A stretch of 64,000 bases of DNA from a bacterium (GTDB taxonomy: Bacteria > Patescibacteriota > Dojkabacteria > JAKAPS01). Positions within the stretch are counted from its first letter, which is position 1. Every line of letters starts with the position of its first letter. The stretch spans positions 80 through 64,079 of the forward strand of contig JAKAPS010000005.1 in assembly GCA_021806925.1 (NCBI GenBank), read 5' to 3'. Below the pieces are notes generated by a model that was not told the DNA's origin, did no database searches, and saw only the letters and a program-made list of their open reading frames with translations. This document shows positions 1-64,000 of the stretch, in pieces. A program made the position numbers and the translations under genes.

Positions 1-70
1 GGTAAGATTTGTTTAACTTGAGATAAATAAAAAAAAGGTGATATAATCACTAAAGATTTTTTAGTACAAA

Positions 71-529
71 ATGAGTAAACAAAAAAAGGTTAAAAAGACT
101 GCTGTTGATAAGGATAAATTAATAGAATTAGATTCATTTGATGATGCTGATGAGGAACCAAGTGAACCAATTCCAGATGATGTTAAAGAGATAGAGCAGA
201 ATGAGGAAGATATTGTATCAGATGAACAACAACATTCATTAATAGAGGAAACTGGTGAAGATGGTGAATATGATGAAGATGATGATGACGATGATACAAT
301 TCAATCTGGGAGTAAGGTTATTATATGCCCATATTGTTCTGAAGAGATTATACTTATAGAGAATAAGTGCCCTATATGTGGAAATGAAATAGATAAGAAT
401 TCATTAATGGATCCTGATTACACTCAAGAGAATTTCTATAATGATCCATACTATATGAATCCTTACGATGATGATAATACTCCTGAATCGCCAGATAGTT
501 ATCATGATGAAGATGATAGCTTGATTTAA
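71..529 (+). CDS. hypothetical highly acidic protein with a C4 zinc-ribbon (CPYC...CPIC)
   Basis: ORF-track translation is D/E-rich and carries a CxxC-x12-CxxC motif. No family recognised. Confidence 0.35.
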   Translation: MSKQKKVKKTAVDKDKLIELDSFDDADEEPSEPIPDDVKEIEQNEEDIVSDEQQHSLIEETGEDGEYDEDDDDDDTIQSGSKVIICPYCSEEIILIENKCPICGNEIDKNSLMDPDYTQENFYNDPYYMNPYDDDNTPESPDSYHDEDDSLI

Positions 530-566
530 TACTTAAAATATAGTAAATATATAAATATATACACAT

Positions 567-1385
567 ATGAAATACAATATACTAGACAAAGAAGAAACAG
601 ATACAGATATAATAGTCTCAATTTCTCCAGATGAAGCTGAATACGCAAAATTAAAGGATAAAGTTACATTAGAATATAAACAAAAGGCAACCATAACTGG
701 ATTTAGAAAAGGCAAAGCACCTATTCAAATGGTTCTTGATAAATATGAGAAAGATATATTTCTTGATTCATATGAAGTTAATATGCGTAAAGCTCTAGAA
801 TTTTTAGAGGAAAACGGCATAACATCAAAATTTCTTCCTGATTTGCTTGAATATAAGGAAGATAAGATAAAATTAAGGTTTTACAAGGATATCGAAGTTA
901 TTTTACCAGAAAGCTGCATAAAGATTGACAGAGAATTAAATAAATCAGCAATTGAGAAAATTGAAGCACTAACTTTTAAACTTACTGACGATGATGTAGT
1001 AAAATTGATTGATAATATATTATCTCAAATTACATACAGGGTATCAGAATTGTTAATTGACAGATATACTGAAGAAGAATTCTCCGAATCAACACAAAAG
1101 ATTGAAAAATTAGGATTAGTTCTAGCTGACTATATATCATCAATTGGTCTAACAGAAGAACAATATAAGGCAAATATTAGAAAGAAAGTTGTACGTGATA
1201 TTATATTTTCATTTTTCATAAAAGAATATAACAAGAAAAAAAACTTAACAATTAATGATAATATATATAGTGAATTTAAAAAGCACAATTCAATTAAGGT
1301 TCCAATAAAGGAACTTAAAGATAATGTAAATGTCAATTATTATCTTGAAATGTATTTGACATTGAGTGATATAATTAATAAGTAA
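567..1385 (+). CDS. tig: trigger factor, short form with the N-terminal ribosome-binding domain
   Basis: The GFRKGKAP signature of trigger factor is present. The gene sits immediately upstream of clpP, the conserved tig-clpP arrangement. At 272 aa it is shorter than canonical TF (~430 aa). Confidence 0.6.
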   Translation: MKYNILDKEETDTDIIVSISPDEAEYAKLKDKVTLEYKQKATITGFRKGKAPIQMVLDKYEKDIFLDSYEVNMRKALEFLEENGITSKFLPDLLEYKEDKIKLRFYKDIEVILPESCIKIDRELNKSAIEKIEALTFKLTDDDVVKLIDNILSQITYRVSELLIDRYTEEEFSESTQKIEKLGLVLADYISSIGLTEEQYKANIRKKVVRDIIFSFFIKEYNKKKNLTINDNIYSEFKKHNSIKVPIKELKDNVNVNYYLEMYLTLSDIINK

Positions 1386-1390
1386 AGTTT

Positions 1391-2014
1391 ATGCCAATAC
1401 CATACGTTATAGAGAAGACACCAAAGGGAGAAGATAGAGTATATGATCTGTTTTCAAGACTTCTGATGGAAAGATATGTTTTCATATCAGGAGTTGTAAA
1501 TAGTAAAATGGCTGATGTAATTGTTGCTGAACTTCTTTTCCTTCAAAAAGAAGACCCTAGTAAACCTATTACCATATATATTGACTCACCAGGTGGAGAT
1601 ATTTCTGCAGGGTTCGCTATAATAGATGCACTAAACCATATATCATGCCCAATAATAACTGTAGCGTCAGGGCTATGCGCATCAATGGGAGCATTAATAC
1701 TAATGTGTGGAGATAAGGGTAAAAGATATTCACAACCTAATGCAAGCATACTTATACATCAGCCTTTAATGAGTGGTGTACAAGGACAGGCAAGTGATAT
1801 TGAAATAGTTGCAAATGAGATACTAAGGAATAAAGAAAGTATAGAAAAGCTAATCTCAGAAAAAACAGGGCAATCTAAAGAGGAAGTAAAGAAAGCTACC
1901 GATAGAGATAATTGGATGACGCCAAATGAGGCACTTAGTTTTGGTATTATTGATTCAATATTGCCTACTGGAAAAAAAGCAGATGGCAATATTAACAGCA
2001 AACTAAACAAATAA
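1391..2014 (+). CDS. clpP: ATP-dependent Clp protease proteolytic subunit
   Basis: Catalytic Ser context (GLCASMGALIL) and HQP motif are present. Length and overall similarity fit the ClpP family. Confidence 0.9.
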   Translation: MPIPYVIEKTPKGEDRVYDLFSRLLMERYVFISGVVNSKMADVIVAELLFLQKEDPSKPITIYIDSPGGDISAGFAIIDALNHISCPIITVASGLCASMGALILMCGDKGKRYSQPNASILIHQPLMSGVQGQASDIEIVANEILRNKESIEKLISEKTGQSKEEVKKATDRDNWMTPNEALSFGIIDSILPTGKKADGNINSKLNK

Positions 2015-2043
2015 ATAATGTTTAGTTTCATTTAGCTTATTTT

Positions 2044-2118
2044 GGGTTTATAGCTCAGTTTGGTTAGAGCGTTACATTGACATTGTAAAGGTCGCAGGTT
2101 CGAGCCCTGCTAAACCCA
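2044..2118 (+). tRNA. tRNA-Val (anticodon GAC), no encoded CCA
   Basis: Manual cloverleaf: acceptor GGGTTTA/TAAACCC, D-arm GCTC...GAGC, anticodon stem TTACA/TGTAA with loop TTGACAT (U33, GAC, A37), T-arm GCAGG-TTCGAGC-CCTGC, discriminator A. Confidence 0.85.
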
Positions 2119-2156
2119 ATTCTTAAATCCCTTTATATACAGCACTTTTCTTTGAG

Positions 2157-2198
2157 ATGGGAACCATACTTGATACTCACACTTTTGTGAGAGAGGAA
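2157..2198 (-). repeat. inverted, diverged copy of the ~40-bp cassette-junction repeat (R0)
   Basis: The reverse complement CCTCTCTCACAAAAGTGTGAgtatcaagtATGGTTCCCAT shares both flanks (CTCTCAaAAAAGTGTGA and ATGGTTCCCA) with the six direct copies downstream. Confidence 0.6.
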
Positions 2199-2370
2199 AA
2201 GATTGGAATATCTGGTCAAGAGGCACAGAATTTTACAAATCTAAGGGGTTTTGGTATAAATTAAATAAAATCAAGACGGAAAGTAGCGGTTTAGGATTTA
2301 TGCTTAAACAGAGCCTTTTCTTTTTGTTTCCCTTTATTCCCGATAATCTCTAATAAATAATTATAAATCT

Positions 2371-3414
2371 ATGAAGAGCTTAATGTATCCAAATAAACTA
2401 TATCCAAATGATAAAGTTGCAATTCTTTCACCTTCTGCTGGATTGCCGCAGATTTTCCCAGAAGTTTTTGATTTAGGGTTAAAAAGACTTAAAGAGATAT
2501 TTAATCTTGTGCCAGTAGAGTATCCTACAACTAGAGTATTTGGTGCTTCACTTGAGGATAAAGCAAGAGATTTACATAACGCTTTAGAGGACAATGAAAT
2601 AAAGGGAATCATTTGCTCTATTGGAGGAGATGACCAAATAAAACTATTAAAACATCTTAATCCAGAAATAGTTAAAAATAACCCTAAAATGTTCATGGGG
2701 TTTAGTGATGCAACTCATTTTCAATTATATAGATGGAACTTAGACATCGTCTCATACTATGGTGGAGCAATTATGACGCAATTTGGGATGAATGGCGCGA
2801 TGTTTGACTACACGATTGAATCTATTAAGAAAGCTCTATTTGAAGGAGGAGAGTATGAAGTACAGAATGCTCCAGAATTTGCAGATGAAGGGTTAGATTG
2901 GAGAAACCCAGAGCTTCTTAATCAGTACAGAAAACTCTACCCAAATGATGCATGGACATGGGTTAATGAAAATCAGACAATTGATGGTATAACATGGGGT
3001 GGATGCTTAGAAAGTATAGATTTCCAATTAAGAGCTGGAAGGTATATACCAAATGAAGAGGATTTAAAGGATACCATTCTTTTCTTTGAAGCATCAGAAG
3101 AAATACCTGCTGATGATTATGTATACAGAGTATTAGTTGGAATGGGTGAAAGAGGACTCCTAAAACAATTTAAGGCAGTTCTTGTAGGAAGACCTAAAGC
3201 TTGGGAATTTGATAAACCAAACTCACCTGAAGAAAAGATTGAGTATAAGAAAAAACAGCAAGAGGCTATTATGAAAGTAATGCAAGAATATAATCCAAAT
3301 GCCTTAATTGTATTTAATTTGGATTTTGGACATACTGACCCACAATTTATTATGCCAAACGGAGGTAGAGTAAAAGTGGATGGCATAAACAAAAAGATTA
3401 CTTTGTTTTACTAG
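2371..3414 (+). CDS. LD-carboxypeptidase (peptidase S66, muramoyltetrapeptide carboxypeptidase-like)
   Basis: S66 nucleophile motif GFSDAT is present. Length and overall similarity fit the LdcA family. Confidence 0.75.
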   Translation: MKSLMYPNKLYPNDKVAILSPSAGLPQIFPEVFDLGLKRLKEIFNLVPVEYPTTRVFGASLEDKARDLHNALEDNEIKGIICSIGGDDQIKLLKHLNPEIVKNNPKMFMGFSDATHFQLYRWNLDIVSYYGGAIMTQFGMNGAMFDYTIESIKKALFEGGEYEVQNAPEFADEGLDWRNPELLNQYRKLYPNDAWTWVNENQTIDGITWGGCLESIDFQLRAGRYIPNEEDLKDTILFFEASEEIPADDYVYRVLVGMGERGLLKQFKAVLVGRPKAWEFDKPNSPEEKIEYKKKQQEAIMKVMQEYNPNALIVFNLDFGHTDPQFIMPNGGRVKVDGINKKITLFY

Positions 3415-3418
3415 TAAA

Positions 3419-3751
3419 ATGAATATAGAAACACTCAGCAAGGAAATTGAAGCTATTAAAGATAGAAATAAGAAAGTAGAAGCAAATAAGGCATGGGAAA
3501 CAAGCTGGACAAGAAAGGCCTCACTGGTTTTGGTAACTTATATTGTTGTTACGCTTTGCCTTTATGTAATTCATAATTCTCAACCTTTTATAAATGCAAT
3601 TATCCCTTCAGTAGGATTCTTCTTATCAACCCAGTCATTACCCTTTATAAGGGTTTATTGGGAAAAGCACATATACATGAGTCAGGAGAAAACTGACAAA
3701 GATAAATTGAAGAAAGCAAAAAACAAGCAAAAGGCTTATTTACAGGGATAA
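3419..3751 (+). CDS. small membrane protein, hypothetical
   Basis: Two hydrophobic segments and a lysine-rich C-terminus. Confidence 0.35.
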   Translation: MNIETLSKEIEAIKDRNKKVEANKAWETSWTRKASLVLVTYIVVTLCLYVIHNSQPFINAIIPSVGFFLSTQSLPFIRVYWEKHIYMSQEKTDKDKLKKAKNKQKAYLQG

Positions 3752-3812
3752 GTTAGAGTTTTTGAAAGAAATAGAAGAAGGCTCAATGTTCCAATTTTTA
3801 GGTTCTTGTTTT

Positions 3813-3846
3813 AAAAAGGTGTGAACATCATACATGGTTCCCAGTT
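3813..3846 (+). repeat. cassette-junction repeat R1 (core AAAAAGGTGTGAACatCATACATGGTTCCCAGTT)
   Basis: Matches the repeat consensus, with a 2-bp insertion in the palindrome. A second conserved block (TTTTCTTCAAGCTAGAGCATGGACTCACAC) follows at ~3866-3900. Confidence 0.8.
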
Positions 3847-3950
3847 ACTAAAATTTTCGTTATATCTACAACACCTTTTCTTCAAGCTAGAGCATGGACT
3901 CACACTTTTTCCCAAATATGATATAATTTTCGGTATATTACTAATAAAGT

Positions 3951-4379
3951 ATGTTGCAGACTTCTCCTTTCCTTTTGTTTGACGGAAATTGTGCCGAGGC
4001 AATGACATTTTATCATAGATGTTTTGGAGGAGAGTTAACCCTTACCAAGCTAGTTGATACTGAAATGAAAAGTATGTTTCCTCCAGAAAAACATAATAGT
4101 ATCATCAACGCACATTTAAAAAGTGATAAAGTTGAACTATCTGCTACAGATTGGATGGCTTCTCCTGCTTACGAGCCTACATGGGGAGATATTGTTGCAG
4201 TATTTATTCTTGGTGATTCTTATGATGAGTTAAAGGAAGTCTTTGACAAACTTTCACAGGGAGCAAGAAGTGATAGATTTCAAGAGTTACACAGCATGCC
4301 ATTTGGTGTATACGGGCAGTTTTTTGATAAATTTGGAATACATTGGATTTTTAAAGGGGATAAAAACCCAAATCTTTGA
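3951..4379 (+). CDS. VOC/glyoxalase-family protein, PhnB-like
   Basis: N-terminal LFDGNCAEAMTFY motif typical of PhnB-like VOC proteins; ~140 aa. Confidence 0.55.
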   Translation: MLQTSPFLLFDGNCAEAMTFYHRCFGGELTLTKLVDTEMKSMFPPEKHNSIINAHLKSDKVELSATDWMASPAYEPTWGDIVAVFILGDSYDELKEVFDKLSQGARSDRFQELHSMPFGVYGQFFDKFGIHWIFKGDKNPNL

Positions 4380-4406
4380 TATTACTATCTTATTTATTTA
4401 AACGTA

Positions 4407-4649
4407 ATGTCATATAAAACTTATATTGATAACATTCAAGCAAAAACTGGAAAAGACCCTGAGTATTATCTATTGGAAGCTAAAAAAATGGGCTTAACAA
4501 CCCATAAAGAACTGCTTAATTGGTTAAAGGAAGATTGTGGTCTAGGTCACGGACATGCAAATGCCATAATTCTCTATATTCAAAATCCAGAGCTTGGAAA
4601 AAAGAAAATAGCTGAGGATGCGGCAAATGAGGTAAGGAAGAAATCATAA
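4407..4649 (+). CDS. DUF4287 domain protein
   Basis: Pattern Y-x-NI-AKTGK...W-L-K-x-GLGHGHANA matches DUF4287. This family is commonly adjacent to VOC/DUF1801 genes. Confidence 0.55.
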   Translation: MSYKTYIDNIQAKTGKDPEYYLLEAKKMGLTTHKELLNWLKEDCGLGHGHANAIILYIQNPELGKKKIAEDAANEVRKKS

Positions 4650-4671
4650 TTTGAATGAAAATTTACTAAAT

Positions 4672-4712
4672 TTCTTTCAAAAAGGTGTGAACTTCAAACA
4701 TGGTTCCCAGTT
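4672..4712 (+). repeat. cassette-junction repeat R2
   Basis: TTCAAAAAGGTGTGAACTTCAAACATGGTTCCCAGTT. The conserved block 2 follows at 4739-4771. Confidence 0.85.
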
Positions 4713-4801
4713 CTTCAAATAAACCTCTTAAAATAAACATATTTTCTTCAAGATAGAGCGTGGACTCTCACTTTATCATCAGTAGTGATATAATTCGTTA
4801 T

Positions 4802-5281
4802 ATGAATATACATCTGAGTCAAGTTAGAATAGAACAGAAAGAAGTACTTGCTTCTCTATTGCAGCTTTATCTCTATGAGTTTTCTCAATTTACTAATGAA
4901 GAATATAATGAAAAAGGTGTCTATACTTATAAGTACTTTGAACAATACTGGCTTGAGAATAATAGAAAGCCCTTCTTTATAATATCTGATAATAAAATTG
5001 TAGGTTTTGTACTAATTAACTTGGATGACCCTGAGTCAAGTGAACGTGGTATTCACACGATTTCAGAGTTTTTTGTGGCAAAAATTTACAGAAAGCAACA
5101 AATAGGAACAAAAGCAGCTGAGTTAGCATTTAATATGTATAGAGGCAGATGGATTATACGAGAGCTTATCAATAATCTTGGAGCACAAGAATTTTGGCAT
5201 AAAGTGCTAGAGTCGTATACTTCAAATTCCTATAAAGAAAAAGAAGACTCAGGGCATATCATTCAAGAATTTACAAATTAG
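4802..5281 (+). CDS. GNAT-family N-acetyltransferase
   Basis: Acetyl-CoA binding region (...FFVAKIYRKQQIGTKAAELAF...). The ORF-track start at 4760 is a GTG lying inside conserved repeat block 2, so the ATG at 4802 is more plausible. Confidence 0.55.
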   Translation: MNIHLSQVRIEQKEVLASLLQLYLYEFSQFTNEEYNEKGVYTYKYFEQYWLENNRKPFFIISDNKIVGFVLINLDDPESSERGIHTISEFFVAKIYRKQQIGTKAAELAFNMYRGRWIIRELINNLGAQEFWHKVLESYTSNSYKEKEDSGHIIQEFTN

Positions 5282-5301
5282 GAATGAAACCGAGTTGTTG
5301 T

Positions 5302-5337
5302 TTCTCTCAAAAAAGTGTGAACTTCAAACATGGTTCT
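5302..5337 (+). repeat. cassette-junction repeat R3 (3' part diverged or truncated)
   Basis: TTCTCTCAAAAAAGTGTGAACTTCAAACATGGTTC, then unrelated sequence leading into the IS66 insertion. Confidence 0.8.
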
Positions 5338-5446
5338 AGATCTTATAAACTTTACTTCTAGGAACAAGGATTCACTATGAATTTTGCTTTTCAGTTGGCT
5401 AGAATTTATAATAGCTATGTAAGTGCAGGCAATGAAAAAACATGAA

Positions 5447-7028
5447 GTAATGATTCAGGGTTAAGCAGAGGAAGAGGTTAAGGATGAGGTTTTTGTTTAG
5501 GAATGGGTATACGAGAAGCAGCAGTAAGGGTAGTAGCCAAATCGCTGATGAAGGAAGATTTTTTTGCATAGGTTTGGATAATGGATGCAGTAATGCAGCG
5601 ATTTTGAAATCCAGGAAACGAAGCAGATCCAAAGGATATTTTTCGAGCAATGACAATACTTCGCAGTTCTCGCTCAGCCAGATTATTGGTGCCATCAGTA
5701 TAGCTAAATGCTCTGGCTAAGCCTTCAGCTTGGGTAATGAGTCGCTGTTGTAAGTGGTTTGATGCAGTAGTTGCAGCAATAGCATGGATCTGTTGGACTG
5801 ATGCTTGTTGGCAATGGAATAGGTGTGCAAGGCTATGGGCAGCATTCTCATCTTCTAGATAGGCAGAGCGAAGTATATGGCTCCAACAATACAATTGTTT
5901 ATCTTTACCAATGGTATTGGTATAGGCACCATACCCATCATGCATATTGTAGGAAGAAGAATTTCCATACAAGTGTTCAATCTCACCTTTGCCTCGTGAT
6001 ACTCCCGCATGATAGATAGTGGCGGTATTGGAAGCGAATACCCATACCCATACTCTTTGTCCTTTGACGAACCAGCTTGTCTCATCGGAGTAGGTCAGCT
6101 CATCATTTCTGATTGCTTCAAGGAGTGTATCGTATTTCTCTTGTAAATATCCTGCGGCTTGTGCTTCTAATGAACAGATAACTGATGCTACTAGAGCAAG
6201 TCCTTGATAGTGGATATTCATGCATGTAGCAGTAGCATCAATAGAAAGATGGAGTTTGTTTCGAAGGATAAGTACTTGTAAAAAGACATTCAGGCCATAT
6301 TCACTAAAAGGCATACTTTGTTCATCTTTGGCAATGAGCTGTTTGTGGCAATGTGGACAATATTGCCGTTGAGATACAACACACAACTTTTGTGCAGGAG
6401 TTTGCATTGGAATCGTGATTAACAATCGTTGCCTGGTACTAGTTGTTTGAGCAACCTCATTCCCACAATTTGGACAATTCACTAACGGAGCAACTAGTTT
6501 TTGTGGTAATGAGGATAGATCAACTGTTCGATTGATATTTGCATGATGCAACTGTCCTCCTCGTGTTTTAGCTGAGCTTTCCTTTTGCTGATGATTCCCA
6601 TGACCAAACAGATACTCTTGATACACACCATTTTTATGCTCTGCTTTTTTGAGTTCTTGGGCTAGTGCATCTCGTTGCTTGGTCAGATTTGTAATTTGTT
6701 CAGCTTTGAGGTTACTATCTGCCTCAAGTAATGCTAGATGCATTGCTTGCTGCTGGAATTTTTTTTGTAGTTTAGTAAGTCTCATCTTGAGCAGTGCATT
6801 TTCAGCTCGCAGTGGAGCTACTTCTGCTCGAAGTTTCTTAAGTATGCTTATGTAATAGGCAGCTTCTTTATCAGTAGGAAAAATGGTGTGTTTGCTTTGT
6901 TGGCGCCAATTGGTATACATTAGTCTTGTTTAAGAGATTTTGAGGAAGGCATTTGCCTTCCTCATTTATTCTTTCACAGCATCCTCATTCCTTGCAAGCA
7001 CAGCCTCTGGCTAACCCTGAATCATTAC
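5447..7028 (-). mobile_element. IS66-family insertion sequence, tnpC-only type, ~1.58 kb
   Basis: Imperfect ~27-bp terminal inverted repeats start with GTAA: GTAATGATTCAGGGTTAAGCAGAGG at 5447 and its complement ending at 7028. They flank a single transposase ORF. GC content is markedly higher than the surrounding DNA. Confidence 0.75.
5478..6920 (-). CDS. IS66-family transposase (TnpC)
   Basis: N-terminal leucine-zipper/coiled coil, CxxC...CxxC zinc-finger (CPNCGNE...CPHCHKQ), a DDE region (DETSWFV...) and the conserved NNLAERELR motif. Confidence 0.85.
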   Translation of the reverse strand: MYTNWRQQSKHTIFPTDKEAAYYISILKKLRAEVAPLRAENALLKMRLTKLQKKFQQQAMHLALLEADSNLKAEQITNLTKQRDALAQELKKAEHKNGVYQEYLFGHGNHQQKESSAKTRGGQLHHANINRTVDLSSLPQKLVAPLVNCPNCGNEVAQTTSTRQRLLITIPMQTPAQKLCVVSQRQYCPHCHKQLIAKDEQSMPFSEYGLNVFLQVLILRNKLHLSIDATATCMNIHYQGLALVASVICSLEAQAAGYLQEKYDTLLEAIRNDELTYSDETSWFVKGQRVWVWVFASNTATIYHAGVSRGKGEIEHLYGNSSSYNMHDGYGAYTNTIGKDKQLYCWSHILRSAYLEDENAAHSLAHLFHCQQASVQQIHAIAATTASNHLQQRLITQAEGLARAFSYTDGTNNLAERELRSIVIARKISFGSASFPGFQNRCITASIIQTYAKKSSFISDLATTLTAASRIPIPKQKPHP

Positions 7029-7077
7029 TTTTCCTACAAATGATTCTCCTAAAATTTTATGGTATAATATCTATGTT

Positions 7078-7326
7078 ATGAAAGAATCAAAAGTATTAAA
7101 TTTAATAATTTGGCAAGAAGGAAAATTGTATGTGGCTCAGTCACTAGAGTTTGGTATCGCTAGCCAAGGAACTACTTATGATAAGGCTGTTAAGAATATA
7201 AAAGAAGCAATAAAACTATATTTGGAAGAAGATAAAGAAGCGAGGGATGAAGTACAGTATTTTCCTGAAATTAAAGACCTTCACTTTGAACAGGTAAATA
7301 CTCAGTCACTTCAGATTCATGTCTAA
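7078..7326 (+). CDS. hicB: HicB-family antitoxin (UPF0150 N-terminal domain)
   Basis: The N-terminal domain pattern (...GKLYVAQSLEFGIASQGTTYDKAVKNIKEAIKLYLE) matches UPF0150/HicB. It overlaps the downstream hicA by 8 nt. An extended -10 (TGGTATAAT) lies upstream. Confidence 0.7.
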   Translation: MKESKVLNLIIWQEGKLYVAQSLEFGIASQGTTYDKAVKNIKEAIKLYLEEDKEARDEVQYFPEIKDLHFEQVNTQSLQIHV

Positions 7327-7540
7327 TCTATTCTCAGGCAAAGAAGTTGTTAATAGTCTTCTAAAAATTGGCTTTATAGTGGTATCTCAAAAAGGGAGTC
7401 ATGTAAAACTAAAGGGTATATATCATAACCAATCACGAATTGTTATTGTGCCTATGCACAAAGAAATTGCTAAAGGAACCTTTAGGTCAATTCTTCTGCA
7501 ATCTGGTTTGACTTTAGAAGAGTTTAAATCAATTAAATAG
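7319..7540 (+). CDS. hicA: HicA-family mRNA-interferase toxin
   Basis: GSHVKL...IVIVPMH...GTFRSILLQSGL matches the HicA/YcfA fold signature. It is translationally coupled to hicB. Confidence 0.75.
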   Translation: MSNLFSGKEVVNSLLKIGFIVVSQKGSHVKLKGIYHNQSRIVIVPMHKEIAKGTFRSILLQSGLTLEEFKSIK

Positions 7541-7562
7541 CATCTTACCAAGTTACCCCTCC

Positions 7563-7592
7563 TTTCAAAAAAGTGTGACTTCACACATGGTT
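7563..7592 (+). repeat. cassette-junction repeat R4 (1-bp deletion in the palindrome)
   Basis: TTTCAAAAAAGTGTGACTTCACACATGGTT. Lies 23 nt after the hicA stop and 105 nt before the next start. Confidence 0.8.
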
Positions 7593-7696
7593 TAAATATG
7601 TTGGCAATATCCTTACCACTTCAATACTAAACCATCATTTTGATTGCCACCTAATATATAGAGTATAATTCTCATGGAACGATATGTTGAGTAGAT

Positions 7697-8190
7697 ATGA
7701 ATAATTATGCCTTTATAGATAGTCAAAACCTTAATTTAGCAATAAGAGACCAAGGATGGAAGCTTGACTTTGCTAGATTTAAAGAGTATTTGCGAGCAAA
7801 ATATGGAGTAACAAAATGCTTTCTCTTTATTGGGTATGTTCCGGATAATCAAAGAATGTATACTGCTTTACAAAAACTGGGTTATGTAATTATCTTTAAG
7901 CCGACACTTATGCAGTAAGGAGTTATCAAAGGGAATTGTGATGCCGAGTTAGTGCTTCATGCAATTATAGAATACTCAAACTATAAACAAGCTGTTATTG
8001 TCTCAGGTGATGGAGATTTCTTTTGTTTAATTGATTATCTAAAAAGCCAAGGAAATTGGCAGCATTATTAAATCCAAACCAAAGATTTTATAGTTCATTA
8101 TTAAGAAAAATAGGGAATGAGCATCTAAAGTTTATGAACAACCTTAAAAAGAAGCTTGAATACAAACTAAAAGAAAAGGCACTTAATTAA
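7697..8190 (+). pseudogene. NYN-domain (LabA-like) gene, decayed
   Basis: The collinear NYN sequence (MNNYAFIDSQN...IGYVPDNQ...KGNCDAELVLHAI...VSGDGDFFCLIDYLKSQ...YSSLLRKIGNEHLKFMNNLKKKLEYK) is interrupted by an in-frame TAA at 7916-7918. A -1 frameshift after ...YLKSQ is consistent with loss of one A in GGAAAATTGG. Confidence 0.7.
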
Positions 8191-8307
8191 GCATTTATAA
8201 CTTAAAAAGCTCCTTTTCATCTTAATTCAGTTTGAATTATACCAAATCGCCTATATTTTGTAAAATTCTGCTAATTTTCAGGATATTTACCTGCTTGTTC
8301 TTTTTTT

Positions 8308-8342
8308 AAGAAAGTGTGAACTTCACACATGGTTCCCAGTTT
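8308..8342 (+). repeat. cassette-junction repeat R5 (perfect palindrome GTGTGAAcTTCACAC)
   Basis: AAGAAAGTGTGAACTTCACACATGGTTCCCAGTT. Block 2 follows at ~8363-8395. Confidence 0.85.
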
Positions 8343-8444
8343 ATAAGATTACCTCTTTAAATCAATATTTTCTTCAAGGTAGAACAAAGATTCTCATTTT
8401 TTTCTATGAAATGCTATACTGATATGAAGTTCAAATAATGTAAT

Positions 8445-9149
8445 ATGAGAATAGCAGTTATTGCAGATTCACATGCCAATGTAATTGCCCTTGAAAAAGT
8501 TCTTTCTGAAATAAAAACAAAAGGTTATGATATGGTTTACCATTTAGGTGACAGCATTAACCTCGGTCCATTTCCCAAAGAAACTGTTGAAATGCTTTTA
8601 GATTTCCCTAACATGAATTTCATTCTGGGAGACCATGATATGCGTTATTTAAATGATTTAGAAGGGTTTATTCCAAAAGTTGAAGGAGCAGTAGAACATT
8701 ATAATTGGAGTCACTCTATGTTAACTCCTATGCTTAAAGATAGAATAAATCAGTGGCCATTTGTACAACATAAGCAATTCAATAACCTTAATATTTCATT
8801 TGTCCATTATGGGTTAAATGAAGAAGAAAATGATTTTTTACCAATTGTTTATGAACCTAAAATAGAAAACTTAGATAGTTATTTTGATAAGTACAAAAGT
8901 GATTTAGTTTTTTATGGACATACCCATAAAATACAAAATGCCTTTGGACATAAACATTATTTAAATCCCGGTGCGGTAGGTGTGAATAATAAAGCACATA
9001 TTCCGTATCTATTATTAGATATTCAGGATGATGGAACATACCAAGTAACACAGTATCAAATCCCCTATAATATTGAACCAGTGCTAAAAGCATTTCATGA
9101 CAGGAATGTCCCAAATAGGGAACAAATAATTAACATATTTTATCAATAA
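8445..9149 (+). CDS. metallophosphoesterase (calcineurin-like phosphoesterase, YfcE-like)
   Basis: Motifs IAVIADSHAN, GD, GDHD and GHTH match the conserved metallophosphoesterase signatures. Confidence 0.8.
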   Translation: MRIAVIADSHANVIALEKVLSEIKTKGYDMVYHLGDSINLGPFPKETVEMLLDFPNMNFILGDHDMRYLNDLEGFIPKVEGAVEHYNWSHSMLTPMLKDRINQWPFVQHKQFNNLNISFVHYGLNEEENDFLPIVYEPKIENLDSYFDKYKSDLVFYGHTHKIQNAFGHKHYLNPGAVGVNNKAHIPYLLLDIQDDGTYQVTQYQIPYNIEPVLKAFHDRNVPNREQIINIFYQ

Positions 9150-9156
9150 ACATTTC

Positions 9157-9196
9157 TTCTCTCAAAAAAGTGTGAACTTCACACATGGTTCCCATT
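9157..9196 (+). repeat. cassette-junction repeat R6 (perfect palindrome)
   Basis: TTCTCTCAAAAAAGTGTGAACTTCACACATGGTTCCCATT. Starts 8 nt after the stop codon and ends 104 nt before the next start. Confidence 0.85.
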
Positions 9197-9299
9197 CATT
9201 AGACATTATTGATAATATATATAAACTAATTCCTCTTTTGAATTTATATATACGCAATATGTATACAAATGTATAAATTTATGTATATAATCAAAGTAA

Positions 9300-10157
9300 A
9301 TGATACTTTTTTACACTCAAATAAACAACTCGATTATTTCTAATTTCAAGCAAAGCAATAACATCAATGTAACAACTAGTAAGTTAATACAACCTACAAC
9401 ATTAACATATATTAATGGAGTTGACTGCACAAAAGGTGACTATATAGTAGCATTATCTAAAACAATAGATACAACAACATCTACATATACATTTGATAAA
9501 TATTCAACATCGTCAGAATATAACACTTTATTTGTTGACTATTTAACAAGTTTAGGCATATTTGATAAAAGTGTGATTACTCAGAATAATTCTTCACTTA
9601 ACGACGTTGCATGTAATACAGAGTTAGCTATGAATATATACTCTTCAAGTAACCAAACTACATTTTCACAAAATAGGATTGATTTACTGAACACCCTATA
9701 TAACATAACAGGTACACTGCTAAAAAATAACAATGTATCATCTGTAAGCAACTTTGAATTTTCATTGTTAAACTATATCTTCTCATACCCTGATAACAAG
9801 TTCACAGTTGATGAAGCGGTTACTATTGCAATGAAGAAATACAATATAACTGCAGATCAAAACACCTCTACCGTTATATCCAGTTTTGCATATACATTTG
9901 AAACAGATGAAATGAATTTTGATAATTCATTCAGATATATTGAATTAATAAATAATAGTAAATCAATTTTAGTATTGTCATCAGAGTTGCAATCGACTCC
10001 AAAATCATACTCATACTCAAATCCCAATATATTAAAACTACTTCTACTTATATTTGTCATTTTAATATCTTTCGGGTATATATATAAAAGAATTTTTTCA
10101 TCAAAAATAAGAAAAAGTTCTAACAAAGTAAAAAATATAAACAATGATAAAACATAA
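9300..10157 (+). CDS. hypothetical S/T/N-rich protein with a C-terminal TM anchor
   Basis: C-terminal hydrophobic helix (LLLLIFVILISFGYIY) followed by basic residues. No recognisable domain. Start uncertain. Confidence 0.35.
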   Translation: MILFYTQINNSIISNFKQSNNINVTTSKLIQPTTLTYINGVDCTKGDYIVALSKTIDTTTSTYTFDKYSTSSEYNTLFVDYLTSLGIFDKSVITQNNSSLNDVACNTELAMNIYSSSNQTTFSQNRIDLLNTLYNITGTLLKNNNVSSVSNFEFSLLNYIFSYPDNKFTVDEAVTIAMKKYNITADQNTSTVISSFAYTFETDEMNFDNSFRYIELINNSKSILVLSSELQSTPKSYSYSNPNILKLLLLIFVILISFGYIYKRIFSSKIRKSSNKVKNINNDKT

Positions 10158-11100
10158 AACTGTAATAATTGGTTCTGGTCCAGCTGGTCTTACTGCTGGA
10201 ATATATCTAAAAAGAGCGAATTTGGATCCATTCATATACGGAGGCTATGAATATGGTGGGCAACTTCAAAAGACAACATTAGTTGAGAATTTTCCAGGTT
10301 TCCCTGATGGAATAGAAGGGCCAACATTAATGGAAAATATGATTAAACAAGTTAAGAATCTTTCTATTCCAATAGAGTTTGAAGACGCATTATCTATAGA
10401 AAAGGATGAAGATAATGGAGAATTTTTAGTATCATCAAAAGAACGATCTGTATCGACAGATAATGTTGTGCTTGCACTTGGATCAAATCCAAGGAAATTA
10501 TCTATTCCACTTGAAGAAAAATTATCTGGCAGGGGAGTATCATATTGCGCTACATGTGATGGTTTTTTCTACAAAGGAAAAACTGTTGCTGTTATTGGAG
10601 GAGGGGATAGTGCTTTTGAAGAAGCTCTCTACCTATCAAAGATAGCAAGTAAAGTATATTTAATACATAGAAGGGATTCATTTAAAGCATCAAATATAAT
10701 GATTGAAAGAGCAAAACAGAATTCTAATATTGAAATAATCACTAATTCAGAAGTACAAGAACTTATAGAAAGCAATAATGTTCTTGAGAGTATTGTATTA
10801 AGAAATACAAATCCTAGTGAAGATAGGAAAAGAATTGTTCTACAAGGATTGTTTGTTGCAATAGGGCATACACCAAATACATCCCTTTTTAGTAATATAA
10901 AGATTAAGGGAAAGGGTGAAGTAAAATTGATTGATGAAAATGGATACATACAAGTCAATGAATTTCTTGAAACAAATGTAAAAGGAATCTATTCGGCAGG
11001 TGATTGTGATGATCATATATATAGACAAGCGGTTGTAGCTGCAGCTGAAGGCTGTAAATGTGCAATAATGATTGAAAGACAAAGCACATATAACTCTTAG
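10144..11100 (+). CDS. trxB: thioredoxin-disulfide reductase
   Basis: FAD-binding GSGPAG, redox-active CATCDG, and NAD(P)-binding GGGDSA motifs. Confidence 0.85.
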   Translation: MIKHKTVIIGSGPAGLTAGIYLKRANLDPFIYGGYEYGGQLQKTTLVENFPGFPDGIEGPTLMENMIKQVKNLSIPIEFEDALSIEKDEDNGEFLVSSKERSVSTDNVVLALGSNPRKLSIPLEEKLSGRGVSYCATCDGFFYKGKTVAVIGGGDSAFEEALYLSKIASKVYLIHRRDSFKASNIMIERAKQNSNIEIITNSEVQELIESNNVLESIVLRNTNPSEDRKRIVLQGLFVAIGHTPNTSLFSNIKIKGKGEVKLIDENGYIQVNEFLETNVKGIYSAGDCDDHIYRQAVVAAAEGCKCAIMIERQSTYNS

Positions 11101-11138
11101 AACACATTTTAATACATTAAATATATGAATATGAATTT

Positions 11139-14054
11139 ATGCTAAATAAAGCACAAGAAGAAACGATTAAAGCAGAAGATAGTAGAATTCTTGTGGTTGC
11201 TGGTGCTGGAACTGGAAAGACACATCTTTTAATTCAAAAGATTAAACATTTAATAGAAGAAAAAAATATATTACCAGAACATATACTTGGTATAACATTT
11301 ACAGAAAAAGCTGCTAATGAAATTATTTCAAGATTAGAGGCAGAATTAGGTTATAGATCTTTAAATGTAGAACTAAAGACATTTCACAAATTTGCTCTTG
11401 ATATATTAGGTGAATATGGAGAAATCATAGGACTACAGAAAGATTTCAAAGTCCTTGAAAATATCAATGAACTTAACTTTATGCAATCTAATATATTCAA
11501 ATTGCATTTAAATAAATTATTGCCTTTACAAAATCCATATAAATTTACTCAAAGTCTTATTGATTTCTTTTCAAGGTTAAATGATGATTTAATCACTCCT
11601 GAATACTTTAAAGAGCTAATTACTAGAAAAGCATATTCTCCTAAAGAGGTAGATGATAACTATAAAGAGATTTTTCTTGAAATATATAGTGCATTCAAGG
11701 AATATTCTACATTAAAAATACAAAATGGATTTGTTTCAATCTACGATTTGATTCCATACATGTATAGACTATTAAAAGAGAATCCGTATATATTATCAAA
11801 AGTAAACTCACACTTTAAATATATTCTTGTTGATGAATTTCAGGATACTAACGTAGCACAATATATGGTACTTAAGTTATTAGATCCTAAGCAATTAATT
11901 CTAGTAGGTGATGATGACCAATCAATATATAGGTTTCGTGGAGCAGACTACAAGAATATTCTTGAAGTTAATAATGATTTTAAGAATGTTAAAAACATTG
12001 TTCTACACGAAAACTACAGATCTAATCAGGATATATTAGATATAGGATATGCTTTGCTTCAATTCAACAATCCTAATAGACTTGAATATACGCTAAAAAT
12101 AGATAAAAAGCTTATAGCAAAAAAGAATAATAATACAAAGAATGGGAATATTGAATATGTAGAGTTCAATTACTATTTTGAACAATATGAATATATTGCG
12201 CATAGGCTAAATGAATTGAAAAATACTGGCAAGTACAGTAATTTCGCGATTCTACTAAGAAGTTCAACAAGATCAGTTGAAATAGCAAAAATATTGAAAA
12301 ACAATGGAATAAAATTTACAAACTCATTCGATAGTGGTCTATTAGAAGATGAAGAAATCAAATTACTTTTATCATTTTTAAAAGCAGTTAATGACTTTAC
12401 AGATGATTTATCTTTGTTTAATACTCTGAAATCAAGAATATATAATATTAACTATATTGGATTAAAGAATATTTCAATTAATGCTAGAAGAAATAACAAA
12501 ACAATATATGAATATATTAAAAATAGCTTAGAAAAAGATTATCAATCCATTATAGGAGAGCGTGAATATACCTCTATACAAAATGCTATTGATAATATTG
12601 ATAAATATAGAGCAATGGATAAAGAGAATAATGCAGGTGAGATTTTAAATTCATTCATTCATGAAACTAAATTTTTAGAGACTATTGAAAATGTTGAATC
12701 TATTGAAAGTGTTACCAAGCTATTTTCAAAAATTGATAAGTATTTTAAAACTAACAATAACAGATCTCTTGAGGATATTATTAACTATTTTAACATTGCA
12801 GAAGAATCTGGTAAATCAGATGACCAGGATATATTTGACTTATCTCAAATGAGTGATGTTAATATTTTAAGTATACATAAAGCTAAAGGTATGGAGTTTG
12901 ATGTTGTATTTCTTCCTGATTTAACTGACAAGATATTTCCGCTATATCAAAATTCATCGAACATGTTCTCATTCTTTGATGATAATGAAACAATGGAAAA
13001 TTTGCTCGAAGAAAGAAGGCTAATGTATGTGGCCATTACTCGAGCAAAAGAAAAGCTATATATTCAAAGTGCTAAAAACTACTATTCTTCAGTCCTGAGA
13101 AAACCTTCAAGATTCTTGTACGAGATGGGAATTATTAATAGTAGTACCAACAGCAATTTAGAGGAAAATATAGATGATACTTCACATAAAGAGAGAAATA
13201 TTGATTCAAAAATTGATACCAATGGAAAAGGTATCACTAATTATATAGCTCCACATACGGTGGAAAGAAATAGTAACGAAGAGGACAATAAACAAATTAT
13301 TGAAATCAATTCTTCTGATATCGATGACTTTATAGAATGTAAGTATAGGTATTTTCTTAGCTCAACATATGGAGTAACAAAAAAAACGTACAATTTGAAT
13401 TTTGGGTCTACTATTCATGAACTTATTGCGGAATATTTTTCACGATTTAAGAATAAATCAGAACAAAATGGGTTCAGCAACGAACAGAGTAAAGAAGAAT
13501 ACATAAATCAATTATTGGACAAATTTGAAAAGAATTTCTCTTCTTTCGGATTCAAATCAGTTGAACATGAGAACCTCTACTACAATTTAGGAATAAAAAT
13601 CATTAATAATTTAGGTAAATTTGATAATATTGTCAATGATATTGACAATATACTAATAGAATATCCTCTGAAAACAAAAGTATTTGATAAGTTTCTAATT
13701 CACACACGATTTGATTTGGTAAATACAAAATCAAATGATATATATGAGTTTAAAACTACAATTGTCGAGAACGAGGAGGAGGCCATGGATAGATTTGATA
13801 AAAGCTATCAATTACGTATTTTTGCATACTGCTACAATAAAGTATATGGCATTAACCCAACGATTCATCTATATTTTCCAAGCAATGGAGTAATCTGCTC
13901 AAAACAATTCTCAAAAACAATACTTAATAATACAGAGAAAAAGCTTGATGAGATATATTTGCAACTTCTTGAAAAAAACTTCCAGCCTACAAGCGGAGAA
14001 TATTCGTGTAGATATTGTAATCTAAAGGATATGTGCAAATATAAGTTTAACTAA
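11139..14054 (+). CDS. UvrD/PcrA-like helicase fused to a C-terminal PD-(D/E)XK nuclease with Cys cluster (AddA/AddB-like)
   Basis: Walker A GAGTGKT, DEFQDT and helicase motifs are present. The C-terminus carries C-x...CRYCNLKDMC, resembling the Fe-S cluster of RecB-family nucleases. Confidence 0.7.
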   Translation: MLNKAQEETIKAEDSRILVVAGAGTGKTHLLIQKIKHLIEEKNILPEHILGITFTEKAANEIISRLEAELGYRSLNVELKTFHKFALDILGEYGEIIGLQKDFKVLENINELNFMQSNIFKLHLNKLLPLQNPYKFTQSLIDFFSRLNDDLITPEYFKELITRKAYSPKEVDDNYKEIFLEIYSAFKEYSTLKIQNGFVSIYDLIPYMYRLLKENPYILSKVNSHFKYILVDEFQDTNVAQYMVLKLLDPKQLILVGDDDQSIYRFRGADYKNILEVNNDFKNVKNIVLHENYRSNQDILDIGYALLQFNNPNRLEYTLKIDKKLIAKKNNNTKNGNIEYVEFNYYFEQYEYIAHRLNELKNTGKYSNFAILLRSSTRSVEIAKILKNNGIKFTNSFDSGLLEDEEIKLLLSFLKAVNDFTDDLSLFNTLKSRIYNINYIGLKNISINARRNNKTIYEYIKNSLEKDYQSIIGEREYTSIQNAIDNIDKYRAMDKENNAGEILNSFIHETKFLETIENVESIESVTKLFSKIDKYFKTNNNRSLEDIINYFNIAEESGKSDDQDIFDLSQMSDVNILSIHKAKGMEFDVVFLPDLTDKIFPLYQNSSNMFSFFDDNETMENLLEERRLMYVAITRAKEKLYIQSAKNYYSSVLRKPSRFLYEMGIINSSTNSNLEENIDDTSHKERNIDSKIDTNGKGITNYIAPHTVERNSNEEDNKQIIEINSSDIDDFIECKYRYFLSSTYGVTKKTYNLNFGSTIHELIAEYFSRFKNKSEQNGFSNEQSKEEYINQLLDKFEKNFSSFGFKSVEHENLYYNLGIKIINNLGKFDNIVNDIDNILIEYPLKTKVFDKFLIHTRFDLVNTKSNDIYEFKTTIVENEEEAMDRFDKSYQLRIFAYCYNKVYGINPTIHLYFPSNGVICSKQFSKTILNNTEKKLDEIYLQLLEKNFQPTSGEYSCRYCNLKDMCKYKFN

Positions 14055-14506
14055 TCTTGAGAAATATTTACTGCCTTTGTTCTCTGCATATCTATTACAT
14101 CAGCAAGAAATTCCCTTATCTTGGATGCATCTCTCTTTGATATCTTCTCAATTGTAACCTCTGATTGATCAGAATGAACAATAACGACAGTTGCTCCAAT
14201 TATATGTTGAATCACCTTAACAGAATCCATTAGCCTTATTCCTATTTCATCAACATCAGTGAATAGTCCCCATAATTTTTTTGTAACAACCTTAGCCTTC
14301 TTTGCACCAACGCAATAAGAAATAGGGTTTATAGGTGTTAATATAAACAATGAATTTGCATTTACAATATTGTCATCAATATTATCAATAACATATAAAA
14401 CATCTTTTTCCTGGAATCCTTTTGAAACTAAAGCAGATACTATGTCTGCTTCAGCTATATCTTTACCTATGAGTTTAAGCACTTGACTAACTATTTGTCT
14501 ATCCAT
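14051..14506 (-). CDS. hypothetical protein
   Basis: 151-aa ORF with no recognised motifs. Overlaps the helicase stop by 4 nt. Confidence 0.35.
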   Translation of the reverse strand: MDRQIVSQVLKLIGKDIAEADIVSALVSKGFQEKDVLYVIDNIDDNIVNANSLFILTPINPISYCVGAKKAKVVTKKLWGLFTDVDEIGIRLMDSVKVIQHIIGATVVIVHSDQSEVTIEKISKRDASKIREFLADVIDMQRTKAVNISQD

Positions 14507-14701
14507 AAATTTCTATTGCTGATAATACATGAATATATATAATATATCAAGATTTATAAAAATCTTTCTTTTCCCATTTCAAAGAAGAATTTTGTAATCC
14601 AATGTTGGGTTACCAGGAAATCGCATGCTGTATAAATTCGATATTAATGACCAACACTCTCACCTTAGATTTAAGGTATTAACTTTTATAAGAATAAAAT
14701 C

Positions 14702-15350
14702 TTAAAGATTACTACTTTGCAGCTTTTTGATAATTTCTTGCCATGTATCTTCTATAGATCCATCATTGTTAATAATATGTATTTCAATACCGTTCTTTGA
14801 CTGAATATCAACAATCTCCTTGTATGTTTTTCTAAGCTTCTCTTGAATACTAACATTTAATTCATCTTTTTTTAATGTATGTTTTCTGGTCATATAAAAT
14901 ATAACTGGGTTTGGAATATTTCTCCAAAACATCACTTCTACCTGACAAATAGCTAAAGCTGTCTTCTTATCCATGTTTAACCTACCATATGCATAAGTAC
15001 TCCACCAATATCTATCCAATATTACATATCCATTACTTTTACCATCAAAGGTCGGCCTTATAACTTTATCTATACACTCTATTTGTGCTGACATATGTAG
15101 AAATTGCAAAGATGCAGGTGATATATCATATATATTTGGTTGCCCATCTAGTTTGTTATGTATCATTCTATATATATATATATTCTCCAAATGTATTTGG
15201 TTTATTACCTGGAAATGCCTCATATGCTATATTTGCAGATTCTGAAAGTATGTTTTTATAGTATTCGTAAAGCATATGTGAATAGGTTGATTTTCCTGAG
15301 CCATCAAAACCTTCAAACACTACAAACTTTAGTAATTTTATTTTATTCAT
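14702..15350 (-). pseudogene. tmk: thymidylate kinase split by an apparent frameshift in a (TA)7 tract
   Basis: N-part (FVVFEGFDGSGKST P-loop, 15168-15350) and C-part (...ILDRYWWSTYAYG..., 14702-15223) are in different frames. They overlap at TATATATATATATA (15169-15182). Adding one TA restores ...FGEYIYIYRMIHNK... in a single frame. Confidence 0.7.
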
Positions 15351-15575
15351 TATTTTATATCGTTATAATACATATATATATTCGATTCTGAAGTAAAATA
15401 CCAGTCTGTATCGAATATGTATCGCTTTTTAATATCCTATTAATCCATTAATCAATTAAAGAACATATTTAATATATCAAAAAAAAACATAAAAATAAAA
15501 GACAAGATGTTGTAAATAGTTGTATATTGACAACACAACCATGTTTTGATATCCTAACAATACAGTTAAATTACT

Positions 15576-16160
15576 TTGTATAATAAGAATTATAGATATA
15601 AAAGGGAAAGGTTTGAGGATAAATACAGGACAAATGGACAAATCCCACCGATTAATTTACGAGTTATAGGTTCAGATGGTAGCCAGATAGGCATATTGCA
15701 TAGAAACGAAGCTCTTAGACTTGCAACAGAGCAGGGTCTTGATTTAATAGAGATTTCAGCTAAGGTACAACCTCCAATTGTAAAAATAATGGATTTTTCA
15801 AAATTCAAGTTTGAAACATTAAAAAAAGAAAAGATATCAAAAAGGAACAATAAACAAAAAGAAGCTAAGGAAATGAGGTTTAAACCTCTAATAGGGGAAA
15901 ATGATTTAAATCACAAAGTATCAAGAATAATTGAATTCTTAGGAGATAAAAGGAATGTAAAAATAACTATTCTATTAGGCAGAAAAAGCTTACCTGAAAA
16001 AGCAAAGCTTCTAATGAGTAAGATACTTGAAAAATTAAGTGAATACTGTATAATAGAGGGCGAGGTTTCTTATGAAGCAAGAAGAGTCATTTGTTTTGTA
16101 AGACCATCAAAAGTTGTACCAAAACAAAATGAAAATAAGAACAAAAAAAACACTGAGTAA
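15576..16160 (+). CDS. infC: translation initiation factor IF-3
   Basis: Conserved N- and C-domains (PPINLRVIGSDGSQIG..., ...KIMDFSKFKFE...). The true start may be a non-AUG codon, as is common for infC. Confidence 0.8.
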   Translation: MYNKNYRYKRERFEDKYRTNGQIPPINLRVIGSDGSQIGILHRNEALRLATEQGLDLIEISAKVQPPIVKIMDFSKFKFETLKKEKISKRNNKQKEAKEMRFKPLIGENDLNHKVSRIIEFLGDKRNVKITILLGRKSLPEKAKLLMSKILEKLSEYCIIEGEVSYEARRVICFVRPSKVVPKQNENKNKKNTE

Positions 16161-16335
16161 AAGATTTAAACTCTCACATCCTAAGAGAGGAATAAGTAAA
16201 CTTGTATTTACATCTCCAGGATTTGCACATGGGTTTACAAAAAGAAGAGTAACAAGAAATATCCGAGGTAAAAACAGTAAAACTCTTTCCAGTCACGTAC
16301 AAAGTAAAGAGTTATTAAAATACGTAAAAAATTAA
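16129..16335 (+). CDS. rpmI: 50S ribosomal protein L35
   Basis: MKIRTKKTLSKRFK... is basic and L35-like. Lies between infC and rplT in the canonical operon. The ORF-track start at 16114 overlaps infC; 16129 is more likely. Confidence 0.7.
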   Translation: MKIRTKKTLSKRFKLSHPKRGISKLVFTSPGFAHGFTKRRVTRNIRGKNSKTLSSHVQSKELLKYVKN

Positions 16336-16345
16336 AATATAATTT

Positions 16346-16711
16346 ATGAGAACTAAAACAGGTGTCGTAAGAAGACATTCACATAAAAAGATTCTAAAAT
16401 CTACAAAGGGATATAGGTTATCTAGAAATCACTTAATAAAAACAGCAAAAGATGCATTCTTACATGCTGGTCAATATGCATTCAATGGAAGAAGAAAGAA
16501 GAAAGGTGCTTTCAGAAATATATGGACTTTGAGATTAAATGCAGCTTTGAGGCAGAATGGAATAAATTATTCAAAATTTATTCATTTGCTTGACACAAAA
16601 AATATCAAATTAAACCGTAAGGTTCTTTCTACTATTGCGTTTGAGGATTCCAACATTTTTGCTGAAATAGTAAATAATATTGTGAATATAAAGACAAAGA
16701 AGAATGAATAG
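16346..16711 (+). CDS. rplT: 50S ribosomal protein L20
   Basis: MRTKTGVVRRHSHKKIL...GQYAF.GRR.KK..FR.IW..R.NAA.RQNGI.YSKFI matches L20. Confidence 0.9.
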   Translation: MRTKTGVVRRHSHKKILKSTKGYRLSRNHLIKTAKDAFLHAGQYAFNGRRKKKGAFRNIWTLRLNAALRQNGINYSKFIHLLDTKNIKLNRKVLSTIAFEDSNIFAEIVNNIVNIKTKKNE

Positions 16712-17795
16712 TAAGAATAAGAATATTTTTGATTATAGCAAAATAAAATCAGCTAAAGATTTAGAAGAAATTGTTAGTAGTATATTTTGTTCTGAGGATT
16801 TAGATAAAGAGCAGAAAAAATATAAAATACTAGGTAGAAATGGTTTAATTCAAGAATTCTTTGATAATTTCTCATATATTCAAAATATATTGAATATAGA
16901 AAGATCCGATCTAGGAATAATTTTGAATAGAATTAAAAGTGAATATACAGAAAAATTAAAAGATGAAATACAAGACACTAGGAACAACACCAATAATACA
17001 TTTGACCCAACTCTGGAATACAAGAATCAACTAATTGGTGGCAAGCACCCCTTAAGTGTAGAGGTTAGTAAAATAAATGAAATAATGATTTCACTAGGGT
17101 TTAGTGAAGAAGAATATCCTACACTTGTAACTGATTTTGAGAATTTTGAATCTATTAATATACCTAAGGAGCATCCTGCAAGAGATATGTGGGACACATT
17201 TTGGATTGATGAAAAACATCTTTTAAAAACACAAACTACTGCGTTTCAAAATAGTATATTATCAAGAGAGTTAAAAAAAGGAAACGATTTTAAGCCTATA
17301 AGGGCATTCACTACTGATGTATGCTTAAGAAATGAAGCAACAGATACAAGGCATGAAATATGTTTCTATCAGACTGAAGCACTTTACGTAGAACATAATA
17401 ACTCTGTTAATATGGTTATTCTATTAAATTTGATTAGAAGCGTTTTCAGCCTGTATTTTGATAATTCAAATATAAAGGTTAAGACTAGACCTGCATTTTT
17501 CCCTTTTGTTGAACCTGGAATTGAGGTGGCGTGTGAATGTATATTCTGTGGTGGAAAAGGATGTAATACATGTTCACAATCAGGTTGGATTGAAATGGGC
17601 GGAGCAGGACTTGTTCATAGAAACGTCTTTATGAACGCTGACGAATCACTTAAGGATAAATATAGCGAATACTCTGGACTTGCGTTTGGGTTTGGCTTTG
17701 ATAGAATGGTTCTTCTAAAGAATAAAATTAATGATATCAGGTACTTCAGAAATAAAGATATTAATATTGATCTATTTAAAAATACGGTTAAATAA
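16704..17795 (+). CDS. pheS: phenylalanine--tRNA ligase alpha subunit
   Basis: Class II aaRS motifs (HPARDMWDTF, FRNE, GLAFGFGFDRM) and the operon position fit pheS. Confidence 0.85.
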   Translation: MNSKNKNIFDYSKIKSAKDLEEIVSSIFCSEDLDKEQKKYKILGRNGLIQEFFDNFSYIQNILNIERSDLGIILNRIKSEYTEKLKDEIQDTRNNTNNTFDPTLEYKNQLIGGKHPLSVEVSKINEIMISLGFSEEEYPTLVTDFENFESINIPKEHPARDMWDTFWIDEKHLLKTQTTAFQNSILSRELKKGNDFKPIRAFTTDVCLRNEATDTRHEICFYQTEALYVEHNNSVNMVILLNLIRSVFSLYFDNSNIKVKTRPAFFPFVEPGIEVACECIFCGGKGCNTCSQSGWIEMGGAGLVHRNVFMNADESLKDKYSEYSGLAFGFGFDRMVLLKNKINDIRYFRNKDINIDLFKNTVK

Positions 17796-17797
17796 TT

Positions 17798-20206
17798 ATG
17801 GTATTCAGTTTAAAGCATATTAGTAGGAAAATAAATAAGTCACTAAGTGAAACATATGAGCTTGCAAAGGGTTTAGATAGTTCACTTTCCGAAGTTACAT
17901 TTAGGTACTGGAATAGAACCACGAATACATACGCTTGTAGAGTCATTTCAGTTGAAAGACTGGAGGAGACAGATAAGCTATATAAAGTAATCATTTTACA
18001 TAATGGTAAAAATACTCAAATTATAACTGGTGCTAATAATGTTAAAAAAAATTCAATTATACCTGTTGCACTTGTTGGTGCTGTTTTAACTGGAAGCGAC
18101 AGCAAGAAATTAGAGATAGGTAAAAGGAATCTTGCTGGTTATGAATCAAACGGCATGCTTCTAAGTGAAAAAGAACTTGGGGTAGGGGACGACCATACTG
18201 GAATATATCAATTAAAAGGAATAGATGAAGGTACTAATCTGTCGGAGTTACTTAACGATATTCTAATGGAATTTGAAAATGTTGCGTTTTCAAACAGACC
18301 TGATTTATTCAGCTATGAAAGTATAGTTAGAGAGATTATTGCATCGAACTATCTAAAAGATATAGACCTAAAGCATGAAACTATATTTGATAATTACAAA
18401 GAAAATGATTCAATTCAGCCACCTGTAATTAAAATACTAGATGATTGTTCAGAAGTAAAGGCTTTCAGTGCAGTTAGTGTTGAGAATTTTGTTATCGAAG
18501 AATCGTATACTATTATAAAAGATCTGCTGTATAAATCAGATGTTACAAGTATAAATAACATAGTTGATTTAACTAACATAGCACTTCTTGAAACAGGATT
18601 TCCAATTCACGCATTCTCACTAGACTATACTGGTAATATGGTATCGATTGGAAAAGTTGCGGATGATAATATTAGTATTACTCTACTTGATGGGAAAACT
18701 AGGAAGATATCAAAACAAAATGATATTGTGATTCAAAATTCAAATACAAATGAACCACTTGACTATGCTGGAATAATGGGCGGATATAACTCAAGGATTA
18801 CATCTGAAACAAAAAGAATCCTACTGGTATCTAATCTTGTCAATGGTGCAGTTATTAGAAAAACAAGTAGAAATATTCAAGCTAGAACAGATGCAAGTAA
18901 TATATTTGAAAAATCACCCACATATGCAAATTCAAGGAAATCAATTAACTTCTTTTTAAACTCGCTTTGTACAATATTTGAAGATACCAAAGCTTCTAAA
19001 ATGAGTGAAGTTATTAATTCAAGTGAAATTGATGAAACATATAGAATTCCATTTAATTCAAAAGAAGAGCTGTTCCATATAATAGGGAAGGATATTAGTA
19101 GATATATAGATGTAGATAGAGTACTTTCACTTTTAGGAATTGAACCTATAAAAGATAAAGGTAATATATATTTAGTTCCTCCAAAAACTAGGAAAGATAT
19201 AAAATACATAAATGATGTTGCAGAAGAAGTACTTAGAATATATGGACTTGATAGATTATTAAATGAAAATATAATTGAATTTCCAAGAGGTAATAATTAC
19301 TCATTAAAAAAGAATATAAAAAGAGTACTAAGGGAATTCCTGTATGCTAATGGGTTTTTCGAAGTTGAAGGTTATGTTTTAGATAATTCTTCATTCTATG
19401 AAAAGTTTCATGTATCGGATACTATTAAGGTAATAAACCCGATTAGTGCTAACTATACTGTATTGAAAAGAGATTTAGTTACTGATATTTTTGAAACGGC
19501 AAAAAAGAATTATGGTTTCTTTAATGACTATTTTGTATTTGAAATAAATAAAACGTTCTACACCAGTGATAAAGATAAAGACAAATATATTGAAAACAAT
19601 ATACTTTCAGGAGCATATATATCAAAGAGAAGTAAAGGAGATATTGAAGAGTCAGAGAAAGAATCATATTTCAAACTTAAAGAAATCTTTGATAGACTAT
19701 TAAATAACTTCAAATACACAAATATTGCTAGTATATCTAATAAGAAAAGTAATGGGACTATTAAAGTAGGTGTGGAATATTTTAATGGTAATGATTTAAT
19801 AGCTAGTATATATATACCAAGTTCAGAATGTTTTAATTTCTTTGACTTCAAAGATAATATTTCATATTTTGAAATATATATAGATAAACTTTCAATTGAT
19901 GACGGCATGACCTCATTAACTGATAAACTAAGATCTAGGTTCCCTGAAATAAGGAGGAATATAAGTTTCTTTATTGATAGAGAACACTTATTTAATGATA
20001 TTAAGAATGCTATAAATTCATTGCATATTAAATATCTTCAGAATATCAAGGTTGTTGAAAATATTACAATAGAGAATAAAAATTCTATACTACTTGAAAT
20101 TACATTCCAATCCATTGAAAAAACTCTTCAAGAAAAAGATGTTGACAAGGAAATAAAGAAAATAGAGGACCAACTAATAAAAAGGTTCGGTGTTGTAATA
20201 CGGTAG
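17798..20206 (+). CDS. pheT: phenylalanine--tRNA ligase beta subunit
   Basis: 802 aa, directly downstream of pheS. B3/B4 and B5 regions are recognisable. Confidence 0.8.
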   Translation: MVFSLKHISRKINKSLSETYELAKGLDSSLSEVTFRYWNRTTNTYACRVISVERLEETDKLYKVIILHNGKNTQIITGANNVKKNSIIPVALVGAVLTGSDSKKLEIGKRNLAGYESNGMLLSEKELGVGDDHTGIYQLKGIDEGTNLSELLNDILMEFENVAFSNRPDLFSYESIVREIIASNYLKDIDLKHETIFDNYKENDSIQPPVIKILDDCSEVKAFSAVSVENFVIEESYTIIKDLLYKSDVTSINNIVDLTNIALLETGFPIHAFSLDYTGNMVSIGKVADDNISITLLDGKTRKISKQNDIVIQNSNTNEPLDYAGIMGGYNSRITSETKRILLVSNLVNGAVIRKTSRNIQARTDASNIFEKSPTYANSRKSINFFLNSLCTIFEDTKASKMSEVINSSEIDETYRIPFNSKEELFHIIGKDISRYIDVDRVLSLLGIEPIKDKGNIYLVPPKTRKDIKYINDVAEEVLRIYGLDRLLNENIIEFPRGNNYSLKKNIKRVLREFLYANGFFEVEGYVLDNSSFYEKFHVSDTIKVINPISANYTVLKRDLVTDIFETAKKNYGFFNDYFVFEINKTFYTSDKDKDKYIENNILSGAYISKRSKGDIEESEKESYFKLKEIFDRLLNNFKYTNIASISNKKSNGTIKVGVEYFNGNDLIASIYIPSSECFNFFDFKDNISYFEIYIDKLSIDDGMTSLTDKLRSRFPEIRRNISFFIDREHLFNDIKNAINSLHIKYLQNIKVVENITIENKNSILLEITFQSIEKTLQEKDVDKEIKKIEDQLIKRFGVVIR

Positions 20207-20247
20207 TCGTTTACATCTAATCATAGCGTTCTACTTATACAAGAAAC

Positions 20248-23200
20248 TTATGAATTAACAATCAAGTTATTTGTGTATATTTGCCCACTATTAGTATTAA
20301 CTATACACACGATCTTATATGAATACCCTGAATTTACACTACCAATGTTGTAATTAGCTGAGTAGTTTAATCCACTTCCATTAGCAATAATAGGACTTGA
20401 ATTAACAAGCTGCCCATTAGTATAAATATTAAATTCAACTGATTTTATATCACTCGCATTAATTATATTAGATTGATCTGATGTACCATTTGTAAAAGTC
20501 ATTGTTAAAGGTTGATTGCTGGAAATAGTACTTGGATTCACCGTAATTTGAACATTAGGAGTAGTTATACTATTACCAGTTGGTGTAGGTGTTGAACTAA
20601 CCAATGGTATTACTAAGTTTACACTGCTCGCACTTGTTGCTCCTGTCGAATCTGTTGCATTTACTGTTAATTGATATGTACCTGGTGTAATATTTTGTGG
20701 CACTATAAAGCTTCCAGTATACGTACTACCATTTAAAGAAAGATTGCCGTATGATACTGAGTTGAAACTCATCGAAACTGTTGATATTGTAGCATTCTGA
20801 TTTGTTGTGGCAATATCAGCATTTACTGTTACACTATTTCCAGCAGATATATTGGTATTATCTGTTGGCGATATTATACCTATATTCACACCAGATATAC
20901 TGTTACAGTATTGCGTTGGTACAACATCAGCATTTTTCAAATATGAATCAAGAGCAGGTTGAAAATATGGATCAAGCGTTTTATATTCAGTAATATTTGC
21001 TGTCTGAAAGTCACCAGAAGCTACCATTTGTGGGGTTGCTAGTTTTGTTGTATCTTGTGGACATACATCTACACTTACATGTGAAGCGTCTACTTTTGGT
21101 AATTGAGTCTGGTTAAATATTGCAGTTGTTGTAGGACAATTAGTTCCTTGGGTGTACAATAATCCAGTATCTGAACATATTGTTTTTGTAACGATATCTG
21201 ATGGACGTGCAAATTGATCTTTTGGAAAGCTTGGTAATATCTCCTGCATATAATCTGCCCAATATGGAATTATAAACTCACCTGATGTAGGGTAGTATCT
21301 GTTAACACCTGCATTCATTGGAGTTCCTTCATACTGATTACCAAACCAAAATCCAGATACTACATCTGGAGTATATCCGATAAATGTTAATGAAGATGGC
21401 TCTCCTAAATTCTTTGTATTGTTTGTACCTGTCTTACCTGCTATAGCGTAACCGCTATTAAATAATTTAGGATTGAAATATGGACCAAACTTCATCATAT
21501 AGTAATAATGCTCAAGCATTGTATCTACCATATATGGATAAGAAGGATCAATAACTCTTTGTGATGTTGTTGATGGATCATATGAGTATATGACTTTTCC
21601 TGAATAGTCTTCAATCTTACTAACAGAGTATGGTTGATAAAGAATACCTTCATTCGCAAGCATTGCGTATGCTTCTACGTGTTCAAGAAACACTACATTT
21701 TCTCCTCCAACTGCATAACTTAAATCAGTGCTTGATGTAGGTGTTGTAATGTTTGTATAACCATATGATTTTAATGCTGGTATGAAGTTCTTTAATCCAA
21801 GACTATAAAGAGTTTCAACAGCTGGAACATTTTCACTATGCGTTAAATCTTGATCTATATTGCTAGCTCCTAAAAAGCTACCATCAAAATTTACAACAGA
21901 ATATGGTGGAGTATATGGCACTCCAAGGTATGAATTTATTGTTATTGGGATATCAGGCATAAATGAGGAAGGTGCAAGCCCTAACTCCTTAAATGCGGTC
22001 ATGTAAAGTAAAGGCTTTATTGATGAACCTGGTTGAACACCTTCTGAAGAAGTAAGCATATTAACCTGAGTTCCACCAGTAGGGGAGGATACCATTGCAA
22101 GAATGCCTCCAGTTTTAGGATCTACGCTTATCATTCCAGCATTATCACCGTTGAATTGAAGTGGGAATCCCCACTTCTCAGGGAAGTTACCAGTCTTACA
22201 AATATCTGCTGGTTGTGTTGTTACGTTTGAACCATTATAGAATCTAAAGGTAGTGTTAGTGCCGTAATTCAAATTACAGTACATTTGATTGACTTCATTT
22301 GTTGCAATTTGTTGCATTCCACTATCAAGGGTTGTATATATCTTTAGTCCTCCATATTTTGTTAAATAATCACTACCTAATATATTACTTACTTCATTTT
22401 CAACATATGATATGAAACCTGGAGCTATTTGATCATTACTTGGGTATGAAAAATTGAAATTCTGAATTTCTTTCTTAGCTTGATCTACTTGTGATTGGGT
22501 TACTCCAGTTAGATTAGAGTGTTTAAGCATCTGATCTAACACATAATATGCTCTATCAGTCGATGCAAGATTGCCGTCAGATAATTTAGGATCTAACCCA
22601 TAAATAGGGGAGTAATATGAAGGAGCTTGAGGTAATCCAGCTAAGAATGCACTCTGTGCTAAATCCAGATTTTTTGGAGTTGTATTGAAATATACCTTAG
22701 CTGCGACATCAATTCCAGATATTGTACCTCCAAATGGAATTATATTTAAATATGATTCAAGTATTTGTGATTTTGAATACGTTCTTTCTACTTCAATTGA
22801 AAGAATTAATTCCTTTATCTTTCTTGTTATTGTTTGTTTATCAGTCAATGCAACATTTTTAACTAATTGCTGTGTTATTGTACTACCACCTTGCAGTTGG
22901 CTTGAATTTCTTAAGAATAAATCATGAATACCAGCTCTTAGTATTCCCATTACATCAAATCCAGGTTCATTATAGAAATTGATATCTTCAGCAGAGAGCA
23001 TCGCCCATTTCATGTTGTTTGAAATATCGGAGATGTTTACATATTGTCTATCGATATTATCTGGAGATATTGTATCTATAACCTTTCCATTCCTATCATA
23101 TATGTTTGTATTCTGAAGAGTATTTGAAAAAAATGTCCCTGGCTTTGGTAATTCCTTAGCATATTGATAAACCAATACACCAAAAGCTATAGCTAATATC

Positions 23201-23418
23201 AGTACAATTGCACCAAAGAATACTAATGTGTACTTTATAACCTTAAGTAACTTTTTTTTCTTCTGTTTCCTATCTGTTGAACTCAGATTAGTTCTTTTAA
23301 TAACTTTAGATCTTGAAGCTTTAAAATTCTTCATGTTATTTTTAAATCTATCAAAGAATTTAATACCCTTTTTAGCATCCTGTTCAAGTATCTTTTGTAA
23401 CTTCTTATATGTAATCAT
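20248..23418 (-). CDS. class A penicillin-binding protein (transglycosylase + transpeptidase) with a long C-terminal Ig-like/repeat extension
   Basis: N-terminal TM, GT51 motifs (EDINFYNEPGFD, GGSTITQQL) and transpeptidase motifs (SSIKP, SxN, KTGT). Roughly 350 extra C-terminal residues are rich in T/S/N, with repeated ...TVNAT.../...TVNPS... segments. Confidence 0.85.
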   Translation of the reverse strand: MITYKKLQKILEQDAKKGIKFFDRFKNNMKNFKASRSKVIKRTNLSSTDRKQKKKKLLKVIKYTLVFFGAIVLILAIAFGVLVYQYAKELPKPGTFFSNTLQNTNIYDRNGKVIDTISPDNIDRQYVNISDISNNMKWAMLSAEDINFYNEPGFDVMGILRAGIHDLFLRNSSQLQGGSTITQQLVKNVALTDKQTITRKIKELILSIEVERTYSKSQILESYLNIIPFGGTISGIDVAAKVYFNTTPKNLDLAQSAFLAGLPQAPSYYSPIYGLDPKLSDGNLASTDRAYYVLDQMLKHSNLTGVTQSQVDQAKKEIQNFNFSYPSNDQIAPGFISYVENEVSNILGSDYLTKYGGLKIYTTLDSGMQQIATNEVNQMYCNLNYGTNTTFRFYNGSNVTTQPADICKTGNFPEKWGFPLQFNGDNAGMISVDPKTGGILAMVSSPTGGTQVNMLTSSEGVQPGSSIKPLLYMTAFKELGLAPSSFMPDIPITINSYLGVPYTPPYSVVNFDGSFLGASNIDQDLTHSENVPAVETLYSLGLKNFIPALKSYGYTNITTPTSSTDLSYAVGGENVVFLEHVEAYAMLANEGILYQPYSVSKIEDYSGKVIYSYDPSTTSQRVIDPSYPYMVDTMLEHYYYMMKFGPYFNPKLFNSGYAIAGKTGTNNTKNLGEPSSLTFIGYTPDVVSGFWFGNQYEGTPMNAGVNRYYPTSGEFIIPYWADYMQEILPSFPKDQFARPSDIVTKTICSDTGLLYTQGTNCPTTTAIFNQTQLPKVDASHVSVDVCPQDTTKLATPQMVASGDFQTANITEYKTLDPYFQPALDSYLKNADVVPTQYCNSISGVNIGIISPTDNTNISAGNSVTVNADIATTNQNATISTVSMSFNSVSYGNLSLNGSTYTGSFIVPQNITPGTYQLTVNATDSTGATSASSVNLVIPLVSSTPTPTGNSITTPNVQITVNPSTISSNQPLTMTFTNGTSDQSNIINASDIKSVEFNIYTNGQLVNSSPIIANGSGLNYSANYNIGSVNSGYSYKIVCIVNTNSGQIYTNNLIVNS

Positions 23419-23940
23419 AAAAATATATACAGATAAATTACCTGAGATAAGTTTAACATTTTTTATATTCTATTGGTATGTTTGACAATATATATATCTT
23501 ATTTGATTTATTCTCCAGAAGCATAATTGAGATTATTTCTATAATATTACTTTTCTAAAAAATATTTTCACGAAACACCCCTAGTATTTGCTACTTATTC
23601 AAGTTGCAAAATATATTGATTATGTTCCTATAATATACCAAGGGCTATGAGATGATAAACATCACTATAAGTTTAGAAATGATGGATTAATTGGTTTTGG
23701 AAAAGGAGTACCGAATATATTTAAATCGAAAGATGAACAATTAGAAGTACCTACAGTCATAGAAAAATTCGTAGCTGAATGTAAAAAAATGGAGGATTGG
23801 ATAAAAGGGCAAATAAATAATTAATTGTTATTTATAAATAGTATACTTTGAATATATATTGTTCTATCTTCCTAAATATATTACTCTATATAATACAACT
23901 TGCAATTTAATAATCTATTCAATTAGAATTCATTTGAGTT

Positions 23941-25947
23941 TTGAATATGTTAAATTTAGAAGACAGTGTAACAAAAGTAAAGTATGTAGGAGAAGAGTAT
24001 GGAAAGAGATTTAGCAAATTAGGAATATTTACAGTATATGACTTGTTGACAATTAAACCAACCAGATACATTGATCACTCAAAACCTGTCTTATTAGAAG
24101 ATATTAAAGACTCTGATTACTATACATTCATAGGAACAGTAAAAAATATAAAACAAAGTGGAAATAGATATAAGCCAATGTATATTGTAACTGTTGCTGA
24201 TAGGAATAACTCCATTGCAATATTGAAGTTCTATAATCAAAAATATACATTTTCAACATTAAGAATAAATCATGAATATGTATTTTATGGTAAAAGTGAT
24301 GTTGATACAGGTGTTAATACATACTTTAACAGTCCTGAATTTGAAGAAAATACAGGGAGTTTAAAATACTTAATTGGATTAAGACCAATATATCCATTAA
24401 CTGAGGGTATAAGTCAAAAATGGTTACGCTCAAGGATTCTTTACTGTATGGGTGAAACAAAATTTACAGATGATGGATTAACAATACTTAAGACAAGGTT
24501 AATATCTTTTAGTGATGCTGTGAAATATCTTCATACACCGAGAACTTTGAATGATGTAACACTTGCAATTGAAAAATTTAAATTCGATGAAATATTAAAT
24601 ATATTACTTGCTAGGAAAGCTATATTAGAAGAAATGAATAAAAGGAAAGCTGTTACTGTTACTAAGAACATTCAGAATATTAAATTAGATTTCACGCTTT
24701 CAGAATCACAAAGTAGAAGTATAAATGAAATATACGAAGATTTGAAAAAAAATATACCCATGAATAGAATTCTAATAGGTGATGTTGGTTCTGGTAAAAG
24801 CATTGTAGCATTCCTTTCAGTTATTGCTATGTATTTATCAGGTTATTCATCAATAATATTTGCTCCTACCAGTATTCTAGCTGAACAACACTACAACTCA
24901 ATAATAAGGCTATTTAGTGACAACGGTTTAGATGAAAATAATATATTGTTATTAACAAGTAAAACTAGAATTAATAAAAAGGAAATTGATTTCACAACAC
25001 CAAAGGTATATATAGGGACACATGCATTACTATTTAACATGGGAAGTGATATTGAAAGAAAAGTAGGATTAATTGTTATCGACGAACAGCAAAGACTTGG
25101 TGTAGAGCAAAGGTATGATATATGTGAGAATGAATACAAATATTCTGGAATATACCCCCATACCCTGATTATGACAGCAACACCAATTCCAAGGAGCTTA
25201 TCATTAACAATTCTAAATGACCTTTCATCATCATATTTAGAAAAATTACCAGATCGTCAGCCTATATTAACCAGAATAGTTAATGATGAGAAAATTAATG
25301 ATATGTATGAATTCATAAGAAAGAAGATAACGAAGAGTAATGAACAAGCATATTTCATATACCCTGTTATAGATATTGAAAATAAATTAGAGTTAAAATC
25401 TGTTTTAAATGAGTATGAATCATTGAAAGAAATATATAAGGAATTTAATGTAGGGTTACTACATGGGAAACTTAAAGAAAAGGAAAAATTAGAAATATTT
25501 AATAAATTTAAAAACAATGAAATACAAATTCTTGTCAGCACAAGCGTTGTTGAGGTTGGCGTAGATAGTAAATATGCAACAATAATTGTAATAGAAAATG
25601 CTGATAGATTCGGTCTTGCAAGTCTACATCAGCTTAGAGGAAGAGTTGGGAGAAATAACAGAAACAGCTATTGTTTCTTACCTATATCAAAAATAGGGTT
25701 ATATAATAAATCTAAACAATTCAATAGACTTCATATGTTTACTAAGGAAAATGATGGATATAAATTAGCAGAATACGACATGAAAACAAGAGGAATAGGG
25801 GAGATAATCGGTCAGAAACAATCTGGCGATATAAATTTAAAGTATGCAGATCTTACTGAACAACATTTGATTAATATGGCAAATGAAATTTACCTTGAGA
25901 AATTTAACACAAACAAACATAAATATGGTAAGATTGTTTTGAATTAG
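23941..25947 (+). CDS. recG: ATP-dependent DNA helicase RecG
   Basis: Wedge/OB N-domain, Walker A GDVGSGKS, DEQQRLGV (DEQQ box) and helicase C motifs. Confidence 0.8.
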   Translation: MNMLNLEDSVTKVKYVGEEYGKRFSKLGIFTVYDLLTIKPTRYIDHSKPVLLEDIKDSDYYTFIGTVKNIKQSGNRYKPMYIVTVADRNNSIAILKFYNQKYTFSTLRINHEYVFYGKSDVDTGVNTYFNSPEFEENTGSLKYLIGLRPIYPLTEGISQKWLRSRILYCMGETKFTDDGLTILKTRLISFSDAVKYLHTPRTLNDVTLAIEKFKFDEILNILLARKAILEEMNKRKAVTVTKNIQNIKLDFTLSESQSRSINEIYEDLKKNIPMNRILIGDVGSGKSIVAFLSVIAMYLSGYSSIIFAPTSILAEQHYNSIIRLFSDNGLDENNILLLTSKTRINKKEIDFTTPKVYIGTHALLFNMGSDIERKVGLIVIDEQQRLGVEQRYDICENEYKYSGIYPHTLIMTATPIPRSLSLTILNDLSSSYLEKLPDRQPILTRIVNDEKINDMYEFIRKKITKSNEQAYFIYPVIDIENKLELKSVLNEYESLKEIYKEFNVGLLHGKLKEKEKLEIFNKFKNNEIQILVSTSVVEVGVDSKYATIIVIENADRFGLASLHQLRGRVGRNNRNSYCFLPISKIGLYNKSKQFNRLHMFTKENDGYKLAEYDMKTRGIGEIIGQKQSGDINLKYADLTEQHLINMANEIYLEKFNTNKHKYGKIVLN

Positions 25948-25972
25948 CAGAGTTAAAAAGTAGACTAATACT

Positions 25973-26530
25973 ATGAACATAATAGCTGGGAAATACAAAA
26001 ATAAGAAACTTGTTTCATTCAGTGAAAATACTGTACCACTTTCCAGTAGAGCAAGAAATGGCATTTTTAATATATTACATTCATTTTTATCAGATGAAAA
26101 TAAAAGAGATAATCTTGATGTTCTAGATTTATTTGCAGGAAGCGGTGCAGTCGGACTCGAAGCAATAAGCAGAGGGATAGCAAAAAGTGTTACATTTGTT
26201 GATAATGATTATGACTCAATAAGATCAATAAATACAAACATCGCGGCACTTGGAGTTGAAGATATCACAAAGGTATATTTTAAAAATGCAATCAATTTCA
26301 TAGAAAAGAATGAAGATACTTTATATGATATGATATTCATAATGCCTCCATACGGATACCACTTTAAACACATATTAAAGATCTCATTGAAGCAACTTAA
26401 AGATAATGGCATTTTAATTCTTGAAAGCGACGGAAATAATCCTATAAGTGAAGATATATTAGAAGGAACAGGCTTAATTGGCAAGTACACATTCAGCAGA
26501 GTTGATATAAGCATATTCAAAAAAATTTGA
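25973..26530 (+). CDS. rsmD: 16S rRNA (guanine966-N2)-methyltransferase RsmD-like
   Basis: LDLFAGSGAVGLEAISRG SAM-binding motif and PPY motif; ~185 aa. Confidence 0.7.
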   Translation: MNIIAGKYKNKKLVSFSENTVPLSSRARNGIFNILHSFLSDENKRDNLDVLDLFAGSGAVGLEAISRGIAKSVTFVDNDYDSIRSINTNIAALGVEDITKVYFKNAINFIEKNEDTLYDMIFIMPPYGYHFKHILKISLKQLKDNGILILESDGNNPISEDILEGTGLIGKYTFSRVDISIFKKI

Positions 26531-26895
26531 AGCATTATTGCTACAAATATAGAATGACGATTTCAAATGTAAGTAAAGTAACACATGTATCGACGCATAA
26601 GATATAGAAAATCGTTGATAGATATGTAAAAGCAGGAAGAAGAATAAATACATATGAAGAAGTTAAGAAAATTGGAGTAGAGATGAGACTTCGTCAGTAA
26701 GGGGACAGATTTATGTAATGCGCTACTTGTTGAAAGGTAATATTGAAATTTCTTTAAATAATTCTTATTACCAATACTAATTTACATTGAACAACATTAT
26801 ACAAATTACTTTTCATTGCGAGTGGAATTACATGATTAGACCTTAAATTATTTCTAATCTGTAAATGTTATTTCTGTAAGAGTCCTAAATAGCAG

Positions 26896-26924
26896 TTGAC
26901 TTGTATATACGGGTTTGATACAAT
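26896..26924 (+). promoter_or_regulatory. sigma70-like promoter upstream of the Fic gene (TTGACT-17 nt-TACAAT)
   Basis: -35 TTGACT at 26896-26901 and -10 TACAAT at 26919-26924, with 17-nt spacing. Confidence 0.4.
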
Positions 26925-26930
26925 CAAACC

Positions 26931-26993
26931 AGACTAGGTTTAGACCTGTACGTAGACTAATTTCTAGACTCAAAATAGACTAATTAATAGATT
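26931..26993 (+). repeat. five to six direct TAGAC(T) repeats at ~12-bp periodicity in the Fic 5' leader
   Basis: AGACTAG 26931, TAGACC 26941, TAGACT 26953, TAGACT 26965, TAGACT 26976 and TAGATT 26988. Iteron/operator-like array between the predicted TSS and the ATG at 26999. Confidence 0.45.
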
Positions 26994-26998
26994 CAAAC

Positions 26999-28210
26999 AT
27001 GAATGATATAATAATAATGCAACCATTCAATCAACTATTTCTTAACCAATTTGTTTTAGCAGAAAGTCTTTTGCCTTTTACTAATGAAGAGCTTAGAAAG
27101 TTAGATACAGCCTTAAATAAGTATGAAATATTGTTCTTGAATCCAGATATTGAGAAAAACCTCATTAGTAAAAATGAACTCCTAGCATCTTTTGCTATCT
27201 CTAAGGCAGAGAACTCGAAGCTTACATTACAAGAAGCACAAGACGTGTACAGTTTTATCGTCAATAATGAAGACTACACATTTATTAGCGAGAAACTTAC
27301 CAAAGTGGGGAAATTAACAAACAAAGATTATGATAAATTAGAGTTTTTTAATATTGCTAAGGTATTTAGGAATATCAACCAAAACCCAATACATATACAG
27401 GATGTAACACCAGAATATATACTGGAGTTACATAAACAACTAACCCAAGGTCTTGATATCTTTAAGGATTACTTATTAGATTTTGACGTATATAAATCTG
27501 GACAGTGGCGTGATAACGATGATATTCGGGTTAATACATACAAACCAGCTCCATATAGTGAAATTGAGAAAGGCGTTGAAGAATTACTTAAGTGGGTAAA
27601 GGACAATATTAATATTACCTCTGTTGGCATATTTCATACCGCTTTGTATGCTCTCCACCCATTTTGTAATGGAAATAAACGAGTATCACGAATACTTGAA
27701 CATATATTTCTTAGAAGTTTAGGAATTAATAATAAGAATTTATATAGTACATCCTATTACTACCATAAGGAGAAAGGGAGATATATTAAATATCTCCTTT
27801 ATTCACTAGAGAAGAGAAATTTAAATCATTTTGTGGGATTTTTCCAAGAAGCATTGGTATTATCAATAATTGGTGTTATTAAAACCAGTTTAGAGGTAAA
27901 ACGATATGAATTTATTAATAACAAAGATCTAGATGAAAATACGAGAATCATTCTCAAGCCATTGATAAAACGGCATGAAATACAGTTTAACAAATTGTAT
28001 AAAGAAGTGGATCGTAAAATGGCACGACAAACATTCACCAATTATTTAGAGAAAGCTACAACAGAGAAAATAGTTACAAGAAGGAATGAAGGGCGTAATG
28101 TGTATTACAGCCTCAATACATCATTCCAAGAAGAGAAAGAGATCCATACATTACTAGAGTTCATAAAACAAAAACTCTCTTTTATTCCTGACGAAATGAA
28201 ATTAGTATAA
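26999..28210 (+). CDS. Fic-family protein with a Doc-type active-site motif (HPFCNGNKRVSR)
   Basis: The Fic motif position reads H-x-F-x-N-G-N-K-R-x-x-R. The N and K substitutions match the Doc (kinase-type) variant rather than the canonical AMPylating HPFx[D/E]GNGRxxR. The 403-aa protein has extra N- and C-terminal domains. Confidence 0.75.
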   Translation: MNDIIIMQPFNQLFLNQFVLAESLLPFTNEELRKLDTALNKYEILFLNPDIEKNLISKNELLASFAISKAENSKLTLQEAQDVYSFIVNNEDYTFISEKLTKVGKLTNKDYDKLEFFNIAKVFRNINQNPIHIQDVTPEYILELHKQLTQGLDIFKDYLLDFDVYKSGQWRDNDDIRVNTYKPAPYSEIEKGVEELLKWVKDNINITSVGIFHTALYALHPFCNGNKRVSRILEHIFLRSLGINNKNLYSTSYYYHKEKGRYIKYLLYSLEKRNLNHFVGFFQEALVLSIIGVIKTSLEVKRYEFINNKDLDENTRIILKPLIKRHEIQFNKLYKEVDRKMARQTFTNYLEKATTEKIVTRRNEGRNVYYSLNTSFQEEKEIHTLLEFIKQKLSFIPDEMKLV

Positions 28211-28620
28211 GCAATAAAGATTTGGATCATAGCGGACACTCATTCTACAATAAAAATATTAAGAAGTTTCAGGAAATACCAGATGATTTTAAAGAACAGA
28301 CTATAACGGATATTTAGCATGATATTGTTTGAAATTACGTTCTTAATATTGATGTTAAGCTTTTTATTAACAGAATGTATTTTTTTTAATGATTACAAAT
28401 TATGTTTTATTCTTATCTTGTTGAATTAATAATTTTTCTCTGTAAGAAAACATCCCATCATTTTATAATGGTATCGAAAAACTAGACAAAAGAAAACATA
28501 ATCTACTAAGCAATTTGGCAATTACGTTCAAGGAATGGTATATCAATCCAGCACTTTTTTAGTACTACAATTTTTATTCATTCTAACTATATTTACTTCT
28601 GATATATCACGTAAAAAGCA

Positions 28621-28650
28621 TTGACTCTAAACTAAGACAAGTAGTACAAT
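28621..28650 (+). promoter_or_regulatory. sigma70-like promoter (TTGACT-18 nt-TACAAT) upstream of the amidoligase-like gene
   Basis: TTGACT at 28621-28626 and TACAAT at 28645-28650. Confidence 0.35.
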
Positions 28651-28799
28651 GCTATCCATGGCATCCCATAACGTAGAGAAATGTGGATCATCGTTTGATG
28701 CTCTAACTTGTACATTATCTAAAGAGATAATTGAAGCAATTAAAAAAAATATGTTTTAATGTATGTGGTATATTAACCAGCGAATTCCAATCGGGTCGT

Positions 28800-29756
28800 A
28801 TGGAAATAAAGCCTAAAATTGGATGCGAGTTAGAATTTAGATTTATTCCACCAGATGAAGATTATTCTTTAGAGCATAAAAGAAATGTAGATGCATTTAT
28901 TGAATCAGTACGTAAAGATCCAAAACTCCATAAGATTCTACAAACACCTGATGATAAATATGGTATTGATACTGGATTATCAATGATTGGTCAAATCTCA
29001 GCAGAATTTAGATTAAACCCTTTTATATTGGATGAATATATTAATGAAATAGAATTCTTTATTGAATATATAGTAGAAAAATGTAATGAATACCATATAA
29101 TCCCTATTGTAATAGCAAATCATCAACATATATCAATTACTGACATAAATGGTTTATCGAATGTTATGAATAATATTAATGATCTGAATGCAATAATGGT
29201 GGGCATTTTAGATGCGTATCATAGACTTTTTCCATTAACAAGGCTTCCTACAGAAAAAGGAGTTGCACAATATAATTTTGGATTGAAACAAAACGGCTAT
29301 CCCGATAGTGCTATGACACCTTCAGGGTATCCCTGTATGTTTAACCCGAACCCAATAAGGATTGAAACAAGACTAAACAATTCAGAATATATGTTTGACC
29401 CATGGACTACTCTGTTCGTTATATTACTAGGAGTATATAGAGGATTATTGCTATCTAATAATCCTGAGTTAATTGATAAAGATTATCCATTAGATGTTGG
29501 TTATCTTCCACTTGGTAAGGAGTTCATGTATAATTGTTCTCCAGATAACAATTATATCTTTGCTATACAGCATCTAGTAAATGATGAAATCGTTGGACAA
29601 TTTTTAAGTCAAGGTGTTGTTGCTATGCTTCGCCTTATAGCAGGTCTATATAATGATATTTCAAAAGGAAAAATTGGTAAAGAGGATGCATTTAAGTTAG
29701 TTAGAAAATGTAAAAAAGCTTTAGAAAAAAGTAACCGAAAAAGAAGAAATACATAA
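28800..29756 (+). CDS. GCS2-like carboxylate-amine ligase / glutamine-synthetase-fold amidoligase (putative)
   Basis: IGCELEFRF (compare YbdK GvElEf), HQHISI (compare HvHvgv) and IRIETRL (compare lEvRvcD) resemble glutamate-cysteine ligase family 2. The ORF-track start at 28731 may be upstream of the real start. Confidence 0.45.
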   Translation: MEIKPKIGCELEFRFIPPDEDYSLEHKRNVDAFIESVRKDPKLHKILQTPDDKYGIDTGLSMIGQISAEFRLNPFILDEYINEIEFFIEYIVEKCNEYHIIPIVIANHQHISITDINGLSNVMNNINDLNAIMVGILDAYHRLFPLTRLPTEKGVAQYNFGLKQNGYPDSAMTPSGYPCMFNPNPIRIETRLNNSEYMFDPWTTLFVILLGVYRGLLLSNNPELIDKDYPLDVGYLPLGKEFMYNCSPDNNYIFAIQHLVNDEIVGQFLSQGVVAMLRLIAGLYNDISKGKIGKEDAFKLVRKCKKALEKSNRKRRNT

Positions 29757-29797
29757 TTGATTTACATTACATCGCATTTAATATATATTATATTTGT

Positions 29798-31312
29798 ATG
29801 TTTAGAAGAATTCTTGTTACCTTTCTTATTGGAGTGTTTGCTTTTTCTGTAGTAAGTATTTCAATAGGTATACTTACAAATAAATACAATATCGCAAATG
29901 CAAATGTAAATCATTACTATTTCTCAATGGGTAATTTCACAAGTCAATCACCTGTAATGGATTTTAACTATGGAAGTAGTTTGCAACCATCAGTACTTTA
30001 TGTAGGAAATACGTATACTTTAAGTGAAACATTCACTATTAATAATCTATACCAAATAGATTTATATAACAAACATGATATATTAGGGTTGCAAGCAAAT
30101 AAAATACTTGAATCAGGTGGAATAAATTTGCAGAGTGGAAATGCAGGAATAACATTAGGAGCTTTAGATAGTAACAGACAAAGTGGAAACGATAATCAAG
30201 AAGCTGTAGCAAGTGACGGAACAACAGTTATAGGGAGTGGAAAATACTTCAATCAATATTTATGCGGAGATAGCGAATATAGTGTGATTCCATATGATTC
30301 TAGTCAAATAGGGAAAACATATACAATTACATGTAATTTCACACCTAAAACAACAGGATACTTTCAAATTGATGCAGTTGATTATGCATTTCAACATTAT
30401 CAACAAAATCAAGGATTATCATGTTCAGATGGTTATTGTGGAGCTCAGTATGCAGTATTTTTAAGAGTAGTTAACAAGTCTCCAACACCAACACCTACTC
30501 CTACACCGACTCCAACTCAAACTCCACCACCTGAATTTGCAACTACATTAAATGGAAATGTATTTTCACAGAATGGTTACGTAAACACAACTAATACATC
30601 AGTTCCTTTCTCAACATATATTCTTAGTGAGGAATCTAGTTCTGGAAATACTAATAGCGTAAAAAGCCTGTATAACTGGGATTTTGATAACTATATATCA
30701 GGATACAATAGTGTTGATAAAACCCAATATATAAAATATGGATATTCATATTTTAAAAATGAGTTGTGCCAAACAAATACATGTACAACACAAACTACAA
30801 ATACAATAACAAATTCAAGTCAATTTGTAACTGGTGTCAATTTGTATAACAATGGGTTAAACATTGATGGAACAAATGGTGATCTTCCTATCAATGGTAT
30901 ATTAATTGTTAACGGTGATGTTAATATAACAACAGATGGATATAACAAAACATTCCTTAATAGCAATGGAAACTTATTGATCATTTCAAATGGTAATATT
31001 AATATAAATCCACCACAAAACGAATGTACTAACTGCTCGAATAATGGTTATAGTTACCTAAATGCAGGGCTAATATCAGATAAATCAATAAATTTTAATT
31101 CAAGTATAGGAAATAACAATAACACATTACCTTTAATAGATCAGGGGATTGTTGTTGGATACACAAATGTTAATTTCTATTATTCATATCTATATAAATT
31201 AAATAATTTGACTATACCAAAAGTTGATATAGAATATAACCCGAATTTGATACTTTTAGTTAGTCAATATTTTCCAACAGTAGACCAGGTATCAATTACG
31301 TATAGTCTATGA
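29798..31312 (+). CDS. secreted/surface protein with a (PT)n linker and a C-terminal domain shared with the downstream giant protein
   Basis: N-terminal signal anchor and a PTPTPTPTPTPTQTPPPE linker. The C-terminal ~250 aa are homologous to the C-terminus of ORF 31309-34602 (LYNWDF/LYNWQF, YGYSYF/YGYSYL and GNININP segments). Confidence 0.5.
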   Translation: MFRRILVTFLIGVFAFSVVSISIGILTNKYNIANANVNHYYFSMGNFTSQSPVMDFNYGSSLQPSVLYVGNTYTLSETFTINNLYQIDLYNKHDILGLQANKILESGGINLQSGNAGITLGALDSNRQSGNDNQEAVASDGTTVIGSGKYFNQYLCGDSEYSVIPYDSSQIGKTYTITCNFTPKTTGYFQIDAVDYAFQHYQQNQGLSCSDGYCGAQYAVFLRVVNKSPTPTPTPTPTPTQTPPPEFATTLNGNVFSQNGYVNTTNTSVPFSTYILSEESSSGNTNSVKSLYNWDFDNYISGYNSVDKTQYIKYGYSYFKNELCQTNTCTTQTTNTITNSSQFVTGVNLYNNGLNIDGTNGDLPINGILIVNGDVNITTDGYNKTFLNSNGNLLIISNGNININPPQNECTNCSNNGYSYLNAGLISDKSINFNSSIGNNNNTLPLIDQGIVVGYTNVNFYYSYLYKLNNLTIPKVDIEYNPNLILLVSQYFPTVDQVSITYSL

Positions 31313-34300
31313 AAAGAATCACTTTATTAAAGAAAATATCAATTCCGATTTGTTTTTCTTTAATATTCATATTCTTCTATGTATTTGTAATAAAAGGAAA
31401 TGTACTGTTAAATGCAACAGTATTTTCTCAAACTAGCTTGCCATATTGTGGCTCTCTTGCAAACCCATCGAGTCAATATGTTTGTAACAGTGGAAGCAGC
31501 TATCACTTATGCTATGATTTCAATGATAGCCAGTACAGTGCTTATGGTATATATGTATCAAATCAATGTACAGGCAGTGGGCAATGTGCTCCTCCTCCTG
31601 CCGGATTTTACCAAAATACATGGGCAGGAGGACAATGTTGTGCAAAGGTTGTGAATTCACCACTTGGTAAGACATGTGCTACAATTGATTATTACGATCA
31701 ATCTGATGACTTACCAATCAATTGCGGATTCATTGATTCTGGTGCTACTACAAGATGCACAGATTATAATAGCCTAGCAATATACCCCCACTTGGCCTGG
31801 GCATCATATTGTTCAGGGGACACTAACGCAACATGCACAGGATCCAATTCAAGCCAGTGTTCAAGCGAAACAGGTTATGGACTTTACAGCAGCGGAGTAA
31901 GCAGTTATTGCTGGAATGCATACTATTATTACACAAACTATCAAGAGTATTATTATCAAAGAATCCCTACAATAACAGGGGGAAGCATATATAACAATAG
32001 TACAAATCAATATGTAGCAAGTGGTTCTACACAGATGTTTAACAATAGGATAACTGATTCAGTAAGTTTAAATACTTGGAGTGGCGTAACATCTACATCA
32101 TGGAAAGAAGTTATAACTGACAATATTGATAATAAATCAAGCACATATTATGGTAGCGGTGGGTCATTCACTTACACATTAAATTCAGGTAGTATATCAA
32201 ATCCAACACCAAATGAAACTTTTCACTATTATGTTACATTTACTGAATACTATAACGGAGGCAGTCAATCATGGTCATCTAGTTTAAGTGCAGTAAACCC
32301 TCCTCCAAAACCAGTAATAAGCTCAATATCAATATATGATAACAGTTTAAGCAGGGGACTAAATTCAGGTGATACAGGATTATACTCTGACAGCATAACA
32401 GCATCCCCTTCTATTAATACTACATACATAACTAGGGACTGGAAAGAGAATGTAACTGCAAGCGGAGGAGGTAATACTACCATTGACCTTGGTTCATCTT
32501 CAAACATAACCTTTAATTTAAATGCCATAGTAGGAACACCATCTCCAGGAGAGAAATACACCTTTAATATAACGCTTAATGTCAATAATACAAGTGGAAG
32601 TGCATCAAGCTCATTTACTTTATACATGTATATCCCAGTAAATTTCTCTTTTTCATGTCAATCTAATGCCGAAAGCTTACTTGCTGCATCTAATCCATTA
32701 ATTGAGTATGATAATAGCCCGACTAATCCTTGTAGCAATTGGAGTGTATTAGCAAATAACTATATTAAGACAAGCGGTAGCAACTATAACTCATCATTTG
32801 AGGCATCTAATAGAGATAGTATAGTTTATTTCCCTGGAACTGATAATGTTGCAATGCTAACTGGAGCAGGATCAAATAATATATGGATAGTAAAGTGGCA
32901 ATTTGAAAATTCTTCACTTCAAAATATTGTAAACCCTAGTACAGTGCAAGTTGCAATTCTTGTAAATAACACAACAACGCCAACTGATCTCACAATAAGC
33001 TATGCTTCTAACCAGCCTAATAGTCTATTTGTGTCTCAGTATTCACAAAATTCAAGTATATTAAACATACCTTGGAATGTAATTAGTGCAGATGAAAATA
33101 GCTTTTTAAATAACGTACCCTTTTCACCAATTAATGCTAATAACTATATATTCTACAGGTACAATAAAAGCCTATATGCAAATGGTATTATAGCTGATGG
33201 AAATAACTTGTATTGGGGAATGATTGATAGAACTACCAATACAAACTATATATATGAATTCAATATTCAGAATGGTTCTATAACACAAAAATGGGACTTG
33301 GGTTCAACAGGTACAAGTCAAACAGGTGTTCTTCAAAATGGAAAAAGAGTCAGATTTTTGAATTCATGGTGGTCTGTTGATGGATTATCAGTTTCGCCTG
33401 ATGGGAAGTATGTATTTGCCGTATCACAACAGGGGATTTTAATATGGGTAATTCAAAATGCACAGGGAACAAGCCCTTCAATGCTTGGATACGCTCCAGT
33501 ATTAACTGGAACTACTGACCTTTCTAAAGAAAGCGGACTTCAAGGGCTTGATGGTATTGCAGTTGACCCAAATGGTCAGATATATTTTGTTCTGTATAAC
33601 CAAGGAATATATAGTACATCTGAAACTCAATTGATAAATGCAGCAAGTGAGAATGGTAATTCATTTTTACAATATGGTACAAATATATACATATACGCAA
33701 ATGCAACTGTAAATGCACAAGCATTTATTACAGGAAATTTTGATGATATTGCTCCATTATCATTTCCAGGAGCTCCAACAATAACCCCTGCAAAGTGGAT
33801 GAATACAATGGGGGCAAATGTTTTCTCCCAATATGGATACGGTTCTCTCCAAAATCCATTAAATCTGAATTTCAGTGAGTATGGATTATTCGATAATACA
33901 AACAAAGTAAATAAATATGCTTCACTATATAACTGGCAATTCTCAAGTTATACATCTATGGATAATTCAATTAACGGAAGTATAACACCAGTGTACGGAT
34001 ACAGTTATCTTATGGATGATATTTGTAACAATAGTGGAAAAAATAAATGTAATACTGTATCAACTTCTTCACTTCCATCTAACACAATTAATGGAAGTGT
34101 AGCTTTAAATGGAGTTAACATATTAAATGGAAATATTACAATTGACGCAAGTAGCGGTGGAATACAAACTACAGGAATACTTTTTATTAACGGTAACCTT
34201 ACAATAACTCCAGATAGTAGTAACACATTTTTCAGCAATTCACAAGATAGGCTTCTTGTAATTGTATCTGGAAATATTAATATAAATCCTAATTCATATT

Positions 34301-34602
34301 ATTGCTCAGGAACAAATTGTAACTCCAACCTTTATTATCAATACATCAATTTAGGATTAGTATCCAATGGAAGTATTACTGTAAACCCATATGTTAATAA
34401 TCTATCATTTCCAAACTATATGGAACCTCTTGTTATCTCTGGAGTAGGTATATTTTATGGAGGAATAACACAGAAACTTGATATTGGAAATCTTGATTTA
34501 TATGACCCTGCCGTAAAGTTTAATTATGACCCAACTTTGATACTTCAAAATGAAAATTTCTTTACAGATTCTCAACTTGTCAGCCAACAATTAGGGCTAT
34601 AG
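31309..34602 (+). CDS. large (1097 aa) secreted Cys-rich surface protein with a beta-propeller-like middle and shared C-terminal domain
   Basis: Signal anchor, then ~170 aa with more than 25 Cys, S/T/N-rich repeats, and YVFAVSQQG / LDGIAVDPNGQIYFV propeller-like blades. The C-terminal domain is paralogous to that of the upstream gene. Start overlaps the upstream stop (ATGA). Confidence 0.5.
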   Translation: MKRITLLKKISIPICFSLIFIFFYVFVIKGNVLLNATVFSQTSLPYCGSLANPSSQYVCNSGSSYHLCYDFNDSQYSAYGIYVSNQCTGSGQCAPPPAGFYQNTWAGGQCCAKVVNSPLGKTCATIDYYDQSDDLPINCGFIDSGATTRCTDYNSLAIYPHLAWASYCSGDTNATCTGSNSSQCSSETGYGLYSSGVSSYCWNAYYYYTNYQEYYYQRIPTITGGSIYNNSTNQYVASGSTQMFNNRITDSVSLNTWSGVTSTSWKEVITDNIDNKSSTYYGSGGSFTYTLNSGSISNPTPNETFHYYVTFTEYYNGGSQSWSSSLSAVNPPPKPVISSISIYDNSLSRGLNSGDTGLYSDSITASPSINTTYITRDWKENVTASGGGNTTIDLGSSSNITFNLNAIVGTPSPGEKYTFNITLNVNNTSGSASSSFTLYMYIPVNFSFSCQSNAESLLAASNPLIEYDNSPTNPCSNWSVLANNYIKTSGSNYNSSFEASNRDSIVYFPGTDNVAMLTGAGSNNIWIVKWQFENSSLQNIVNPSTVQVAILVNNTTTPTDLTISYASNQPNSLFVSQYSQNSSILNIPWNVISADENSFLNNVPFSPINANNYIFYRYNKSLYANGIIADGNNLYWGMIDRTTNTNYIYEFNIQNGSITQKWDLGSTGTSQTGVLQNGKRVRFLNSWWSVDGLSVSPDGKYVFAVSQQGILIWVIQNAQGTSPSMLGYAPVLTGTTDLSKESGLQGLDGIAVDPNGQIYFVLYNQGIYSTSETQLINAASENGNSFLQYGTNIYIYANATVNAQAFITGNFDDIAPLSFPGAPTITPAKWMNTMGANVFSQYGYGSLQNPLNLNFSEYGLFDNTNKVNKYASLYNWQFSSYTSMDNSINGSITPVYGYSYLMDDICNNSGKNKCNTVSTSSLPSNTINGSVALNGVNILNGNITIDASSGGIQTTGILFINGNLTITPDSSNTFFSNSQDRLLVIVSGNININPNSYYCSGTNCNSNLYYQYINLGLVSNGSITVNPYVNNLSFPNYMEPLVISGVGIFYGGITQKLDIGNLDLYDPAVKFNYDPTLILQNENFFTDSQLVSQQLGL

Positions 34603-34639
34603 ACTACTAGACCAGTTATATAGTATAATTTGAATTGCT

Positions 34640-34810
34640 ATGGGAGCATTACCAAAGAGGAAACCATCACATTCAAAAACAAGAATAAGAAGGCAGACAA
34701 AGAAAGCAACAGTTCCTGCACTTATAAAGTGTGAAAGCTGCGGAGAAATGAAGAGAGCAGGATTTGTTTGCAAAAATTGTGGTAAATATAAAGGGAAGAA
34801 ATTAGTTTAA
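34640..34810 (+). CDS. rpmF: 50S ribosomal protein L32 (56 aa; below the ORF-track size cutoff)
   Basis: The translation MGALPKRKPSHSKTRIRRQTKKATVPALIKCESCGEMKRAGFVCKNCGKYKGKKLV has the L32 N-terminal PKRK.S and a CxxC...CxxC zinc ribbon. Confidence 0.8.
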   Translation: MGALPKRKPSHSKTRIRRQTKKATVPALIKCESCGEMKRAGFVCKNCGKYKGKKLV

Positions 34811-34817
34811 TTCTTTT

Positions 34818-35234
34818 ATGAAATCTACATATGACCCTAGACATAGAGTCAGAGAAGAAGCATTTAAATTAATATTTAAATGCCTTTTTAATTCTAACGT
34901 TCTTAATAAAGAAAATGTACAAGATAATGGGTCTGTTAATGAATTTAACAAGATAAATTTAATTAACGGCGTAAATAGATATAGGGAGATAGTTGATAGT
35001 ACTATACTATCTCATAGTTCAAGAAATACAACAAATATTAATCATATAAACAAAGTAGATCTTGCAATTCTTGAACTAGCAGTATATGAATTACTTTATC
35101 TTGATACACCTAAGATAGTGGTGATTGATGAAGCAATAGAAATAGCAAAAAAGTATGGAAGTGATTCATCTTCATCATATATAAATGGAGTGCTGGCAAA
35201 TATTGTTAAAGAGAATAATGAGAAAACTAAGTGA
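34818..35234 (+). CDS. nusB: transcription antitermination factor NusB
   Basis: NusB-like helical protein of 138 aa, immediately upstream of rnc. Confidence 0.7.
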   Translation: MKSTYDPRHRVREEAFKLIFKCLFNSNVLNKENVQDNGSVNEFNKINLINGVNRYREIVDSTILSHSSRNTTNINHINKVDLAILELAVYELLYLDTPKIVVIDEAIEIAKKYGSDSSSSYINGVLANIVKENNEKTK

Positions 35235-35898
35235 ACTTGAAGAGAAGATTAAAATTCTATTTTCCGATAAAAAGATATTAAGATTAGCATTTATTCACAG
35301 ATCATTTTTAAATGAATCAGGTGAAAAAGAAAACAATGAAAGACTTGAATTTCTTGGTGATGCTGTACTTGAGATAATTGTATCAGACTATATATTTAGG
35401 AATATTAGCGAAAAGGAAGGCATATTAACAAGTATACGAAGTGCAGTTGTGAAAATGGAATCCCTAGCAGAAATCGCAAGAGAATTATCACTTGGTGATT
35501 TTCTTTATATGGCAAAGGGAGAAGATCAAACTGGTGGAAGGAATAGGGAATATATACTTGCAAATACATTTGAAGCATTACTAGGTGCAATATATATAGA
35601 TAAAGGAATAGACACATGTAGAGAGTTTCTACTTCCGCTATTAAACACAAGAATAGATAGCGTATACAAAGAAAAATCTTTTATTGATTCGAAAACTAAA
35701 TTACAGGAGTTATCACAAAGTAAATTCAAACAAGCACCTCAATACTTTATTGTCAGTGAAACTGGACCTGACCATGATAAAACATTTACCTCAAAAGTTG
35801 AGATAAACTCAAAAATATATGGAAAAGGCGAGGGAAAGACTAAACAATCAGCAGAAGAGAATGCAGCTAAGGAAGCATTAAAAGAATTGAACAAATAA
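35218..35898 (+). CDS. rnc: ribonuclease III
   Basis: RNase III signature ERLEFLGDAVLE and a C-terminal dsRBD (GPDHDKTF...GEGKTKQSAEENAAKEALKEL). A start at the MRKLSELEE Met is more likely than the upstream Met in the ORF track. Confidence 0.85.
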   Translation: MRKLSELEEKIKILFSDKKILRLAFIHRSFLNESGEKENNERLEFLGDAVLEIIVSDYIFRNISEKEGILTSIRSAVVKMESLAEIARELSLGDFLYMAKGEDQTGGRNREYILANTFEALLGAIYIDKGIDTCREFLLPLLNTRIDSVYKEKSFIDSKTKLQELSQSKFKQAPQYFIVSETGPDHDKTFTSKVEINSKIYGKGEGKTKQSAEENAAKEALKELNK

Positions 35899-36437
35899 CC
35901 TATCAAAAACCTTAGGGAAAGATTACACAACAATTGCAACCTATATACAAAATTTTACATGATTGGTTGGTGGGAAGTACTAAGGTAAATAAAGATGGGT
36001 ATACTTTGGGAAGGAATGCAGAAGAATATATTTAGACAATACTAATTTACTTTATGCGTTAGATGTCAAATAGGAAAAACAATTTATAGGCTCATTAAGA
36101 GAACTCCTTGTTATAAACAATTTAAGTAATGCTAGTTATCTCACGTACATTGTTCACAACCTCGTGACACATGAATCAGAAAATAACATATTTAAAATTG
36201 GTGAAAAAAAGCAGATTTACAACAAAACAAATTAAGCATACATCAAGTAATTATGGGCAATATTCTTGTAACAATTAAAATGTATATATGTATTTTTTTA
36301 TTTATTTTGTTTTATTATATATTAAAGCCTAATCTCATTAAAAACATATGCTTAGATAGGTAAAAATGGGTGTAATTAAACAAGAAACGTTAAAAGCTTG
36401 AAATATATGATATTTTGTTATAAAATAGATAAGATTT

Positions 36438-36674
36438 ATGGTAAAAGTAAGATTAACTCGTATTGGAAAAAAGCATAGACCAGCATATAGGTTAATTGCT
36501 ATTGACTCAAGGAAAAGGGCAACAGGAAAACCTTTGGAATTCTTAGGTAACTATGATCCAATTAATTCTGTATTGAATATAAAGACAGAATTAGTTGATA
36601 AATGGGTAAAATCAGGTGCTCAAGTATCAAAAAGAGTTATAAAACTACTAGAAAAATATAAAGCAAATGAATAA
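36438..36674 (+). CDS. rpsP: 30S ribosomal protein S16
   Basis: MVKVRLTRIGKKHRPAYRLIAIDSRKRATGKPLEFLGNYDP matches S16. Confidence 0.85.
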   Translation: MVKVRLTRIGKKHRPAYRLIAIDSRKRATGKPLEFLGNYDPINSVLNIKTELVDKWVKSGAQVSKRVIKLLEKYKANE

Positions 36675-36906
36675 TAAAATTGACTACAAAGAATCATTAA
36701 CACAATTATTAAAAAGTTTTAATCTTGAAGGAATTGAAGTTTCAATTGAAGATAGAGAAGGGGAGTACCATTTAGTTATAACTGCTCCAGATGAAGCAAA
36801 AGGTAAAATAATTGGTAAACAAGGCAAGAATATTAACGCAATCAGATCAATATATAGAGCAATCGCATCAAATAATGGTGAGAGAATATCTATATCTGTA
36901 GAATGA
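36667..36906 (+). CDS. KH-domain RNA-binding protein (YlqC-like)
   Basis: GKIIGKQGKNINAIR is a KH GXXG motif. The position downstream of rpsP is conserved. Confidence 0.7.
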   Translation: MNNKIDYKESLTQLLKSFNLEGIEVSIEDREGEYHLVITAPDEAKGKIIGKQGKNINAIRSIYRAIASNNGERISISVE

Positions 36907-37135
36907 TATACAAATATACTGCTTTACTAAGGTGTCTAAACACATTGGAAGTAATGCCATAAATTCCAATGAACATATTCCAAGTTTTGAAGTATAAGTA
37001 ATAATATTGACTAGATAAGGCATAGAGTGGCATAACTTAATTATCCTATTTTTAGGCATTATGATTTTTAAATATTCACATAATTCTTCTTGAGGTATAC
37101 TAAGTTCTTGGATTAAAACTTCATCATCATATACT

Positions 37136-37396
37136 TTACATTTTATGTTTCTTAATATTTGTTAATGCTTCCTCTAATGTATATTCTTTTCCTAGTGTTC
37201 TCTTGATTCCAAGATATACTATTAATGTTAAGAATATTAAAAATATAAAACCTCTAAAATTCTTCTCACTGTGTATTCTTAATAGTAAAAGGTTAAGATC
37301 ATTTTTCGATATTCCAAATATTTGTTCTGACATTTGTCTTGTGTAATACAATGGAACTATTTCATTAATCGTAACTTCTTTACTTGTAATAAGCAT
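37136..37396 (-). CDS. small hypothetical membrane protein (frame open further upstream without an ATG)
   Basis: One TM (FRGFIFLIFLTLIVYLGI). The reading frame extends upstream to ~37520 without an in-frame ATG, so it may use a non-AUG start. Confidence 0.25.
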   Translation of the reverse strand: MLITSKEVTINEIVPLYYTRQMSEQIFGISKNDLNLLLLRIHSEKNFRGFIFLIFLTLIVYLGIKRTLGKEYTLEEALTNIKKHKM

Positions 37397-37789
37397 AAAT
37401 ATTCCTTTTGTATTTAACTCTACATCAAATTCTTTATAGGGGATTTTATCTTTAAGTGCTGATAGAATTAATTTTTCGCATTTCCTTTCTTTTGTAGATC
37501 GAGAACAATATATGAATACACTTCATGCCCCCGAATAAATCAATCTTTTGTATCTAATAAAACTCATAAATAATACATAGTGCCTATATAGACAACATTA
37601 TGTATTATCTCTGTGTGCCACTCGTAAATACCTATTCAATAACCTTTATTTTGTATTAATAACCATGATGCCTACTTTATAGGGAATTAAGTATAATAAG
37701 AAGGCGTTCCCAAATTGGTAAATAAAGAGTTATTTAAGAAGAAGATAAAAAAAATATGAGCAGTTGCAGAAACAAATTGTATTTTCTTC

Positions 37790-38824
37790 TTATAGTTCCT
37801 TAGTTTTCATAGCAAGCCCAAGTGCTATACTAAATGTGTTCTGTATACTTTTGTTTTTATCTTCATGTGTGTCTTTCACATTTACCCATGGATTACCAAT
37901 TTGAACCTCTATACCAAAAATTTGAGTCAGGTAAACAACTAATCCGGGTAGATTACACCCACCACCTGTAACAATAACCCTGGATGGAATACTATCAGGT
38001 GCATTTATTTTAAAGTATTCTATAGCTCTTGTAACGTCTGTACATATTGAATCAACAACCAATTTTATTGATCGATATATTCTACCATCAAGCTGACTCT
38101 CATCTAACCCATAATTCTTTTTATACTCTTCAGCCTGTGCATACTCAAGACCAAAATCCTGCATTACTGCTTTAGTCATTGAATTAGATCCAGTTGATAT
38201 TGACTGTGAATATATCAATTCAGAATTACGAATAACTGCAAGTGTTGAACTATCAAATCCTATATCTAATATAACGCTTGTTGTTTTATCTTCTGGTATC
38301 AAAAATGGTCTTGATAAACTTGCTGCTGCTGTCTCAATTGCGACAATCTGCAATCCACAATCCTTAAACAACCTTATATAGTAATTAACAAGTGTCTTTG
38401 ATACTGCAACAATAAATATATTCCACATTCTAACTCCATCAGATGAATACGACTCACCAACTTTTCTATAACTCAAATTGACCTCATCGAGAGGAATTGG
38501 AATATATTGCTTAGCTTGCCAATGTATTGCTTCTGCAATTTGAGAATCCTCCATATATGGAATTTGAATAAGTCTTGATGATACAAAATTCTCAGGTATT
38601 GATACACACACTTTTTTAAATTTTGTTTGAAGCTCCTTAACTCCAGATTTAATAGCTCCTATCAACTCCATTCTATCCTGTTCATTTTCACTTCCAATAG
38701 AATTTTTTGGAGTAGTTACAAAAGATTCATTAACAGAGAAAAAATTCTTTGAATCAGTTCTAAGTTGTACAGATTTAACTGTACTATGCCCTAAATCTAT
38801 ACCAAAATAATCTATTATTTTCAT
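37790..38824 (-). CDS. pilM: type IV pilus assembly protein PilM (actin-like ATPase fold)
   Basis: N-terminal FGIDLGHSTVKSVQL and an overall PilM/FtsA-like fold. Confidence 0.8.
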   Translation of the reverse strand: MKIIDYFGIDLGHSTVKSVQLRTDSKNFFSVNESFVTTPKNSIGSENEQDRMELIGAIKSGVKELQTKFKKVCVSIPENFVSSRLIQIPYMEDSQIAEAIHWQAKQYIPIPLDEVNLSYRKVGESYSSDGVRMWNIFIVAVSKTLVNYYIRLFKDCGLQIVAIETAAASLSRPFLIPEDKTTSVILDIGFDSSTLAVIRNSELIYSQSISTGSNSMTKAVMQDFGLEYAQAEEYKKNYGLDESQLDGRIYRSIKLVVDSICTDVTRAIEYFKINAPDSIPSRVIVTGGGCNLPGLVVYLTQIFGIEVQIGNPWVNVKDTHEDKNKSIQNTFSIALGLAMKTKEL

Positions 38825-38846
38825 ATGTTTATATATACATAATATA

Positions 38847-39479
38847 TCAGATATTAAAATTCTTAAGCAATAAATTACTGCTAAGTGAAAAATAGTTATA
38901 GACTAAATCTACACTATCTACCTGATTACTTAGCATATCTCCATTCTCATTTACACTTAAAAGAACATTAATATCCTGATTAGTTTCCATATCATTTAAA
39001 AGAGACATTAATTGACTACCTGTACAATTCAATTTCAAATCAACCTCAGACACATTAGCATTCTGATTTAAATTACTCAAAATGTTGCTAATATTAGTTA
39101 CTGCAGAAAGATTTAAATTAACACTCTGTACAACACAGTCGTTTTTCTGAGCCAATTGTTCAATACTATTTAATAAAAGACCATTATCAAGATAATCAGG
39201 TAATGTATTATTAAGATTTGATAATTGGCTTGTTAATTTATTCTGTGCAGCAGTTGAACTATTCGATTTGTAAAGTGCTAGATTATTTACATCAGTTTGT
39301 ATCTCCTCTTTATATTGTATATCAGAGTTATAGTTATTAATTATTCCGTAGAATAGGGGAATATATGCAAAAATAAAAAGGATTATAATTACAATAGATC
39401 CAAAAACAGGAATAATATATCCCCTTACAAAATGAAGTATCAAATCAAAAGTATCTTTATTTAAATCAATGTCCTTCAT
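38847..39479 (-). CDS. pilO: type IV pilus assembly protein PilO-like
   Basis: Single N-terminal TM followed by a coiled coil and an S/N-rich periplasmic domain. Adjacent to pilN. Confidence 0.5.
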   Translation of the reverse strand: MKDIDLNKDTFDLILHFVRGYIIPVFGSIVIIILFIFAYIPLFYGIINNYNSDIQYKEEIQTDVNNLALYKSNSSTAAQNKLTSQLSNLNNTLPDYLDNGLLLNSIEQLAQKNDCVVQSVNLNLSAVTNISNILSNLNQNANVSEVDLKLNCTGSQLMSLLNDMETNQDINVLLSVNENGDMLSNQVDSVDLVYNYFSLSSNLLLKNFNI

Positions 39480-40002
39480 ATATTCCTGATATTGAATATC
39501 CAGCTTGGTTAGAATTTTGAGAATATACTAGAGAACTTACAGTTAATCCAGATATATTCGTATTTTTATATAACGTATCAATATATATTGATAGTGTAGT
39601 TATATTTGGACTGTATATATACATGCTGAAATTTCTACCATTAAGATCTACATTCTGCAAATATGCACCTGTTGGAAGTGATTGGTTAAAGAAATTGAAA
39701 AAATTAATTGGATTAAATGCGTTATTTTGTATGTTTGATATAAAAGAGGATTTCTCTTTTGCAACATACATACCGCCAGCTATAACACTGTAGTTTGACA
39801 ATTCAACTTTCAAATTACTTATTACATTTTTATCGCTATTAACAATTACAGAATATATTGAATCTACAACTAAGAGGACACCAGCAACGGCAACAAACGC
39901 AAGAAGTATAAGAGCTGAATAAAAATCAACTTTGAACTTTTTTACCTCTTTTATTACTTGTTCTCTAGTTGGAACTGGAACAAGGTTAATTGTATTTGCC
40001 AT
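39466..40002 (-). CDS. pilN: type IV pilus assembly protein PilN
   Basis: INLVP motif (compare INLLP) followed by a TM helix, typical of the PilN N-terminus. Confidence 0.7.
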   Translation of the reverse strand: MANTINLVPVPTREQVIKEVKKFKVDFYSALILLAFVAVAGVLLVVDSIYSVIVNSDKNVISNLKVELSNYSVIAGGMYVAKEKSSFISNIQNNAFNPINFFNFFNQSLPTGAYLQNVDLNGRNFSMYIYSPNITTLSIYIDTLYKNTNISGLTVSSLVYSQNSNQAGYSISGIYEGH

Positions 40003-40033
40003 TTTTACTTTCTATATATCAATATATTTAATA

Positions 40034-40435
40034 TTATTCCTCAACAAGTAAACTTCTAACTTCATAAAGAACCTGCTCAGGTGTTAAATCTGATTTAAGT
40101 AAATATCCTCTTACACTTTTTAATTTATATGCCTTTTTAACTTCAAACTCATTAGAGTTATTTGTAATTATCATAATTGCAATATCACCATATTTTTCGA
40201 TATCACCTTCTAGAGTTTCAATAACATCAAATCCGTCCATTCCTCTAAGGCTCAACATAAGATCAAGCATTAAAAAATCTGGTTTGAATTCTGATGCTAT
40301 TAAAACACCATTCTCCCCGTTAGATGCACTCCTGACATCATATCCTGCACTCTGCATAATAGTAACATACATCTCCCTTATATCTTTCTCATCTTCTATT
40401 ATCAGACATTTTTTATAATCAGATAATTGTTTCAT
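40034..40435 (-). CDS. CheY-like response regulator, receiver domain only (PilH/PilG-like)
   Basis: D-D...D54 (LMLDLMLSLRGMDGFDV)...K receiver signature. No output domain. Embedded in the pilus cluster. Confidence 0.8.
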   Translation of the reverse strand: MKQLSDYKKCLIIEDEKDIREMYVTIMQSAGYDVRSASNGENGVLIASEFKPDFLMLDLMLSLRGMDGFDVIETLEGDIEKYGDIAIMIITNNSNEFEVKKAYKLKSVRGYLLKSDLTPEQVLYEVRSLLVEE

Positions 40436-40489
40436 AATTTATTATCTAGCACATTATACTTTACCCACAAATTAGTAATTCTCATCTTA

Positions 40490-41302
40490 CTAAAATGATA
40501 CAGGTGAACTTGACCCAACTCCACCTGAATATAGGACGTAATCAAATATACCTGGCAAATTGCCAGATGAAGTTAACAAACTGTTTAATACTATTCTTGA
40601 GCCATTATAGTAACCTGAAGCATTTACGTTATACCCTTGAGTAACACCGTTATTAGGAATAATTATCACATTAGATGAATTTCCGGAATAATTTATCAAT
40701 GTTGCTCTTACAATGTCCCAATTGTTGTTACTAGACGATTTCGAAAATGTAACAACATAATCATTGTTATAATTTGAATTTTGAGATAACCCATAAGGAG
40801 CTGCACAAGATGAATCTTCAGTTGTTGGAACAGAATAATTTCCATTACTATTAATTCCGGTAGGGTAATACAAGCACATATAGTTTGTTCCATCATTATT
40901 TATGAAATTGAGTTCAAGAAGTGATGTATTATCATACCAGCCAAATATAACGTTAGTAGATTTTGATATATCAGCTGTAACAGTTTCGTCTTTTTGCAAA
41001 ACTGCATTTATTGATGTTGAGGGTGTAATTGTGTAGACACAATTACTACTCGTCGTTCCACTACAAGGCTGAGATATACCACTACTTGGAATACTTGAAG
41101 AACTATTCTGTATCAATGCCTTGGCACCAGATAATGCACTTTGTGCATAGAATTGTGCCTGTTGCATATTTGTATTTTGAATTGTTGAAACTGTATTTAG
41201 TGATATATTTTGACTAAGTGTAACAACAAGGAAAAATACAATAAATATAACAACAATAACTAAAACTAGCGCTTGTCCTTTATTTTTTTTAAGTACCATC
41301 AT
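40490..41302 (-). CDS. PilX-like minor pilin / pilus assembly protein
   Basis: N-terminal KGQALVLVIVVIFIV hydrophobic segment typical of the PilX N-terminal domain. S/T/N-rich. Confidence 0.5.
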   Translation of the reverse strand: MMVLKKNKGQALVLVIVVIFIVFFLVVTLSQNISLNTVSTIQNTNMQQAQFYAQSALSGAKALIQNSSSSIPSSGISQPCSGTTSSNCVYTITPSTSINAVLQKDETVTADISKSTNVIFGWYDNTSLLELNFINNDGTNYMCLYYPTGINSNGNYSVPTTEDSSCAAPYGLSQNSNYNNDYVVTFSKSSSNNNWDIVRATLINYSGNSSNVIIIPNNGVTQGYNVNASGYYNGSRIVLNSLLTSSGNLPGIFDYVLYSGGVGSSSPVSF

Positions 41303-41880
41303 CTGCTATATTGTACTATAGAACTTAGTCCCATGTGAATATTTTTATCATTTCCCGTTAAAAGTGTAATTAACTGACCTGATTGTAATTGAAAATTCAC
41401 TGAACTTATATTAACATTACTCTGATTCAAAAGTGTAGTTAAACCACTTCCATTTCCGTTAACTACAACCGTTTCCTCAATATATCCATTGTTATTAATA
41501 ACCACATATTGAAATGTAATTGTAGAAGTTGTCATTGTTGAATTTCCTGATGTACTAGATAAACTGGATGATGTAAATTCAACACATGTATAATTTGTAC
41601 TACAGCTTATTGGGTTATATGCATATTGAATAGACTTATCGATTGTTGTTTCTATTGTTGACAAACTACTCCTCAAGTAATTTCTCTCATTTATATCTGT
41701 TATTGTAGTAACAATATTCAAAAGAATAGAAGTTAACAGAATTGCAAGAAAACCGAATATAGCCATGGAGATAACAACCTCTATTAATGTAAATCCAGAA
41801 CTATTCTTATTTCCAGCTTTCTGTTTAAATCTAATATCAATATATTTCCAAATATATCTTTTTATATTTTTCACTTCCAT
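41299..41880 (-). CDS. type IV pseudopilin (minor pilin)
   Basis: Class III signal sequence ...SGFTLIEVVISMAIFGFL. Translationally coupled to its neighbours. Confidence 0.65.
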   Translation of the reverse strand: MEVKNIKRYIWKYIDIRFKQKAGNKNSSGFTLIEVVISMAIFGFLAILLTSILLNIVTTITDINERNYLRSSLSTIETTIDKSIQYAYNPISCSTNYTCVEFTSSSLSSTSGNSTMTTSTITFQYVVINNNGYIEETVVVNGNGSGLTTLLNQSNVNISSVNFQLQSGQLITLLTGNDKNIHMGLSSIVQYSR

Positions 41881-41947
41881 TCTTAATTATATTTAATATA
41901 TGTGTATTTCATTTTTACTATTACCAAACTTCCTCTTATAAATACTT

Positions 41948-42589
41948 CTATAAATAATATATCTCATTGTATGTTATTACAACAGGAAGAGAACTTGAAT
42001 TAAATTCGTTATATAGGACTTTTGATGTTAGGGAGATAAAGTTTCCTGATGAATTTGGAACAATTGACAATATATTCTTAAAATTTGTTAGGTTATAGTT
42101 ACCTGTTGTATTCATTGTCATACTGCATTGGTAGTTACCTTGACCACTTCCAGTTGTATTTGTTGCAATATATACATTTTCAGGTGATACTGAATAATAA
42201 ATATCAAATGATTGATTGTATGTAGGATTATAGCAATTTGATATTAGGTTAAGTAAACCAGGGGCTGAGAATCCATTCTGACAAATGTAATAGTAATATG
42301 TTACTGGATTGCTATAAAGTGTATTCAAGCACATCGGGTTATATGATTTAATCATATCGAACTTTTCGATTTGAGATACGTTTATATAGTTTGCATTGTC
42401 TCTATTTTCATTTTCATATTCGATTTTCAAATCTCTGGTTGATAGATTAAGGAGTGCTATTAAACTCAATCCAGTTATTGCTATAACTACAATTATTTCT
42501 ATTAAAGATAAGCCATCTCTACTCTTAAACTTATCCTTAAATATTTTAAATATATTAGTCCGAATTCTTTTATATATATTTTTATTCAT
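41948..42589 (-). CDS. type IV pseudopilin (minor pilin)
   Basis: Prepilin-like N-terminus ...DGLSLIEIIVVIAITGL. Confidence 0.6.
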   Translation of the reverse strand: MNKNIYKRIRTNIFKIFKDKFKSRDGLSLIEIIVVIAITGLSLIALLNLSTRDLKIEYENENRDNANYINVSQIEKFDMIKSYNPMCLNTLYSNPVTYYYYICQNGFSAPGLLNLISNCYNPTYNQSFDIYYSVSPENVYIATNTTGSGQGNYQCSMTMNTTGNYNLTNFKNILSIVPNSSGNFISLTSKVLYNEFNSSSLPVVITYNEIYYL

Positions 42590-43299
42590 TGTATTAGATT
42601 AGGGTTGTAAAGTGGGGTAGAGTTATATTTTCCGCCTGAATAACTTGCAACTGTTACACTAGTTCCAGTTCCATGGTAAGCAACATTTAGACTTAATGAA
42701 CCTAAATGGCTTGGCTGAATATATACACCTGTACTTCCGAAGACAAAACCAGTCCCTGTTAAGTTCTCATATGCTATATAGTAATTATTGCTAAAACCTC
42801 CAACAGGTAATTCCTTCCATGATATAACTAGATTAGTGTCACGAGAAAAGTTTCCCTGACTATATAACTGGTATTCAACACCATTCACTTTGTCTATAAA
42901 TCCAGAACATGTTGAAAGCAATGGTATATCAAGAGTAAATCCAGAAGTATTATCTAATACGTATTGCAGATTACCTGAATATGAGAAATTGAGACTAGTT
43001 GGTGATCCATCATTCGCATCAATCAGCTTATATATACAATATCCGTTCTTTTGCTGATTTAATGAGAATAAATATCCATAAGTAATAGGGGAGTTAATGT
43101 TTTCAGTTACTGAATTGACTGCTAAATTCTCAGTAGAATTAAGTAATGATACTATACTATCAGAAACAGATTTTGAGTATTGATAATTCTTAGTGCTGTT
43201 TATTGCACTTATACTTATACCTAAAAGTATTGCTGTTATTGCTAGAACAAGCAGAATTTCAATTAAACTGAATCCCTTGTTTTTATAGCTTCCAATCAT
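42586..43299 (-). CDS. type IV pseudopilin (minor pilin)
   Basis: Prepilin N-terminus ...KGFSLIEILLVLAITAIL. Confidence 0.65.
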   Translation of the reverse strand: MIGSYKNKGFSLIEILLVLAITAILLGISISAINSTKNYQYSKSVSDSIVSLLNSTENLAVNSVTENINSPITYGYLFSLNQQKNGYCIYKLIDANDGSPTSLNFSYSGNLQYVLDNTSGFTLDIPLLSTCSGFIDKVNGVEYQLYSQGNFSRDTNLVISWKELPVGGFSNNYYIAYENLTGTGFVFGSTGVYIQPSHLGSLSLNVAYHGTGTSVTVASYSGGKYNSTPLYNPNLIQ

Positions 43300-44210
43300 A
43301 CACCTAAATAATAGTGTAAAATTAGAAATATTGGAAGTGAAAGGAAATAGCTGTAAAAAATTAAAGATGATAAAAACCCGATACCCATAAAAGGAGCAAA
43401 GAATATTGGATCTTTTAATTTTTTTCTTCTTAACAAAAGAACATATAAACCATATAACCCGCCGCTTATAAAAGATATATAAACAAATACAAGTGATAGA
43501 TCAAATCCAAGAATAAAGGAGAGAGGGAATGACAAGTAAACATCGCCTAAACCTATTCCTTTTCTATTTGTTAATATATATATAGCAAGGAATAATATTA
43601 GTGTCAGAATTCCAGATAACAGGTGATACATAAATATGTTCAAATACTGATTTGAAAAATAGCTGAATAACATATTAGATGACTGTTGCAAAAATTCTGG
43701 AATAAACATTGTTACCAGTCCCAATGCTGACAATAGTGCTACCATTGTGTCGCTTATGAGATAATTCTTAATATCGTAATATGAAACATAGAATATTATT
43801 GAAGCAAAAATGAAAAACAGTATTAAATTTATATAGAAAATTGATATATTAAATCCATTCTGTGGTAGTAGATACATGCTGTACAAAAAATCAATTGTAA
43901 AAATTGCACCCAAAACCAACTCAACAAAGAAATACTCTACACTTATTTTATTTTTACAATATCTACACCTACCATTTAAATATATGTATGACAACACTGG
44001 AATTAAATCAAAAGGGCCTAATTTATGTTTGCACGTTTCACAATATGACCTACCAAGTATAGCTTTAGAAAATGTCTTTTTATTCTCAAATGTATTTATT
44101 GACACTTCTTTTTCCCTGTAAACAAGTACAGCAATAAAACTGGCTAAACTCCCTCCAATCATAAAAACTAATAAGGCTGATATAAAAAAGAGTATATATA
44201 CTTCAATCAT
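43296..44210 (-). CDS. pilD: prepilin peptidase (A24 family)
   Basis: Multi-TM protein with a cytoplasmic Zn-binding C-x2-C...C-x2-C motif (CETCKH...CRYCKNKI) and A24 catalytic Asp regions. Confidence 0.8.
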   Translation of the reverse strand: MIEVYILFFISALLVFMIGGSLASFIAVLVYREKEVSINTFENKKTFSKAILGRSYCETCKHKLGPFDLIPVLSYIYLNGRCRYCKNKISVEYFFVELVLGAIFTIDFLYSMYLLPQNGFNISIFYINLILFFIFASIIFYVSYYDIKNYLISDTMVALLSALGLVTMFIPEFLQQSSNMLFSYFSNQYLNIFMYHLLSGILTLILFLAIYILTNRKGIGLGDVYLSFPLSFILGFDLSLVFVYISFISGGLYGLYVLLLRRKKLKDPIFFAPFMGIGFLSSLIFYSYFLSLPIFLILHYYLGV

Positions 44211-44792
44211 TTAATTAAAACATTGGCTTAGAGATCCATTAATAGGATTATCAATCATTGATAGGTTATATTGACTTGGAATTGAGAAATATGTATATGA
44301 ATAAGACCCTCCAAGGAAATTACCATTCCCAGTTATATAGAATGGATTACCTAGAGTATCTGTACACTTACCACCAGATGGTGTTTTCAATACTAATATA
44401 TATGCAGATTCCCCGCTACTGGTGCAATATCCAAATGAACTGTATACAGACTGATTCGGATTTCCCAATACATTTTTAAATGTATTTTCATCAAGTGGAG
44501 GTAATACAGAAGTATTCATGCTATTAACCAGATCACTTATACTACCTAGCTTATCAAATCCATCAGTAACAGAACCACAGTCGACTTTTGGATATGTGTT
44601 TGTTATTGAATCGTACTCATTTAAATACGTCTCAATTGAAGTAAGGGTCGCCTTATTTTTCTGATCCTGTGAATACCTCTCCGCACCAAGCAAACCAACA
44701 GTAGCAAGAGCTATAAGAACAGATATGAGGAAGAAAACTAATAAAAGCTCTATTAATGTAAATCCTCTTCTTCTGTAATTAGTTGGCAACAT
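44211..44792 (-). CDS. type IV pilin / pseudopilin
   Basis: ...RRRGFTLIELLLVFFLISVL prepilin signal. Start placed at the Met closest to the leader; the longer ORF-track start would overlap pilA. Confidence 0.6.
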   Translation of the reverse strand: MLPTNYRRRGFTLIELLLVFFLISVLIALATVGLLGAERYSQDQKNKATLTSIETYLNEYDSITNTYPKVDCGSVTDGFDKLGSISDLVNSMNTSVLPPLDENTFKNVLGNPNQSVYSSFGYCTSSGESAYILVLKTPSGGKCTDTLGNPFYITGNGNFLGGSYSYTYFSIPSQYNLSMIDNPINGSLSQCFN

Positions 44793-45249
44793 AATATGAT
44801 GCAGTGCTTCCTTCCAGGAATACTCCCATCTGATAACCATTTGAACCTCCTGTAGTGTCATAGCAAAGATTTAAATCATTTGCATTAAATGATACTGGTC
44901 TTGTGGAACCACAACTCACTATACTGTTATAACTCAATCCATCTAATCCTACACATGTGCCATTTACTGTTATACCATCATTGTTACTATTTCCTTGAGT
45001 TGAACAATTATTTGTTGTTGAAGATATGAAACTACTAAAATTACTTACAGAAGGATAACTCCCTGATTGAGACTGATAGGTTTGAAGCATTGCATTCAAC
45101 TGAGCTACTATATCTTTTCTTGATGTATCCCTCTGAGCACTTCTTGCAGCATTGAAGCCGACTATTGCAAGTGCTATTAATATACCAATAATAGCCATTA
45201 CAACCAGGAGTTCTATAAGAGTAAATCCGTTATATTTTCTATTTTCCAT
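44779..45249 (-). CDS. pilA: type IVa major pilin PilA-like
   Basis: MENRKYNGFTLIELLVVMAIIGILIAL is a classic short leader ending in G followed by F(+1)TLIEL. First gene of the minus-strand pilus operon. Confidence 0.7.
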   Translation of the reverse strand: MENRKYNGFTLIELLVVMAIIGILIALAIVGFNAARSAQRDTSRKDIVAQLNAMLQTYQSQSGSYPSVSNFSSFISSTTNNCSTQGNSNNDGITVNGTCVGLDGLSYNSIVSCGSTRPVSFNANDLNLCYDTTGGSNGYQMGVFLEGSTASYYVAN

Positions 45250-45336
45250 ACCACTTTATATTATACCTTTAATAATTATTTTTCAAATAATTATTATACT
45301 CTTCAAAAAATAACAAACTAATTATACAGAAGATAG

Positions 45337-46011
45337 CTACTTACTATCAGTACTAACATATACACTCATAGTTTGATATCCAATTCTGCCTGGTCCAGTA
45401 AATCTATTTAAAACTAGATTCGTGCTTGCAAAAAAGCCAGTAGATAATGCTGTAAAAGTTGAGGTCATATTTACGGTTGAATCTTTGTATAGAAATGCAC
45501 CAGGTTCAATGTCTATAGATTCATTTGCTTCAAGATTCCTTTCAAACACATTACCATATCCATGTAAAAGTAATGTACCTTCAGTATCACTTCCAGTAAA
45601 CCTGTCCATAAAAAATCCAGTTCCACCAATAAGAATATTTGAAATTCCTTTAACACGAGTAAAGGAATAATCTACGTTTTTTGTAGCTAGTAAGAACTGA
45701 TGTTCTCTAACATCTATTTCTGTTCCAGGTTTAATTTGAAGAGATATTATTTGTCCAACGCCATCTCTTGAGAAAGCAATCTTCCCACTTCCATGTGCTT
45801 CAGTCATAACTATTGGCAGTCCAGCTATAAATCTTCTTCCTAACCCTTTAAGTATTTTCGCAGCTATATTTACACTTGGATCTTTCCATAAAAGTATGTG
45901 ATGTTCAAAATATATAGCATCAGTAAACGCATCAAGGGTTACTACAACCTCTGGAACAAATTCCCCTTGAATTTTAATATTGTTATTTTGACTTGTATTA
46001 GTATTATCCAT
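45337..46011 (-). CDS. AIM24/TIGR00266 (DUF124) family protein
   Basis: Repeated G-x-G-x-F/L-x-x-R-F-T-G motifs (GGTGFFMDRFTG, LVLNRFTGPG) and length fit AIM24-like proteins. Start placed at the internal Met (MDNTNT...). Confidence 0.6.
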   Translation of the reverse strand: MDNTNTSQNNNIKIQGEFVPEVVVTLDAFTDAIYFEHHILLWKDPSVNIAAKILKGLGRRFIAGLPIVMTEAHGSGKIAFSRDGVGQIISLQIKPGTEIDVREHQFLLATKNVDYSFTRVKGISNILIGGTGFFMDRFTGSDTEGTLLLHGYGNVFERNLEANESIDIEPGAFLYKDSTVNMTSTFTALSTGFFASTNLVLNRFTGPGRIGYQTMSVYVSTDSK

Positions 46012-46153
46012 ACATATATTAGCACTAAAGCTTAAGAATATACATAAATTCATTAAGATTGTTTAAATTTATATCTAATAAGTGCTTATTTCACAAACAC
46101 ATGTAGTTTGAAATATAATGTGAATATAAAGTAAAAATTTTTGAATATATTCT

Positions 46154-46726
46154 ATGCAAATAATTATTACAAAAGATAATAACATAAATGAGATATCTGA
46201 AGAACTATTAGATAAGGATGTTATAGAAGTATCACTACAAACTGATAAAAAAAGTATTGGTATAGATGAGTTAGATGAATTAAAAAAATTCTTAAGTGTA
46301 TTAGATGTAAATAGAGTAGGGGTTATATATAATGCAGAGAGACTAACGGACAGTGCTCAGAATTCCTTACTTAAAACATTAGAAGAGAATTCTCATGAAA
46401 TATATTTAATAGTTGAATCAGTGAAGGATATATTACCTACAGTTTATTCACGAGCAAATAATATTAGGAAACTAAAAGATGATATTGTATATAGCGATGA
46501 TGACAAATATATTCTTAGTATATTAAAACTTGATATAATTGACAAATTAAAATTCTCTATGGACAATGGCAATAGAGCTGAATATATACTAAAAATATAC
46601 CTCAAATCATTAGAACATGATATTAAAACATGTTTAAAAATTGATGAACTTCTACAAAAGGTATCTGCAGGAGTCAACGGAAGAAATATATTAGATGAAT
46701 TCTTTTTAACTTATGAAAAAGCATGA
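46154..46726 (+). CDS. holB: DNA polymerase III delta-prime-like protein lacking the N-terminal ATPase core
   Basis: AERLTDSAQNSLLKTLEE (compare the clamp-loader motif A..NALLKTLEEP) and TVYSRAN (SRC-like). No Walker A. Confidence 0.4.
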   Translation: MQIIITKDNNINEISEELLDKDVIEVSLQTDKKSIGIDELDELKKFLSVLDVNRVGVIYNAERLTDSAQNSLLKTLEENSHEIYLIVESVKDILPTVYSRANNIRKLKDDIVYSDDDKYILSILKLDIIDKLKFSMDNGNRAEYILKIYLKSLEHDIKTCLKIDELLQKVSAGVNGRNILDEFFLTYEKA

Positions 46727-47864
46727 CATTATAATTGGAATTGTAGCAATTATTATTGGAATATATTTGAGATTCTTTGTAAAGAATATCTTCTATAATT
46801 ATGATTACATCTCATATAAAATTGTAGGAAATATAATGATACATGGAGGGAATTTATACAAAGAAACAACAAGGTATAACTATTCGCCACTGTGGGCATA
46901 TATATTAGGTATATTTATGTATATATCTGAATTACTAAGAAATATTAATATATTCAGAGATTTAATTTGTTTAACACTTTCGCTGGCAGATATTGGATTA
47001 TCGTATATAATATATATCAAAAAGAATATATATTATGCGATTTTTTTCTTACTTAATCCCATATCTATAGTAATAACAGGAGGTCATAATCAATTTGATA
47101 ATATTGCAATACTTATTGCACTTATATCAGGTTTTATCTATGAAAGTTCAAAGAATCCAGTACATAAACATAGAAAAATAATTTCATATATTATGCTTGG
47201 AATATCTCTATCAATTAAACATATATTTTTTATATTTCCAGTATGGATATTCTTCATGGAAAAGACTCTAAAAGAAAAAATTGAAGGATTATTTATACCT
47301 TACATTATTTTCTTACTATCTTTTTCTCAATACATTTTCTTCTATCATGACTTAAAATATATAAAGGCAAATGTTTTTGAATACAGATCTTTCATACAAA
47401 ATTCAATATACTACAGACTTCTGCCACATTCAATGATTGGATACATACACCCTTTTATACTATACGTTTTCATATTAGTTGTATTAGGACTGTATATGAA
47501 AAACAAGTATAGTTTTTTTGATAGCCTTATCTATTACTCAATAGCTGTAACTTTATTTGCATCAGGATTATCTATACAACAAGTAATAATTCCATTACCT
47601 GCCATATTTATAATGTTTAATACTACATATCTTCTATATTTAATTAATACAACGTGGCTAATAATGGTAAGTAATGTTGAACTATCTATAAAGCAAGTTA
47701 TAAATAAGACTCCTCCTTTTATATTCAATATAAATACAACCCTTTATTTTCTGTTACTCGGCTTTATATTTTCAATATGCAACTTGAAAATTAAACAAAT
47801 ATTTATCGATTTTATTAATAGAATAGATGAGCAAGTAAAGGAAATATTTGAGAATTCTAAGTAA
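46713..47864 (+). CDS. polytopic integral membrane protein (possible GT-C type glycosyltransferase)
   Basis: At least 10 predicted TM helices. No soluble domain recognised. Confidence 0.35.
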   Translation: MKKHDIIIGIVAIIIGIYLRFFVKNIFYNYDYISYKIVGNIMIHGGNLYKETTRYNYSPLWAYILGIFMYISELLRNINIFRDLICLTLSLADIGLSYIIYIKKNIYYAIFFLLNPISIVITGGHNQFDNIAILIALISGFIYESSKNPVHKHRKIISYIMLGISLSIKHIFFIFPVWIFFMEKTLKEKIEGLFIPYIIFLLSFSQYIFFYHDLKYIKANVFEYRSFIQNSIYYRLLPHSMIGYIHPFILYVFILVVLGLYMKNKYSFFDSLIYYSIAVTLFASGLSIQQVIIPLPAIFIMFNTTYLLYLINTTWLIMVSNVELSIKQVINKTPPFIFNINTTLYFLLLGFIFSICNLKIKQIFIDFINRIDEQVKEIFENSK

Positions 47865-47911
47865 ATTCATCATCTTTTTTTATTGCTTCTGATTTATGCT
47901 AAAATATGTAA

Positions 47912-51142
<3,231 letters not shown>

Positions 51143-51153
51143 AAAAATATTGT

Positions 51154-53673
51154 ATGGATAAGATAAAAGTTGTAAATATTACTGATGAAATGAAAACAAG
51201 CTACATCAACTACGCAATGAGCGTAATTGTTGAGCGTGCTCTTCCTGATGCTAGGGACGGATTAAAACCAGTTCAAAGGAGAATAATATACTCCATGGAT
51301 CAGTTGCTACATATAAGGCATAATACAAAGTACAGGAAGTCTGTTCAAACAGTAGGGGAGGTTTTACAAAAATTTCACCCTCATGGTGATGTAAGTGTGT
51401 ATGATGCACTTGTCAGAATGGCACAGGATTTCTCAATGAGGAATCCTTTAATAGATGGTCAAGGGAATTTTGGTTCTGTTGATGGAGACAGTGCAGCAGC
51501 TATGAGGTACACTGAAGCAAGACTTGCCAAAATATCTGAAGAACTAGTTGCTGATATTGAAAAAGATACCGTACCATTTAGAGATAATTATGATGGAACT
51601 AATCAGGAGCCTACAATTCTTCCATCAGTTATTCCTAACCTTTTACTTAATGGTAGTGAAGGTATTGCAGTCGGAATGGCTACTAAGATTCCTCCTCATA
51701 ATCTTAATGAATTAATGAATGCTCTTATCTTCATTTCAGATATTGCAAAGAAGATGTACCTAAATGACACTGTTGTAAAAGGAGAATTTGTAACAATTGA
51801 TAAATTTGATGGAGAATATGATATGGACAGTCTTCTTGAAATAGTCAAAGGTCCAGATTTCCCAACGAAGGCAGAAATATATAACACAAAAGCGATAAAG
51901 GAATTCTATAGAACAGGAAAAGGAGTAATATTAATGAGAGCAGTTGCTCAAATTGTTGAAGATAAAAAGAAGACTCACATAGTAATTACCGAACTTCCAT
52001 TTCAGGTAAATAAAGCCAGACTTATAGAGAAGATTGCTGATATTACTAAATCTGGAAGAATAGAAGGGATAAGTGATATAAGGGACGAATCTGCAAGAGG
52101 CGAAATACGTGTAGTTATTGATTTAAAAAAGGATGTGTCACCAAACTACATTTTAAATTCTCTGTACAAATTCACTGAAATGCAGTTGAATTTCAATGCC
52201 AATATGCTTGCTCTTGTTGATAATGAACCTAAAGTACTTAACTTAAAGAATGTACTTGATCTATTTATAGAGCATAGACAAAAAATTATTGTTAACAGAT
52301 CAAAATTTGATTTGAAGATATACCAGGCCAGAGCTCATATTCTTGAGGGACTTCTAAAAGCCCTTGATATTCTTGATGAGGTAATTAATACAATAAGATC
52401 ATCAAAAACTCAGGAAGATGCTAAAAACAACCTTATGACTCTTTATGGATTCACTGATATTCAAGCAACTGCAATTCTGGATATGCAACTTAGAAAATTA
52501 GCAGCACTTGAAAGAGAAAAATTACAAAATGAATATGATGATCTTGAAAAAAGAATTGACGAGTTAATAACCCTTCTTTCAAGTAGATTATTAATAATGG
52601 ATACTATAAAAGAAGAATTTGAAAAAGTAAATGAAAGATATAGTACTCCAAGATTAACCAAAATTATTACATCCGCCCCTGGAGAAATTACAATTGAAGA
52701 CACGATATCTGAAGAACAGGTTGTAATAACGATATCTAATAAGGGGTATATAAAGAGAATGCAAAAAGATAGTTTTAAATTGCAGAATAGGGGGGGGAGG
52801 GGAGTACTTTCAGGAAATAGCAATAATGAAAAAAACGGCGAAGAAGAATATATAAGGCATATTATTAATTGTTCTACTCTGGATTACATTCTTCTTTTTA
52901 CAAATAAGGCAAAAGTGTTTCAAATAAGGGCATTTGATGTAAAAGAATACCAGAGAACTGCAAAAGGACAATCTATTGTCAATTTAATTGATATACAAAG
53001 TGATGAATATATTACAGAAGTCATAACGAAGTCAAAGAATGGATTTATAGATAAACAGACAGGCAATAGCGTGAAATATATTGCTATGATAACTATGAAA
53101 GGTACAGTTAAAAAGATATCATCTGATGAATTTAACTCAATTAGAAAATCAGGACTCAATGCAACCAAACTTGAAAATGGTGATGAACTTGTTTCAGTAA
53201 GAGCACTTCCAGAAGAAAGTACAATAATAATAGGGACTAAGCTTGGTAAAGCAATACATATTGAAGAAAAGAAACTAAGAGTGCTTGGAAGGATATCATA
53301 TGGTGTAAGAGGTATAAAATTAAAAGGTGAAGATAAAGTAATTGGAATGGATATAGTACATGATGAAAACTCATTTGTATTTACAGTATCAAAAAAAGGA
53401 TATGGTAAATTAACAAAGATAACTGAATTTCAGATTCAGAATAGGGGAGGAAGCGGTGTAAGGTTAGCAAAAGTAAGTAGTAAAGCTGGTGAGATACACT
53501 TCATGTCAATAATACAAGATAAAACTAACTTGAATATTATGCTAGCCTCAACAGAAGGAAATACTATTCTCGTGTCTATAGATACCATCCCAACACTGGG
53601 AAGGAATACATCAGGAGTTAAACTTATAAAGTTAACTGATGGTGCATATATATCACAGGTGGAGATTAGCTAA
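51154..53673 (+). CDS. gyrA: DNA gyrase subunit A
   Basis: Active-site region [10 protein letters not shown] (catalytic Tyr), QRR.IY motif and C-terminal beta-pinwheel repeats. Immediately downstream of gyrB. Confidence 0.9.
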
Positions 53674-53751
53674 ATAAAAAAGTATATATATTATTATACA
53701 TTTATTTGTTACTGGTTGATTTTTGGATAAGAAAATTGTATAATATATAAT

Positions 53752-55395
53752 ATGAGTCATGAGATTATTACTACAAGACCTGAAATAAATACTACAGAAG
53801 AAATAGAAGCATTAAATGTTCTTATAAGATTGCTTGGAAAGGATGAAGAAAAAGATGAATTATACAAAAGATATAAAGATAGTGATAAAAAAAATCGTAA
53901 TAAAGCTATATTTGACACTTTGAACATTACAAAACCTAGTGATAGGAAATTCATTAGAGAAGTACTAGAAGCTACTGATCGTATAGAGCTCGCACAAGAA
54001 GGCAAAGATACCTCATATTTGATAGAAGAATATACAATATTAGAACAATTGCTAAGGAGAAATATAGCGATAATAAAGAGATATAATCCTACTATTAGTG
54101 ATATAGATGATGTTAATAAAGCCATCATCGATACACTATTAAATGATCCATCACTAAGTGGACTAAATGTTAATACAATAATCGAGGAATACTCTAAGTT
54201 TTACGCAAAGAAGAGGATACGTACAATTTTGGGCACAGTTATGGGAATATCTGGAATAGCATTTACAGGTGTAGGAATAGGGACAGGTTTATTTATTCCT
54301 TTTATTGCAAGTGTGGTTGTTTCATCTATAGCGATAGGATTGGTAGGATATGTTATTAAACATGATTATAATGAAAATCGTACTGCTATAGAAAAGAAAG
54401 AAGCAAAACCAATAAAACGTATATTTAGTAAATTTGCTCCTTTTTATCCAATGACAGGGATAAATGAGGCATTAAAAAAATTCACTAATCCTGATAGTAT
54501 AGAATCAACTGATAGAGAAATGATGTTTAATAATTACAATGAACTAAAAGAATTTGCTGAAAAATATGAAGGTGGTAATTTTGCTAATGATTTCGTTAAT
54601 AAATCCTTAAAATGTTTATCTGAGGAAAAAGTAATAAAAGGATTAGAGGCTCATTTAAATCAAGTTCATGACACAATGGAAGAGCTGCTGAAGGCAATTC
54701 CAGAAAGTATGATGGACAATAGACACAAAGAACTAATGAAGTTTGCAGCTAAAATTCATGACCTATTTAAAGGATTAACAACTGCTAAAGGACAAATAAC
54801 TGCGGACCACTACATACTATTAGCTAAATTTATTGAAGATAACTTTACGAATAAAGTAGTAGAGATGGAAGCTTTAAGTAATGGTGAAGTTGAATTCCTC
54901 GCTGATGTAATTAAAAATCATGAAAACATACATCATGAAAGTGAATGCCTTAAAGTAGCAATAGATGATACGACATATACAACACCTAACAGTAAAGGAC
55001 TCGCACGCATGTTTATACTTATAGCGGATGTCATTACAAATTCAGTAGTATTCAATGGTGAAAGTAGAAAAATAAAAGTAAGTGAAGAAACACTTTATAG
55101 ATATCTCGATTTGTGTAGCAGGCATATTAACCCTGAAACTAGAAAAATTTTTAGACCAGAATGGGTATCTATAACCGCAATAACCTTAATCAAAATTTTT
55201 GATAAATTAATTGAGAACGGTGTTAGTGTAGATACTAGCTATAGGTCAGACATATTAGATGGTGTAATTAATGTTATGAATAATGATATGAATAATCTAA
55301 ATAACAAATCTGAAGAAAGTAGAGTACAGACTGAACTTGCAAAACTGAAAGCCTTCAAGCAAACAACTGATAATCAATCTAATCAAAATCAATAG
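53752..55395 (+). CDS. hypothetical membrane protein (two central TM helices)
   Basis: 547 aa. Central hydrophobic hairpin ILGTVMGISGIAFTGVGIGTGLFIPFIASVVVSSIAIGLVGYVI. No domain recognised. Confidence 0.35.
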   Translation: MSHEIITTRPEINTTEEIEALNVLIRLLGKDEEKDELYKRYKDSDKKNRNKAIFDTLNITKPSDRKFIREVLEATDRIELAQEGKDTSYLIEEYTILEQLLRRNIAIIKRYNPTISDIDDVNKAIIDTLLNDPSLSGLNVNTIIEEYSKFYAKKRIRTILGTVMGISGIAFTGVGIGTGLFIPFIASVVVSSIAIGLVGYVIKHDYNENRTAIEKKEAKPIKRIFSKFAPFYPMTGINEALKKFTNPDSIESTDREMMFNNYNELKEFAEKYEGGNFANDFVNKSLKCLSEEKVIKGLEAHLNQVHDTMEELLKAIPESMMDNRHKELMKFAAKIHDLFKGLTTAKGQITADHYILLAKFIEDNFTNKVVEMEALSNGEVEFLADVIKNHENIHHESECLKVAIDDTTYTTPNSKGLARMFILIADVITNSVVFNGESRKIKVSEETLYRYLDLCSRHINPETRKIFRPEWVSITAITLIKIFDKLIENGVSVDTSYRSDILDGVINVMNNDMNNLNNKSEESRVQTELAKLKAFKQTTDNQSNQNQ

Positions 55396-55837
55396 ATTTT
55401 AGGATTTATAACGGATCTTTCGCAAAATTTTCACATGAAACATCCTGTTTGTATTGATATATATGGACAAAGAACAAATATTGCAAGAAATGTGTTGTCA
55501 CTAAATAATGGTATACAGAGTGAAAATTATATGCTATATTTTATATAAAATGATGAGATGTTTTCTTACAGAGAAAAGTGATTAATTCAATGAAATAAGC
55601 ATAAAACAGGGTTTGTAGTCACTAAAAAAATACATCCTGTTAACAAAAAAAGCTTAACATCAATATTAACGACATAATTTCAAACATTATCCTGCGGAAG
55701 ATCCGTTATAACTCAAGTTAAACAAACTTTACCCATTGTAAAAGTAGGAACGTTGATAAATCAATGAACATATTCCAAGTTTTGAAGGATAAGTAAAAAC
55801 ATTGACTAGATAGGATAAAGTGGGCAAAATTTAATTA

Positions 55838-56690
55838 TGACAAAAAAAAATTGCCCCAACTAAATGATAAGGAAATGTCATTCATAAATCAACTTTGTGA
55901 ATTTTTGCCTGACAGAAGGGCAGGCAAAAGAGGAACGAAGCCTATACCAAAACATATTCTAATACAAGAACTTTTCCTCCTAAATATGGATGGATTAAAG
56001 TGGAGCAGAATTAGACTGCTTCTACTGTAAGAAGATATATGGAGGAGTGTCAAAGAAGAGGAATGTATAAAAAGTTCTTCAATAATCTTAATAAAAATTT
56101 TAAAAAATACAGACCAAGTAAAAGTATTATAGATAGTACCTAAAAATTGAATCATTCAAGTTTAAAAGAGGAGTAGCATACAGTGGAAAAAGTCACAAAT
56201 ACGCATGTAAGATTACATAGGAACGTATCCCTTTAGGGAGTAGAAATTTAGGTACGTATCTCTAGCATAGAGAAATGAAGAATATATTCCATTGACAGTA
56301 ATATTTGCAAAAGGGTCAAGTGCTGAGTCACTGGTACTCCGCAGTGAGTAAAGGAACTTGATAAAGTACTTATAAAGCAAGATAAATTACCATATAACAT
56401 GTATTTGGATATGGGATATGAAAAGTATGAAAGAAGAAGAGAAATGAGAAAGAGAGGATGTAGAATTCATATGGAGCATAGGAACGTATCTCTTAAGAGA
56501 AAAGATTAAGAAAAATTCAAAAAAGAAGGGACCTAGATTTTCCTTTACTGACGAGAGCAAAGTACTCATGCTGAGTATAAGAAGATAAGGAAGAAAATTG
56601 AAACATTTTTTGCATTGGTACAGTCATTTTGGAGGATAAGATTTAGGAGAGAAAGAAAAAATTCATTGAGTTTTGTTGAATGAGTTCAAG
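55838..56690 (+). pseudogene. IS5/DDE_Tnp_1-like transposase remnant with multiple stops and frameshifts
   Basis: Fragments in three frames resemble IS5-type transposase blocks (…DRRAGKRGTKPIPKHILIQELFLLNMDGLKWSRI…, …DMGYEKYERRREMRKRGCRIH…, …FALVQSFWRIRFRRERK…). No intact ORF of 60 aa or more. Confidence 0.45.
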
Positions 56691-56746
56691 CTTTTCAGCT
56701 AAATATTACGCTTCTTCTTTTATTGCAATGACTATCCCTATCTTCA

Positions 56747-57223
56747 TTATTTCATAGTTGTGATATATGCAAGAACATCAAAATCGGGATCAAAAAACTC
56801 AATCATTTCCAAATCCGGACGATCAATAATTCTCAAATTATTTGGATTTTTCTCTAAAAAATTCTTTTTAAATAAGTTCACATCAGGAACATGGAAGTCA
56901 TTACATCCTACTTGCATTCTATATGGATCTGGCTGTCTTATACGAATAAGGGTCAGATCGTTATGTGGTAAATGGACGGGAACATGAAGGTTCACATATA
57001 TGCCATGATGTTGATCGTTATTAAACTCACCTAAAGTGAGCAGCAAGGTTTTTACATATTCGTATTCATCTTGGTAGTGAGAGAATATGGTTAACCCCTC
57101 AATTGGGAATTCCAAATTAGTAATTCTTTTACATAATTTTGTGGTATTTTCAGCAACATAATGAATAGCTTCTTTTAAAGTCTTTTCATCTCTTATTGGA
57201 CTAAATCGATATAATTTGCTCAT
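56747..57223 (-). CDS. hypothetical protein
   Basis: 158-aa ORF, His-rich. No family recognised. Confidence 0.3.
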   Translation of the reverse strand: MSKLYRFSPIRDEKTLKEAIHYVAENTTKLCKRITNLEFPIEGLTIFSHYQDEYEYVKTLLLTLGEFNNDQHHGIYVNLHVPVHLPHNDLTLIRIRQPDPYRMQVGCNDFHVPDVNLFKKNFLEKNPNNLRIIDRPDLEMIEFFDPDFDVLAYITTMK

Positions 57224-57467
57224 GGTTTATATACGCCTTTCTACAAAACATTTTAGACCAACTATATCATGAACCTTATGATCATAAAGATATGTCTTAA
57301 TCCAATATGTATATTCTATACCGTCCGATCTGACACAATCTTTTTTGAGATACGTTCTACCAATACCATAGTACACGCTACTTTATACGATGTCAACTAG
57401 CCGTGTTAGCCAAGACGTTTGTATTCAAAATACTCAATAGTAACACTCATTTTATATTTCATTTTTC

Positions 57468-58033
57468 TCACTTATTTTGAAGTCTATTCAAGAATTTGTT
57501 TAATTGTATTCTACTAATACCATATGACCTAATGGATACATGGGAATCAAGTTCACTATGAAAATCACTAACTCCTGTGAATATTATTCCATTGTTTTTT
57601 GCATATTCAGTTAATACTTCCCTTAATTCATTGCTGTTATTTCTTGGGTGGGTTAATTCAATCGCATCTAAACCAGAGATTATTAAATCAGTTATAACAG
57701 AAATAAATCTTTCCTTTCCAATTTTGTTATAGAATTGACCTGGATGTGCTATAGAAGTTATACCATTTGATTTTAGTTCATCTCTATTTGTAAATTTATT
57801 TGAGTATGCTAGTAAATGAATATCAACATCCATATATCTGGTTGAAAACCAATACCCTCTATGTATTTTACATCTCTTCCAGATGCAATTAATCTTGTAT
57901 TCTCAAATTCAGTTTCGTCTAATAGAAAATTATGATCAGTAATTGAAATTACTTTTATACCATAACCATATGCAATTTCGATTATTTCATGTGGCGTATA
58001 TATACCATCAGAATTTACTAAGTGAATTTGCAA
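57468..58033 (-). pseudogene. PHP-family metal-dependent phosphoesterase, frameshifted with a degenerate N-terminal His motif
   Basis: Two overlapping ORFs (57809-58033 and 57468-57833) together resemble a PHP domain (…IHLVNSDGIYTPHEIIEIA…ITDHN… then …IHLLAY…). The canonical HxH is replaced by HLV, and the reading frame breaks near 57809-57833. Confidence 0.45.
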
Positions 58034-58254
58034 ATCAGATATGTATTTTTTTATAGATGTAAATTAATATACTATAAAGACATGTAATGTATATATATAA
58101 ATATATAACTCATTTATTAAGATAGCAAAGTGTATTAAAAATGTATTAAATTATATGAAAAGTTTTTACCTTATTCAAAAAGAAGCATGCTACTTGTTTT
58201 ATAAGCAATCAGATACAATTATATTGTAAAAATAGTCGAATATAACTAGGAAAA

Positions 58255-60492
58255 ATGAAACAAAGATTAGCATATGACGTTATCTCTAATATATTTCCAG
58301 AATCAGATAATTTAGACGAAAGACTCGAATATATAAAGAAGTCGATGAATTCAATCAATTCATTTCAAGTAGTATGTGCAGTATTCAGTATTCGTCCTGA
58401 AGATATATTTATTAATAAAACCAGGATAGATGACGTAATCTACTATATTTCATCAGCAAACAATATACCTATAGAACAGGCTAAGGACATATATAGCACT
58501 GGTACGGAATCAATATCGACAATAATAGATTATGCACTTACGCATAATGTTTCTGATATATCTGGTGAAATAAATTACAGCAAGATAGTCGATATGGTTA
58601 TATATAACTTTAAACCATATCCCTCTTTACTAAATGATTCACATAAATATATCTCTGTTATGATGAAATTGTCCAGAGTTTACTCGCTTTATCAACAAAA
58701 TCTATATATTGATCAAACTACTCAGGCATTAAACAACAAATCAATTAAAGTCGAACAATCTGAAAGTATTTCAGTTAATGTAAATAGCAAATTACTTAGT
58801 TCTAATGCAAAACTTGTTATACATCTATCAATCAATGGGTTAAGTAGTTATCAAATAGAGAGAACTTTAATTGATAGGAAACTAGTATCATCACATGAAG
58901 AATGGATATCACTACTTGAAGAAATATATATGTCGAACAAGAATAATGAAATAAATGAATATTATAATAGCTCCAGTGGAACTAGGTATACTAAAGACCC
59001 AAATTTTGAATTATTTGTAAAAAAAATAAAAGAAATTGGTATAGAACGAAATAGGATAGTAACACTCGAAGAAATTATCAATACAGTATATAAAATATAT
59101 GTATCAGATGGCTCAATAAATATTGGACTTTCAAAAGACAGCTATAATCAATTAACAACAGTACTTAAAAAATTCAAAATTCTACTCAGTGACGAACTAT
59201 TAATTGAATTTCTCTTTAATCAAGGTGATATAACAATTGCAATCTACAGGAAAACTCTTGCAAATGCTTTAACAAAGGTAATTAAATATATAGGAATATC
59301 ACAAAATGACGTTAATGTTGTACAAACATCATCAATACATGATTTGCTTAAATTTACTACTGAGGAAATAAAATCAAAACAAGAAGGAACAAGAATAAGA
59401 ATACCCTTTTCAATATATGATGTGCGTGAGGAATTAAGGCAATTGCTAGTATCAACTGATTGGATAAAAAGATTTCCGCATACTAAAACGCTCTCACATT
59501 CTTCTATTGAATTTATAAATGAATTTCTTTTTGGCGAACATGAAAAACCTCTTTATGTAGTTTCAAAAGAATTTGGTCTATCAGCTCAACAAACGAATAG
59601 AATGCTTAGGAGACTTTTATTAGTAGTCAAAAGCTATGAATTATCAAAACAAGTTGTATTATCAAATAGATCTGAATCCAAATACATTACAAACATCAGG
59701 AAAATTATTGAATATTTCAGGGATATTAATGAATCAGAGTATATACTTTCTGCAATTCTTAGTTTAGCACAGCAAAAATATTTACAGCAGATATTCAAAT
59801 TCTTAAGAGAAAGGAAACAAATTGGAACATATGATAAAGATGGTACATATATTGAACCTGTTTCAAAACATATTATACAAGTTATTTTAAACAAAATTGA
59901 AATCAACAAGAATGATACAGTACCACTAAATGTATACAATTTTTTAGTGTATGCTTCAAGATTATCTAAAAATACAGAGATTGATATTAATAGGGCTCTG
60001 AAATATATACATAATCAATCAATGTATATACGTAGAAGAAGAATTCCTGAAAGCATATCATACGAAGGAAAGATAACGATACGCCCAATAGATTTTGCTT
60101 CAATAGCATTTAGAAATGCAATGCGGAATTTAGGGTTATCACCGTTTGAAACTGGTGGATTTAATTTCTGGCTACATGCTCTATCCGATTCAGGTATTGT
60201 TGGAACTTACGGATATAACCCATTAAGCAATGTTGAAAATAGGATGGATAATGTAAAAGAGTTTCTTCAAATTACACTTAAAAGATATACAGAAACATTT
60301 CCACATTCCAGAGGGATGAGATTGAAGAAATATTTAAATACTCTAAGAATCAAGGTTGGACTACATCAATTGAATAAAAGTAATAGCGATGTATCAATTA
60401 CAGAATTTATTGAAACCATAACAAATAGAAAAATTAATGCAGTTGAAGCATATGTCGCCATATGTATAGCAACAAAAACGAACCAAAATTAA
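58255..60492 (+). CDS. large hypothetical protein (745 aa) with an internal HTH-like segment
   Basis: No catalytic motifs recognised. The segment ...LYVVSKEFGLSAQQTNRMLRRLL resembles a sigma-region-4 / LuxR-type helix-turn-helix. Confidence 0.35.
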   Translation: MKQRLAYDVISNIFPESDNLDERLEYIKKSMNSINSFQVVCAVFSIRPEDIFINKTRIDDVIYYISSANNIPIEQAKDIYSTGTESISTIIDYALTHNVSDISGEINYSKIVDMVIYNFKPYPSLLNDSHKYISVMMKLSRVYSLYQQNLYIDQTTQALNNKSIKVEQSESISVNVNSKLLSSNAKLVIHLSINGLSSYQIERTLIDRKLVSSHEEWISLLEEIYMSNKNNEINEYYNSSSGTRYTKDPNFELFVKKIKEIGIERNRIVTLEEIINTVYKIYVSDGSINIGLSKDSYNQLTTVLKKFKILLSDELLIEFLFNQGDITIAIYRKTLANALTKVIKYIGISQNDVNVVQTSSIHDLLKFTTEEIKSKQEGTRIRIPFSIYDVREELRQLLVSTDWIKRFPHTKTLSHSSIEFINEFLFGEHEKPLYVVSKEFGLSAQQTNRMLRRLLLVVKSYELSKQVVLSNRSESKYITNIRKIIEYFRDINESEYILSAILSLAQQKYLQQIFKFLRERKQIGTYDKDGTYIEPVSKHIIQVILNKIEINKNDTVPLNVYNFLVYASRLSKNTEIDINRALKYIHNQSMYIRRRRIPESISYEGKITIRPIDFASIAFRNAMRNLGLSPFETGGFNFWLHALSDSGIVGTYGYNPLSNVENRMDNVKEFLQITLKRYTETFPHSRGMRLKKYLNTLRIKVGLHQLNKSNSDVSITEFIETITNRKINAVEAYVAICIATKTNQN

Positions 60493-60593
60493 AGAGTTAT
60501 ATATATTTTTTTTTAATATTTAAACAATCTGGTGAAAATAAGTTACAGATAAAAATTGATATTTTAATCATATGAATATAATATATATAGGTA

Positions 60594-62369
60594 ATGACTG
60601 TACTTGAAGCTTTAATAAGTTTAAAGAAATTAACTGATGGGGATGCTGAAAAAATAAAGCTTGAAAGCGTAAAACAAGGTATTCCTCCTGAAGCGATATT
60701 AATTTCAAGACACCTGGTAAGTAGTAATGACCTCACAGTAGCTAGAAGCGTATCATATAATATTCCGTTTATAGATTTATCCAAGATACAGATAAATAGG
60801 GAAGTACTTAATGTATTGGATGAAAAAAACGCAAGAAGTCATCAGTGCGTCATATTTGAATTGATTGATGATGGGTCTGTAAAGATGGCAATGGTTGATC
60901 CAATGGATATACAGTCGATTCGTTATCTTGAAAAATTAATATCAAAAAGAATAATTCCATATTTTGCATATAAAGAGCAGATACTTAACATATTAGAAAC
61001 GAAGTATGGAGCTCAGATCGAGAGTAAAGTAGTAGGGGATATAGAACAAGCACATAAGGAAGGTATCTTCCAGCTTGAGGAGGATAAGGATGCAAGACTT
61101 GAGTTAATTGCCTCTAATTCTTCAATGGCTCCTATTGTAAAGATAATAAATACTGTACTTGATTTTGCACTAAAAGCAAAAGCATCTGATGTACATATTG
61201 AACCTCTAAAAGATAGACTTCGATTTAGATTTAGAGTAAACGGTATTCTTGTTGAAAAGTTGTCTATACCAATAACATTCCACGCACCTATTGTATCTAG
61301 GATAAAAATAATGAGCAGGCTTAAGATTGATGAAAAAAGAATACCACAAGACGGTAGATTTGATTTAAAAACTACAGATAGTGGAGATGTTGACGTTAGG
61401 GTATCAACACTACCTGCAAATTATGGTGAAAAGATTGTATTAAGGTTATTGAAAAAAACAGGAGGTATCCCCAAACTTGATGATGCTGGACTTAGAGGTA
61501 GCGCATATAAAGTGTATATGGAATCTCTAAAAGCAACATCTGGAATTGTGCTTGTTACAGGACCTACTGGAAGCGGTAAGACACAAACTCTTGCAAGTTC
61601 TCTTTCCATACTTAACAAAGAAGCTGTTAACATTGTATCAATTGAAGACCCTGTAGAAATAGTAATTGATGGAGTCAACCAGGTTCAGGTAAATAATGAA
61701 GCCGGATTAACTTTTGCATCAGCTCTAAGGTCTTTTTTAAGACAGGATCCTAATATAATAATGGTAGGGGAGATACGTGATGAGGAAACTGCACGTCTTG
61801 CAACACAAGCTGCCCTAACAGGGCATCTTGTATTATCAACAATTCATACTAATAGTGCTGCAGGTGCTTTACCAAGATTAATGGATATGGGTATAGAAAC
61901 ATATCTTATCTCATCTACTGTTGATGTGGTTGTAGCCCAAAGGCTAGTAAGAGTATTGTGTGAAGACTGCAAAGCTCATTTTTCTGCAAGTGATGAAGTA
62001 AAAGTTGATATATTAAAAATGATAGGAGCTCTTAGCAGTTTTGATGTTAACAGTATTGCAAAGAATACAGCAGAAAAGCTGAAAGAAAAATTTCCAGAAG
62101 AGAACATTGATACAGATAAGATATATATGTATAAACCTGTTGGGTGTGCTAAATGTAATAACACTGGATACACAGGTAGAATTGGAGTATTTGAAGTATT
62201 AAAGATAACTCCTGAGATATCTCAGATGATAATAAAGAGATTGAGTGACAAGGATATTGAAAATAGGGCAAAAGAGAATGGCATGATAAGTATGTTGCAG
62301 GATGGATTACTCAGAGTACTGGAAGGAACGACTACTCTTGAAGAAGTTATAAGAGTTTTGAAAGATTAA
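60594..62369 (+). CDS. pilB: type IV pilus assembly ATPase PilB (GspE family)
   Basis: N-terminal GSPII_E_N domain, Walker A GPTGSGKT, Asp box, His box and a tetracysteine motif (CEDCK...CAKCNNTGY). Confidence 0.85.
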   Translation: MTVLEALISLKKLTDGDAEKIKLESVKQGIPPEAILISRHLVSSNDLTVARSVSYNIPFIDLSKIQINREVLNVLDEKNARSHQCVIFELIDDGSVKMAMVDPMDIQSIRYLEKLISKRIIPYFAYKEQILNILETKYGAQIESKVVGDIEQAHKEGIFQLEEDKDARLELIASNSSMAPIVKIINTVLDFALKAKASDVHIEPLKDRLRFRFRVNGILVEKLSIPITFHAPIVSRIKIMSRLKIDEKRIPQDGRFDLKTTDSGDVDVRVSTLPANYGEKIVLRLLKKTGGIPKLDDAGLRGSAYKVYMESLKATSGIVLVTGPTGSGKTQTLASSLSILNKEAVNIVSIEDPVEIVIDGVNQVQVNNEAGLTFASALRSFLRQDPNIIMVGEIRDEETARLATQAALTGHLVLSTIHTNSAAGALPRLMDMGIETYLISSTVDVVVAQRLVRVLCEDCKAHFSASDEVKVDILKMIGALSSFDVNSIAKNTAEKLKEKFPEENIDTDKIYMYKPVGCAKCNNTGYTGRIGVFEVLKITPEISQMIIKRLSDKDIENRAKENGMISMLQDGLLRVLEGTTTLEEVIRVLKD

Positions 62370-62399
62370 TTTATTATGTGTTAATATATATTTAGAAAT

Positions 62400-63443
62400 A
62401 TGGATGATTTATTAGATATAGTTATAAAAAGAAATGCATCTGATTTACATTTAGTTGCAACGTATCCGCCGATTATTCGTGTTGACGGCTCTCTTGAATA
62501 CATAAATTCTACAGAATTGACTAAAGAAGTAATCGAATTACAGTTAAAATCCTTACTTAATGAAGAGCAAAAAAAGATACTTGATGAATATAAGGAATTA
62601 GATCTTGTATATGCTCATAAATCTGGAAATAGATTTAGAATAAATATTTTTTATGAAAGGGGAAATCTTTCAGGAGCTTTTAGATTAATTCCTACTTCAA
62701 TAAAATCAGTTGAAGGATTAGGACTTCCATCTATTCTTCATGAATTCACAAGATTGAAGCAAGGATTTATTCTTGTGACAGGACCAACTGGACATGGAAA
62801 AACAACAACAGTTGCATCAATATTGCAGGAAATTAATGATAAGTATCCTAGAAATATAATTACAATTGAAGATCCAATTGAATACATATTTCCGAAATCA
62901 AAGGCATTAGTATCTCAAAGGGAGCTTGGTAGAGACACTTTAAGCTGGGATAATTCTCTAAAGAGTGTTCTAAGAGAAGATCCTGACATTGTTTTTATAG
63001 GTGAGATGCGTGATTTTGATACAATATCAAGTGCAATTACAATTGCAGAAACTGGACACCTTGTATTTGCAACTCTTCACACAAATAGTGCATCTCAAAC
63101 AATTGACAGAATAATTGATGTATTCCCAGAGAATCAACAAAACCAGGTCAGAAGTCAACTAGCAAGTATCATTGAATGTATAATATCTCAAAGGCTTATT
63201 GAGTCAAATAAAGGAGGTAGAGTTGTAGCAAGTGAAGTACTTTTAGCAACACCTGCTGTAAGAAATATTATACGTGAGGGTAAGACTTATCAAATTGATA
63301 ATGTAATTCAAACATCATCAGACCTTGGTATGATTTCACTTGAAAGATCTCTTGTTTCTCTTGTTAAAGAAGGGAAAATCTCTATTGAAAAAGCTCAACA
63401 AGTAGCTAGCAGACCTGATGAAATATTGAGATTGTTTAGATAA
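62400..63443 (+). CDS. pilT: twitching-motility retraction ATPase PilT
   Basis: Walker A GPTGHGKTTT, the EDPIE Walker B and the PilT C-terminal AIRNLIRE-like motif (AVRNIIREGK). Confidence 0.85.
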   Translation: MDDLLDIVIKRNASDLHLVATYPPIIRVDGSLEYINSTELTKEVIELQLKSLLNEEQKKILDEYKELDLVYAHKSGNRFRINIFYERGNLSGAFRLIPTSIKSVEGLGLPSILHEFTRLKQGFILVTGPTGHGKTTTVASILQEINDKYPRNIITIEDPIEYIFPKSKALVSQRELGRDTLSWDNSLKSVLREDPDIVFIGEMRDFDTISSAITIAETGHLVFATLHTNSASQTIDRIIDVFPENQQNQVRSQLASIIECIISQRLIESNKGGRVVASEVLLATPAVRNIIREGKTYQIDNVIQTSSDLGMISLERSLVSLVKEGKISIEKAQQVASRPDEILRLFR

Positions 63444-63467
63444 TTATTTATTTTATTAATAGTAAAA

Positions 63468-64000
63468 ATGATTTTATACAACTATAAAGGAAAAAATAAG
63501 AAAGGGGAGTCAGTCAGTGGAGTTATTGAAGCAAGGGATGAACAAGCAGTTGCTGATGAACTAATTGAAAAAGGTATAATTCCAATAAAGATAAGAAAAC
63601 AACAGGAATTTATTCATGTACTAGATAATTTATTTAATTCTAAGCCGGTATCTATTAAAGAGAAGGTTATATTTTACCGTGAATTCTCTACAATGATATC
63701 AGCAGGGCTTCCAATTGATGATTCTATTGAAGTTGTGCTAAACCAGTCAACAGACCAAAATTTTAAACATTTACTAACCGATATATTAAAGCTTATTAAA
63801 ACAGGTAGTAATCTATCAGATGCACTTAGTAAGTACCCAAAGGTATTCACATCTGTAGAAATAAACCTAATTAGGGCATCTGAAGCATCAGGAAAGCTTG
63901 AAACTGTTATAGCTAGACTTGCAGACGATGTAGAACAATCATCGATACTTCAAGGTAAAATTAAAGGGGCATTATCATACCCAATATTTGTTATTGTCAT
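63468..64000 (+). CDS. pilC: type IV pilus inner-membrane platform protein PilC (GspF family), 5' partial in window
   Basis: The N-terminal cytoplasmic domain has the typical Y.Y.G....G...G...A.....EA..L...GI.P motif. The gene runs off the window end. Confidence 0.75.
   Translation, partial: MILYNYKGKNKKGESVSGVIEARDEQAVADELIEKGIIPIKIRKQQEFIHVLDNLFNSKPVSIKEKVIFYREFSTMISAGLPIDDSIEVVLNQSTDQNFKHLLTDILKLIKTGSNLSDALSKYPKVFTSVEINLIRASEASGKLETVIARLADDVEQSSILQGKIKGALSYPIFVIV

Follow-up and report, generated by a model that had tools for sequence, protein, structure and literature searches.

Layout of the array beside tRNA-Val

In the window (the whole 64,000-nucleotide stretch of DNA that was analysed), the 3′ side of a tRNA-Val gene is occupied by a run of small accessory genes punctuated by a repeat of about 45 nt (Table 1). 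The units are small throughout (0.6 to 1.7 kb); they hold one or two intact ORFs together with a conserved leader with promoter and a conserved 45-nt site. All of them are co-oriented, and no target-site duplications were found. This anatomy agrees with the original prediction of a modular unit made of a gene, a 3′ repeat and a promoter-bearing leader. The predicted gene content is also matched (Table 1), but the NYN label lacks Pfam support: a search with the first 73 aa of the ORF at 7697-8190 gave no match, and the NYN identity therefore rests on sequence reading only.

Table 1. Features of the array and its anchor (positions in the window)
Feature	Position	Strand	Basis and remarks
tRNA-Val(GAC), array anchor	2043-2119	+	ARAGORN; Rfam tRNA, 72 bits; last bases ...AAACCCA-A
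Start of a cassette leader, 37 nt (TTCTTAAATCCC...CACTTTTCTTTGAG)	2120-2156	+	Starts at the first base 3′ of the tRNA
Remnant of NYN-cassette 3′ end, inverted, diverged, ~180 nt	2157-2335	-	Contains repeat copy R7 (2158-2201)
Cassette 1 genes: S66 LD-carboxypeptidase; 110-aa membrane protein	2371-3414; 3419-3751	+	Pfam Peptidase_S66 and S66C
Repeat R1, 3′ site of cassette 1	3799-3844	+	Core scan, module profile; ends ...ATGGTTCCCAG
Cassette 2 leader	3845-3950	+	Block 2 at 3876-3905; extended -10 (TGATATAAT) at 3919-3927
Cassette 2 genes: VOC/PhnB-like; DUF4287	3951-4379; 4407-4649	+	Pfam
Repeat R2	4665-4710	+	Core scan, module profile
Cassette 3	4711-5281	+	Leader with block 2 (4742-4771) and -10 (4789-4794) preceded by TG; GNAT acetyltransferase, ATG 4802 to 5281
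Repeat R3, mutated core (GGTTCTAG vs GGTTCCCAG)	5295-5336	+	Core scan, module profile
Degenerate leader and stub of a lost cassette, cut by the IS	5337-5444	+	Sequence reading; inferred
IS66-family insertion sequence	5445-7030	-	27-bp inverted repeats 5445-5471 and 7004-7030; transposase 5478-6920, Pfam DDE_Tnp_IS66
hicBA cassette	7031-7540	+	Leader remainder, -10 TGGTATAAT at 7060-7068; hicB 7078-7326, hicA 7319-7540; Pfam
Repeat R4	7553-7596	+	Palindrome with 1-nt deletion; CCCAG core lost; module profile
NYN-like pseudogene, several frame disruptions	7697-8190	+	7 in-frame stops
Repeat R5	8294-8339	+	Core scan, module profile; window/L021 divergence step located here
Cassette 6	8340-9149	+	Leader with diverged block 2 (8365-8397) and -10 TGCTATACT (8412-8420); metallophosphoesterase 8445-9149
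Repeat R6, terminal copy	9150-9195	+	L021 homology ends at ...GGTTCCCA (9194); then core DNA without leader

The IS66 element, with a GC content of 41%, is a bystander that landed in the hicB leader. Because of the damage to R4, hicBA and NYN are fused as a single unit; this linkage is present in the window and in two related arrays (L021 and L022) and absent in a third (L024). The GNAT start codon is supported by the gene call in L020, and the predicted mRNA of this gene is probably leaderless. The 3′ UTR of the NYN pseudogene (8191-8293) holds a minus-strand promoter at 8264 to 8236.

The inverted and diverged seventh repeat copy, earlier placed right after tRNA-Val at an island integration site, does exist, but it is neither a lone repeat nor an island boundary. 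It is part of a cassette remnant that can be aligned to 8150-8345 and to the corresponding stretches of L021 and L022 (blastn match 2227-2329), and whose former antisense promoter is now directed into the S66 gene.

Anatomy of the repeat and leader

The repeat occurs seven times at 2.1 to 9.2 kb, six times in direct and once in inverted orientation, and not at all in the remaining 55 kb. On the plus strand the core AAAGTGTGAnnnTCAnACATGGTTCCCA lies at 3816, 4682, 5312, 8311 and 9167; its inverted occurrence is at 2158-2185. Shuffles give an expectation of 0.00 chance matches. The palindrome of a further site, 7558-7592, carries a 1-nt deletion. An nhmmer profile of the ~115-nt module returned the same seven places, with no match in 9.2 to 64 kb. 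Scans, shuffles and profile thus bear out the predicted number and confinement of the copies, and the absence of the repeat from 55 kb of core DNA speaks against a genome-wide promoter element, a possibility raised earlier.

Each site runs from a pyrimidine tract through an A tract and an imperfect palindrome (GTGTGAAcTTCAnAC) to a 10-nt core, ATGsTyCCCA(G). At four junctions 7 to 22 nt separate the stop codon from the start of the repeat (54 and 110 nt at two others), and CCCAG precedes the next start codon by 91 to 106 nt in the three complete window modules. The leader, about 100 nt at the 5′ end of the cassette, has its own extended -10 promoter, as had been claimed. Four such elements were located: those of cassettes 2 and 6 by a scan for TGnTATAAT or TGnTATACT, those of cassette 3 (4786-4794) and hicBA by eye from the sequence. 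The second block said to be common to the leaders after R1, R2 and R5 (TTTTCTTCAAGnTAGAGCnTGGACTCnCAC) is exact after the first two and diverged after R5. This block 2 (AGAG-N6-CTCT) overlaps the -35 region and has one compensatory variant.

These features could suggest an array that is regulatory only, with palindrome and block 2 as operators of one transcription factor, fixed accessory genes and no mobility. The palindrome half-sites are TGTGA/TCACA, the classical CRP site being TGTGA-N6-TCACA; the module keeps a fixed distance upstream of promoters, and the position of block 2 over the -35 region, together with its compensatory variant, would suit an operator. However, the half-site spacing is 3 nt and not 6, and about 105 nt separate the site centre from the transcription start downstream of it. 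Moreover, the terminal copies of the window and of L021 (W_R6 and L21_e) have no downstream promoter or gene, one ORF (RibD_C) ends inside a repeat, content varies among strains, and one cassette occurs in four contexts. We consider this reading very unlikely, and as the sole explanation it is contradicted. The leader may still serve in addition as a promoter module or operator; alone, these roles leave the terminal copies and the tRNA junctions unaccounted for.

Contrary to the claim that the flanks are better conserved than the palindrome centre, the palindrome is mostly well conserved across copies, with a single variable arm position (C/A/T). No compensatory change or covariation was detected among 17 copies, in 12 of which pair 3 is broken or G-T (G-A or G-T). 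The modules showed no folding advantage over shuffled sequences (z between +0.1 and -1.9), and no consensus helix went beyond 3 to 4 bp. The lack of covariation fits recognition of the site by sequence rather than by structure, in line with the earlier proposal that a protein reads the sequence and not an RNA hairpin.

This bears on hairpin-guided transposition of single strands, in which an enzyme of the HUH class (IS200/IS605, IS91 or Helitron type) would mobilise non-autonomous units by recognising a subterminal palindrome and cutting about 10 nt 3′ of it. IS608 right ends and Helitron 3′ ends have a palindrome similarly close to the 3′ end, and the distance here, 10 to 11 nt before the unit 3′ end, gives a like geometry; the missing target-site duplications and the common orientation of the units also speak for it. 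With the hairpin not kept, no matching hairpin at the 5′ end and neither the window nor the related contigs carrying a Y1 or Y2 HUH gene, only a very small chance remains for this mechanism.

A true integron cassette array without integrase, built on unusual attC sites, is scarcely plausible. The concept of such arrays (CALIN) is taken here from PMC4889954. Features found here that are typical of sedentary integron arrays are small co-oriented cassettes, cassettes with toxin-antitoxin genes, pseudogenes and an ORF ending in the site. Unlike integron attC, the array site has no R boxes, stable fold or covariation: no RYYYAAC...GTTRRRY pair was found on either strand of 2120-9300, which agrees with the predicted lack of R′/R″ cores, and helices stay within 3 to 4 bp at the fold scores given above. 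The cassettes have their own promoters, the boundary falls mid-module rather than at the 3′ edge of the conserved module, and the anchor is a tRNA gene and not attI. No integrase lies beside the array in the window, as had been noted for intI.

Array boundaries and tRNA ends

In every informative case, we observed that the array starts and ends at the edge of CCCA(G). Both terminal copies end there; since W_R6 reads CCCAT and not CCCAG, the crossover is not resolved to the single nucleotide. The array of L024 has its leader from the first base after tRNA-Gln, the tRNA closing with CCCTGTTCCCCAG and the leader opening with TTCTTAAAT..., and the stretch after the tRNA matches module positions 40 to 113 (E 1.7e-9). 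The repeats of L022 and L024 close with 10 nt (TGCTCCCCAG) that agree with the tRNA-Gln 3′ end of L022 at 10/10 positions and with that of L024 at 9/10. At the level of sequence comparison, the repeat 3′ end thus copies a tRNA 3′ end, that of tRNA-Gln in the relatives. Cassettes without the generic leader also begin after CCCCAG, namely the L024 135-aa gene and, on the opposite strand, the L022 cupin.

In the window, the first base of the array is 2120, directly 3′ of tRNA-Val, which corrects the earlier description. The 37 nt from this base align in register with the other cassette leaders and with the L024 tRNA-Gln trailer, a score equalled by 19 of 3000 shuffles and 15 of 3000 random 37-mers (p about 0.005). 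tRNA-Val shares only CCCA with the window repeat core, and the window anchor is therefore a poor match to the site.

The likeness of the repeat 3′ end to a tRNA end and the start of the array exactly at the tRNA end had both been missed in the original prediction.

Related arrays and probable cassette mobility

Four more arrays were found in other metagenomes. Only five independent arrays are known, all reached through one cassette (hicBA), and the sample is therefore small and biased. Close relatives of this lineage are absent from the databases (best ClpP match 57%).

Strain-to-strain variation in cassettes, named earlier as a sign of recombination, is present. L021, a sister strain, matches window 7214-9194 with its positions 1-1982; beyond ...GGTTCCCA it has two extra cassettes (Ser_hydrolase and RibD_C) after the metallophosphoesterase, whereas the window has core DNA. 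Identity between the two is 99.8% as far as R5, with 2 differences among the 1112 nt that end at 8325, and drops to 92.5% beyond it, where the 870 nt beginning at 8326 hold about 65; the switch falls inside this repeat. It is the RibD_C ORF of L021 that terminates within a repeat. Furthermore, hicBA stands behind four different upstream neighbours: GNAT plus IS66 (window), cupin (L022/L023), DUF4258-DUF2283 (L024) and a PALP pseudogene (L027). We also observed that cassettes are conserved above the level of host genes. The hicBA cassette is 86 to 91% identical to that of the window in L022 and L024 (81% over the first 120 nt in L027), and hicB DNA is 90% identical between L022 and L024, against 40% (SBP) and 48% (transglutaminase) for their flanking core proteins. 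Array GC is 32 to 33% and that of the host cores 30, 37 and 40%. Since related strains have different units at the same junctions, this looks like integron-like gene capture.

Could such shuffling proceed without a dedicated recombinase? The ~115-nt module would then be a promoter or insulator that offers portable homology for DNA taken up from relatives. The modules are 75 to 90% identical over this length, gene conversion between repeats would also give the divergence step in R5, the window encodes a competence-like set (type IV pilus with PilB/PilT genes), and no recombinase was found in it. Yet homology cannot make array ends, and two terminal copies stop at CCCA(G) beside unrelated DNA. 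Two arrays open immediately 3′ of a tRNA gene, and neither the 10-nt identity with the tRNA-Gln end nor the leader-lacking cassettes that start after CCCCAG are explained. As a full account it is unlikely, although homologous recombination between modules could account for part of the shuffling and for the step in divergence.

Serial integration at tRNA genes has a documented precedent in the tycheposon-built islands of Prochlorococcus, where units are split by partial tRNA copies and degraded remnants persist (10.1101/2020.12.28.424599). By analogy, the array might be what is left of tandem integrative elements that lost their integrases and most genes, with cargo remaining between partial att/tRNA copies. 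The repeat core equals a tRNA end, and the pseudogenes and IS insertions show that decay is ongoing. Against this, the units are uniform in size and make-up, no integrase or replication-gene fragment occurs in the five arrays, and hicBA is intact as a single-operon unit in four contexts. The tRNA match covers only 10 nt of the site, the rest being a distinct motif conserved across hosts. Such decay is therefore a distinctly unlikely origin.

Of the three readings first offered (cassette or recombination system, mobile promoter, operator array), the cassette system is favoured by the content variation, the contexts of hicBA, the divergence step in R5 and the absence of the repeat from core DNA. 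Our explanation, which we hold to be probably correct, is that 2120-9195 comprises six cassettes lined up head-to-tail at the tRNA-Val 3′ end, and that they are mobile through site-specific recombination, with a site mimicking a tRNA end as the substrate. In this scheme, every cassette joins a leader carrying its promoter to one or two ORFs and ends in a 3′ recombination site of ~45 bp. The site anatomy, the fixed boundary, the tRNA junctions, the content variation, the divergence step and the conservation of cassettes above that of host genes are observed; the existence and type of a recombinase are inferred, as is a circular form of the cassette in transit. Apart from the IS66 transposase, no recombinase was found in the window, none was seen in the short related contigs, and neither an excised circle nor an empty site was seen. 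The enzyme, encoded elsewhere in the genome or by a helper element and most likely a tyrosine recombinase acting on double-stranded DNA, would recombine the site either with a tRNA gene end or with the equivalent site of a cassette already in place, with the crossover at or just after CCCA(G). Cassettes would thereby be inserted, excised and swapped, giving co-oriented arrays that differ by strain and are fed from a cassette pool common to distant hosts. This uncultivated AT-rich bacterium would capture genes by an integron-like logic with different parts, in a system that is not an integron.

Repeat copies, cassettes and host chromosome

The repeat copies of the original prediction proved to be real. 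The 28-nt core AAAGTGTGAnnnTCAnACATGGTTCCCA occurs six times in the window against 0.00 expected, and a further copy, R4, carries a deletion; the palindrome GTGTGAAnTTCACAC, with at most two mismatches, is found five times against 0.21 expected. A profile HMM of the whole module (~115 nt, the ~45-nt repeat at the 3′ end of a cassette plus the leader of the next) matched the same seven places only and nothing from 9.2 to 64 kb, so the claimed confinement to 2.1–9.2 kb holds. No dispersal of the REP, BIME or MITE type was thus seen within the 64 kb of the genome at hand. The consensus of 17 aligned copies is TTCTTCTyTCAmAAAAGTGTGAACTTCAnACATGsTyCCCAG; its symmetry is a 7-1-7 palindrome, and all sites but one are direct. 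The repeat reads AAAGTGTGAACTTCAnACATGCTCCCCAG in relatives and ...AATACTTCCCAG in array L027, from another metagenome. In most cassettes there follows the leader TTTCTAAATAAATC..CAAATCAACAC..TTTTCTTCAAGATAGAGCATGGACTCTCACTTTTT; next come sequence particular to the cassette, with TGnTATAAT, and the start codon. Both block 2 (a second conserved stretch of ~30 nt within the leader) and the extended -10 boxes described earlier are present in the window. The module has short inverted ends, AAAAGTGTGA ... TCnCACTTTT.

The array consists of six compact, co-oriented units of 0.6 to 1.7 kb with one or two genes each. Pfam agreed with the proposed gene list, namely S66 LD-carboxypeptidase, VOC/PhnB-like, DUF4287, GNAT, IS66 transposase, HicB, HicA and metallophosphoesterase. 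The ORF assigned to NYN exists, but it contains seven in-frame stops, its first 73 aa have no Pfam match, and the family was read from the sequence only. In Rfam 15, tRNA alone matched, both at E up to 1 over 1-12 kb and at the gathering score over the complete window.

The seventh, inverted copy had been taken for an island boundary. This interpretation fails, since the minus strand of 2157-2335 corresponds to the diverged last codons, 3′ UTR and repeat of the NYN cassette; judged by these matches, the copy is a rearranged cassette fragment. The 3′ UTR of the NYN cassette itself contains a near-consensus promoter (TTTACA-17-TATAAT with TG) pointing back into the NYN gene, and this UTR is conserved in the sister-strain array L021 and also in array L022, despite deletion of the NYN gene there. 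Its inverted copy lies upstream of the S66 gene, which the promoter faces and probably drives. The -10 boxes of hicB and GNAT are located only 7–9 nt before the ATG, a distance suggesting that both mRNAs are probably leaderless.

After hicA, the junction reads GGTTTAAAT, which looks like the usual GGTTCCCAGTTTCTAAAT minus 9 nt, with the crossover core gone. The hicBA and NYN cassettes are linked in three arrays (window, L021 and L022) and unlinked in L024, where the core is intact and other sequence stands next to it. We infer that the lost CCCAG core at R4 explains this linkage. In L021, the stop codon TGA of the RibD_C ORF lies inside the repeat palindrome (GTG TGA), and the recombination site thus provides the stop codon. 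The IS66 element has 27-bp inverted repeats, 41% GC and no 8-bp target duplication. It was rejected as the moving agent because it has its own inverted repeats and GC content and interrupts a leader, which makes it a bystander. The 108 nt to its left resemble a degenerate leader and the initial codons of a cassette gene that has been lost, suggesting a deletion associated with the insertion.

The window contig was assembled independently in more than one metagenomic sample (ENA and NCBI; ENA ERZ27237364, contig k141_313618). Ordinary chromosome flanks the array on both sides, with trigger factor and ClpP upstream and thioredoxin reductase, UvrD-type helicase, IF3, L20 and PheST downstream. Beyond these genes lie PBP1, RecG, NusB, RNase III and a cluster for type IV pili, along with intein-containing GyrB, GyrA and PilB/PilT. 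Together with a GC content of 30% and the standard genetic code, the type IV pilus cluster, PBP1 and the short trigger factor do no more than suggest a reduced, uncultivated lineage. The closest relative of its ClpP among 5.8 billion proteins is 57% identical; no near relative of this lineage is therefore present in the databases. The expectation that no intI is linked to the array was borne out: the ORFs of at least 120 aa in the 64-kb window gave no match to Phage_integrase or to any other recombinase except the IS66 transposase. A recombinase hidden among unannotated ORFs was also considered, and Pfam and NCBIfam gave nothing.

Features of the window and of the related arrays (positions are those of the contig or array named)
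Feature	Contig or source	Position	Strand	Remark
tRNA-Val(GAC)	window	2043-2119
tRNA-Val 3′ end	window	2110-2122		no encoded CCA; cassette leader directly next
28-nt core copies	window	3816, 4682, 5312, 8311, 9167	+	pattern scan
28-nt core, inverted copy	window	2158-2185	-	pattern scan
Additional repeat copy R4	window	7558-7592		1-nt deletion in palindrome
Inverted UTR copy	window	2227-2260
GNAT -10 box	window	4786-4804 region
IS66 element	window	within 5337-7030
hicB -10 box	window	7060-7080 region
Junction after hicA	window	7590-7600
NYN-cassette 3′ UTR	window	8191-8293
Promoter in NYN-cassette 3′ UTR	window	8264..8236	-
Trigger factor	window	567-1385		only 272 aa; Trigger_N and weak Trigger_C; central PPIase domain apparently absent
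Four large ORFs (341, 504, 1097, 745 aa)	window	28731-34602, 58255-60492		no Pfam and no meaningful NCBIfam match
GyrB	window	47915-51142		1075 aa; intein (Pfam Intein_splicing, residues 507-934)
Sister-strain array L021	ENA ERZ27233560			hicA, NYN pseudogene, metallophosphoesterase, then Ser_hydrolase and RibD_C, each behind a module
RibD_C stop codon	L021	3355-3364
Array L022 (= L023)	ENA ERZ27245399, JGI 3300028800			tRNA cluster with tRNA-Gln last, cupin on opposite strand, repeat, hicB
tRNA-Gln	L022	5060-5074		encoded CCA after ...CCCCAG
Array L024	Logan ERR11571144			tRNA-Gln, then four cassettes including DUF4258-DUF2283 and hicBA
tRNA-Gln	L024	310-320		no encoded CCA; cassette leader directly next
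Unlinked hicBA junction	L024	2985-3005
Array L027	ENA ERZ27280970			PALP pseudogene, repeat, hicB interrupted by another, DDE-type IS

Related arrays and signs of movement

Four further arrays were reached by exact and near-exact protein look-ups. The sample is thus five short metagenomic arrays, all reached via one cassette (hicBA). The HicB protein search gave 4 matches, and that with the L022 SBP protein a single relative, L026, located immediately upstream of L024 (overlap 29 nt). When 20 cassette proteins were looked up in protein clusters, nearly everything returned was a singleton. Our first nucleotide pattern, AARGTGTGAnnnTCAnnnATGGTTC, produced only single chance matches with unrelated flanks in GTDB genomes, JGI metagenomes and IMG/VR; it was too narrow, as it missed the ATGCTCCCCA variant in JGI 3300028800 (L023). 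A broader pattern had no match in viral contigs, the cassettes and modules had no blastn match in plasmids and phages, and the contigs of P0026, P0027 and P0028 (L025, L028-L032) contained no module. In JGI sample 3300050821, a 13.3-kb contig carries a distant hicBA pair (55% identity) in a long co-oriented row of small genes with short spacers, including RibD_C, ABC transporters, PIN, NUDIX and SnoaL. Its DNA was not seen, and it may represent a different kind of accessory-gene row.

Cassette content varies between strains. Positions 1-1982 of L021 align to window 7214-9194 and stop at CCCA; beyond this point L021 continues with two additional cassettes, the window with core DNA. Likewise, hicBA has four different upstream neighbours across the arrays. 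The window and L021 differ at 2 positions in 1112 nt up to 8325 and at about 65 in 870 nt from 8326. This switch in divergence falls inside repeat R5, and the history of the metallophosphoesterase cassette therefore differs from that of its neighbours. At the DNA level, hicB is 90–91% identical among the window, L022 and L024, and the core proteins flanking the L022 and the L024/L026 arrays are 40% and 48% identical. The GC content is 30, 37 and 40% in the host cores and 32–33% in all arrays. The variation in content and the terminal copies contradict a pure operator array. Homologous exchange between modules would account for such shuffling; however, it fails on the array ends and the tRNA junctions.

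Unit boundaries and nature of the site

At these ends and junctions, the limits of homology are sharp. In L024, the leader begins at the first base after tRNA-Gln (...CCCTGTTCCCCAG|TTCTTAAATTT), and the trailer of this tRNA matches module positions 40-113 with an E value of 1.7e-9. In the window, 37 nt of leader stand in register directly behind tRNA-Val (p about 0.005, two controls). At the other end, the terminal window copy W_R6 ends at ...GGTTCCCA with core DNA adjoining, and the terminal repeat of L021 (L21_e) at ...GGTTCCCAG with unrelated DNA adjoining. Cassettes without the generic leader still begin after CCCCAG (the 135-aa gene of L024 and the cupin of L022). The homology limits of leader and site therefore define a unit of leader, gene(s) and site, with the junction at CCCA(G)|. 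In L022 and L024, the final 10 nt of the repeat match the 3′ end of the adjacent tRNA-Gln at 10/10 and 9/10 positions, respectively. Beyond this core the similarity (12/30) is not significant, and a descent of the repeat from the whole 3′ half of tRNA-Gln by divergence was rejected.

The site does not behave as a folded element. Folded as DNA, either strand of the modules did no better than shuffles (z +0.12 to -1.87), RNAalifold gave helices of only 3–4 bp, and the palindrome has 0 compensatory pairs, its third pair being G-A or G-T in 12/17 copies. The idea that block 2 forms the distal arm of a long hairpin of the attC kind was likewise discarded, as the folds did not exceed shuffles. No RYYYAAC (R″)...GTTRRRY (R′) pair 40–150 nt apart was present on either strand of 2120-9300 (shuffle mean 1.55), in agreement with the prediction that the site lacks attC R′/R″ cores. 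No intrinsic terminator was found on the gene strand (+), where an A tract precedes the hairpin; a terminator-like pattern exists on the minus strand only, at R4, R5 and R6. Together, these negatives argue for a site that would be recognised as double-stranded sequence rather than as a folded strand, consistent with the earlier preference for protein recognition over a hairpin, and they set it apart from attC. A true integron is disfavoured, as its defining features (attC cores, fold and, although CALINs do without it, intI) were tested and are lacking. Single-strand transposition of the HUH type, as for IS200/IS605 or IS91 elements, is weakened because the hairpin is not maintained: a 3′ palindrome exists, yet it is imperfect (12/17 copies) and without covariation, there is no 5′ hairpin, and the window holds no HUH gene (the rest of the genome is unseen).

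Site-specific recombination of a cassette site with either the end of a tRNA gene or a second cassette site is the best-supported model. The crossover would occur at or next to CCCA(G), through a recombinase presumably encoded elsewhere; none was identified, and neither circles nor an empty site was seen. The empty-site junction of the window would be expected as tRNA-Val|TTCATTAG. We infer that the A tract and the GTGTGA half-sites, together with the inverted form of both in block 2 (TCnCACTTTT), may act as accessory binding sites. Each cassette would be expressed from its own predicted promoter.

Comparison with known systems and implications

The arrays resemble integrons and CALINs in their small, co-oriented, mostly single-gene cassettes, each with a conserved terminal recombination site. 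Content also varies by strain, toxin-antitoxin and decayed cassettes are present, and the cassette pool is common to hosts; as in CALINs, no integrase adjoins the array. In contrast to attC, which is a folded site of 57–141 bp with R″/L″/L′/R′ boxes, the site here is ~45 bp of conserved sequence without fold or covariation. Furthermore, integron cassettes rely on Pc and are anchored at attI beside intI, whereas these cassettes bring their own promoter, the anchor is a tRNA gene end, and the boundary lies between the site and a conserved leader.

Tyrosine integrases are known for integrating at the very 3′ end of tRNA genes. Tandem tRNA-targeted elements (tycheposon islands, cis-mobilizable CIME-type elements) share with our arrays the insertion at tRNA 3′ ends, a repeat copying part of the tRNA and a hypervariable island beside it, and their integrase-less units would need an integrase in trans. 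In Prochlorococcus islands, successive insertions separated by partial tRNA copies have been documented (10.1101/2020.12.28.424599). The units described here differ in being 0.6–1.7 kb long with 1–2 genes, and in none of the five arrays does any unit hold an integrase, a replication module or a remnant of either. Only ~10 nt copy the tRNA, every unit has a standard leader with promoter, and the repeat includes an A tract and a palindrome of its own, both conserved and common to divergent hosts. The possibility that the arrays are larger integrative elements in decay is therefore not supported: integrase remnants are missing and the units are too uniform.

The dif site is 28 bp long, with 11-bp arms for XerC and XerD on either side of a 6-nt spacer. 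The pdif sites of Acinetobacter plasmids (XerC/XerD) are likewise 28 bp (11-6-11) and alternate in orientation. They resemble the present sites in serving small accessory or toxin-antitoxin modules in varied contexts, with short conserved sites and a recombinase encoded elsewhere. In contrast, our sites are direct repeats, chromosomal and beside a tRNA, and the repeat alignment has no dif-like 11-6-11 symmetry. Correia, ERIC and REP-type elements are comparable as to the ~115-nt intergenic module with short inverted ends that supplies a promoter; however, the module is not dispersed, and 55 kb of core DNA contain no copy. Besides, half-modules exactly at array ends and tRNA ends could not be produced by whole-element insertion of a miniature element.

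Our reading, which we hold tentatively and somewhat short of even confidence, is an undescribed gene-capture system, analogous to integrons but unrelated to them. In this system, self-promoted cassettes with a ~45-bp double-strand, tRNA-Gln-like 3′ site would be stacked at tRNA ends by a dedicated, unidentified recombinase acting in trans, from a pool common to deeply divergent, uncultivated AT-rich bacteria. Cassette arrays formed by site-specific recombination and islands beside tRNA genes are known; what is new is the design, with a site mimicking a tRNA end, cassettes with their own promoters, no linked integrase and no attC. No description of such arrays was found in the literature. The short, well-defined site AAAGTGTGAACTTCAnACATGsTyCCCAG (pattern form AAAGTGYGAACTTCANAMATRSTYCCCAG) can be used for metagenome mining, for a recombinase co-occurrence search and for in vitro recombination tests.

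To our knowledge, among systems that accumulate single-gene cassettes by site-specific recombination, only integrons are well understood. The evidence presented here consists of five short metagenomic arrays, with no enzyme identified. If the reading is true, a second, independent design, one that docks at tRNA ends and combines self-expressed cassettes with short double-strand sites, would mean that cassette platforms evolved more than once. It would also point to a way in which poorly known, uncultivated bacteria with few recognisable mobile elements exchange genes.

Follow-up and report, generated by a model that had tools for sequence, protein, structure and literature searches.

We describe a gene in a 64-kb stretch of DNA (the whole stretch that was analysed, hereafter the window) as a member of a large and highly conserved Patescibacteria/CPR family that unites a Fic enzyme with a DNA-binding domain. 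Computation establishes the domain architecture of its product, the invariance of its active-site motif, a family-wide array of short direct repeats (boxes) before the gene, and the co-variation of these boxes with a helix of the protein's own DNA-binding domain. We posit, with a probability of roughly 70%, that the gene is a single-gene regulatory-enzyme module, whose product would repress its own transcription, be autoinhibited and carry a Doc-like catalytic loop. The gene and the elements of its product are as follows:

26999..28210, + strand: Fic-wHTH gene, 403 aa (ORF list, Pfam and homologue alignment)
27197..27214, + strand: putative class II inhibitory-helix motif ISKAEN, residues 67-72 (hhalign, conservation in 51 sequences)
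27491..27544, + strand: flap-like segment YKSGQWRDNDDIRVNTYK, residues ~165-182 (alignment with FICD AGRFRTTQVLVGHH)
27656..27691, + strand: Fic active-site loop HPFCNGNKRVSR, residues 220-231 (alignment to FICD)
27926..28123, + strand: C-terminal winged helix-turn-helix (wHTH) domain, residues ~310-375 (AlphaFold, Foldseek, NCBIfam, hhalign)
28022..28063, + strand: recognition helix ARQTFTNYLEKATT, residues 342-355, comprising helix H343-355 and the preceding A342 (helix/box co-variation)

The start at 26999 is taken as the true one, the N-terminus from M1 (MNxIxTxKPF) being conserved among homologues; the public annotation begins at M7 and gives a 397-aa version of the protein. The Pfam Fic model PF02661 matches residues 136-238 above its gathering score (53.2 bits against a cut-off of 24) and H220 falls on the catalytic histidine of FICD, which by homology places the protein in the Fic/Fido superfamily. 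As HPFCNGNKRVSR aligns with FICD HPFIDGNGRTSR in every column, it is the Fic active-site loop. An earlier note on this DNA had read the ORF as a 403-aa Fic protein with this sequence at its active site, a reading on which the ORF, Pfam and the FICD alignment agree.

The protein aligns end to end with the class II Fic-wHTH enzymes SoFic, CccR and CbFic2: hhalign matches it to canonical Fic-wHTH proteins over residues 17-377 (probability 99.9, E 9e-37), and the PADLOC SoFic model covers residues 42-372 (E 1e-26). With an AlphaFold model of pLDDT 81 and pTM 0.83, the best Foldseek matches are the full-length Fic-wHTH structures 4rgl, 7xux, 8cil, 7cb8 and 3eqx/3zcn (SoFic), and both this full-length fold match and the position of the wHTH after the Fic core are those of the SoFic/CccR-type layout. 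The second-best of these, 7xux, is a 380-aa 'Fido domain-containing protein' in the PDB, which we tentatively take to be CccR. The modeled wHTH comprises H313-324, E327-329, H330-335, H343-355, E359-362 and E369-372; the Foldseek matches also include ArsR/SmtB/MarR domains, and the NCBIfam ArsR/SdpR models match weakly. The segment AGRFRTTQVLVGHH of FICD, with which the flap-like segment aligns, is presumably its target-docking flap; the model is of low confidence in this region, with pLDDT below 50 at residues 160-164.

The earlier note had held that neither an antitoxin gene nor an inhibitory-helix gene adjoins the Fic gene. Indeed, neither the ORF list nor the public annotation has a small gene beside it, but an inhibitory-helix motif probably lies within the protein itself. 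In the hhalign comparison of the family profile (A2) with the canonical Fic-wHTH profile (A3), E71 falls on the E of S-T-S-I-E-G. In terms of the class II motif (S/T)xxxE(G/N), E71-N72 match E(G/N) and align with the canonical E-G, the position where S/T is usual being occupied by I67. Across 51 sequences I67, S68, K69, A70 and E71 are invariant and N72 is nearly so. The equivalent motif of CccR is S59ARIEG (PMC9755527).

In the active-site loop, H220, F222, N224, G225, N226, K227, R228 and R231 are invariant in the family, the pattern H.F.NGNKR..R is retained throughout the homologues, and H220, N224, G225, N226, K227 and R228 are still invariant down to ~30% identity. The loop departs from the canonical AMPylating motif HxFx(D/E)GNGRxxR at position 5 (N224) and position 8 (K227), R231 being present, and its HPFCNGNKR satisfies the Doc consensus HxFx(D/N)(A/G)NKR (PMC4177925), which upholds the match to the Doc variant claimed earlier. 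As judged from these alignments, the loop combines the Doc-type N224 and K227 with the Fic-type last arginine, R231.

Doc of the phage P1 Phd/Doc system resembles the window locus in this consensus, with its lysine at position 8, and also in that it modifies EF-Tu, arrests growth and is encoded in an autoregulated operon. Nevertheless, we reject membership of the Doc family, since in the window protein the Fic core is complete and comes with a flap and a wHTH. Doc is small (~125 aa) and of a single domain, with six helices in its core, and lacks both a flap and the last motif arginine, whereas the window protein of 403 aa has the flap-like segment, a predicted internal inhibitory helix, the wHTH and an invariant R231. 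The TIGR01550 (DOC_P1) model gives 17.7 bits, below its cut-off of 38.65, and Doc structures are absent among the top 50 Foldseek matches. The missing flap of Doc is a beta-hairpin (PMC4454073). Further, Doc is neutralised and co-regulated by the separate protein Phd, whereas the window gene has no adjacent Phd gene.

In the module that we propose, E71 would keep the active site inhibited via R231, in the manner of class II Fic enzymes, and upon release of this inhibition the K227/N224 loop would catalyze gamma-phosphate transfer, as a Doc-like kinase, rather than AMP transfer. We infer kinase rather than AMPylase chemistry from these two residues of the sequence; in Doc the lysine at motif position 8 inverts ATP binding and makes the enzyme a kinase (PMC4177925). 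If so, the likeliest target would be a translation GTPase such as EF-Tu, on which Doc acts and also SoFic, the closest enzyme in architecture; by this analogy EF-Tu is possibly the substrate. Conversely, the same architecture and autoregulation might accompany another chemistry, the protein being an AMPylase/deAMPylase despite K227, or a catalytically silent, nucleotide-sensing Fic domain that tunes DNA binding. We consider this unlikely, albeit the strongest of the alternatives. In its favor, the family, unlike Doc, retains the last arginine (R231) and the putative inhibitory glutamate (E71) of the AMPylation/deAMPylation machinery along with a full Fic core with flap, and the characterised Fic-wHTH relatives SoFic, CccR and CbFic2 are all AMPylases. 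Likewise, N224 stands in place of the metal-binding acidic residue and removes its carboxylate, a change to N considered possibly inactivating in one earlier analysis (PMC4454073). It is opposed by the lysine at position 8, reported to force the inverted binding of ATP in Doc (PMC4177925), and by the invariance of H220 and N224-R228 to ~30% identity, which argues for a maintained, specific active site distinct from GNGR.

Upstream of the gene the earlier note had seen a TTGACT-17-TACAAT promoter followed by TAGAC repeats, and both are present:

26896..26924, + strand: sigma-70-type promoter (TTGACT at 26896-26901, 17-nt spacer, TG-extended TACAAT at 26919-26924)
26930..26996, + strand: predicted operator array of six direct TAGACTRAT-type boxes (spacings 11, 12, 12, 11, 12)
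26930, + strand: box CAGACTAGG
26941, + strand: box TAGACCTGT
26953, + strand: box TAGACTAAT
26965, + strand: box TAGACTCAA
26976, + strand: box TAGACTAAT (second copy)
26988, + strand: box TAGATTCAA

The promoter scores 10/12, tied for the best in the region. The array extends over the predicted start of transcription and all of the leader, its last box stopping 2 nt before the ATG (26999). Although TAGAC occurs 41 times on the + strand of the window, four exact copies within 60 bp are found only in the Fic leader, the pattern TAGAC-N7-TAGAC-N7-TAGAC occurs once as against 0 in 100 shuffles, and no second box array was found elsewhere in the 64 kb. Stray TAGACTRAT sites (one within the window and 9 over 356 kb of homologous loci) are by our own estimate about as frequent as expected by chance, giving no signal of a regulon.

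Under strict counting, 36 of 39 genome loci have an array of 3-8 boxes before the gene, and variant or displaced arrays are present in the remaining three; metagenome loci likewise carry box arrays before the Fic gene. Across homologous loci the consensus is wwyTAGACTrATw, with G3, C5 and the following RAT among the conserved positions, and the spacings are 12 (66 cases) or 11 (48 cases) in a pattern fixed at 12,12,11. The box 9-mer occurs 78 times in leaders and 9 times in the remaining ~356 kb; within the 84 loci compared, all exact triple-box matches lie on the gene strand before the Fic gene with no off-target, a few of the arrays sitting 100-190 nt upstream of it. An equivalent TTGACx-16/18-TAnAnT lies directly upstream of, or overlaps, the first box in most homologous loci. 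DNA similarity of the window to its nearest relatives starts at 26931/26953, within the array.

The sequence of the boxes varies together with residues 342-345 of the recognition helix. The helix form x(R/K)QT accompanies TAGAC boxes in at least 45 loci, xRPT accompanies T(T/A)AAC (L033, L046, L049, L061), TNKT accompanies TACAC (L039), AEQT accompanies TAGAG (L069), xDRT/xERT accompany TGCAGT or TTTCA (L078-L080), and SRQA accompanies ACTGTAAAG (L082); these changes represent few independent events, and the four TTAAC loci may form one clade. From this pattern R343 and Q344 are proposed to read the box core, and the TAGAC boxes are predicted to be, most likely, docking sites of the Fic protein's own wHTH. 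The separate XRE/AbrB-type regulator that had been invoked earlier becomes unnecessary. The family-wide array points to self-repression, as has been experimentally shown for CccR.

We infer both DNA binding by the Fic protein and its repressive sign. Our proposal is that one polypeptide would join an N-terminal inhibitory helix (E71), a Fic core with flap and H-P-F-x-N-G-N-K-R-x-x-R loop, and a C-terminal wHTH, and that the winged helix would bind the successive TAGACTRAT boxes, which recur every 11-12 bp and fill the stretch from the -10 and the transcription start to the ATG. Accumulating protein would then coat its own promoter-proximal DNA and turn transcription off by occlusion or roadblock, and such negative autoregulation would thereby keep a potentially growth-arresting enzyme at a low set level. 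The biological role would lie in growth control, toxin-antitoxin-like behaviour or defence.

Known Fic-wHTH systems offer partial parallels. CccR of Yersinia pseudotuberculosis, a Fic-HTH protein with ~18% sequence identity to the window protein, binds and represses the promoter of its own gene (PMC9755527). It belongs to class II, as is predicted for the window protein, its inhibitory helix being N-terminal and its HTH C-terminal; the repeats that it binds for repression lie close to the -35/-10, and its regulatory activity can be separated from the enzymatic one. It differs in having a canonical AMPylation motif, with which it AMPylates its target, where the window protein has the NGNKR loop, and in being exported through a type VI secretion system. 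The operator, which CccR binds as a symmetric dimer, consists of 10-bp inverted repeats separated by 26 bp, in contrast to the window family with its 3-8 boxes in direct orientation every 11-12 bp. Such direct repeats are not usual among Fic-wHTH proteins. SoFic of Shewanella oneidensis (3eqx, 3zcn), likewise composed of an N-terminal helix, a Fic domain and a wHTH, binds the 100-bp region that precedes its start codon and has EF-Tu as an AMPylation substrate (bioRxiv 10.64898/2026.07.09.737422). However, it carries HPFxDGNGR in place of a Doc-type loop and AMPylates/deAMPylates switch I of EF-Tu; the NCBIfam SoFic equivalog NF046030 gives 25.7 bits, far below its cut-off of 550, and the window protein is therefore not a SoFic orthologue. 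CbFic2 of Coxiella burnetii (8cil) shares the architecture and has the best TM-score among the Foldseek matches (0.60/0.67). DNA binding via its HTH controls dimerisation and enzyme activity, and this binding lacks evident sequence specificity: DNA of varied length and GC is bound, and regions other than the HTH contribute unspecifically (PMC10628234). Unlike the window protein it has a canonical motif, and its target is a host histone. OmpR/PhoB-type winged helices line up head to tail on direct repeats, each roughly one turn of the DNA helix long; a Pho box has two such units of 11 bp. This likeness concerns the binding mode only: the window protein is without a receiver domain, homology is limited to the winged-helix fold, and the family has up to 8 units covering the transcribed leader, unlike the two-unit Pho box.

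The earlier note had called the gene an orphan, which is contradicted by its distribution: we recovered more than 660 homologues, all of ~401-406 aa and 60-84% identical to the window protein, along with 125 clusters at 50% identity with E below 1e-10, and the gene is present in 44 GTDB species genomes. One carrier is the Gottesmanbacteria chromosome OY970230.1 (locus L018). The named homologues are those of Patescibacteria. Literature searches on GNKR with Fic and on Fic with Patescibacteria returned nothing about this family. No two genomes share the same context of the gene, and toxin-antitoxin and integrase genes (integrase, BrnT, HipA, AbiE) are often abundant around it; the commonest neighbour family recurs in just 7 of 38 loci, and RecG, RsmD and the downstream ORFs of the window are missing from all 44 genome loci. 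Horizontal mobility of the gene is plausible. An origin in a mobile element was considered and rejected: no relatives were found in IMG/VR or GenBank phages, plasmids have only distant generic Fic proteins of ~23% identity, and no GC anomaly was found.

The long non-coding flanks, noted before as ~470 and ~520 bp, are 468 bp long before the gene (26531-26998) and 520 bp long behind it, counted to a TTG at 28731 (589 bp to an ATG at 28800), with zero genes in either in the public annotation. They are a trait of the window genome and not a family property, the family medians being 186 bp upstream and 98 bp downstream. The stretch 26531-26895 has no homology detectable by blastn, tblastx or blastx. 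The downstream flank contains a gene remnant and a repeated element; the latter, of 165 bp, gives RNA-structure z-scores of -0.29 and +0.60 on the two strands. Three short ORFs, 26474-26653(-), 28319-28429 and 28649-28759, have no Pfam match and none is conserved in other loci, on which grounds we reject small antitoxin ORFs in the flanks. A non-coding RNA there is rejected on the Rfam result: at gathering thresholds only a tRNA-Val at 2044, confirmed by ARAGORN, was found in the window, and 26450-28850 had no match at E <= 1.

It is very unlikely that we are dealing with a recently acquired orphan Doc-type toxin without antitoxin, with a separate XRE/AbrB-type repressor on the boxes, or with the boxes as plasmid/phage iterons. 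The fit of the motif to the Doc consensus, the lack of an adjoining small gene and the variable context, often with integrase, BrnT, HipA or AbiE genes, are in line with such a toxin, but the family is large and highly conserved, the protein contains a wHTH and a putative inhibitory motif of its own, the box sequence follows that protein's recognition helix, and phage relatives are lacking, with only the generic Fic proteins on plasmids. Of the two arrangements that the earlier note had thought typical of such repeats, the repressor-type operator survives, the array lying downstream of a real-looking promoter, and the iterons do not. Iterons are 17-22 bp long, as against boxes of 9 bp at an 11-12 bp period; moreover, the boxes have no replication gene near them and accompany only the Fic gene in every genome, on chromosomal contigs of many species, and co-vary with its recognition helix.

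Still less likely is it that RNA polymerase is the main reader of the boxes, with TAGACT as a -10-like hexamer providing alternative starts or sigma-dependent promoter-proximal pausing. TAGACT resembles the -10 hexamer TAnAnT, and part of the box conservation could therefore serve RNA polymerase; the first box is the best -10 candidate in ~8 loci. The genome lacks Shine-Dalgarno sequences and many of its genes have a TATAAT-like element just before the ATG, so the last box could drive a leaderless transcript. Yet the conserved G3, C5 and RAT are foreign to a -10 element, the variant boxes TGCAGTAAT, ACTGTAAAG and TTTCA(n)TGA are not -10-like while keeping the same 11-12 bp design, the boxes co-vary with the wHTH helix, and the array is specific to a single gene. 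The least probable alternative, that UAGACUAAU units in the mRNA leader bind an RNA-binding protein or the ribosome and control translation, would accord with the lack of a Shine-Dalgarno sequence, with the location of the array between the -10 and the ATG in most loci, where it would be transcribed, and with its constant orientation along the gene, but the leader RNA is unstructured (z = +0.43) and without an Rfam match, several arrays lie upstream of the -35 (L063, L065, L067) or more than 100 nt from the ATG (L040, L043, L060), and the partner domain is an ArsR/MarR-type winged helix.

Returning to the self-repressing module, we tentatively entertain a more far-reaching version of it, at somewhat less than even odds: that this is a Fic-wHTH lineage found almost only in Patescibacteria, in which Doc-like kinase chemistry arose on a class II scaffold, independently evolved or otherwise, with the inhibitory glutamate and the last arginine kept, that a single gene serves as toxin, antitoxin and repressor, and that its 9-bp boxes are bound one per winged helix, with a specificity re-programmed several times via residues 343 and 344. 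If true, this kinase would represent a new catalytic subclass of Fic enzymes, the one-to-one reading of boxes through residues 343/344 would amount to a simple protein-DNA recognition code, and the family would provide a conserved growth or translation switch in organisms with very few known regulators.

To our knowledge, Fic enzymes have been studied as AMPylases, and the small Doc toxin is the only established class of Fic-fold kinases. A large, strongly conserved family with a Doc-type loop on a full Fic-wHTH scaffold, predicted to be autoinhibited, makes it testable whether a single lysine turns AMPylation into phosphorylation. Similarly, the box array offers a ready-made, sequence-defined site for Fic regulators, a mapped operator being available among the compared relatives only for CccR, and the natural variants of helix and box suggest a recognition code. 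Known regulators are few in the Patescibacteria, whose genomes are tiny; a putatively self-limiting enzyme that possibly acts on translation, and is 60-80% identical across candidate phyla of the Microgenomates group, is a candidate general switch of growth, dormancy or defence in these bacteria.

The gene under study and the elements around it are arranged along the window as follows.

26896-26901: -35 element TTGACT, separated by a 17-nt spacer from the -10 element
26919-26924: TG-extended -10 element TACAAT
26930-26996: six direct-repeat boxes, in order CAGACTAGG, TAGACCTGT, TAGACTAAT, TAGACTCAA, TAGACTAAT and TAGATTCAA, with spacings of 11, 12, 12, 11 and 12
26999-28210, + strand: Fic gene, an ORF of 403 aa
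28214-28304: decayed N-terminal metallophosphoesterase-like fragment, LDHSGHSFYNKNIKKFQEIPDDFKEQTITDI and a stop, matching an intact ORF (3694-3975, beginning MKIWIIADTHFYHENIKKFQGRPEDFNEQ) in the homologous locus L075
28302-28477, + strand, and 55544-55710, - strand: two copies, in opposite orientations and 85% identical, of an intergenic element of ~165 bp
28621-28650: promoter of the next gene, TTGACT-18-TACAAT

The Pfam Fic model matches residues 136-238 of the encoded protein (53.2 bits; cut-off 24). Because residues 220-231, HPFCNGNKRVSR, align in every column with the catalytic loop of FICD, HPFIDGNGRTSR, we assign this motif as the Fic active-site loop. It agrees with the consensus published for Doc, HxFx(D/N)(A/G)NKR, in which the lysine is considered to invert the binding of ATP and turn Doc into a kinase (PMC4177925). 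The earlier note's call of a Doc-type motif at this position holds. Public gene calls begin the protein at M7 (27017; database protein P0001, 397 aa); the start at 26999 is the better one, because homologues keep the N-terminal MNxIxTxKPF from M1 and the last box stops 2 nt before this ATG.

Both alignments and the structural model nevertheless indicate what is probably a class II Fic protein with a C-terminal winged helix-turn-helix (wHTH) and a Doc-type loop, rather than a Doc protein. The top Foldseek matches of the AlphaFold model (pLDDT 81, pTM 0.83) are full-length Fic-wHTH structures, namely 4rgl, 7xux, 8cil (CbFic2), 7cb8 and 3eqx/3zcn (SoFic), and the C-terminal part alone matches ArsR/SmtB/MarR winged helices. 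When its profile was compared with that of canonical Fic-wHTH proteins (HPFxDGNGR), residues 17-377 aligned with a probability of 99.9 and an E value of 9e-37, and E71-N72 fell on the E-G pair of the S-x-x-I-E-G inhibitory motif, with I67 at the usual S/T place; a putative counterpart of the inhibitory element that the earlier note had found missing lies within the protein itself. The PADLOC SoFic model matches the protein (E 1e-26), while the NCBIfam SoFic equivalog fails (25.7 bits; cut-off 550). Doc-family identity was rejected: the Doc model TIGR01550 likewise fails (17.7 bits against 38.65), and whereas Doc has six helices, no flap and no final Arg, the present family has a flap-like segment, which we aligned to FICD, the final Arg and an internal motif of the inhibitory type. 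In the classification of Khater and Mohanty, HxxxN[A/G]NKRxx[not R] is confined to the Doc clade, and the combination of NGNKR, the last R and a wHTH falls outside their classes.

A database search returned 664 relatives, of which the best 120 are 397-406 aa long (nearly all 401-406) and, P0001 (100%) aside, 60-84% identical. Those with a named source are Patescibacteria (Levy-, Daviesbacteria), save one entry labelled Candidatus Binatia, which is likely a binning label. When one genome per species was scanned, the gene turned up at 44 loci, among them Gottesman-, Collier- and Beckwithbacteria as well as some bins labelled Parcubacteria, and 125 clusters at 50% identity (E <1e-10) came out of an exhaustive profile search against 1.84 billion representatives. 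Hence, far from the orphan of the earlier note, this is, to judge by its homologues, a Fic-wHTH family with a Doc-type loop conserved across Patescibacteria; it was absent from the literature searched. Two alignments, one of 20 and one of 51 sequences, show no variation at H220, F222, N224, G225, N226, K227, R228 and R231, nor at I67, S68, K69, A70 and E71, and H.F.NGNKR..R is kept with an AISKAE-type motif in full-length relatives down to ~30% identity. A few UGA-recoded relatives read NWNKR in place of NGNKR. The distant members P0162, P0167, P0176, P0177 and P0182 have Trp at conserved, often invariant, Gly positions (e.g. HAFSNWNKR, NWLD), which look like UGA, Gly in code 25 (Gracilibacteria/SR1), read as Trp; were that so, the family would reach Gracilibacteria/SR1.

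The promoter and TAGAC repeats previously reported before the gene are confirmed, the latter as six boxes at 11-12 bp spacing. The promoter, TTGACT-17-TACAAT, scores 10/12, tied for the best in the region; four exact TAGAC within 60 bp are unique to the Fic leader in the window, where the triple TAGAC-N7-TAGAC-N7-TAGAC occurs once, against 0 of 100 shuffles. A single perfect TAGACTAAT box at 25961-25969, 3 nt before the start codon (25973) of an RsmD-like methyltransferase, is not evidence of a regulon, because one such site per 64 kb is about the chance expectation. Since only 4 of the 42 long ORFs (>=150 aa) of the window have a Shine-Dalgarno-like sequence, its absence is not special to the Fic gene; many of the 42 have a TATAAT-like hexamer 5-15 nt before the ATG, suggesting that mRNAs in this organism commonly have no leader or a very short one.

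By strict count, 3-8 boxes directly precede the start codon in 36 of 39 genome loci, with the consensus wwyTAGACTrATw and a spacing of 12 (66 cases) or 11 (48 cases), typically ending 12, 12, 11. The three exceptions also have arrays, of TTAACTRAT boxes in L033 and of four TAGAC boxes 115-190 nt upstream in L040 and L043, and metagenome loci share the design. The 9-mer TAGACTRAT occurs 78 times in leaders against 9 times, about chance, in the remainder of 356 kb, and a TTGACx-16/18-TAnAnT promoter lies directly upstream of, or overlaps, the first box in most homologous loci. At the DNA level the window resembles its nearest relatives (75-77%) from the array (26931/26953) as far as the stop codon, and therefore the conserved unit is operator plus gene; on these comparisons we regard the boxes as a family-wide operator. 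Direct repeats were not found in the distant members L081 and L083. The palindrome-containing stretch of 115-190 nt between array and Fic start in L040 (1000-1110) and L043 (4808-4980) may be an insertion separating operator and gene; in L040 it holds a 19-codon ORF beginning right after the last box.

The third wHTH helix spans residues 343-355 of the model, with A342 just before it (ARQTFTNYLEKATT, 342-355), and across loci the box changes with residues 342-345.

Residues 342-345 and box core in homologous loci
x(R/K)QT: TAGAC; at least 45 loci with three exact boxes, ~10 more with degenerate arrays
TRPT / SRPT: T(T/A)AAC; L033, L046, L049, L061
TNKT: TACAC; L039
AEQT: TAGAG; L069
PDRT / TERT / TDRT: TGCAGTAAT or TTTCA(n)TGA; L078, L079, L080
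SRQA: ACTGTAAAG; L082
SRQA, canonical HPFIDGNGR relative: GGTTGTCATTTA three times, 12-bp period; L072

The design (9-bp box, 11-12 bp period, adjoining start codon) stays constant, and the sequence of the boxes follows that of the helix, a pattern that a protein binding its own boxes would produce. The main alternatives are that a separate repressor binds the boxes, that RNA polymerase reads them as -10-like elements, or that they act at the RNA level in the leader. This last is opposed by arrays lying upstream of the -35 element (L063, L065, L067) or more than 100 nt from the ATG (L040, L043, L060), and by a leader RNA with no significant structure (z = +0.43) and no Rfam match, so that the boxes are best taken as DNA-level sites. 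The earlier suggestion of iterons is rejected, since exact triple-box matches across the 84 fetched loci occur solely on the gene strand before a Fic gene and the box sequence shifts with the protein's own recognition helix. In L072 (~530-600), the three 12-bp repeats lie directly upstream of the -10 of a canonical GNGR Fic-wHTH gene (HPFIDGNGRTAR); hence, tandem-box operators among Fic-wHTH proteins may extend beyond the NGNKR clade. In the L069 copy (1507-2504; boxes TAGAGTAAT) a frameshift near residue 100 points to a pseudogene or else to a mistake in the assembly.

The long flanking gaps stressed earlier are real (468 bp upstream, 520-589 bp downstream, with no gene inside either in public calls), but their significance is not borne out by the family medians of 186 and 98 bp (38 loci, ORFs >=90 aa counted). 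The 165-bp element starts where homology to L075 stops, which suggests that the metallophosphoesterase-like gene was disrupted by an insertion. As indels break its 36-aa ORF (28319-28429), the element is probably non-coding and perhaps MITE-like; the copy at 28302-28477 has no Rfam match and the element no significant RNA structure on either strand. The ~365 bp upstream of the Fic promoter (26531-26895) contain no ORF, Rfam match or detectable homology, the fetched loci and the rest of the window included.

None of the window neighbours (RecG, RsmD and three ORFs without Pfam matches) lies near the gene in other genomes. Neighbours there include an integrase, an XRE-type HTH, BrnT, HipA, AbiEi/AbiEii-like pairs, a nucleotidyltransferase, an AAA/DUF4143 ATPase and second canonical Fic genes, which looks like variable toxin-antitoxin or defence-island territory. 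In L003, L004, L022, L030, L033, L038 and L043, and in L077 and L079, the gene has nearby AbiEi/AbiEii-like pairs, BrnT, HipA behind an HTH gene, or an integrase; a second Fic-cluster ORF within 5 kb, with a canonical GNGR-type motif except in L035, is present in L003, L004, L016, L022, L034, L035, L040 and L081. GC content is 0.307 against 0.305 in the surroundings. No relatives were found in phage collections, and the Fic proteins found on plasmids are all generic and distant; transfer within Patescibacteria is plausible.

Three precedents make negative autoregulation the best-supported reading of the boxes. CccR of Yersinia, a Fic-HTH protein with the inhibitory motif S59ARIEG, represses its own promoter via AGATAATCAT-N26-ATGATAATCT (PMC9755527); SoFic binds within the 100-bp stretch that precedes its own start codon and AMPylates switch I of EF-Tu (bioRxiv 10.64898/2026.07.09.737422); and in CbFic2 HTH-DNA binding drives dimerisation and switches activity (PMC10628234). 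We posit that wHTH units would bind successive boxes from the -10 element and transcription start to the ATG, blocking transcription as the protein builds up, and put autoregulation through the protein's own wHTH at about 0.8. E71 would keep the active site inactive through R231 and, once released, K227 and N224 would favour gamma-phosphate transfer. Such kinase chemistry is a tentative proposal from these two residues, to which AMPylation or a sensor-only role is the main alternative. By analogy with Doc, which phosphorylates EF-Tu T382, and with SoFic, EF-Tu would be the most plausible target, though an unlikely guess in itself.

What the computation itself shows is the architecture, which catalytic and inhibitory residues are invariant, and a box array that co-varies with the helix. 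Of the earlier picture, the motif call stands, as does the idea of a repressor roadblock, now with an array kept family-wide and co-varying with the protein's own recognition helix; the orphan status, the missing inhibitory helix, the iterons and the weight on long flanks do not. We read the locus as a probable Fic-wHTH autoregulator of the already known CccR/SoFic type with a Doc-type catalytic loop. What is new is its tandem direct-repeat operator, unlike anything in CccR, SoFic, CbFic2 or Doc as described in the cited papers: a previously undescribed tandem-box operator co-evolving with its protein.

Follow-up and report, generated by a model that had tools for sequence, protein, structure and literature searches.

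The presence of a gene for a putative ligase just upstream of two genes for large exported proteins raises the question of whether the three form a single system, in which the enzyme modifies its neighbours, or whether they are separate units that lie side by side. Within the 64-kb window, i.e., the whole stretch of DNA analysed, which seems to come from a bacterium of the CPR/Patescibacteria type with a small genome, these genes are all located on the forward strand. Gene A (28731–29756) encodes, according to its ORF, AF2 model and Foldseek matches, a predicted cytoplasmic carboxylate-amine ligase of 341 residues with the glutamine synthetase (GS) fold, and the ORFs and hydrophobic N-termini of gene B (29798–31312) and gene C (31309–34602) predict exported proteins of 504 and 1097 residues, respectively. 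The start of A is uncertain, since it could be the TTG at 28731 or the ATG at 28800 that corresponds to M24. The three reading frames, the 41-nt gap that separates A from B, and the overlap between B and C had all been described in a first-pass annotation, and the coordinates agree with it. From the evidence presented below, it is proposed, with a probability of approximately 0.6, that the region consists of two independent adjacent units, a soluble ligase on one side and a coupled pair of exported proteins on the other.

The junctions between the genes give a first indication in this direction. The spacer between A and B (29757–29797, forward strand) has no visible Shine-Dalgarno sequence, and includes a promoter-like element, TTTACA-17-TATATT (29761–29789), that ends 8 nt upstream of the ATG of gene B; this element is a consensus match only, and such sites are no more common in the region than in shuffled sequences. 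Genes B and C are joined by an ATGA overlap, in which the ATG of C (31309) and the TGA of B (31310–31312) share nucleotides. Both the promoter-like element and the overlap favour the presence of two units; nevertheless, since the spacer between the co-directional genes A and B measures just 41 nt and no terminator-like site was found in it, A may be co-transcribed with B and C.

The assignment of A relies mainly on its predicted structure. The GS superfamily has been described as having a core of six conserved strands in a saddle-shaped catalytic domain (PMC2588565). The AF2 model of A (pLDDT 81.5, pTM 0.84) shows six core strands, E26–39, E79–83, E89–99, E124–138, E185–188 and E210–216, and no hydrophobic segment was found in the protein. 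A Foldseek search of the PDB with this model gave 135 matches at E<=1e-3, and the best 50 of these 135 (probability 1.00, TM 0.43–0.60 over 325–455 alignment columns) are all GS, GmaS, 1-naphthylamine GS or other GS homologues. The fold of the catalytic domain is thus common to A and to type I GS, GmaS, 1-naphthylamine GS and PuuA-type enzymes (PDB 5dm3, 8tfc, 7cql, 8x6z), with E values from 3e-7 to 2e-5 and TM up to 0.60, and the likeness extends to the C-terminal helical region; however, the sequence identity of A to the GS-type structures is only 10–15%. At the level of the superfamily, model and motifs identify A as a predicted GS-fold carboxylate-amine ligase, as the first-pass annotation had suspected.

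The motifs pointed out previously in A, i.e., GCELE, HQH and IRIETR, are present at residues 31–35, 131–133 and 209–214, and each of them falls on a core strand. The first (G31-C-E33-L-E35, 28821–28835, forward strand) is located on strand 1 (E26–39) and represents the metal/ATP motif Ex[EH] defined for strand 1 of the superfamily (PMC2588565), in its GhExE form. Two of the 30 rows of the family alignment are fragments; of the 28 that span the motif, the glycine is present in 27, and E33 and E35 in all. H131-Q-H133 (29121–29129, forward strand), on strand E124–138, matches the strand-4 motif [HD]x[NH] of the superfamily (PMC2588565), with H131 conserved in 29 of the 30 members and H133 in every one. 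E92, which together with R94 forms an ExR motif on strand E89–99, is present in the 29 rows that cover it, and the family alignment revealed no conserved acidic position on strand E79–83. The third motif, I-R210-I-E212-T-R214 (29355–29372, forward strand), lies on strand 6 (E210–216), for which the superfamily motif is Ex[RK]x2D (PMC2588565). In this case E212 and R214 are invariant (30/30), and the position of the aspartate is occupied by S or N throughout the family (N217 in A), giving ExRxN[SN] instead of the ExRxxD of GS; an invariant aspartate, D223, is found six residues past N217. The family aligns with the motifs of GS at GxExE of strand 1, at HxH, at the arginine of YxR and along the strand that bears RxExR. 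When the family profile was compared with PDB sequences at E<=10, three chains were matched, none of them a GCS2 protein; one was an archaeal GS (E=0.0036), and in the HMMER alignment YxR fell on its 'YKR' and RxExR on its 'RiEfR' ('tRiEfR'). Two arginine fingers have been described in the superfamily, located on strand 5 and in the loop that leads to it (PMC2588565). From the sequence alignment, R165 (24 of 30 members), which pairs with the arginine of 'YKR', and R210 (27 of 30), just before E212, are candidates for this role.

The family to which A belongs is rare and unnamed, and amounts to approximately 30 clusters in a collection of 1.84 billion representatives. A matched none of the Pfam and NCBIfam models, those of GCS2, Amidoligase_2 and Gln-synt_C among them; the HMMs of GCS2 and Amidoligase_2 gave no match at E<=1 with A or its 29 aligned relatives, nor did a PafA-type HMM match any of the 30 members. 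The sole Pfam signal is a weak match to Gln-synt_C in six of the 30 (best E 0.013), A itself giving none at E<=1. The lead to strand 1 is short in A, at about 25 residues, and in its relatives it is approximately 60 residues long and is not a beta-grasp domain; the first 48 or so positions of the family profile, and the conserved 'KYxPxNIxPxxFMRPPTE' of the lead, are missing from A. Other conserved features of the family are 'NPNY', 'LPEE' and 'SEYxFDP'. A glutamine synthetase proper was considered for A and rejected, given that Gln-synt_C is below its gathering score and that the N-terminal beta-grasp domain of GS (Gln-synt_N) is absent.

The label 'GCS2-like' that had been given to A is not supported by these comparisons. 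It is true that GCS2/YbdK proteins (PF04107; PDB 1r8g) are, like A, single-domain GS-fold proteins of approximately 340–400 residues, with a GhExE strand 1 and no beta-grasp domain (PMC2588565). However, the PF04107 HMM matches none of the 30 members at E<=1, and GCS2 structures are absent from the best 50 structural neighbours of A, all of which are GS or gamma-glutamyl-amine ligases. The likeness could still be functional: A might act as ligases of the gamma-glutamyl-cysteine type do, and produce a low-molecular-weight thiol, without being a member of the GCS2 family. Some of the contexts in which its relatives are found are compatible with this proposal. In one locus (L006) the homologue starts 24 nt downstream of a co-directional gene for a Bcp-type peroxiredoxin, in another (L023) it adjoins a glyoxalase-fold gene, and in a third (L025) there are tandem paralogues, in agreement with the tendency of GCS enzymes to form dimers (PMC2588565). 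Nevertheless, a redox-related neighbour appears in only two of about ten contexts and no thiol-related gene lies beside A in the window, so together with the lack of HMM and structural matches to GCS2 this function seems unlikely.

For the enzyme itself, the comparison with characterized members of the superfamily suggests the following reaction. A would be a soluble cytoplasmic enzyme that binds ATP and Mg2+ or Mn2+ through the GhExE of strand 1, E92 of strand 3 and the HxH of strand 4; it would phosphorylate a carboxylate of the substrate, most often the gamma-carboxylate of glutamate, and the resulting acyl-phosphate would react with an attacking amine to give an amide. In GS, the N-terminal beta-grasp domain of one subunit contributes the ammonium site of the next. 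Since A lacks this domain, by analogy its amine is more likely to be an amino acid or other organic amine than free ammonia.

Whether the substrate could be a protein, and in particular B or C, is better judged from the genes that surround other members of the family. According to the first-pass annotation, A would be an amidoligase for peptides or proteins, with B and C, or a small peptide, as the targets of modification or tagging; the three genes would make up a system dedicated to modification or adhesion, linked to type IV pilus (T4P) genes and possibly used for attachment to a host or partner cell. There is precedent for such an activity, given that PafA, the ligase of Pup, is a proven protein-tagging enzyme with the GS fold (PMC2588565), and the acyl-phosphate chemistry predicted for PafA/Dop and for the Iyer/Aravind amidoligase systems, which belong to the same superfamily, is the one predicted for A. 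In this region, the short gap free of terminator-like sites between A and B would suit this proposal, as would an ORF of 33–36 residues (28649/28658–28759) that is located just upstream of A and runs into its annotated start. However, this ORF is one of ten in an AT-rich spacer, a number at chance level, and it overlaps a -10 hexamer. Moreover, the defining trait of amidoligase systems is a strictly conserved set of neighbours, either Pup and the proteasome or partners of the amidotransferase, transglutaminase and cyclotransferase types, and GS-fold ligases that have no conserved small-protein partner have been assigned to the synthesis of small peptides or metabolites (PMC2588565). No Pup/proteasome gene or amidoligase-system partner was found beside A or near any of the relatives examined. 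The ten other contexts of the family are heterogeneous and include PEGA/MreB/WecG, Bcp, a glyoxalase-fold gene, a rhomboid, an ion channel and a tandem paralogue; none of them has a B/C-like gene or peptide-modification genes, and neither there nor near A was an ATP-grasp protein, an amidotransferase, a transglutaminase-like peptidase or a conserved small ORF detected. Membership of A in a peptide- or protein-modifying amidoligase system was therefore rejected, on the basis of the lack of both Amidoligase_2 or PafA-type matches and a conserved partner neighbourhood. Location also argues against the modification of B and C by A, given that A is predicted to be ATP-dependent and cytoplasmic, while B and C carry putative export signals. 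With adjacency as the only tie between A, B/C and the T4P genes, a dedicated system of this kind is quite improbable.

As the relatives of A occur on their own, in surroundings that differ from one locus to the next, A most likely acts on a small molecule and not on a protein. On the other hand, a gene for an exported PEGA-domain protein adjoins the homologue in two loci (L002 and L029), and in a further contig (P0007) the homologue follows two large unannotated genes, so the family may be loosely associated with surface proteins; in L002 the ligase and PEGA genes are convergent, which is incompatible with the co-transcription of that pair.

In contrast with the variable partners of A, genes B and C are related to each other. 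The C-terminal regions of the two proteins (B, residues 246–504, nt 30533–31309; C, residues 829–1097, nt 33793–34599; both on the forward strand) are 36% identical over 286 aa (BLASTP with compositional adjustment, E=1e-33), and four cysteines are invariant between them. It had been suggested that these proteins share a C-terminal module, with the caveat that the similarity might come from low complexity. This does not seem to be the case, since the Smith-Waterman score of the two modules is 391 versus 68.5 +/- 10 for 300 composition-matched shuffles (z=32), and the same module scores only 53–63 against other N/S/T-rich parts of C. Judging from these alignments, the two modules are homologous. 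No homologues of B or C were found by word-index search, DNA-pattern scans, or in PDB, Pfam, NCBIfam, PHROGs and PADLOC, and C is an unnamed singleton cluster. The term orphan, when applied to B and C, refers to the absence of a match in those searches, the exhaustive HMMER search having covered A alone. Gene A may be viewed as representing a new family inside a known superfamily, adjoining genes for orphan surface proteins.

Both proteins have a single hydrophobic segment, at the N-terminus (residues 1–29 in B and 4–39 in C), and AxA-like sites, ANA|N in B and LNA|T in C, were recognized by eye; each segment may therefore be either a membrane anchor, as in the 'signal-anchored' description given earlier, or part of a cleaved signal peptide. 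In both, a linker directly precedes the module; in B it is P/T-rich and contains the (PT)6 repeat noticed previously (residues 228–245, nt 30479–30532, forward strand), and in C it is short and P-rich. Between the hydrophobic segment and the linker, B has a beta-rich N-domain. The equivalent part of C includes N/S/T-rich beta regions and a Cys-rich region (residues 47–201, nt 31447–31911, forward strand) with 14 of the 21 cysteines of the protein, fewer than the more than 25 attributed to it earlier. From this plan, it seems that B and C are translationally coupled, lineage-specific proteins that would be exported to the cell surface and that probably arose in part by duplication, in which different N-terminal heads are connected by a Pro/Thr-rich linker to a common module of about 260 residues with four conserved cysteines. 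The heads could be the adhesive or binding parts, and the module a beta-solenoid-like domain for anchoring or docking.

The fold of the module had been described as beta-helix-like. The AF2 model of B has an overall pLDDT of 38, and only residues ~315–440 are semi-confident (pLDDT 55–79), with short beta-strands at regular spacing. Foldseek matches of this model are to beta-helix proteins at non-significant values (E>1), and the Pfam family Cthe_2159 matches the module with E=0.021 and 14.5 bits versus a cutoff of 25.8. Regularly spaced strands, Cys pairs and an extracellular location are features that the module would have in common with beta-helix surface or carbohydrate-binding domains such as Cthe_2159 and the DUF3494-type ice-binding-like proteins, and all of its weak matches are to beta-helix families, none of them significant. 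Since the model of B is poor, the solenoid fold and the anchoring role are ones that we infer. Likewise, the propeller-like blades reported for C correspond to sub-threshold Pfam matches at residues ~601–818 (nt 33109–33762, forward strand), the best being SGL over residues ~600–818 (E=3.5e-4, 20.7 bits, cutoff 26.3), followed by three further propeller families (E 0.02–0.12). The head of C would consist of the Cys-rich domain and a possible propeller.

A beta-propeller is also a feature of PilY1, and two T4P clusters are present in the window, one on the reverse strand (37790–45249, with PilM, pseudopilins and PilD) and the other on the forward strand (60594–63443, with PilB/PilT). B and C could then be T4P accessories, acting as an adhesin of the pilus tip similar to PilY1 or associated with the pilus in another way, with A unrelated to them. 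This is very unlikely, given that no prepilin N_methyl motif, PilX_N or PilY1-type Pfam match was detected in B or C, and that no similarity to the ORFs of the T4P clusters was seen for either protein. In addition, the nearest T4P genes are 3 kb away from B and C and on the opposite strand, and the interval is occupied by rpmF-nusB-rnc-rpsP and a gene for a KH protein.

The three adjacent genes of the forward strand, here called A, B and C, are all present at the exact coordinates proposed in the first-pass annotation. A, located at 28731-29756, encodes a protein of 341 residues from a TTG start; B, at 29798-31312, encodes 504 residues and C, at 31309-34602, encodes 1097. The gap of 41 nt between A and B and the ATGA overlap of B and C were also confirmed. 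The window has a GC content of approx. 30%; alongside housekeeping genes and numerous unannotated ORFs it contains two clusters of type IV pilus (T4P) genes, features in keeping with a small-genome, CPR/Patescibacteria-like bacterium. In the vicinity of A, B and C the gene order is pheT, the gene for PBP1A (reverse strand), recG, rsmD, a gene encoding a Fic-domain protein, the three genes themselves, rpmF, nusB, rnc, rpsP and the gene for a KH protein; the first T4P cluster (pilM at 37790) comes only after the latter, on the strand opposite to A, B and C. The Fic-domain gene (26999-28210, forward strand) lies directly upstream of A and matches the PADLOC model SoFic over almost its full length (E = 1e-26); SoFic is a single-gene anti-phage defence. 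Unusually long spacers, of 468 and 520 nt, flank this gene. The Fic gene together with A, B and C may constitute an accessory region, variable in content, that is located between rsmD and rpmF. No shared gene order around RsmD was found among its metagenome relatives, whose identity is at most 41% over most of the protein and 52% for one short fragment.

The AlphaFold2 model of A, obtained from the alignment of its family, is confident (pLDDT 81.5, pTM 0.84) and shows six core strands, with the conserved motifs placed on strands 1, 3, 4 and 6. A Foldseek comparison of this model with the PDB gave 135 matches at E ≤ 1e-3, and the best 50 of these are all glutamine synthetases (GS) or GS-like gamma-glutamyl-amine ligases, with a probability of 1.00 and TM values of up to 0.60. 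The features of A agree with most of what PMC2588565 lists as defining the superfamily of GS-fold carboxylate-amine/ammonia ligases, i.e., six strands, GhExE on strand 1 and [HD]x[NH] on strand 4; in contrast, on strand 6 the family of A has ExRxN[SN], where the superfamily definition has ExRxxD. The GS/GCS2 fold that had been anticipated for A is therefore borne out by AlphaFold2 and Foldseek at the level of the superfamily. The narrower label "GCS2-like" could not be sustained, since neither HMM nor PDB sequence searches gave a match to GCS2/YbdK; judged from its sequence, A is not demonstrably a member of that group. Nor is it a canonical GS, because the N-terminal beta-grasp domain of these enzymes is absent from A.

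A fits no model of Pfam or NCBIfam, PADLOC and PHROGs match none of the three proteins, and a word-index homology search with A returned only A itself. A HMMER search of 1.84 billion representatives yielded 31 proteins at E ≤ 1e-3, of which 23 reached E ≤ 1e-10; one protein of this list, P0024, was discarded as spurious, its match being driven by repeats. The family alignment comprises 30 members, and its invariant or near-invariant motifs are GxExE (E33 and E35 in A), ExR (E92, R94), SQHxHxS (H131, H133), YxR (R165), LPEE, RxExR (R210, E212, R214) and SEYxFDP (D223). Compared with the PDB, the family profile matched an archaeal glutamine synthetase (E = 0.0036), with YxR placed on "YKR" and RxExR on "RiEfR" of GS; the N-terminal half of the family alone gave no GS match in the PDB. 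Pfam Gln-synt_C matched six of the 30 members weakly, and GCS2 and Amidoligase_2 matched none of the 30. A contig scan of genomes with a reduced alignment of the family found two loci only, and A forms a singleton, unnamed cluster in a collection of 15 billion proteins. This family of approx. 30 clusters is a rare new family inside a well-known superfamily.

The N-terminus of A diverges from that of its own family; the first ~48 profile positions are missing, including the conserved lead "KYxPxNIxPxxFMRPPTE". This lead was sought in the 520-nt spacer upstream of A, where stop codons were found in all frames, and the true start of A could be the TTG at 28731 or an ATG at 28800. The same spacer showed no Rfam match, no unusual RNA structure (z = +0.9) and no excess of small ORFs over chance. 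An ORF of 36 residues at 28649-28759 (forward strand; 33 residues from its second ATG, with two cysteines) runs across the TTG annotated as the start of A, and 40 nt separate it from the alternative ATG further downstream. Given that it also overlaps a promoter-like -10 hexamer and that it is one among ten small ORFs in the spacer, it is probably a chance ORF.

The ten other genomic contexts that were collected for the family are heterogeneous. In two related loci, L002/L005 (98-4000) and L029 (2208-7182), the ligase gene adjoins the same block, which encodes a membrane-anchored PEGA and TolB-like protein, MreB and the glycosyltransferase WecG, and the orientation of the ligase gene is inverted between them. 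This block was rejected as a neighbour of A, as none of its three genes is found within the window. In L006 (3153-4768) the ligase homologue starts 24 nt downstream of a co-directional gene for a Bcp-type peroxiredoxin, and in L023 it is adjoined by a glyoxalase-fold gene; both neighbours hint weakly at a link of the family to thiol or redox functions. L025 carries the tandem ligase paralogues P0018 and P0013 (5394-6566, 6576-7703), on the same strand and 10 nt apart, an arrangement that fits the dimeric or heterodimeric habit of GCS-type ligases (PMC2588565). A rhomboid protease gene is also found in the tandem context, and the remaining neighbours include an ion channel and an ATPase. On the basis of the fold, the motifs and these stand-alone contexts, and following the reasoning that PMC2588565 applied to other partner-less GS-fold ligases, A most likely acts as an ATP-dependent ligase, predicted to form an amide via an acyl-phosphate; an organic amine would probably be joined to the carboxylate of a small molecule.

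As regards B and C, the C-terminal module that they had been proposed to share does reflect real homology, over approx. 260–270 residues. BLASTP gave 36% identity over 286 residues (E = 1e-33), the identity in the MAFFT alignment of the two modules is 40%, and a Smith-Waterman comparison gave z = 32 versus shuffles, with other N/S/T-rich parts of C at background. Four cysteines are invariant between the modules (positions 324, 329, 410 and 413 of B), a Pro/Thr-rich linker is found immediately N-terminal to the module in both proteins, and each of them has one N-terminal hydrophobic segment. The Cys-rich N-terminal module ascribed to C is also present, with 14 cysteines within residues 47-201; its reported content of more than 25 was too high, as the whole protein has 21.

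Pfam and NCBIfam gave no match to B or C, neither C nor the shared module found a match among PDB sequences, and C had no match in phage records by tblastn. DNA-pattern scans for the module revealed no relatives in metagenome or viral contigs, neither B nor C has a match elsewhere in the window, and C is also a singleton, unnamed cluster in the 15-billion-protein collection. The word-index search with B or with the module alignment was likewise empty; here the lists of candidates had probably been filled up by low-complexity words. When domain-sized pieces of C were compared with Pfam, four propeller families appeared at residues ~600-818, all sub-threshold (the best being SGL, E = 3.5e-4), and the module of C gave a sub-threshold match to the beta-helix carbohydrate-binding family Cthe_2159 (E = 0.021). 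The AlphaFold2 model of B, made from a two-sequence alignment, is poor (pLDDT 38), and only residues ~315-440, which show short strands at regular spacing, reach 55-79; Foldseek found no match to this model below E = 1. Since the matches are sub-threshold and the model is poor, the description of the module as a beta-helix and of part of C as a propeller is plausible, albeit unproven.

From their architecture, display on the cell surface is most likely for both B and C; the shared module, disulfide-containing and preceded by a P/T stalk, would be the domain by which both are anchored or docked, and the divergent N-terminal parts would provide binding functions. Surface proteins of this lineage-specific kind are common in such Patescibacteria-like genomes, and B and C illustrate how they are built, with different heads on one shared C-terminal module. 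Within the ~29,000 residues of the window ORFs, the tetrapeptide VFSQ is found at three sites, all of them in B or C: where the shared module begins in each protein (30560-30574, residues 255-259 of B; 33820-33834, residues 838-842 of C) and right after the signal sequence of C (31420-31434, residues 38-42). Residues 27-53 of B, moreover, are 48% identical to residues 791-817 of C (E = 0.025). Together, these similarities suggest that the tail of C is derived from a fused B-like gene.

The proposal that the three genes form a dedicated modification or adhesion system is unsupported, since tblastn, phmmer and hmmsearch detected no homologues of B, C or the shared module in the ten other contexts of the ligase family, and the partner genes that define peptide-modifying amidoligase systems were absent from these contexts too. 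On the contig of P0007, another relative of A, two large unannotated genes lie just upstream of the ligase; their sequences fell outside the B/C comparison. A has no hydrophobic segment, and B and C carry export signals; a cytoplasmic enzyme that depends on ATP could act on exported proteins, though this would, to our knowledge, be unprecedented for the GS fold outside pupylation. The gap between A and B is filled by a promoter-like TTTACA-17-TATATT, with 8 nt between its end and the ATG of B, which suggests that B and C may have a transcript of their own, separate from A. For now, the adjacency of A to B and C is best treated as coincidental. The joint reading, in which the family is an undescribed beta-grasp-less GS-fold clade, largely in Patescibacteria-like genomes, that was recruited in this lineage to modify B and C ahead of their export, for instance through gamma-glutamyl addition or amidation, seems to us very improbable (approx. 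7%); if true, it would be the second case, besides pupylation and independent of it, of a GS-fold ligase that modifies proteins. The finding as it stands reveals no new system, and the gain is mainly one of annotation: an unnamed family receives a fold and a probable chemistry, and an over-reading of gene adjacency is corrected. If active, the family would be a small uncharacterised branch of the GS-fold carboxylate-amine ligases in organisms of extremely reduced metabolism, where a retained ATP-dependent ligase likely makes something needed, for instance a thiol, a precursor of the envelope or an amide used in signalling.

Other features of the window deserve mention. The T4P genes are split into two clusters about 15 kb apart; in the first (37790-45249, reverse strand), pilM is accompanied by two genes lacking annotation and by the genes for a response regulator (40034-40435), a protein with a weak PilX_N match, five pseudopilins of the N_methyl type and the peptidase PilD, and the second (60594-63443, forward strand) encodes PilB- and PilT-like ATPases. 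Two large forward-strand ORFs without a Pfam match, at 53752-55395 (547 residues) and 58255-60492 (745 residues), show no resemblance to B or C; the latter adjoins pilB, just upstream of it. An IS66-family transposase (5478-6920, reverse strand; DDE_Tnp_IS66, E = 7.6e-21) lies within a region of locally higher GC at 4–8 kb. The GyrB gene (47915-51142, forward strand; 1075 residues) carries an intein (Pfam Intein_splicing, residues 507-934), which separates the Toprim domain from the C-terminal domain.
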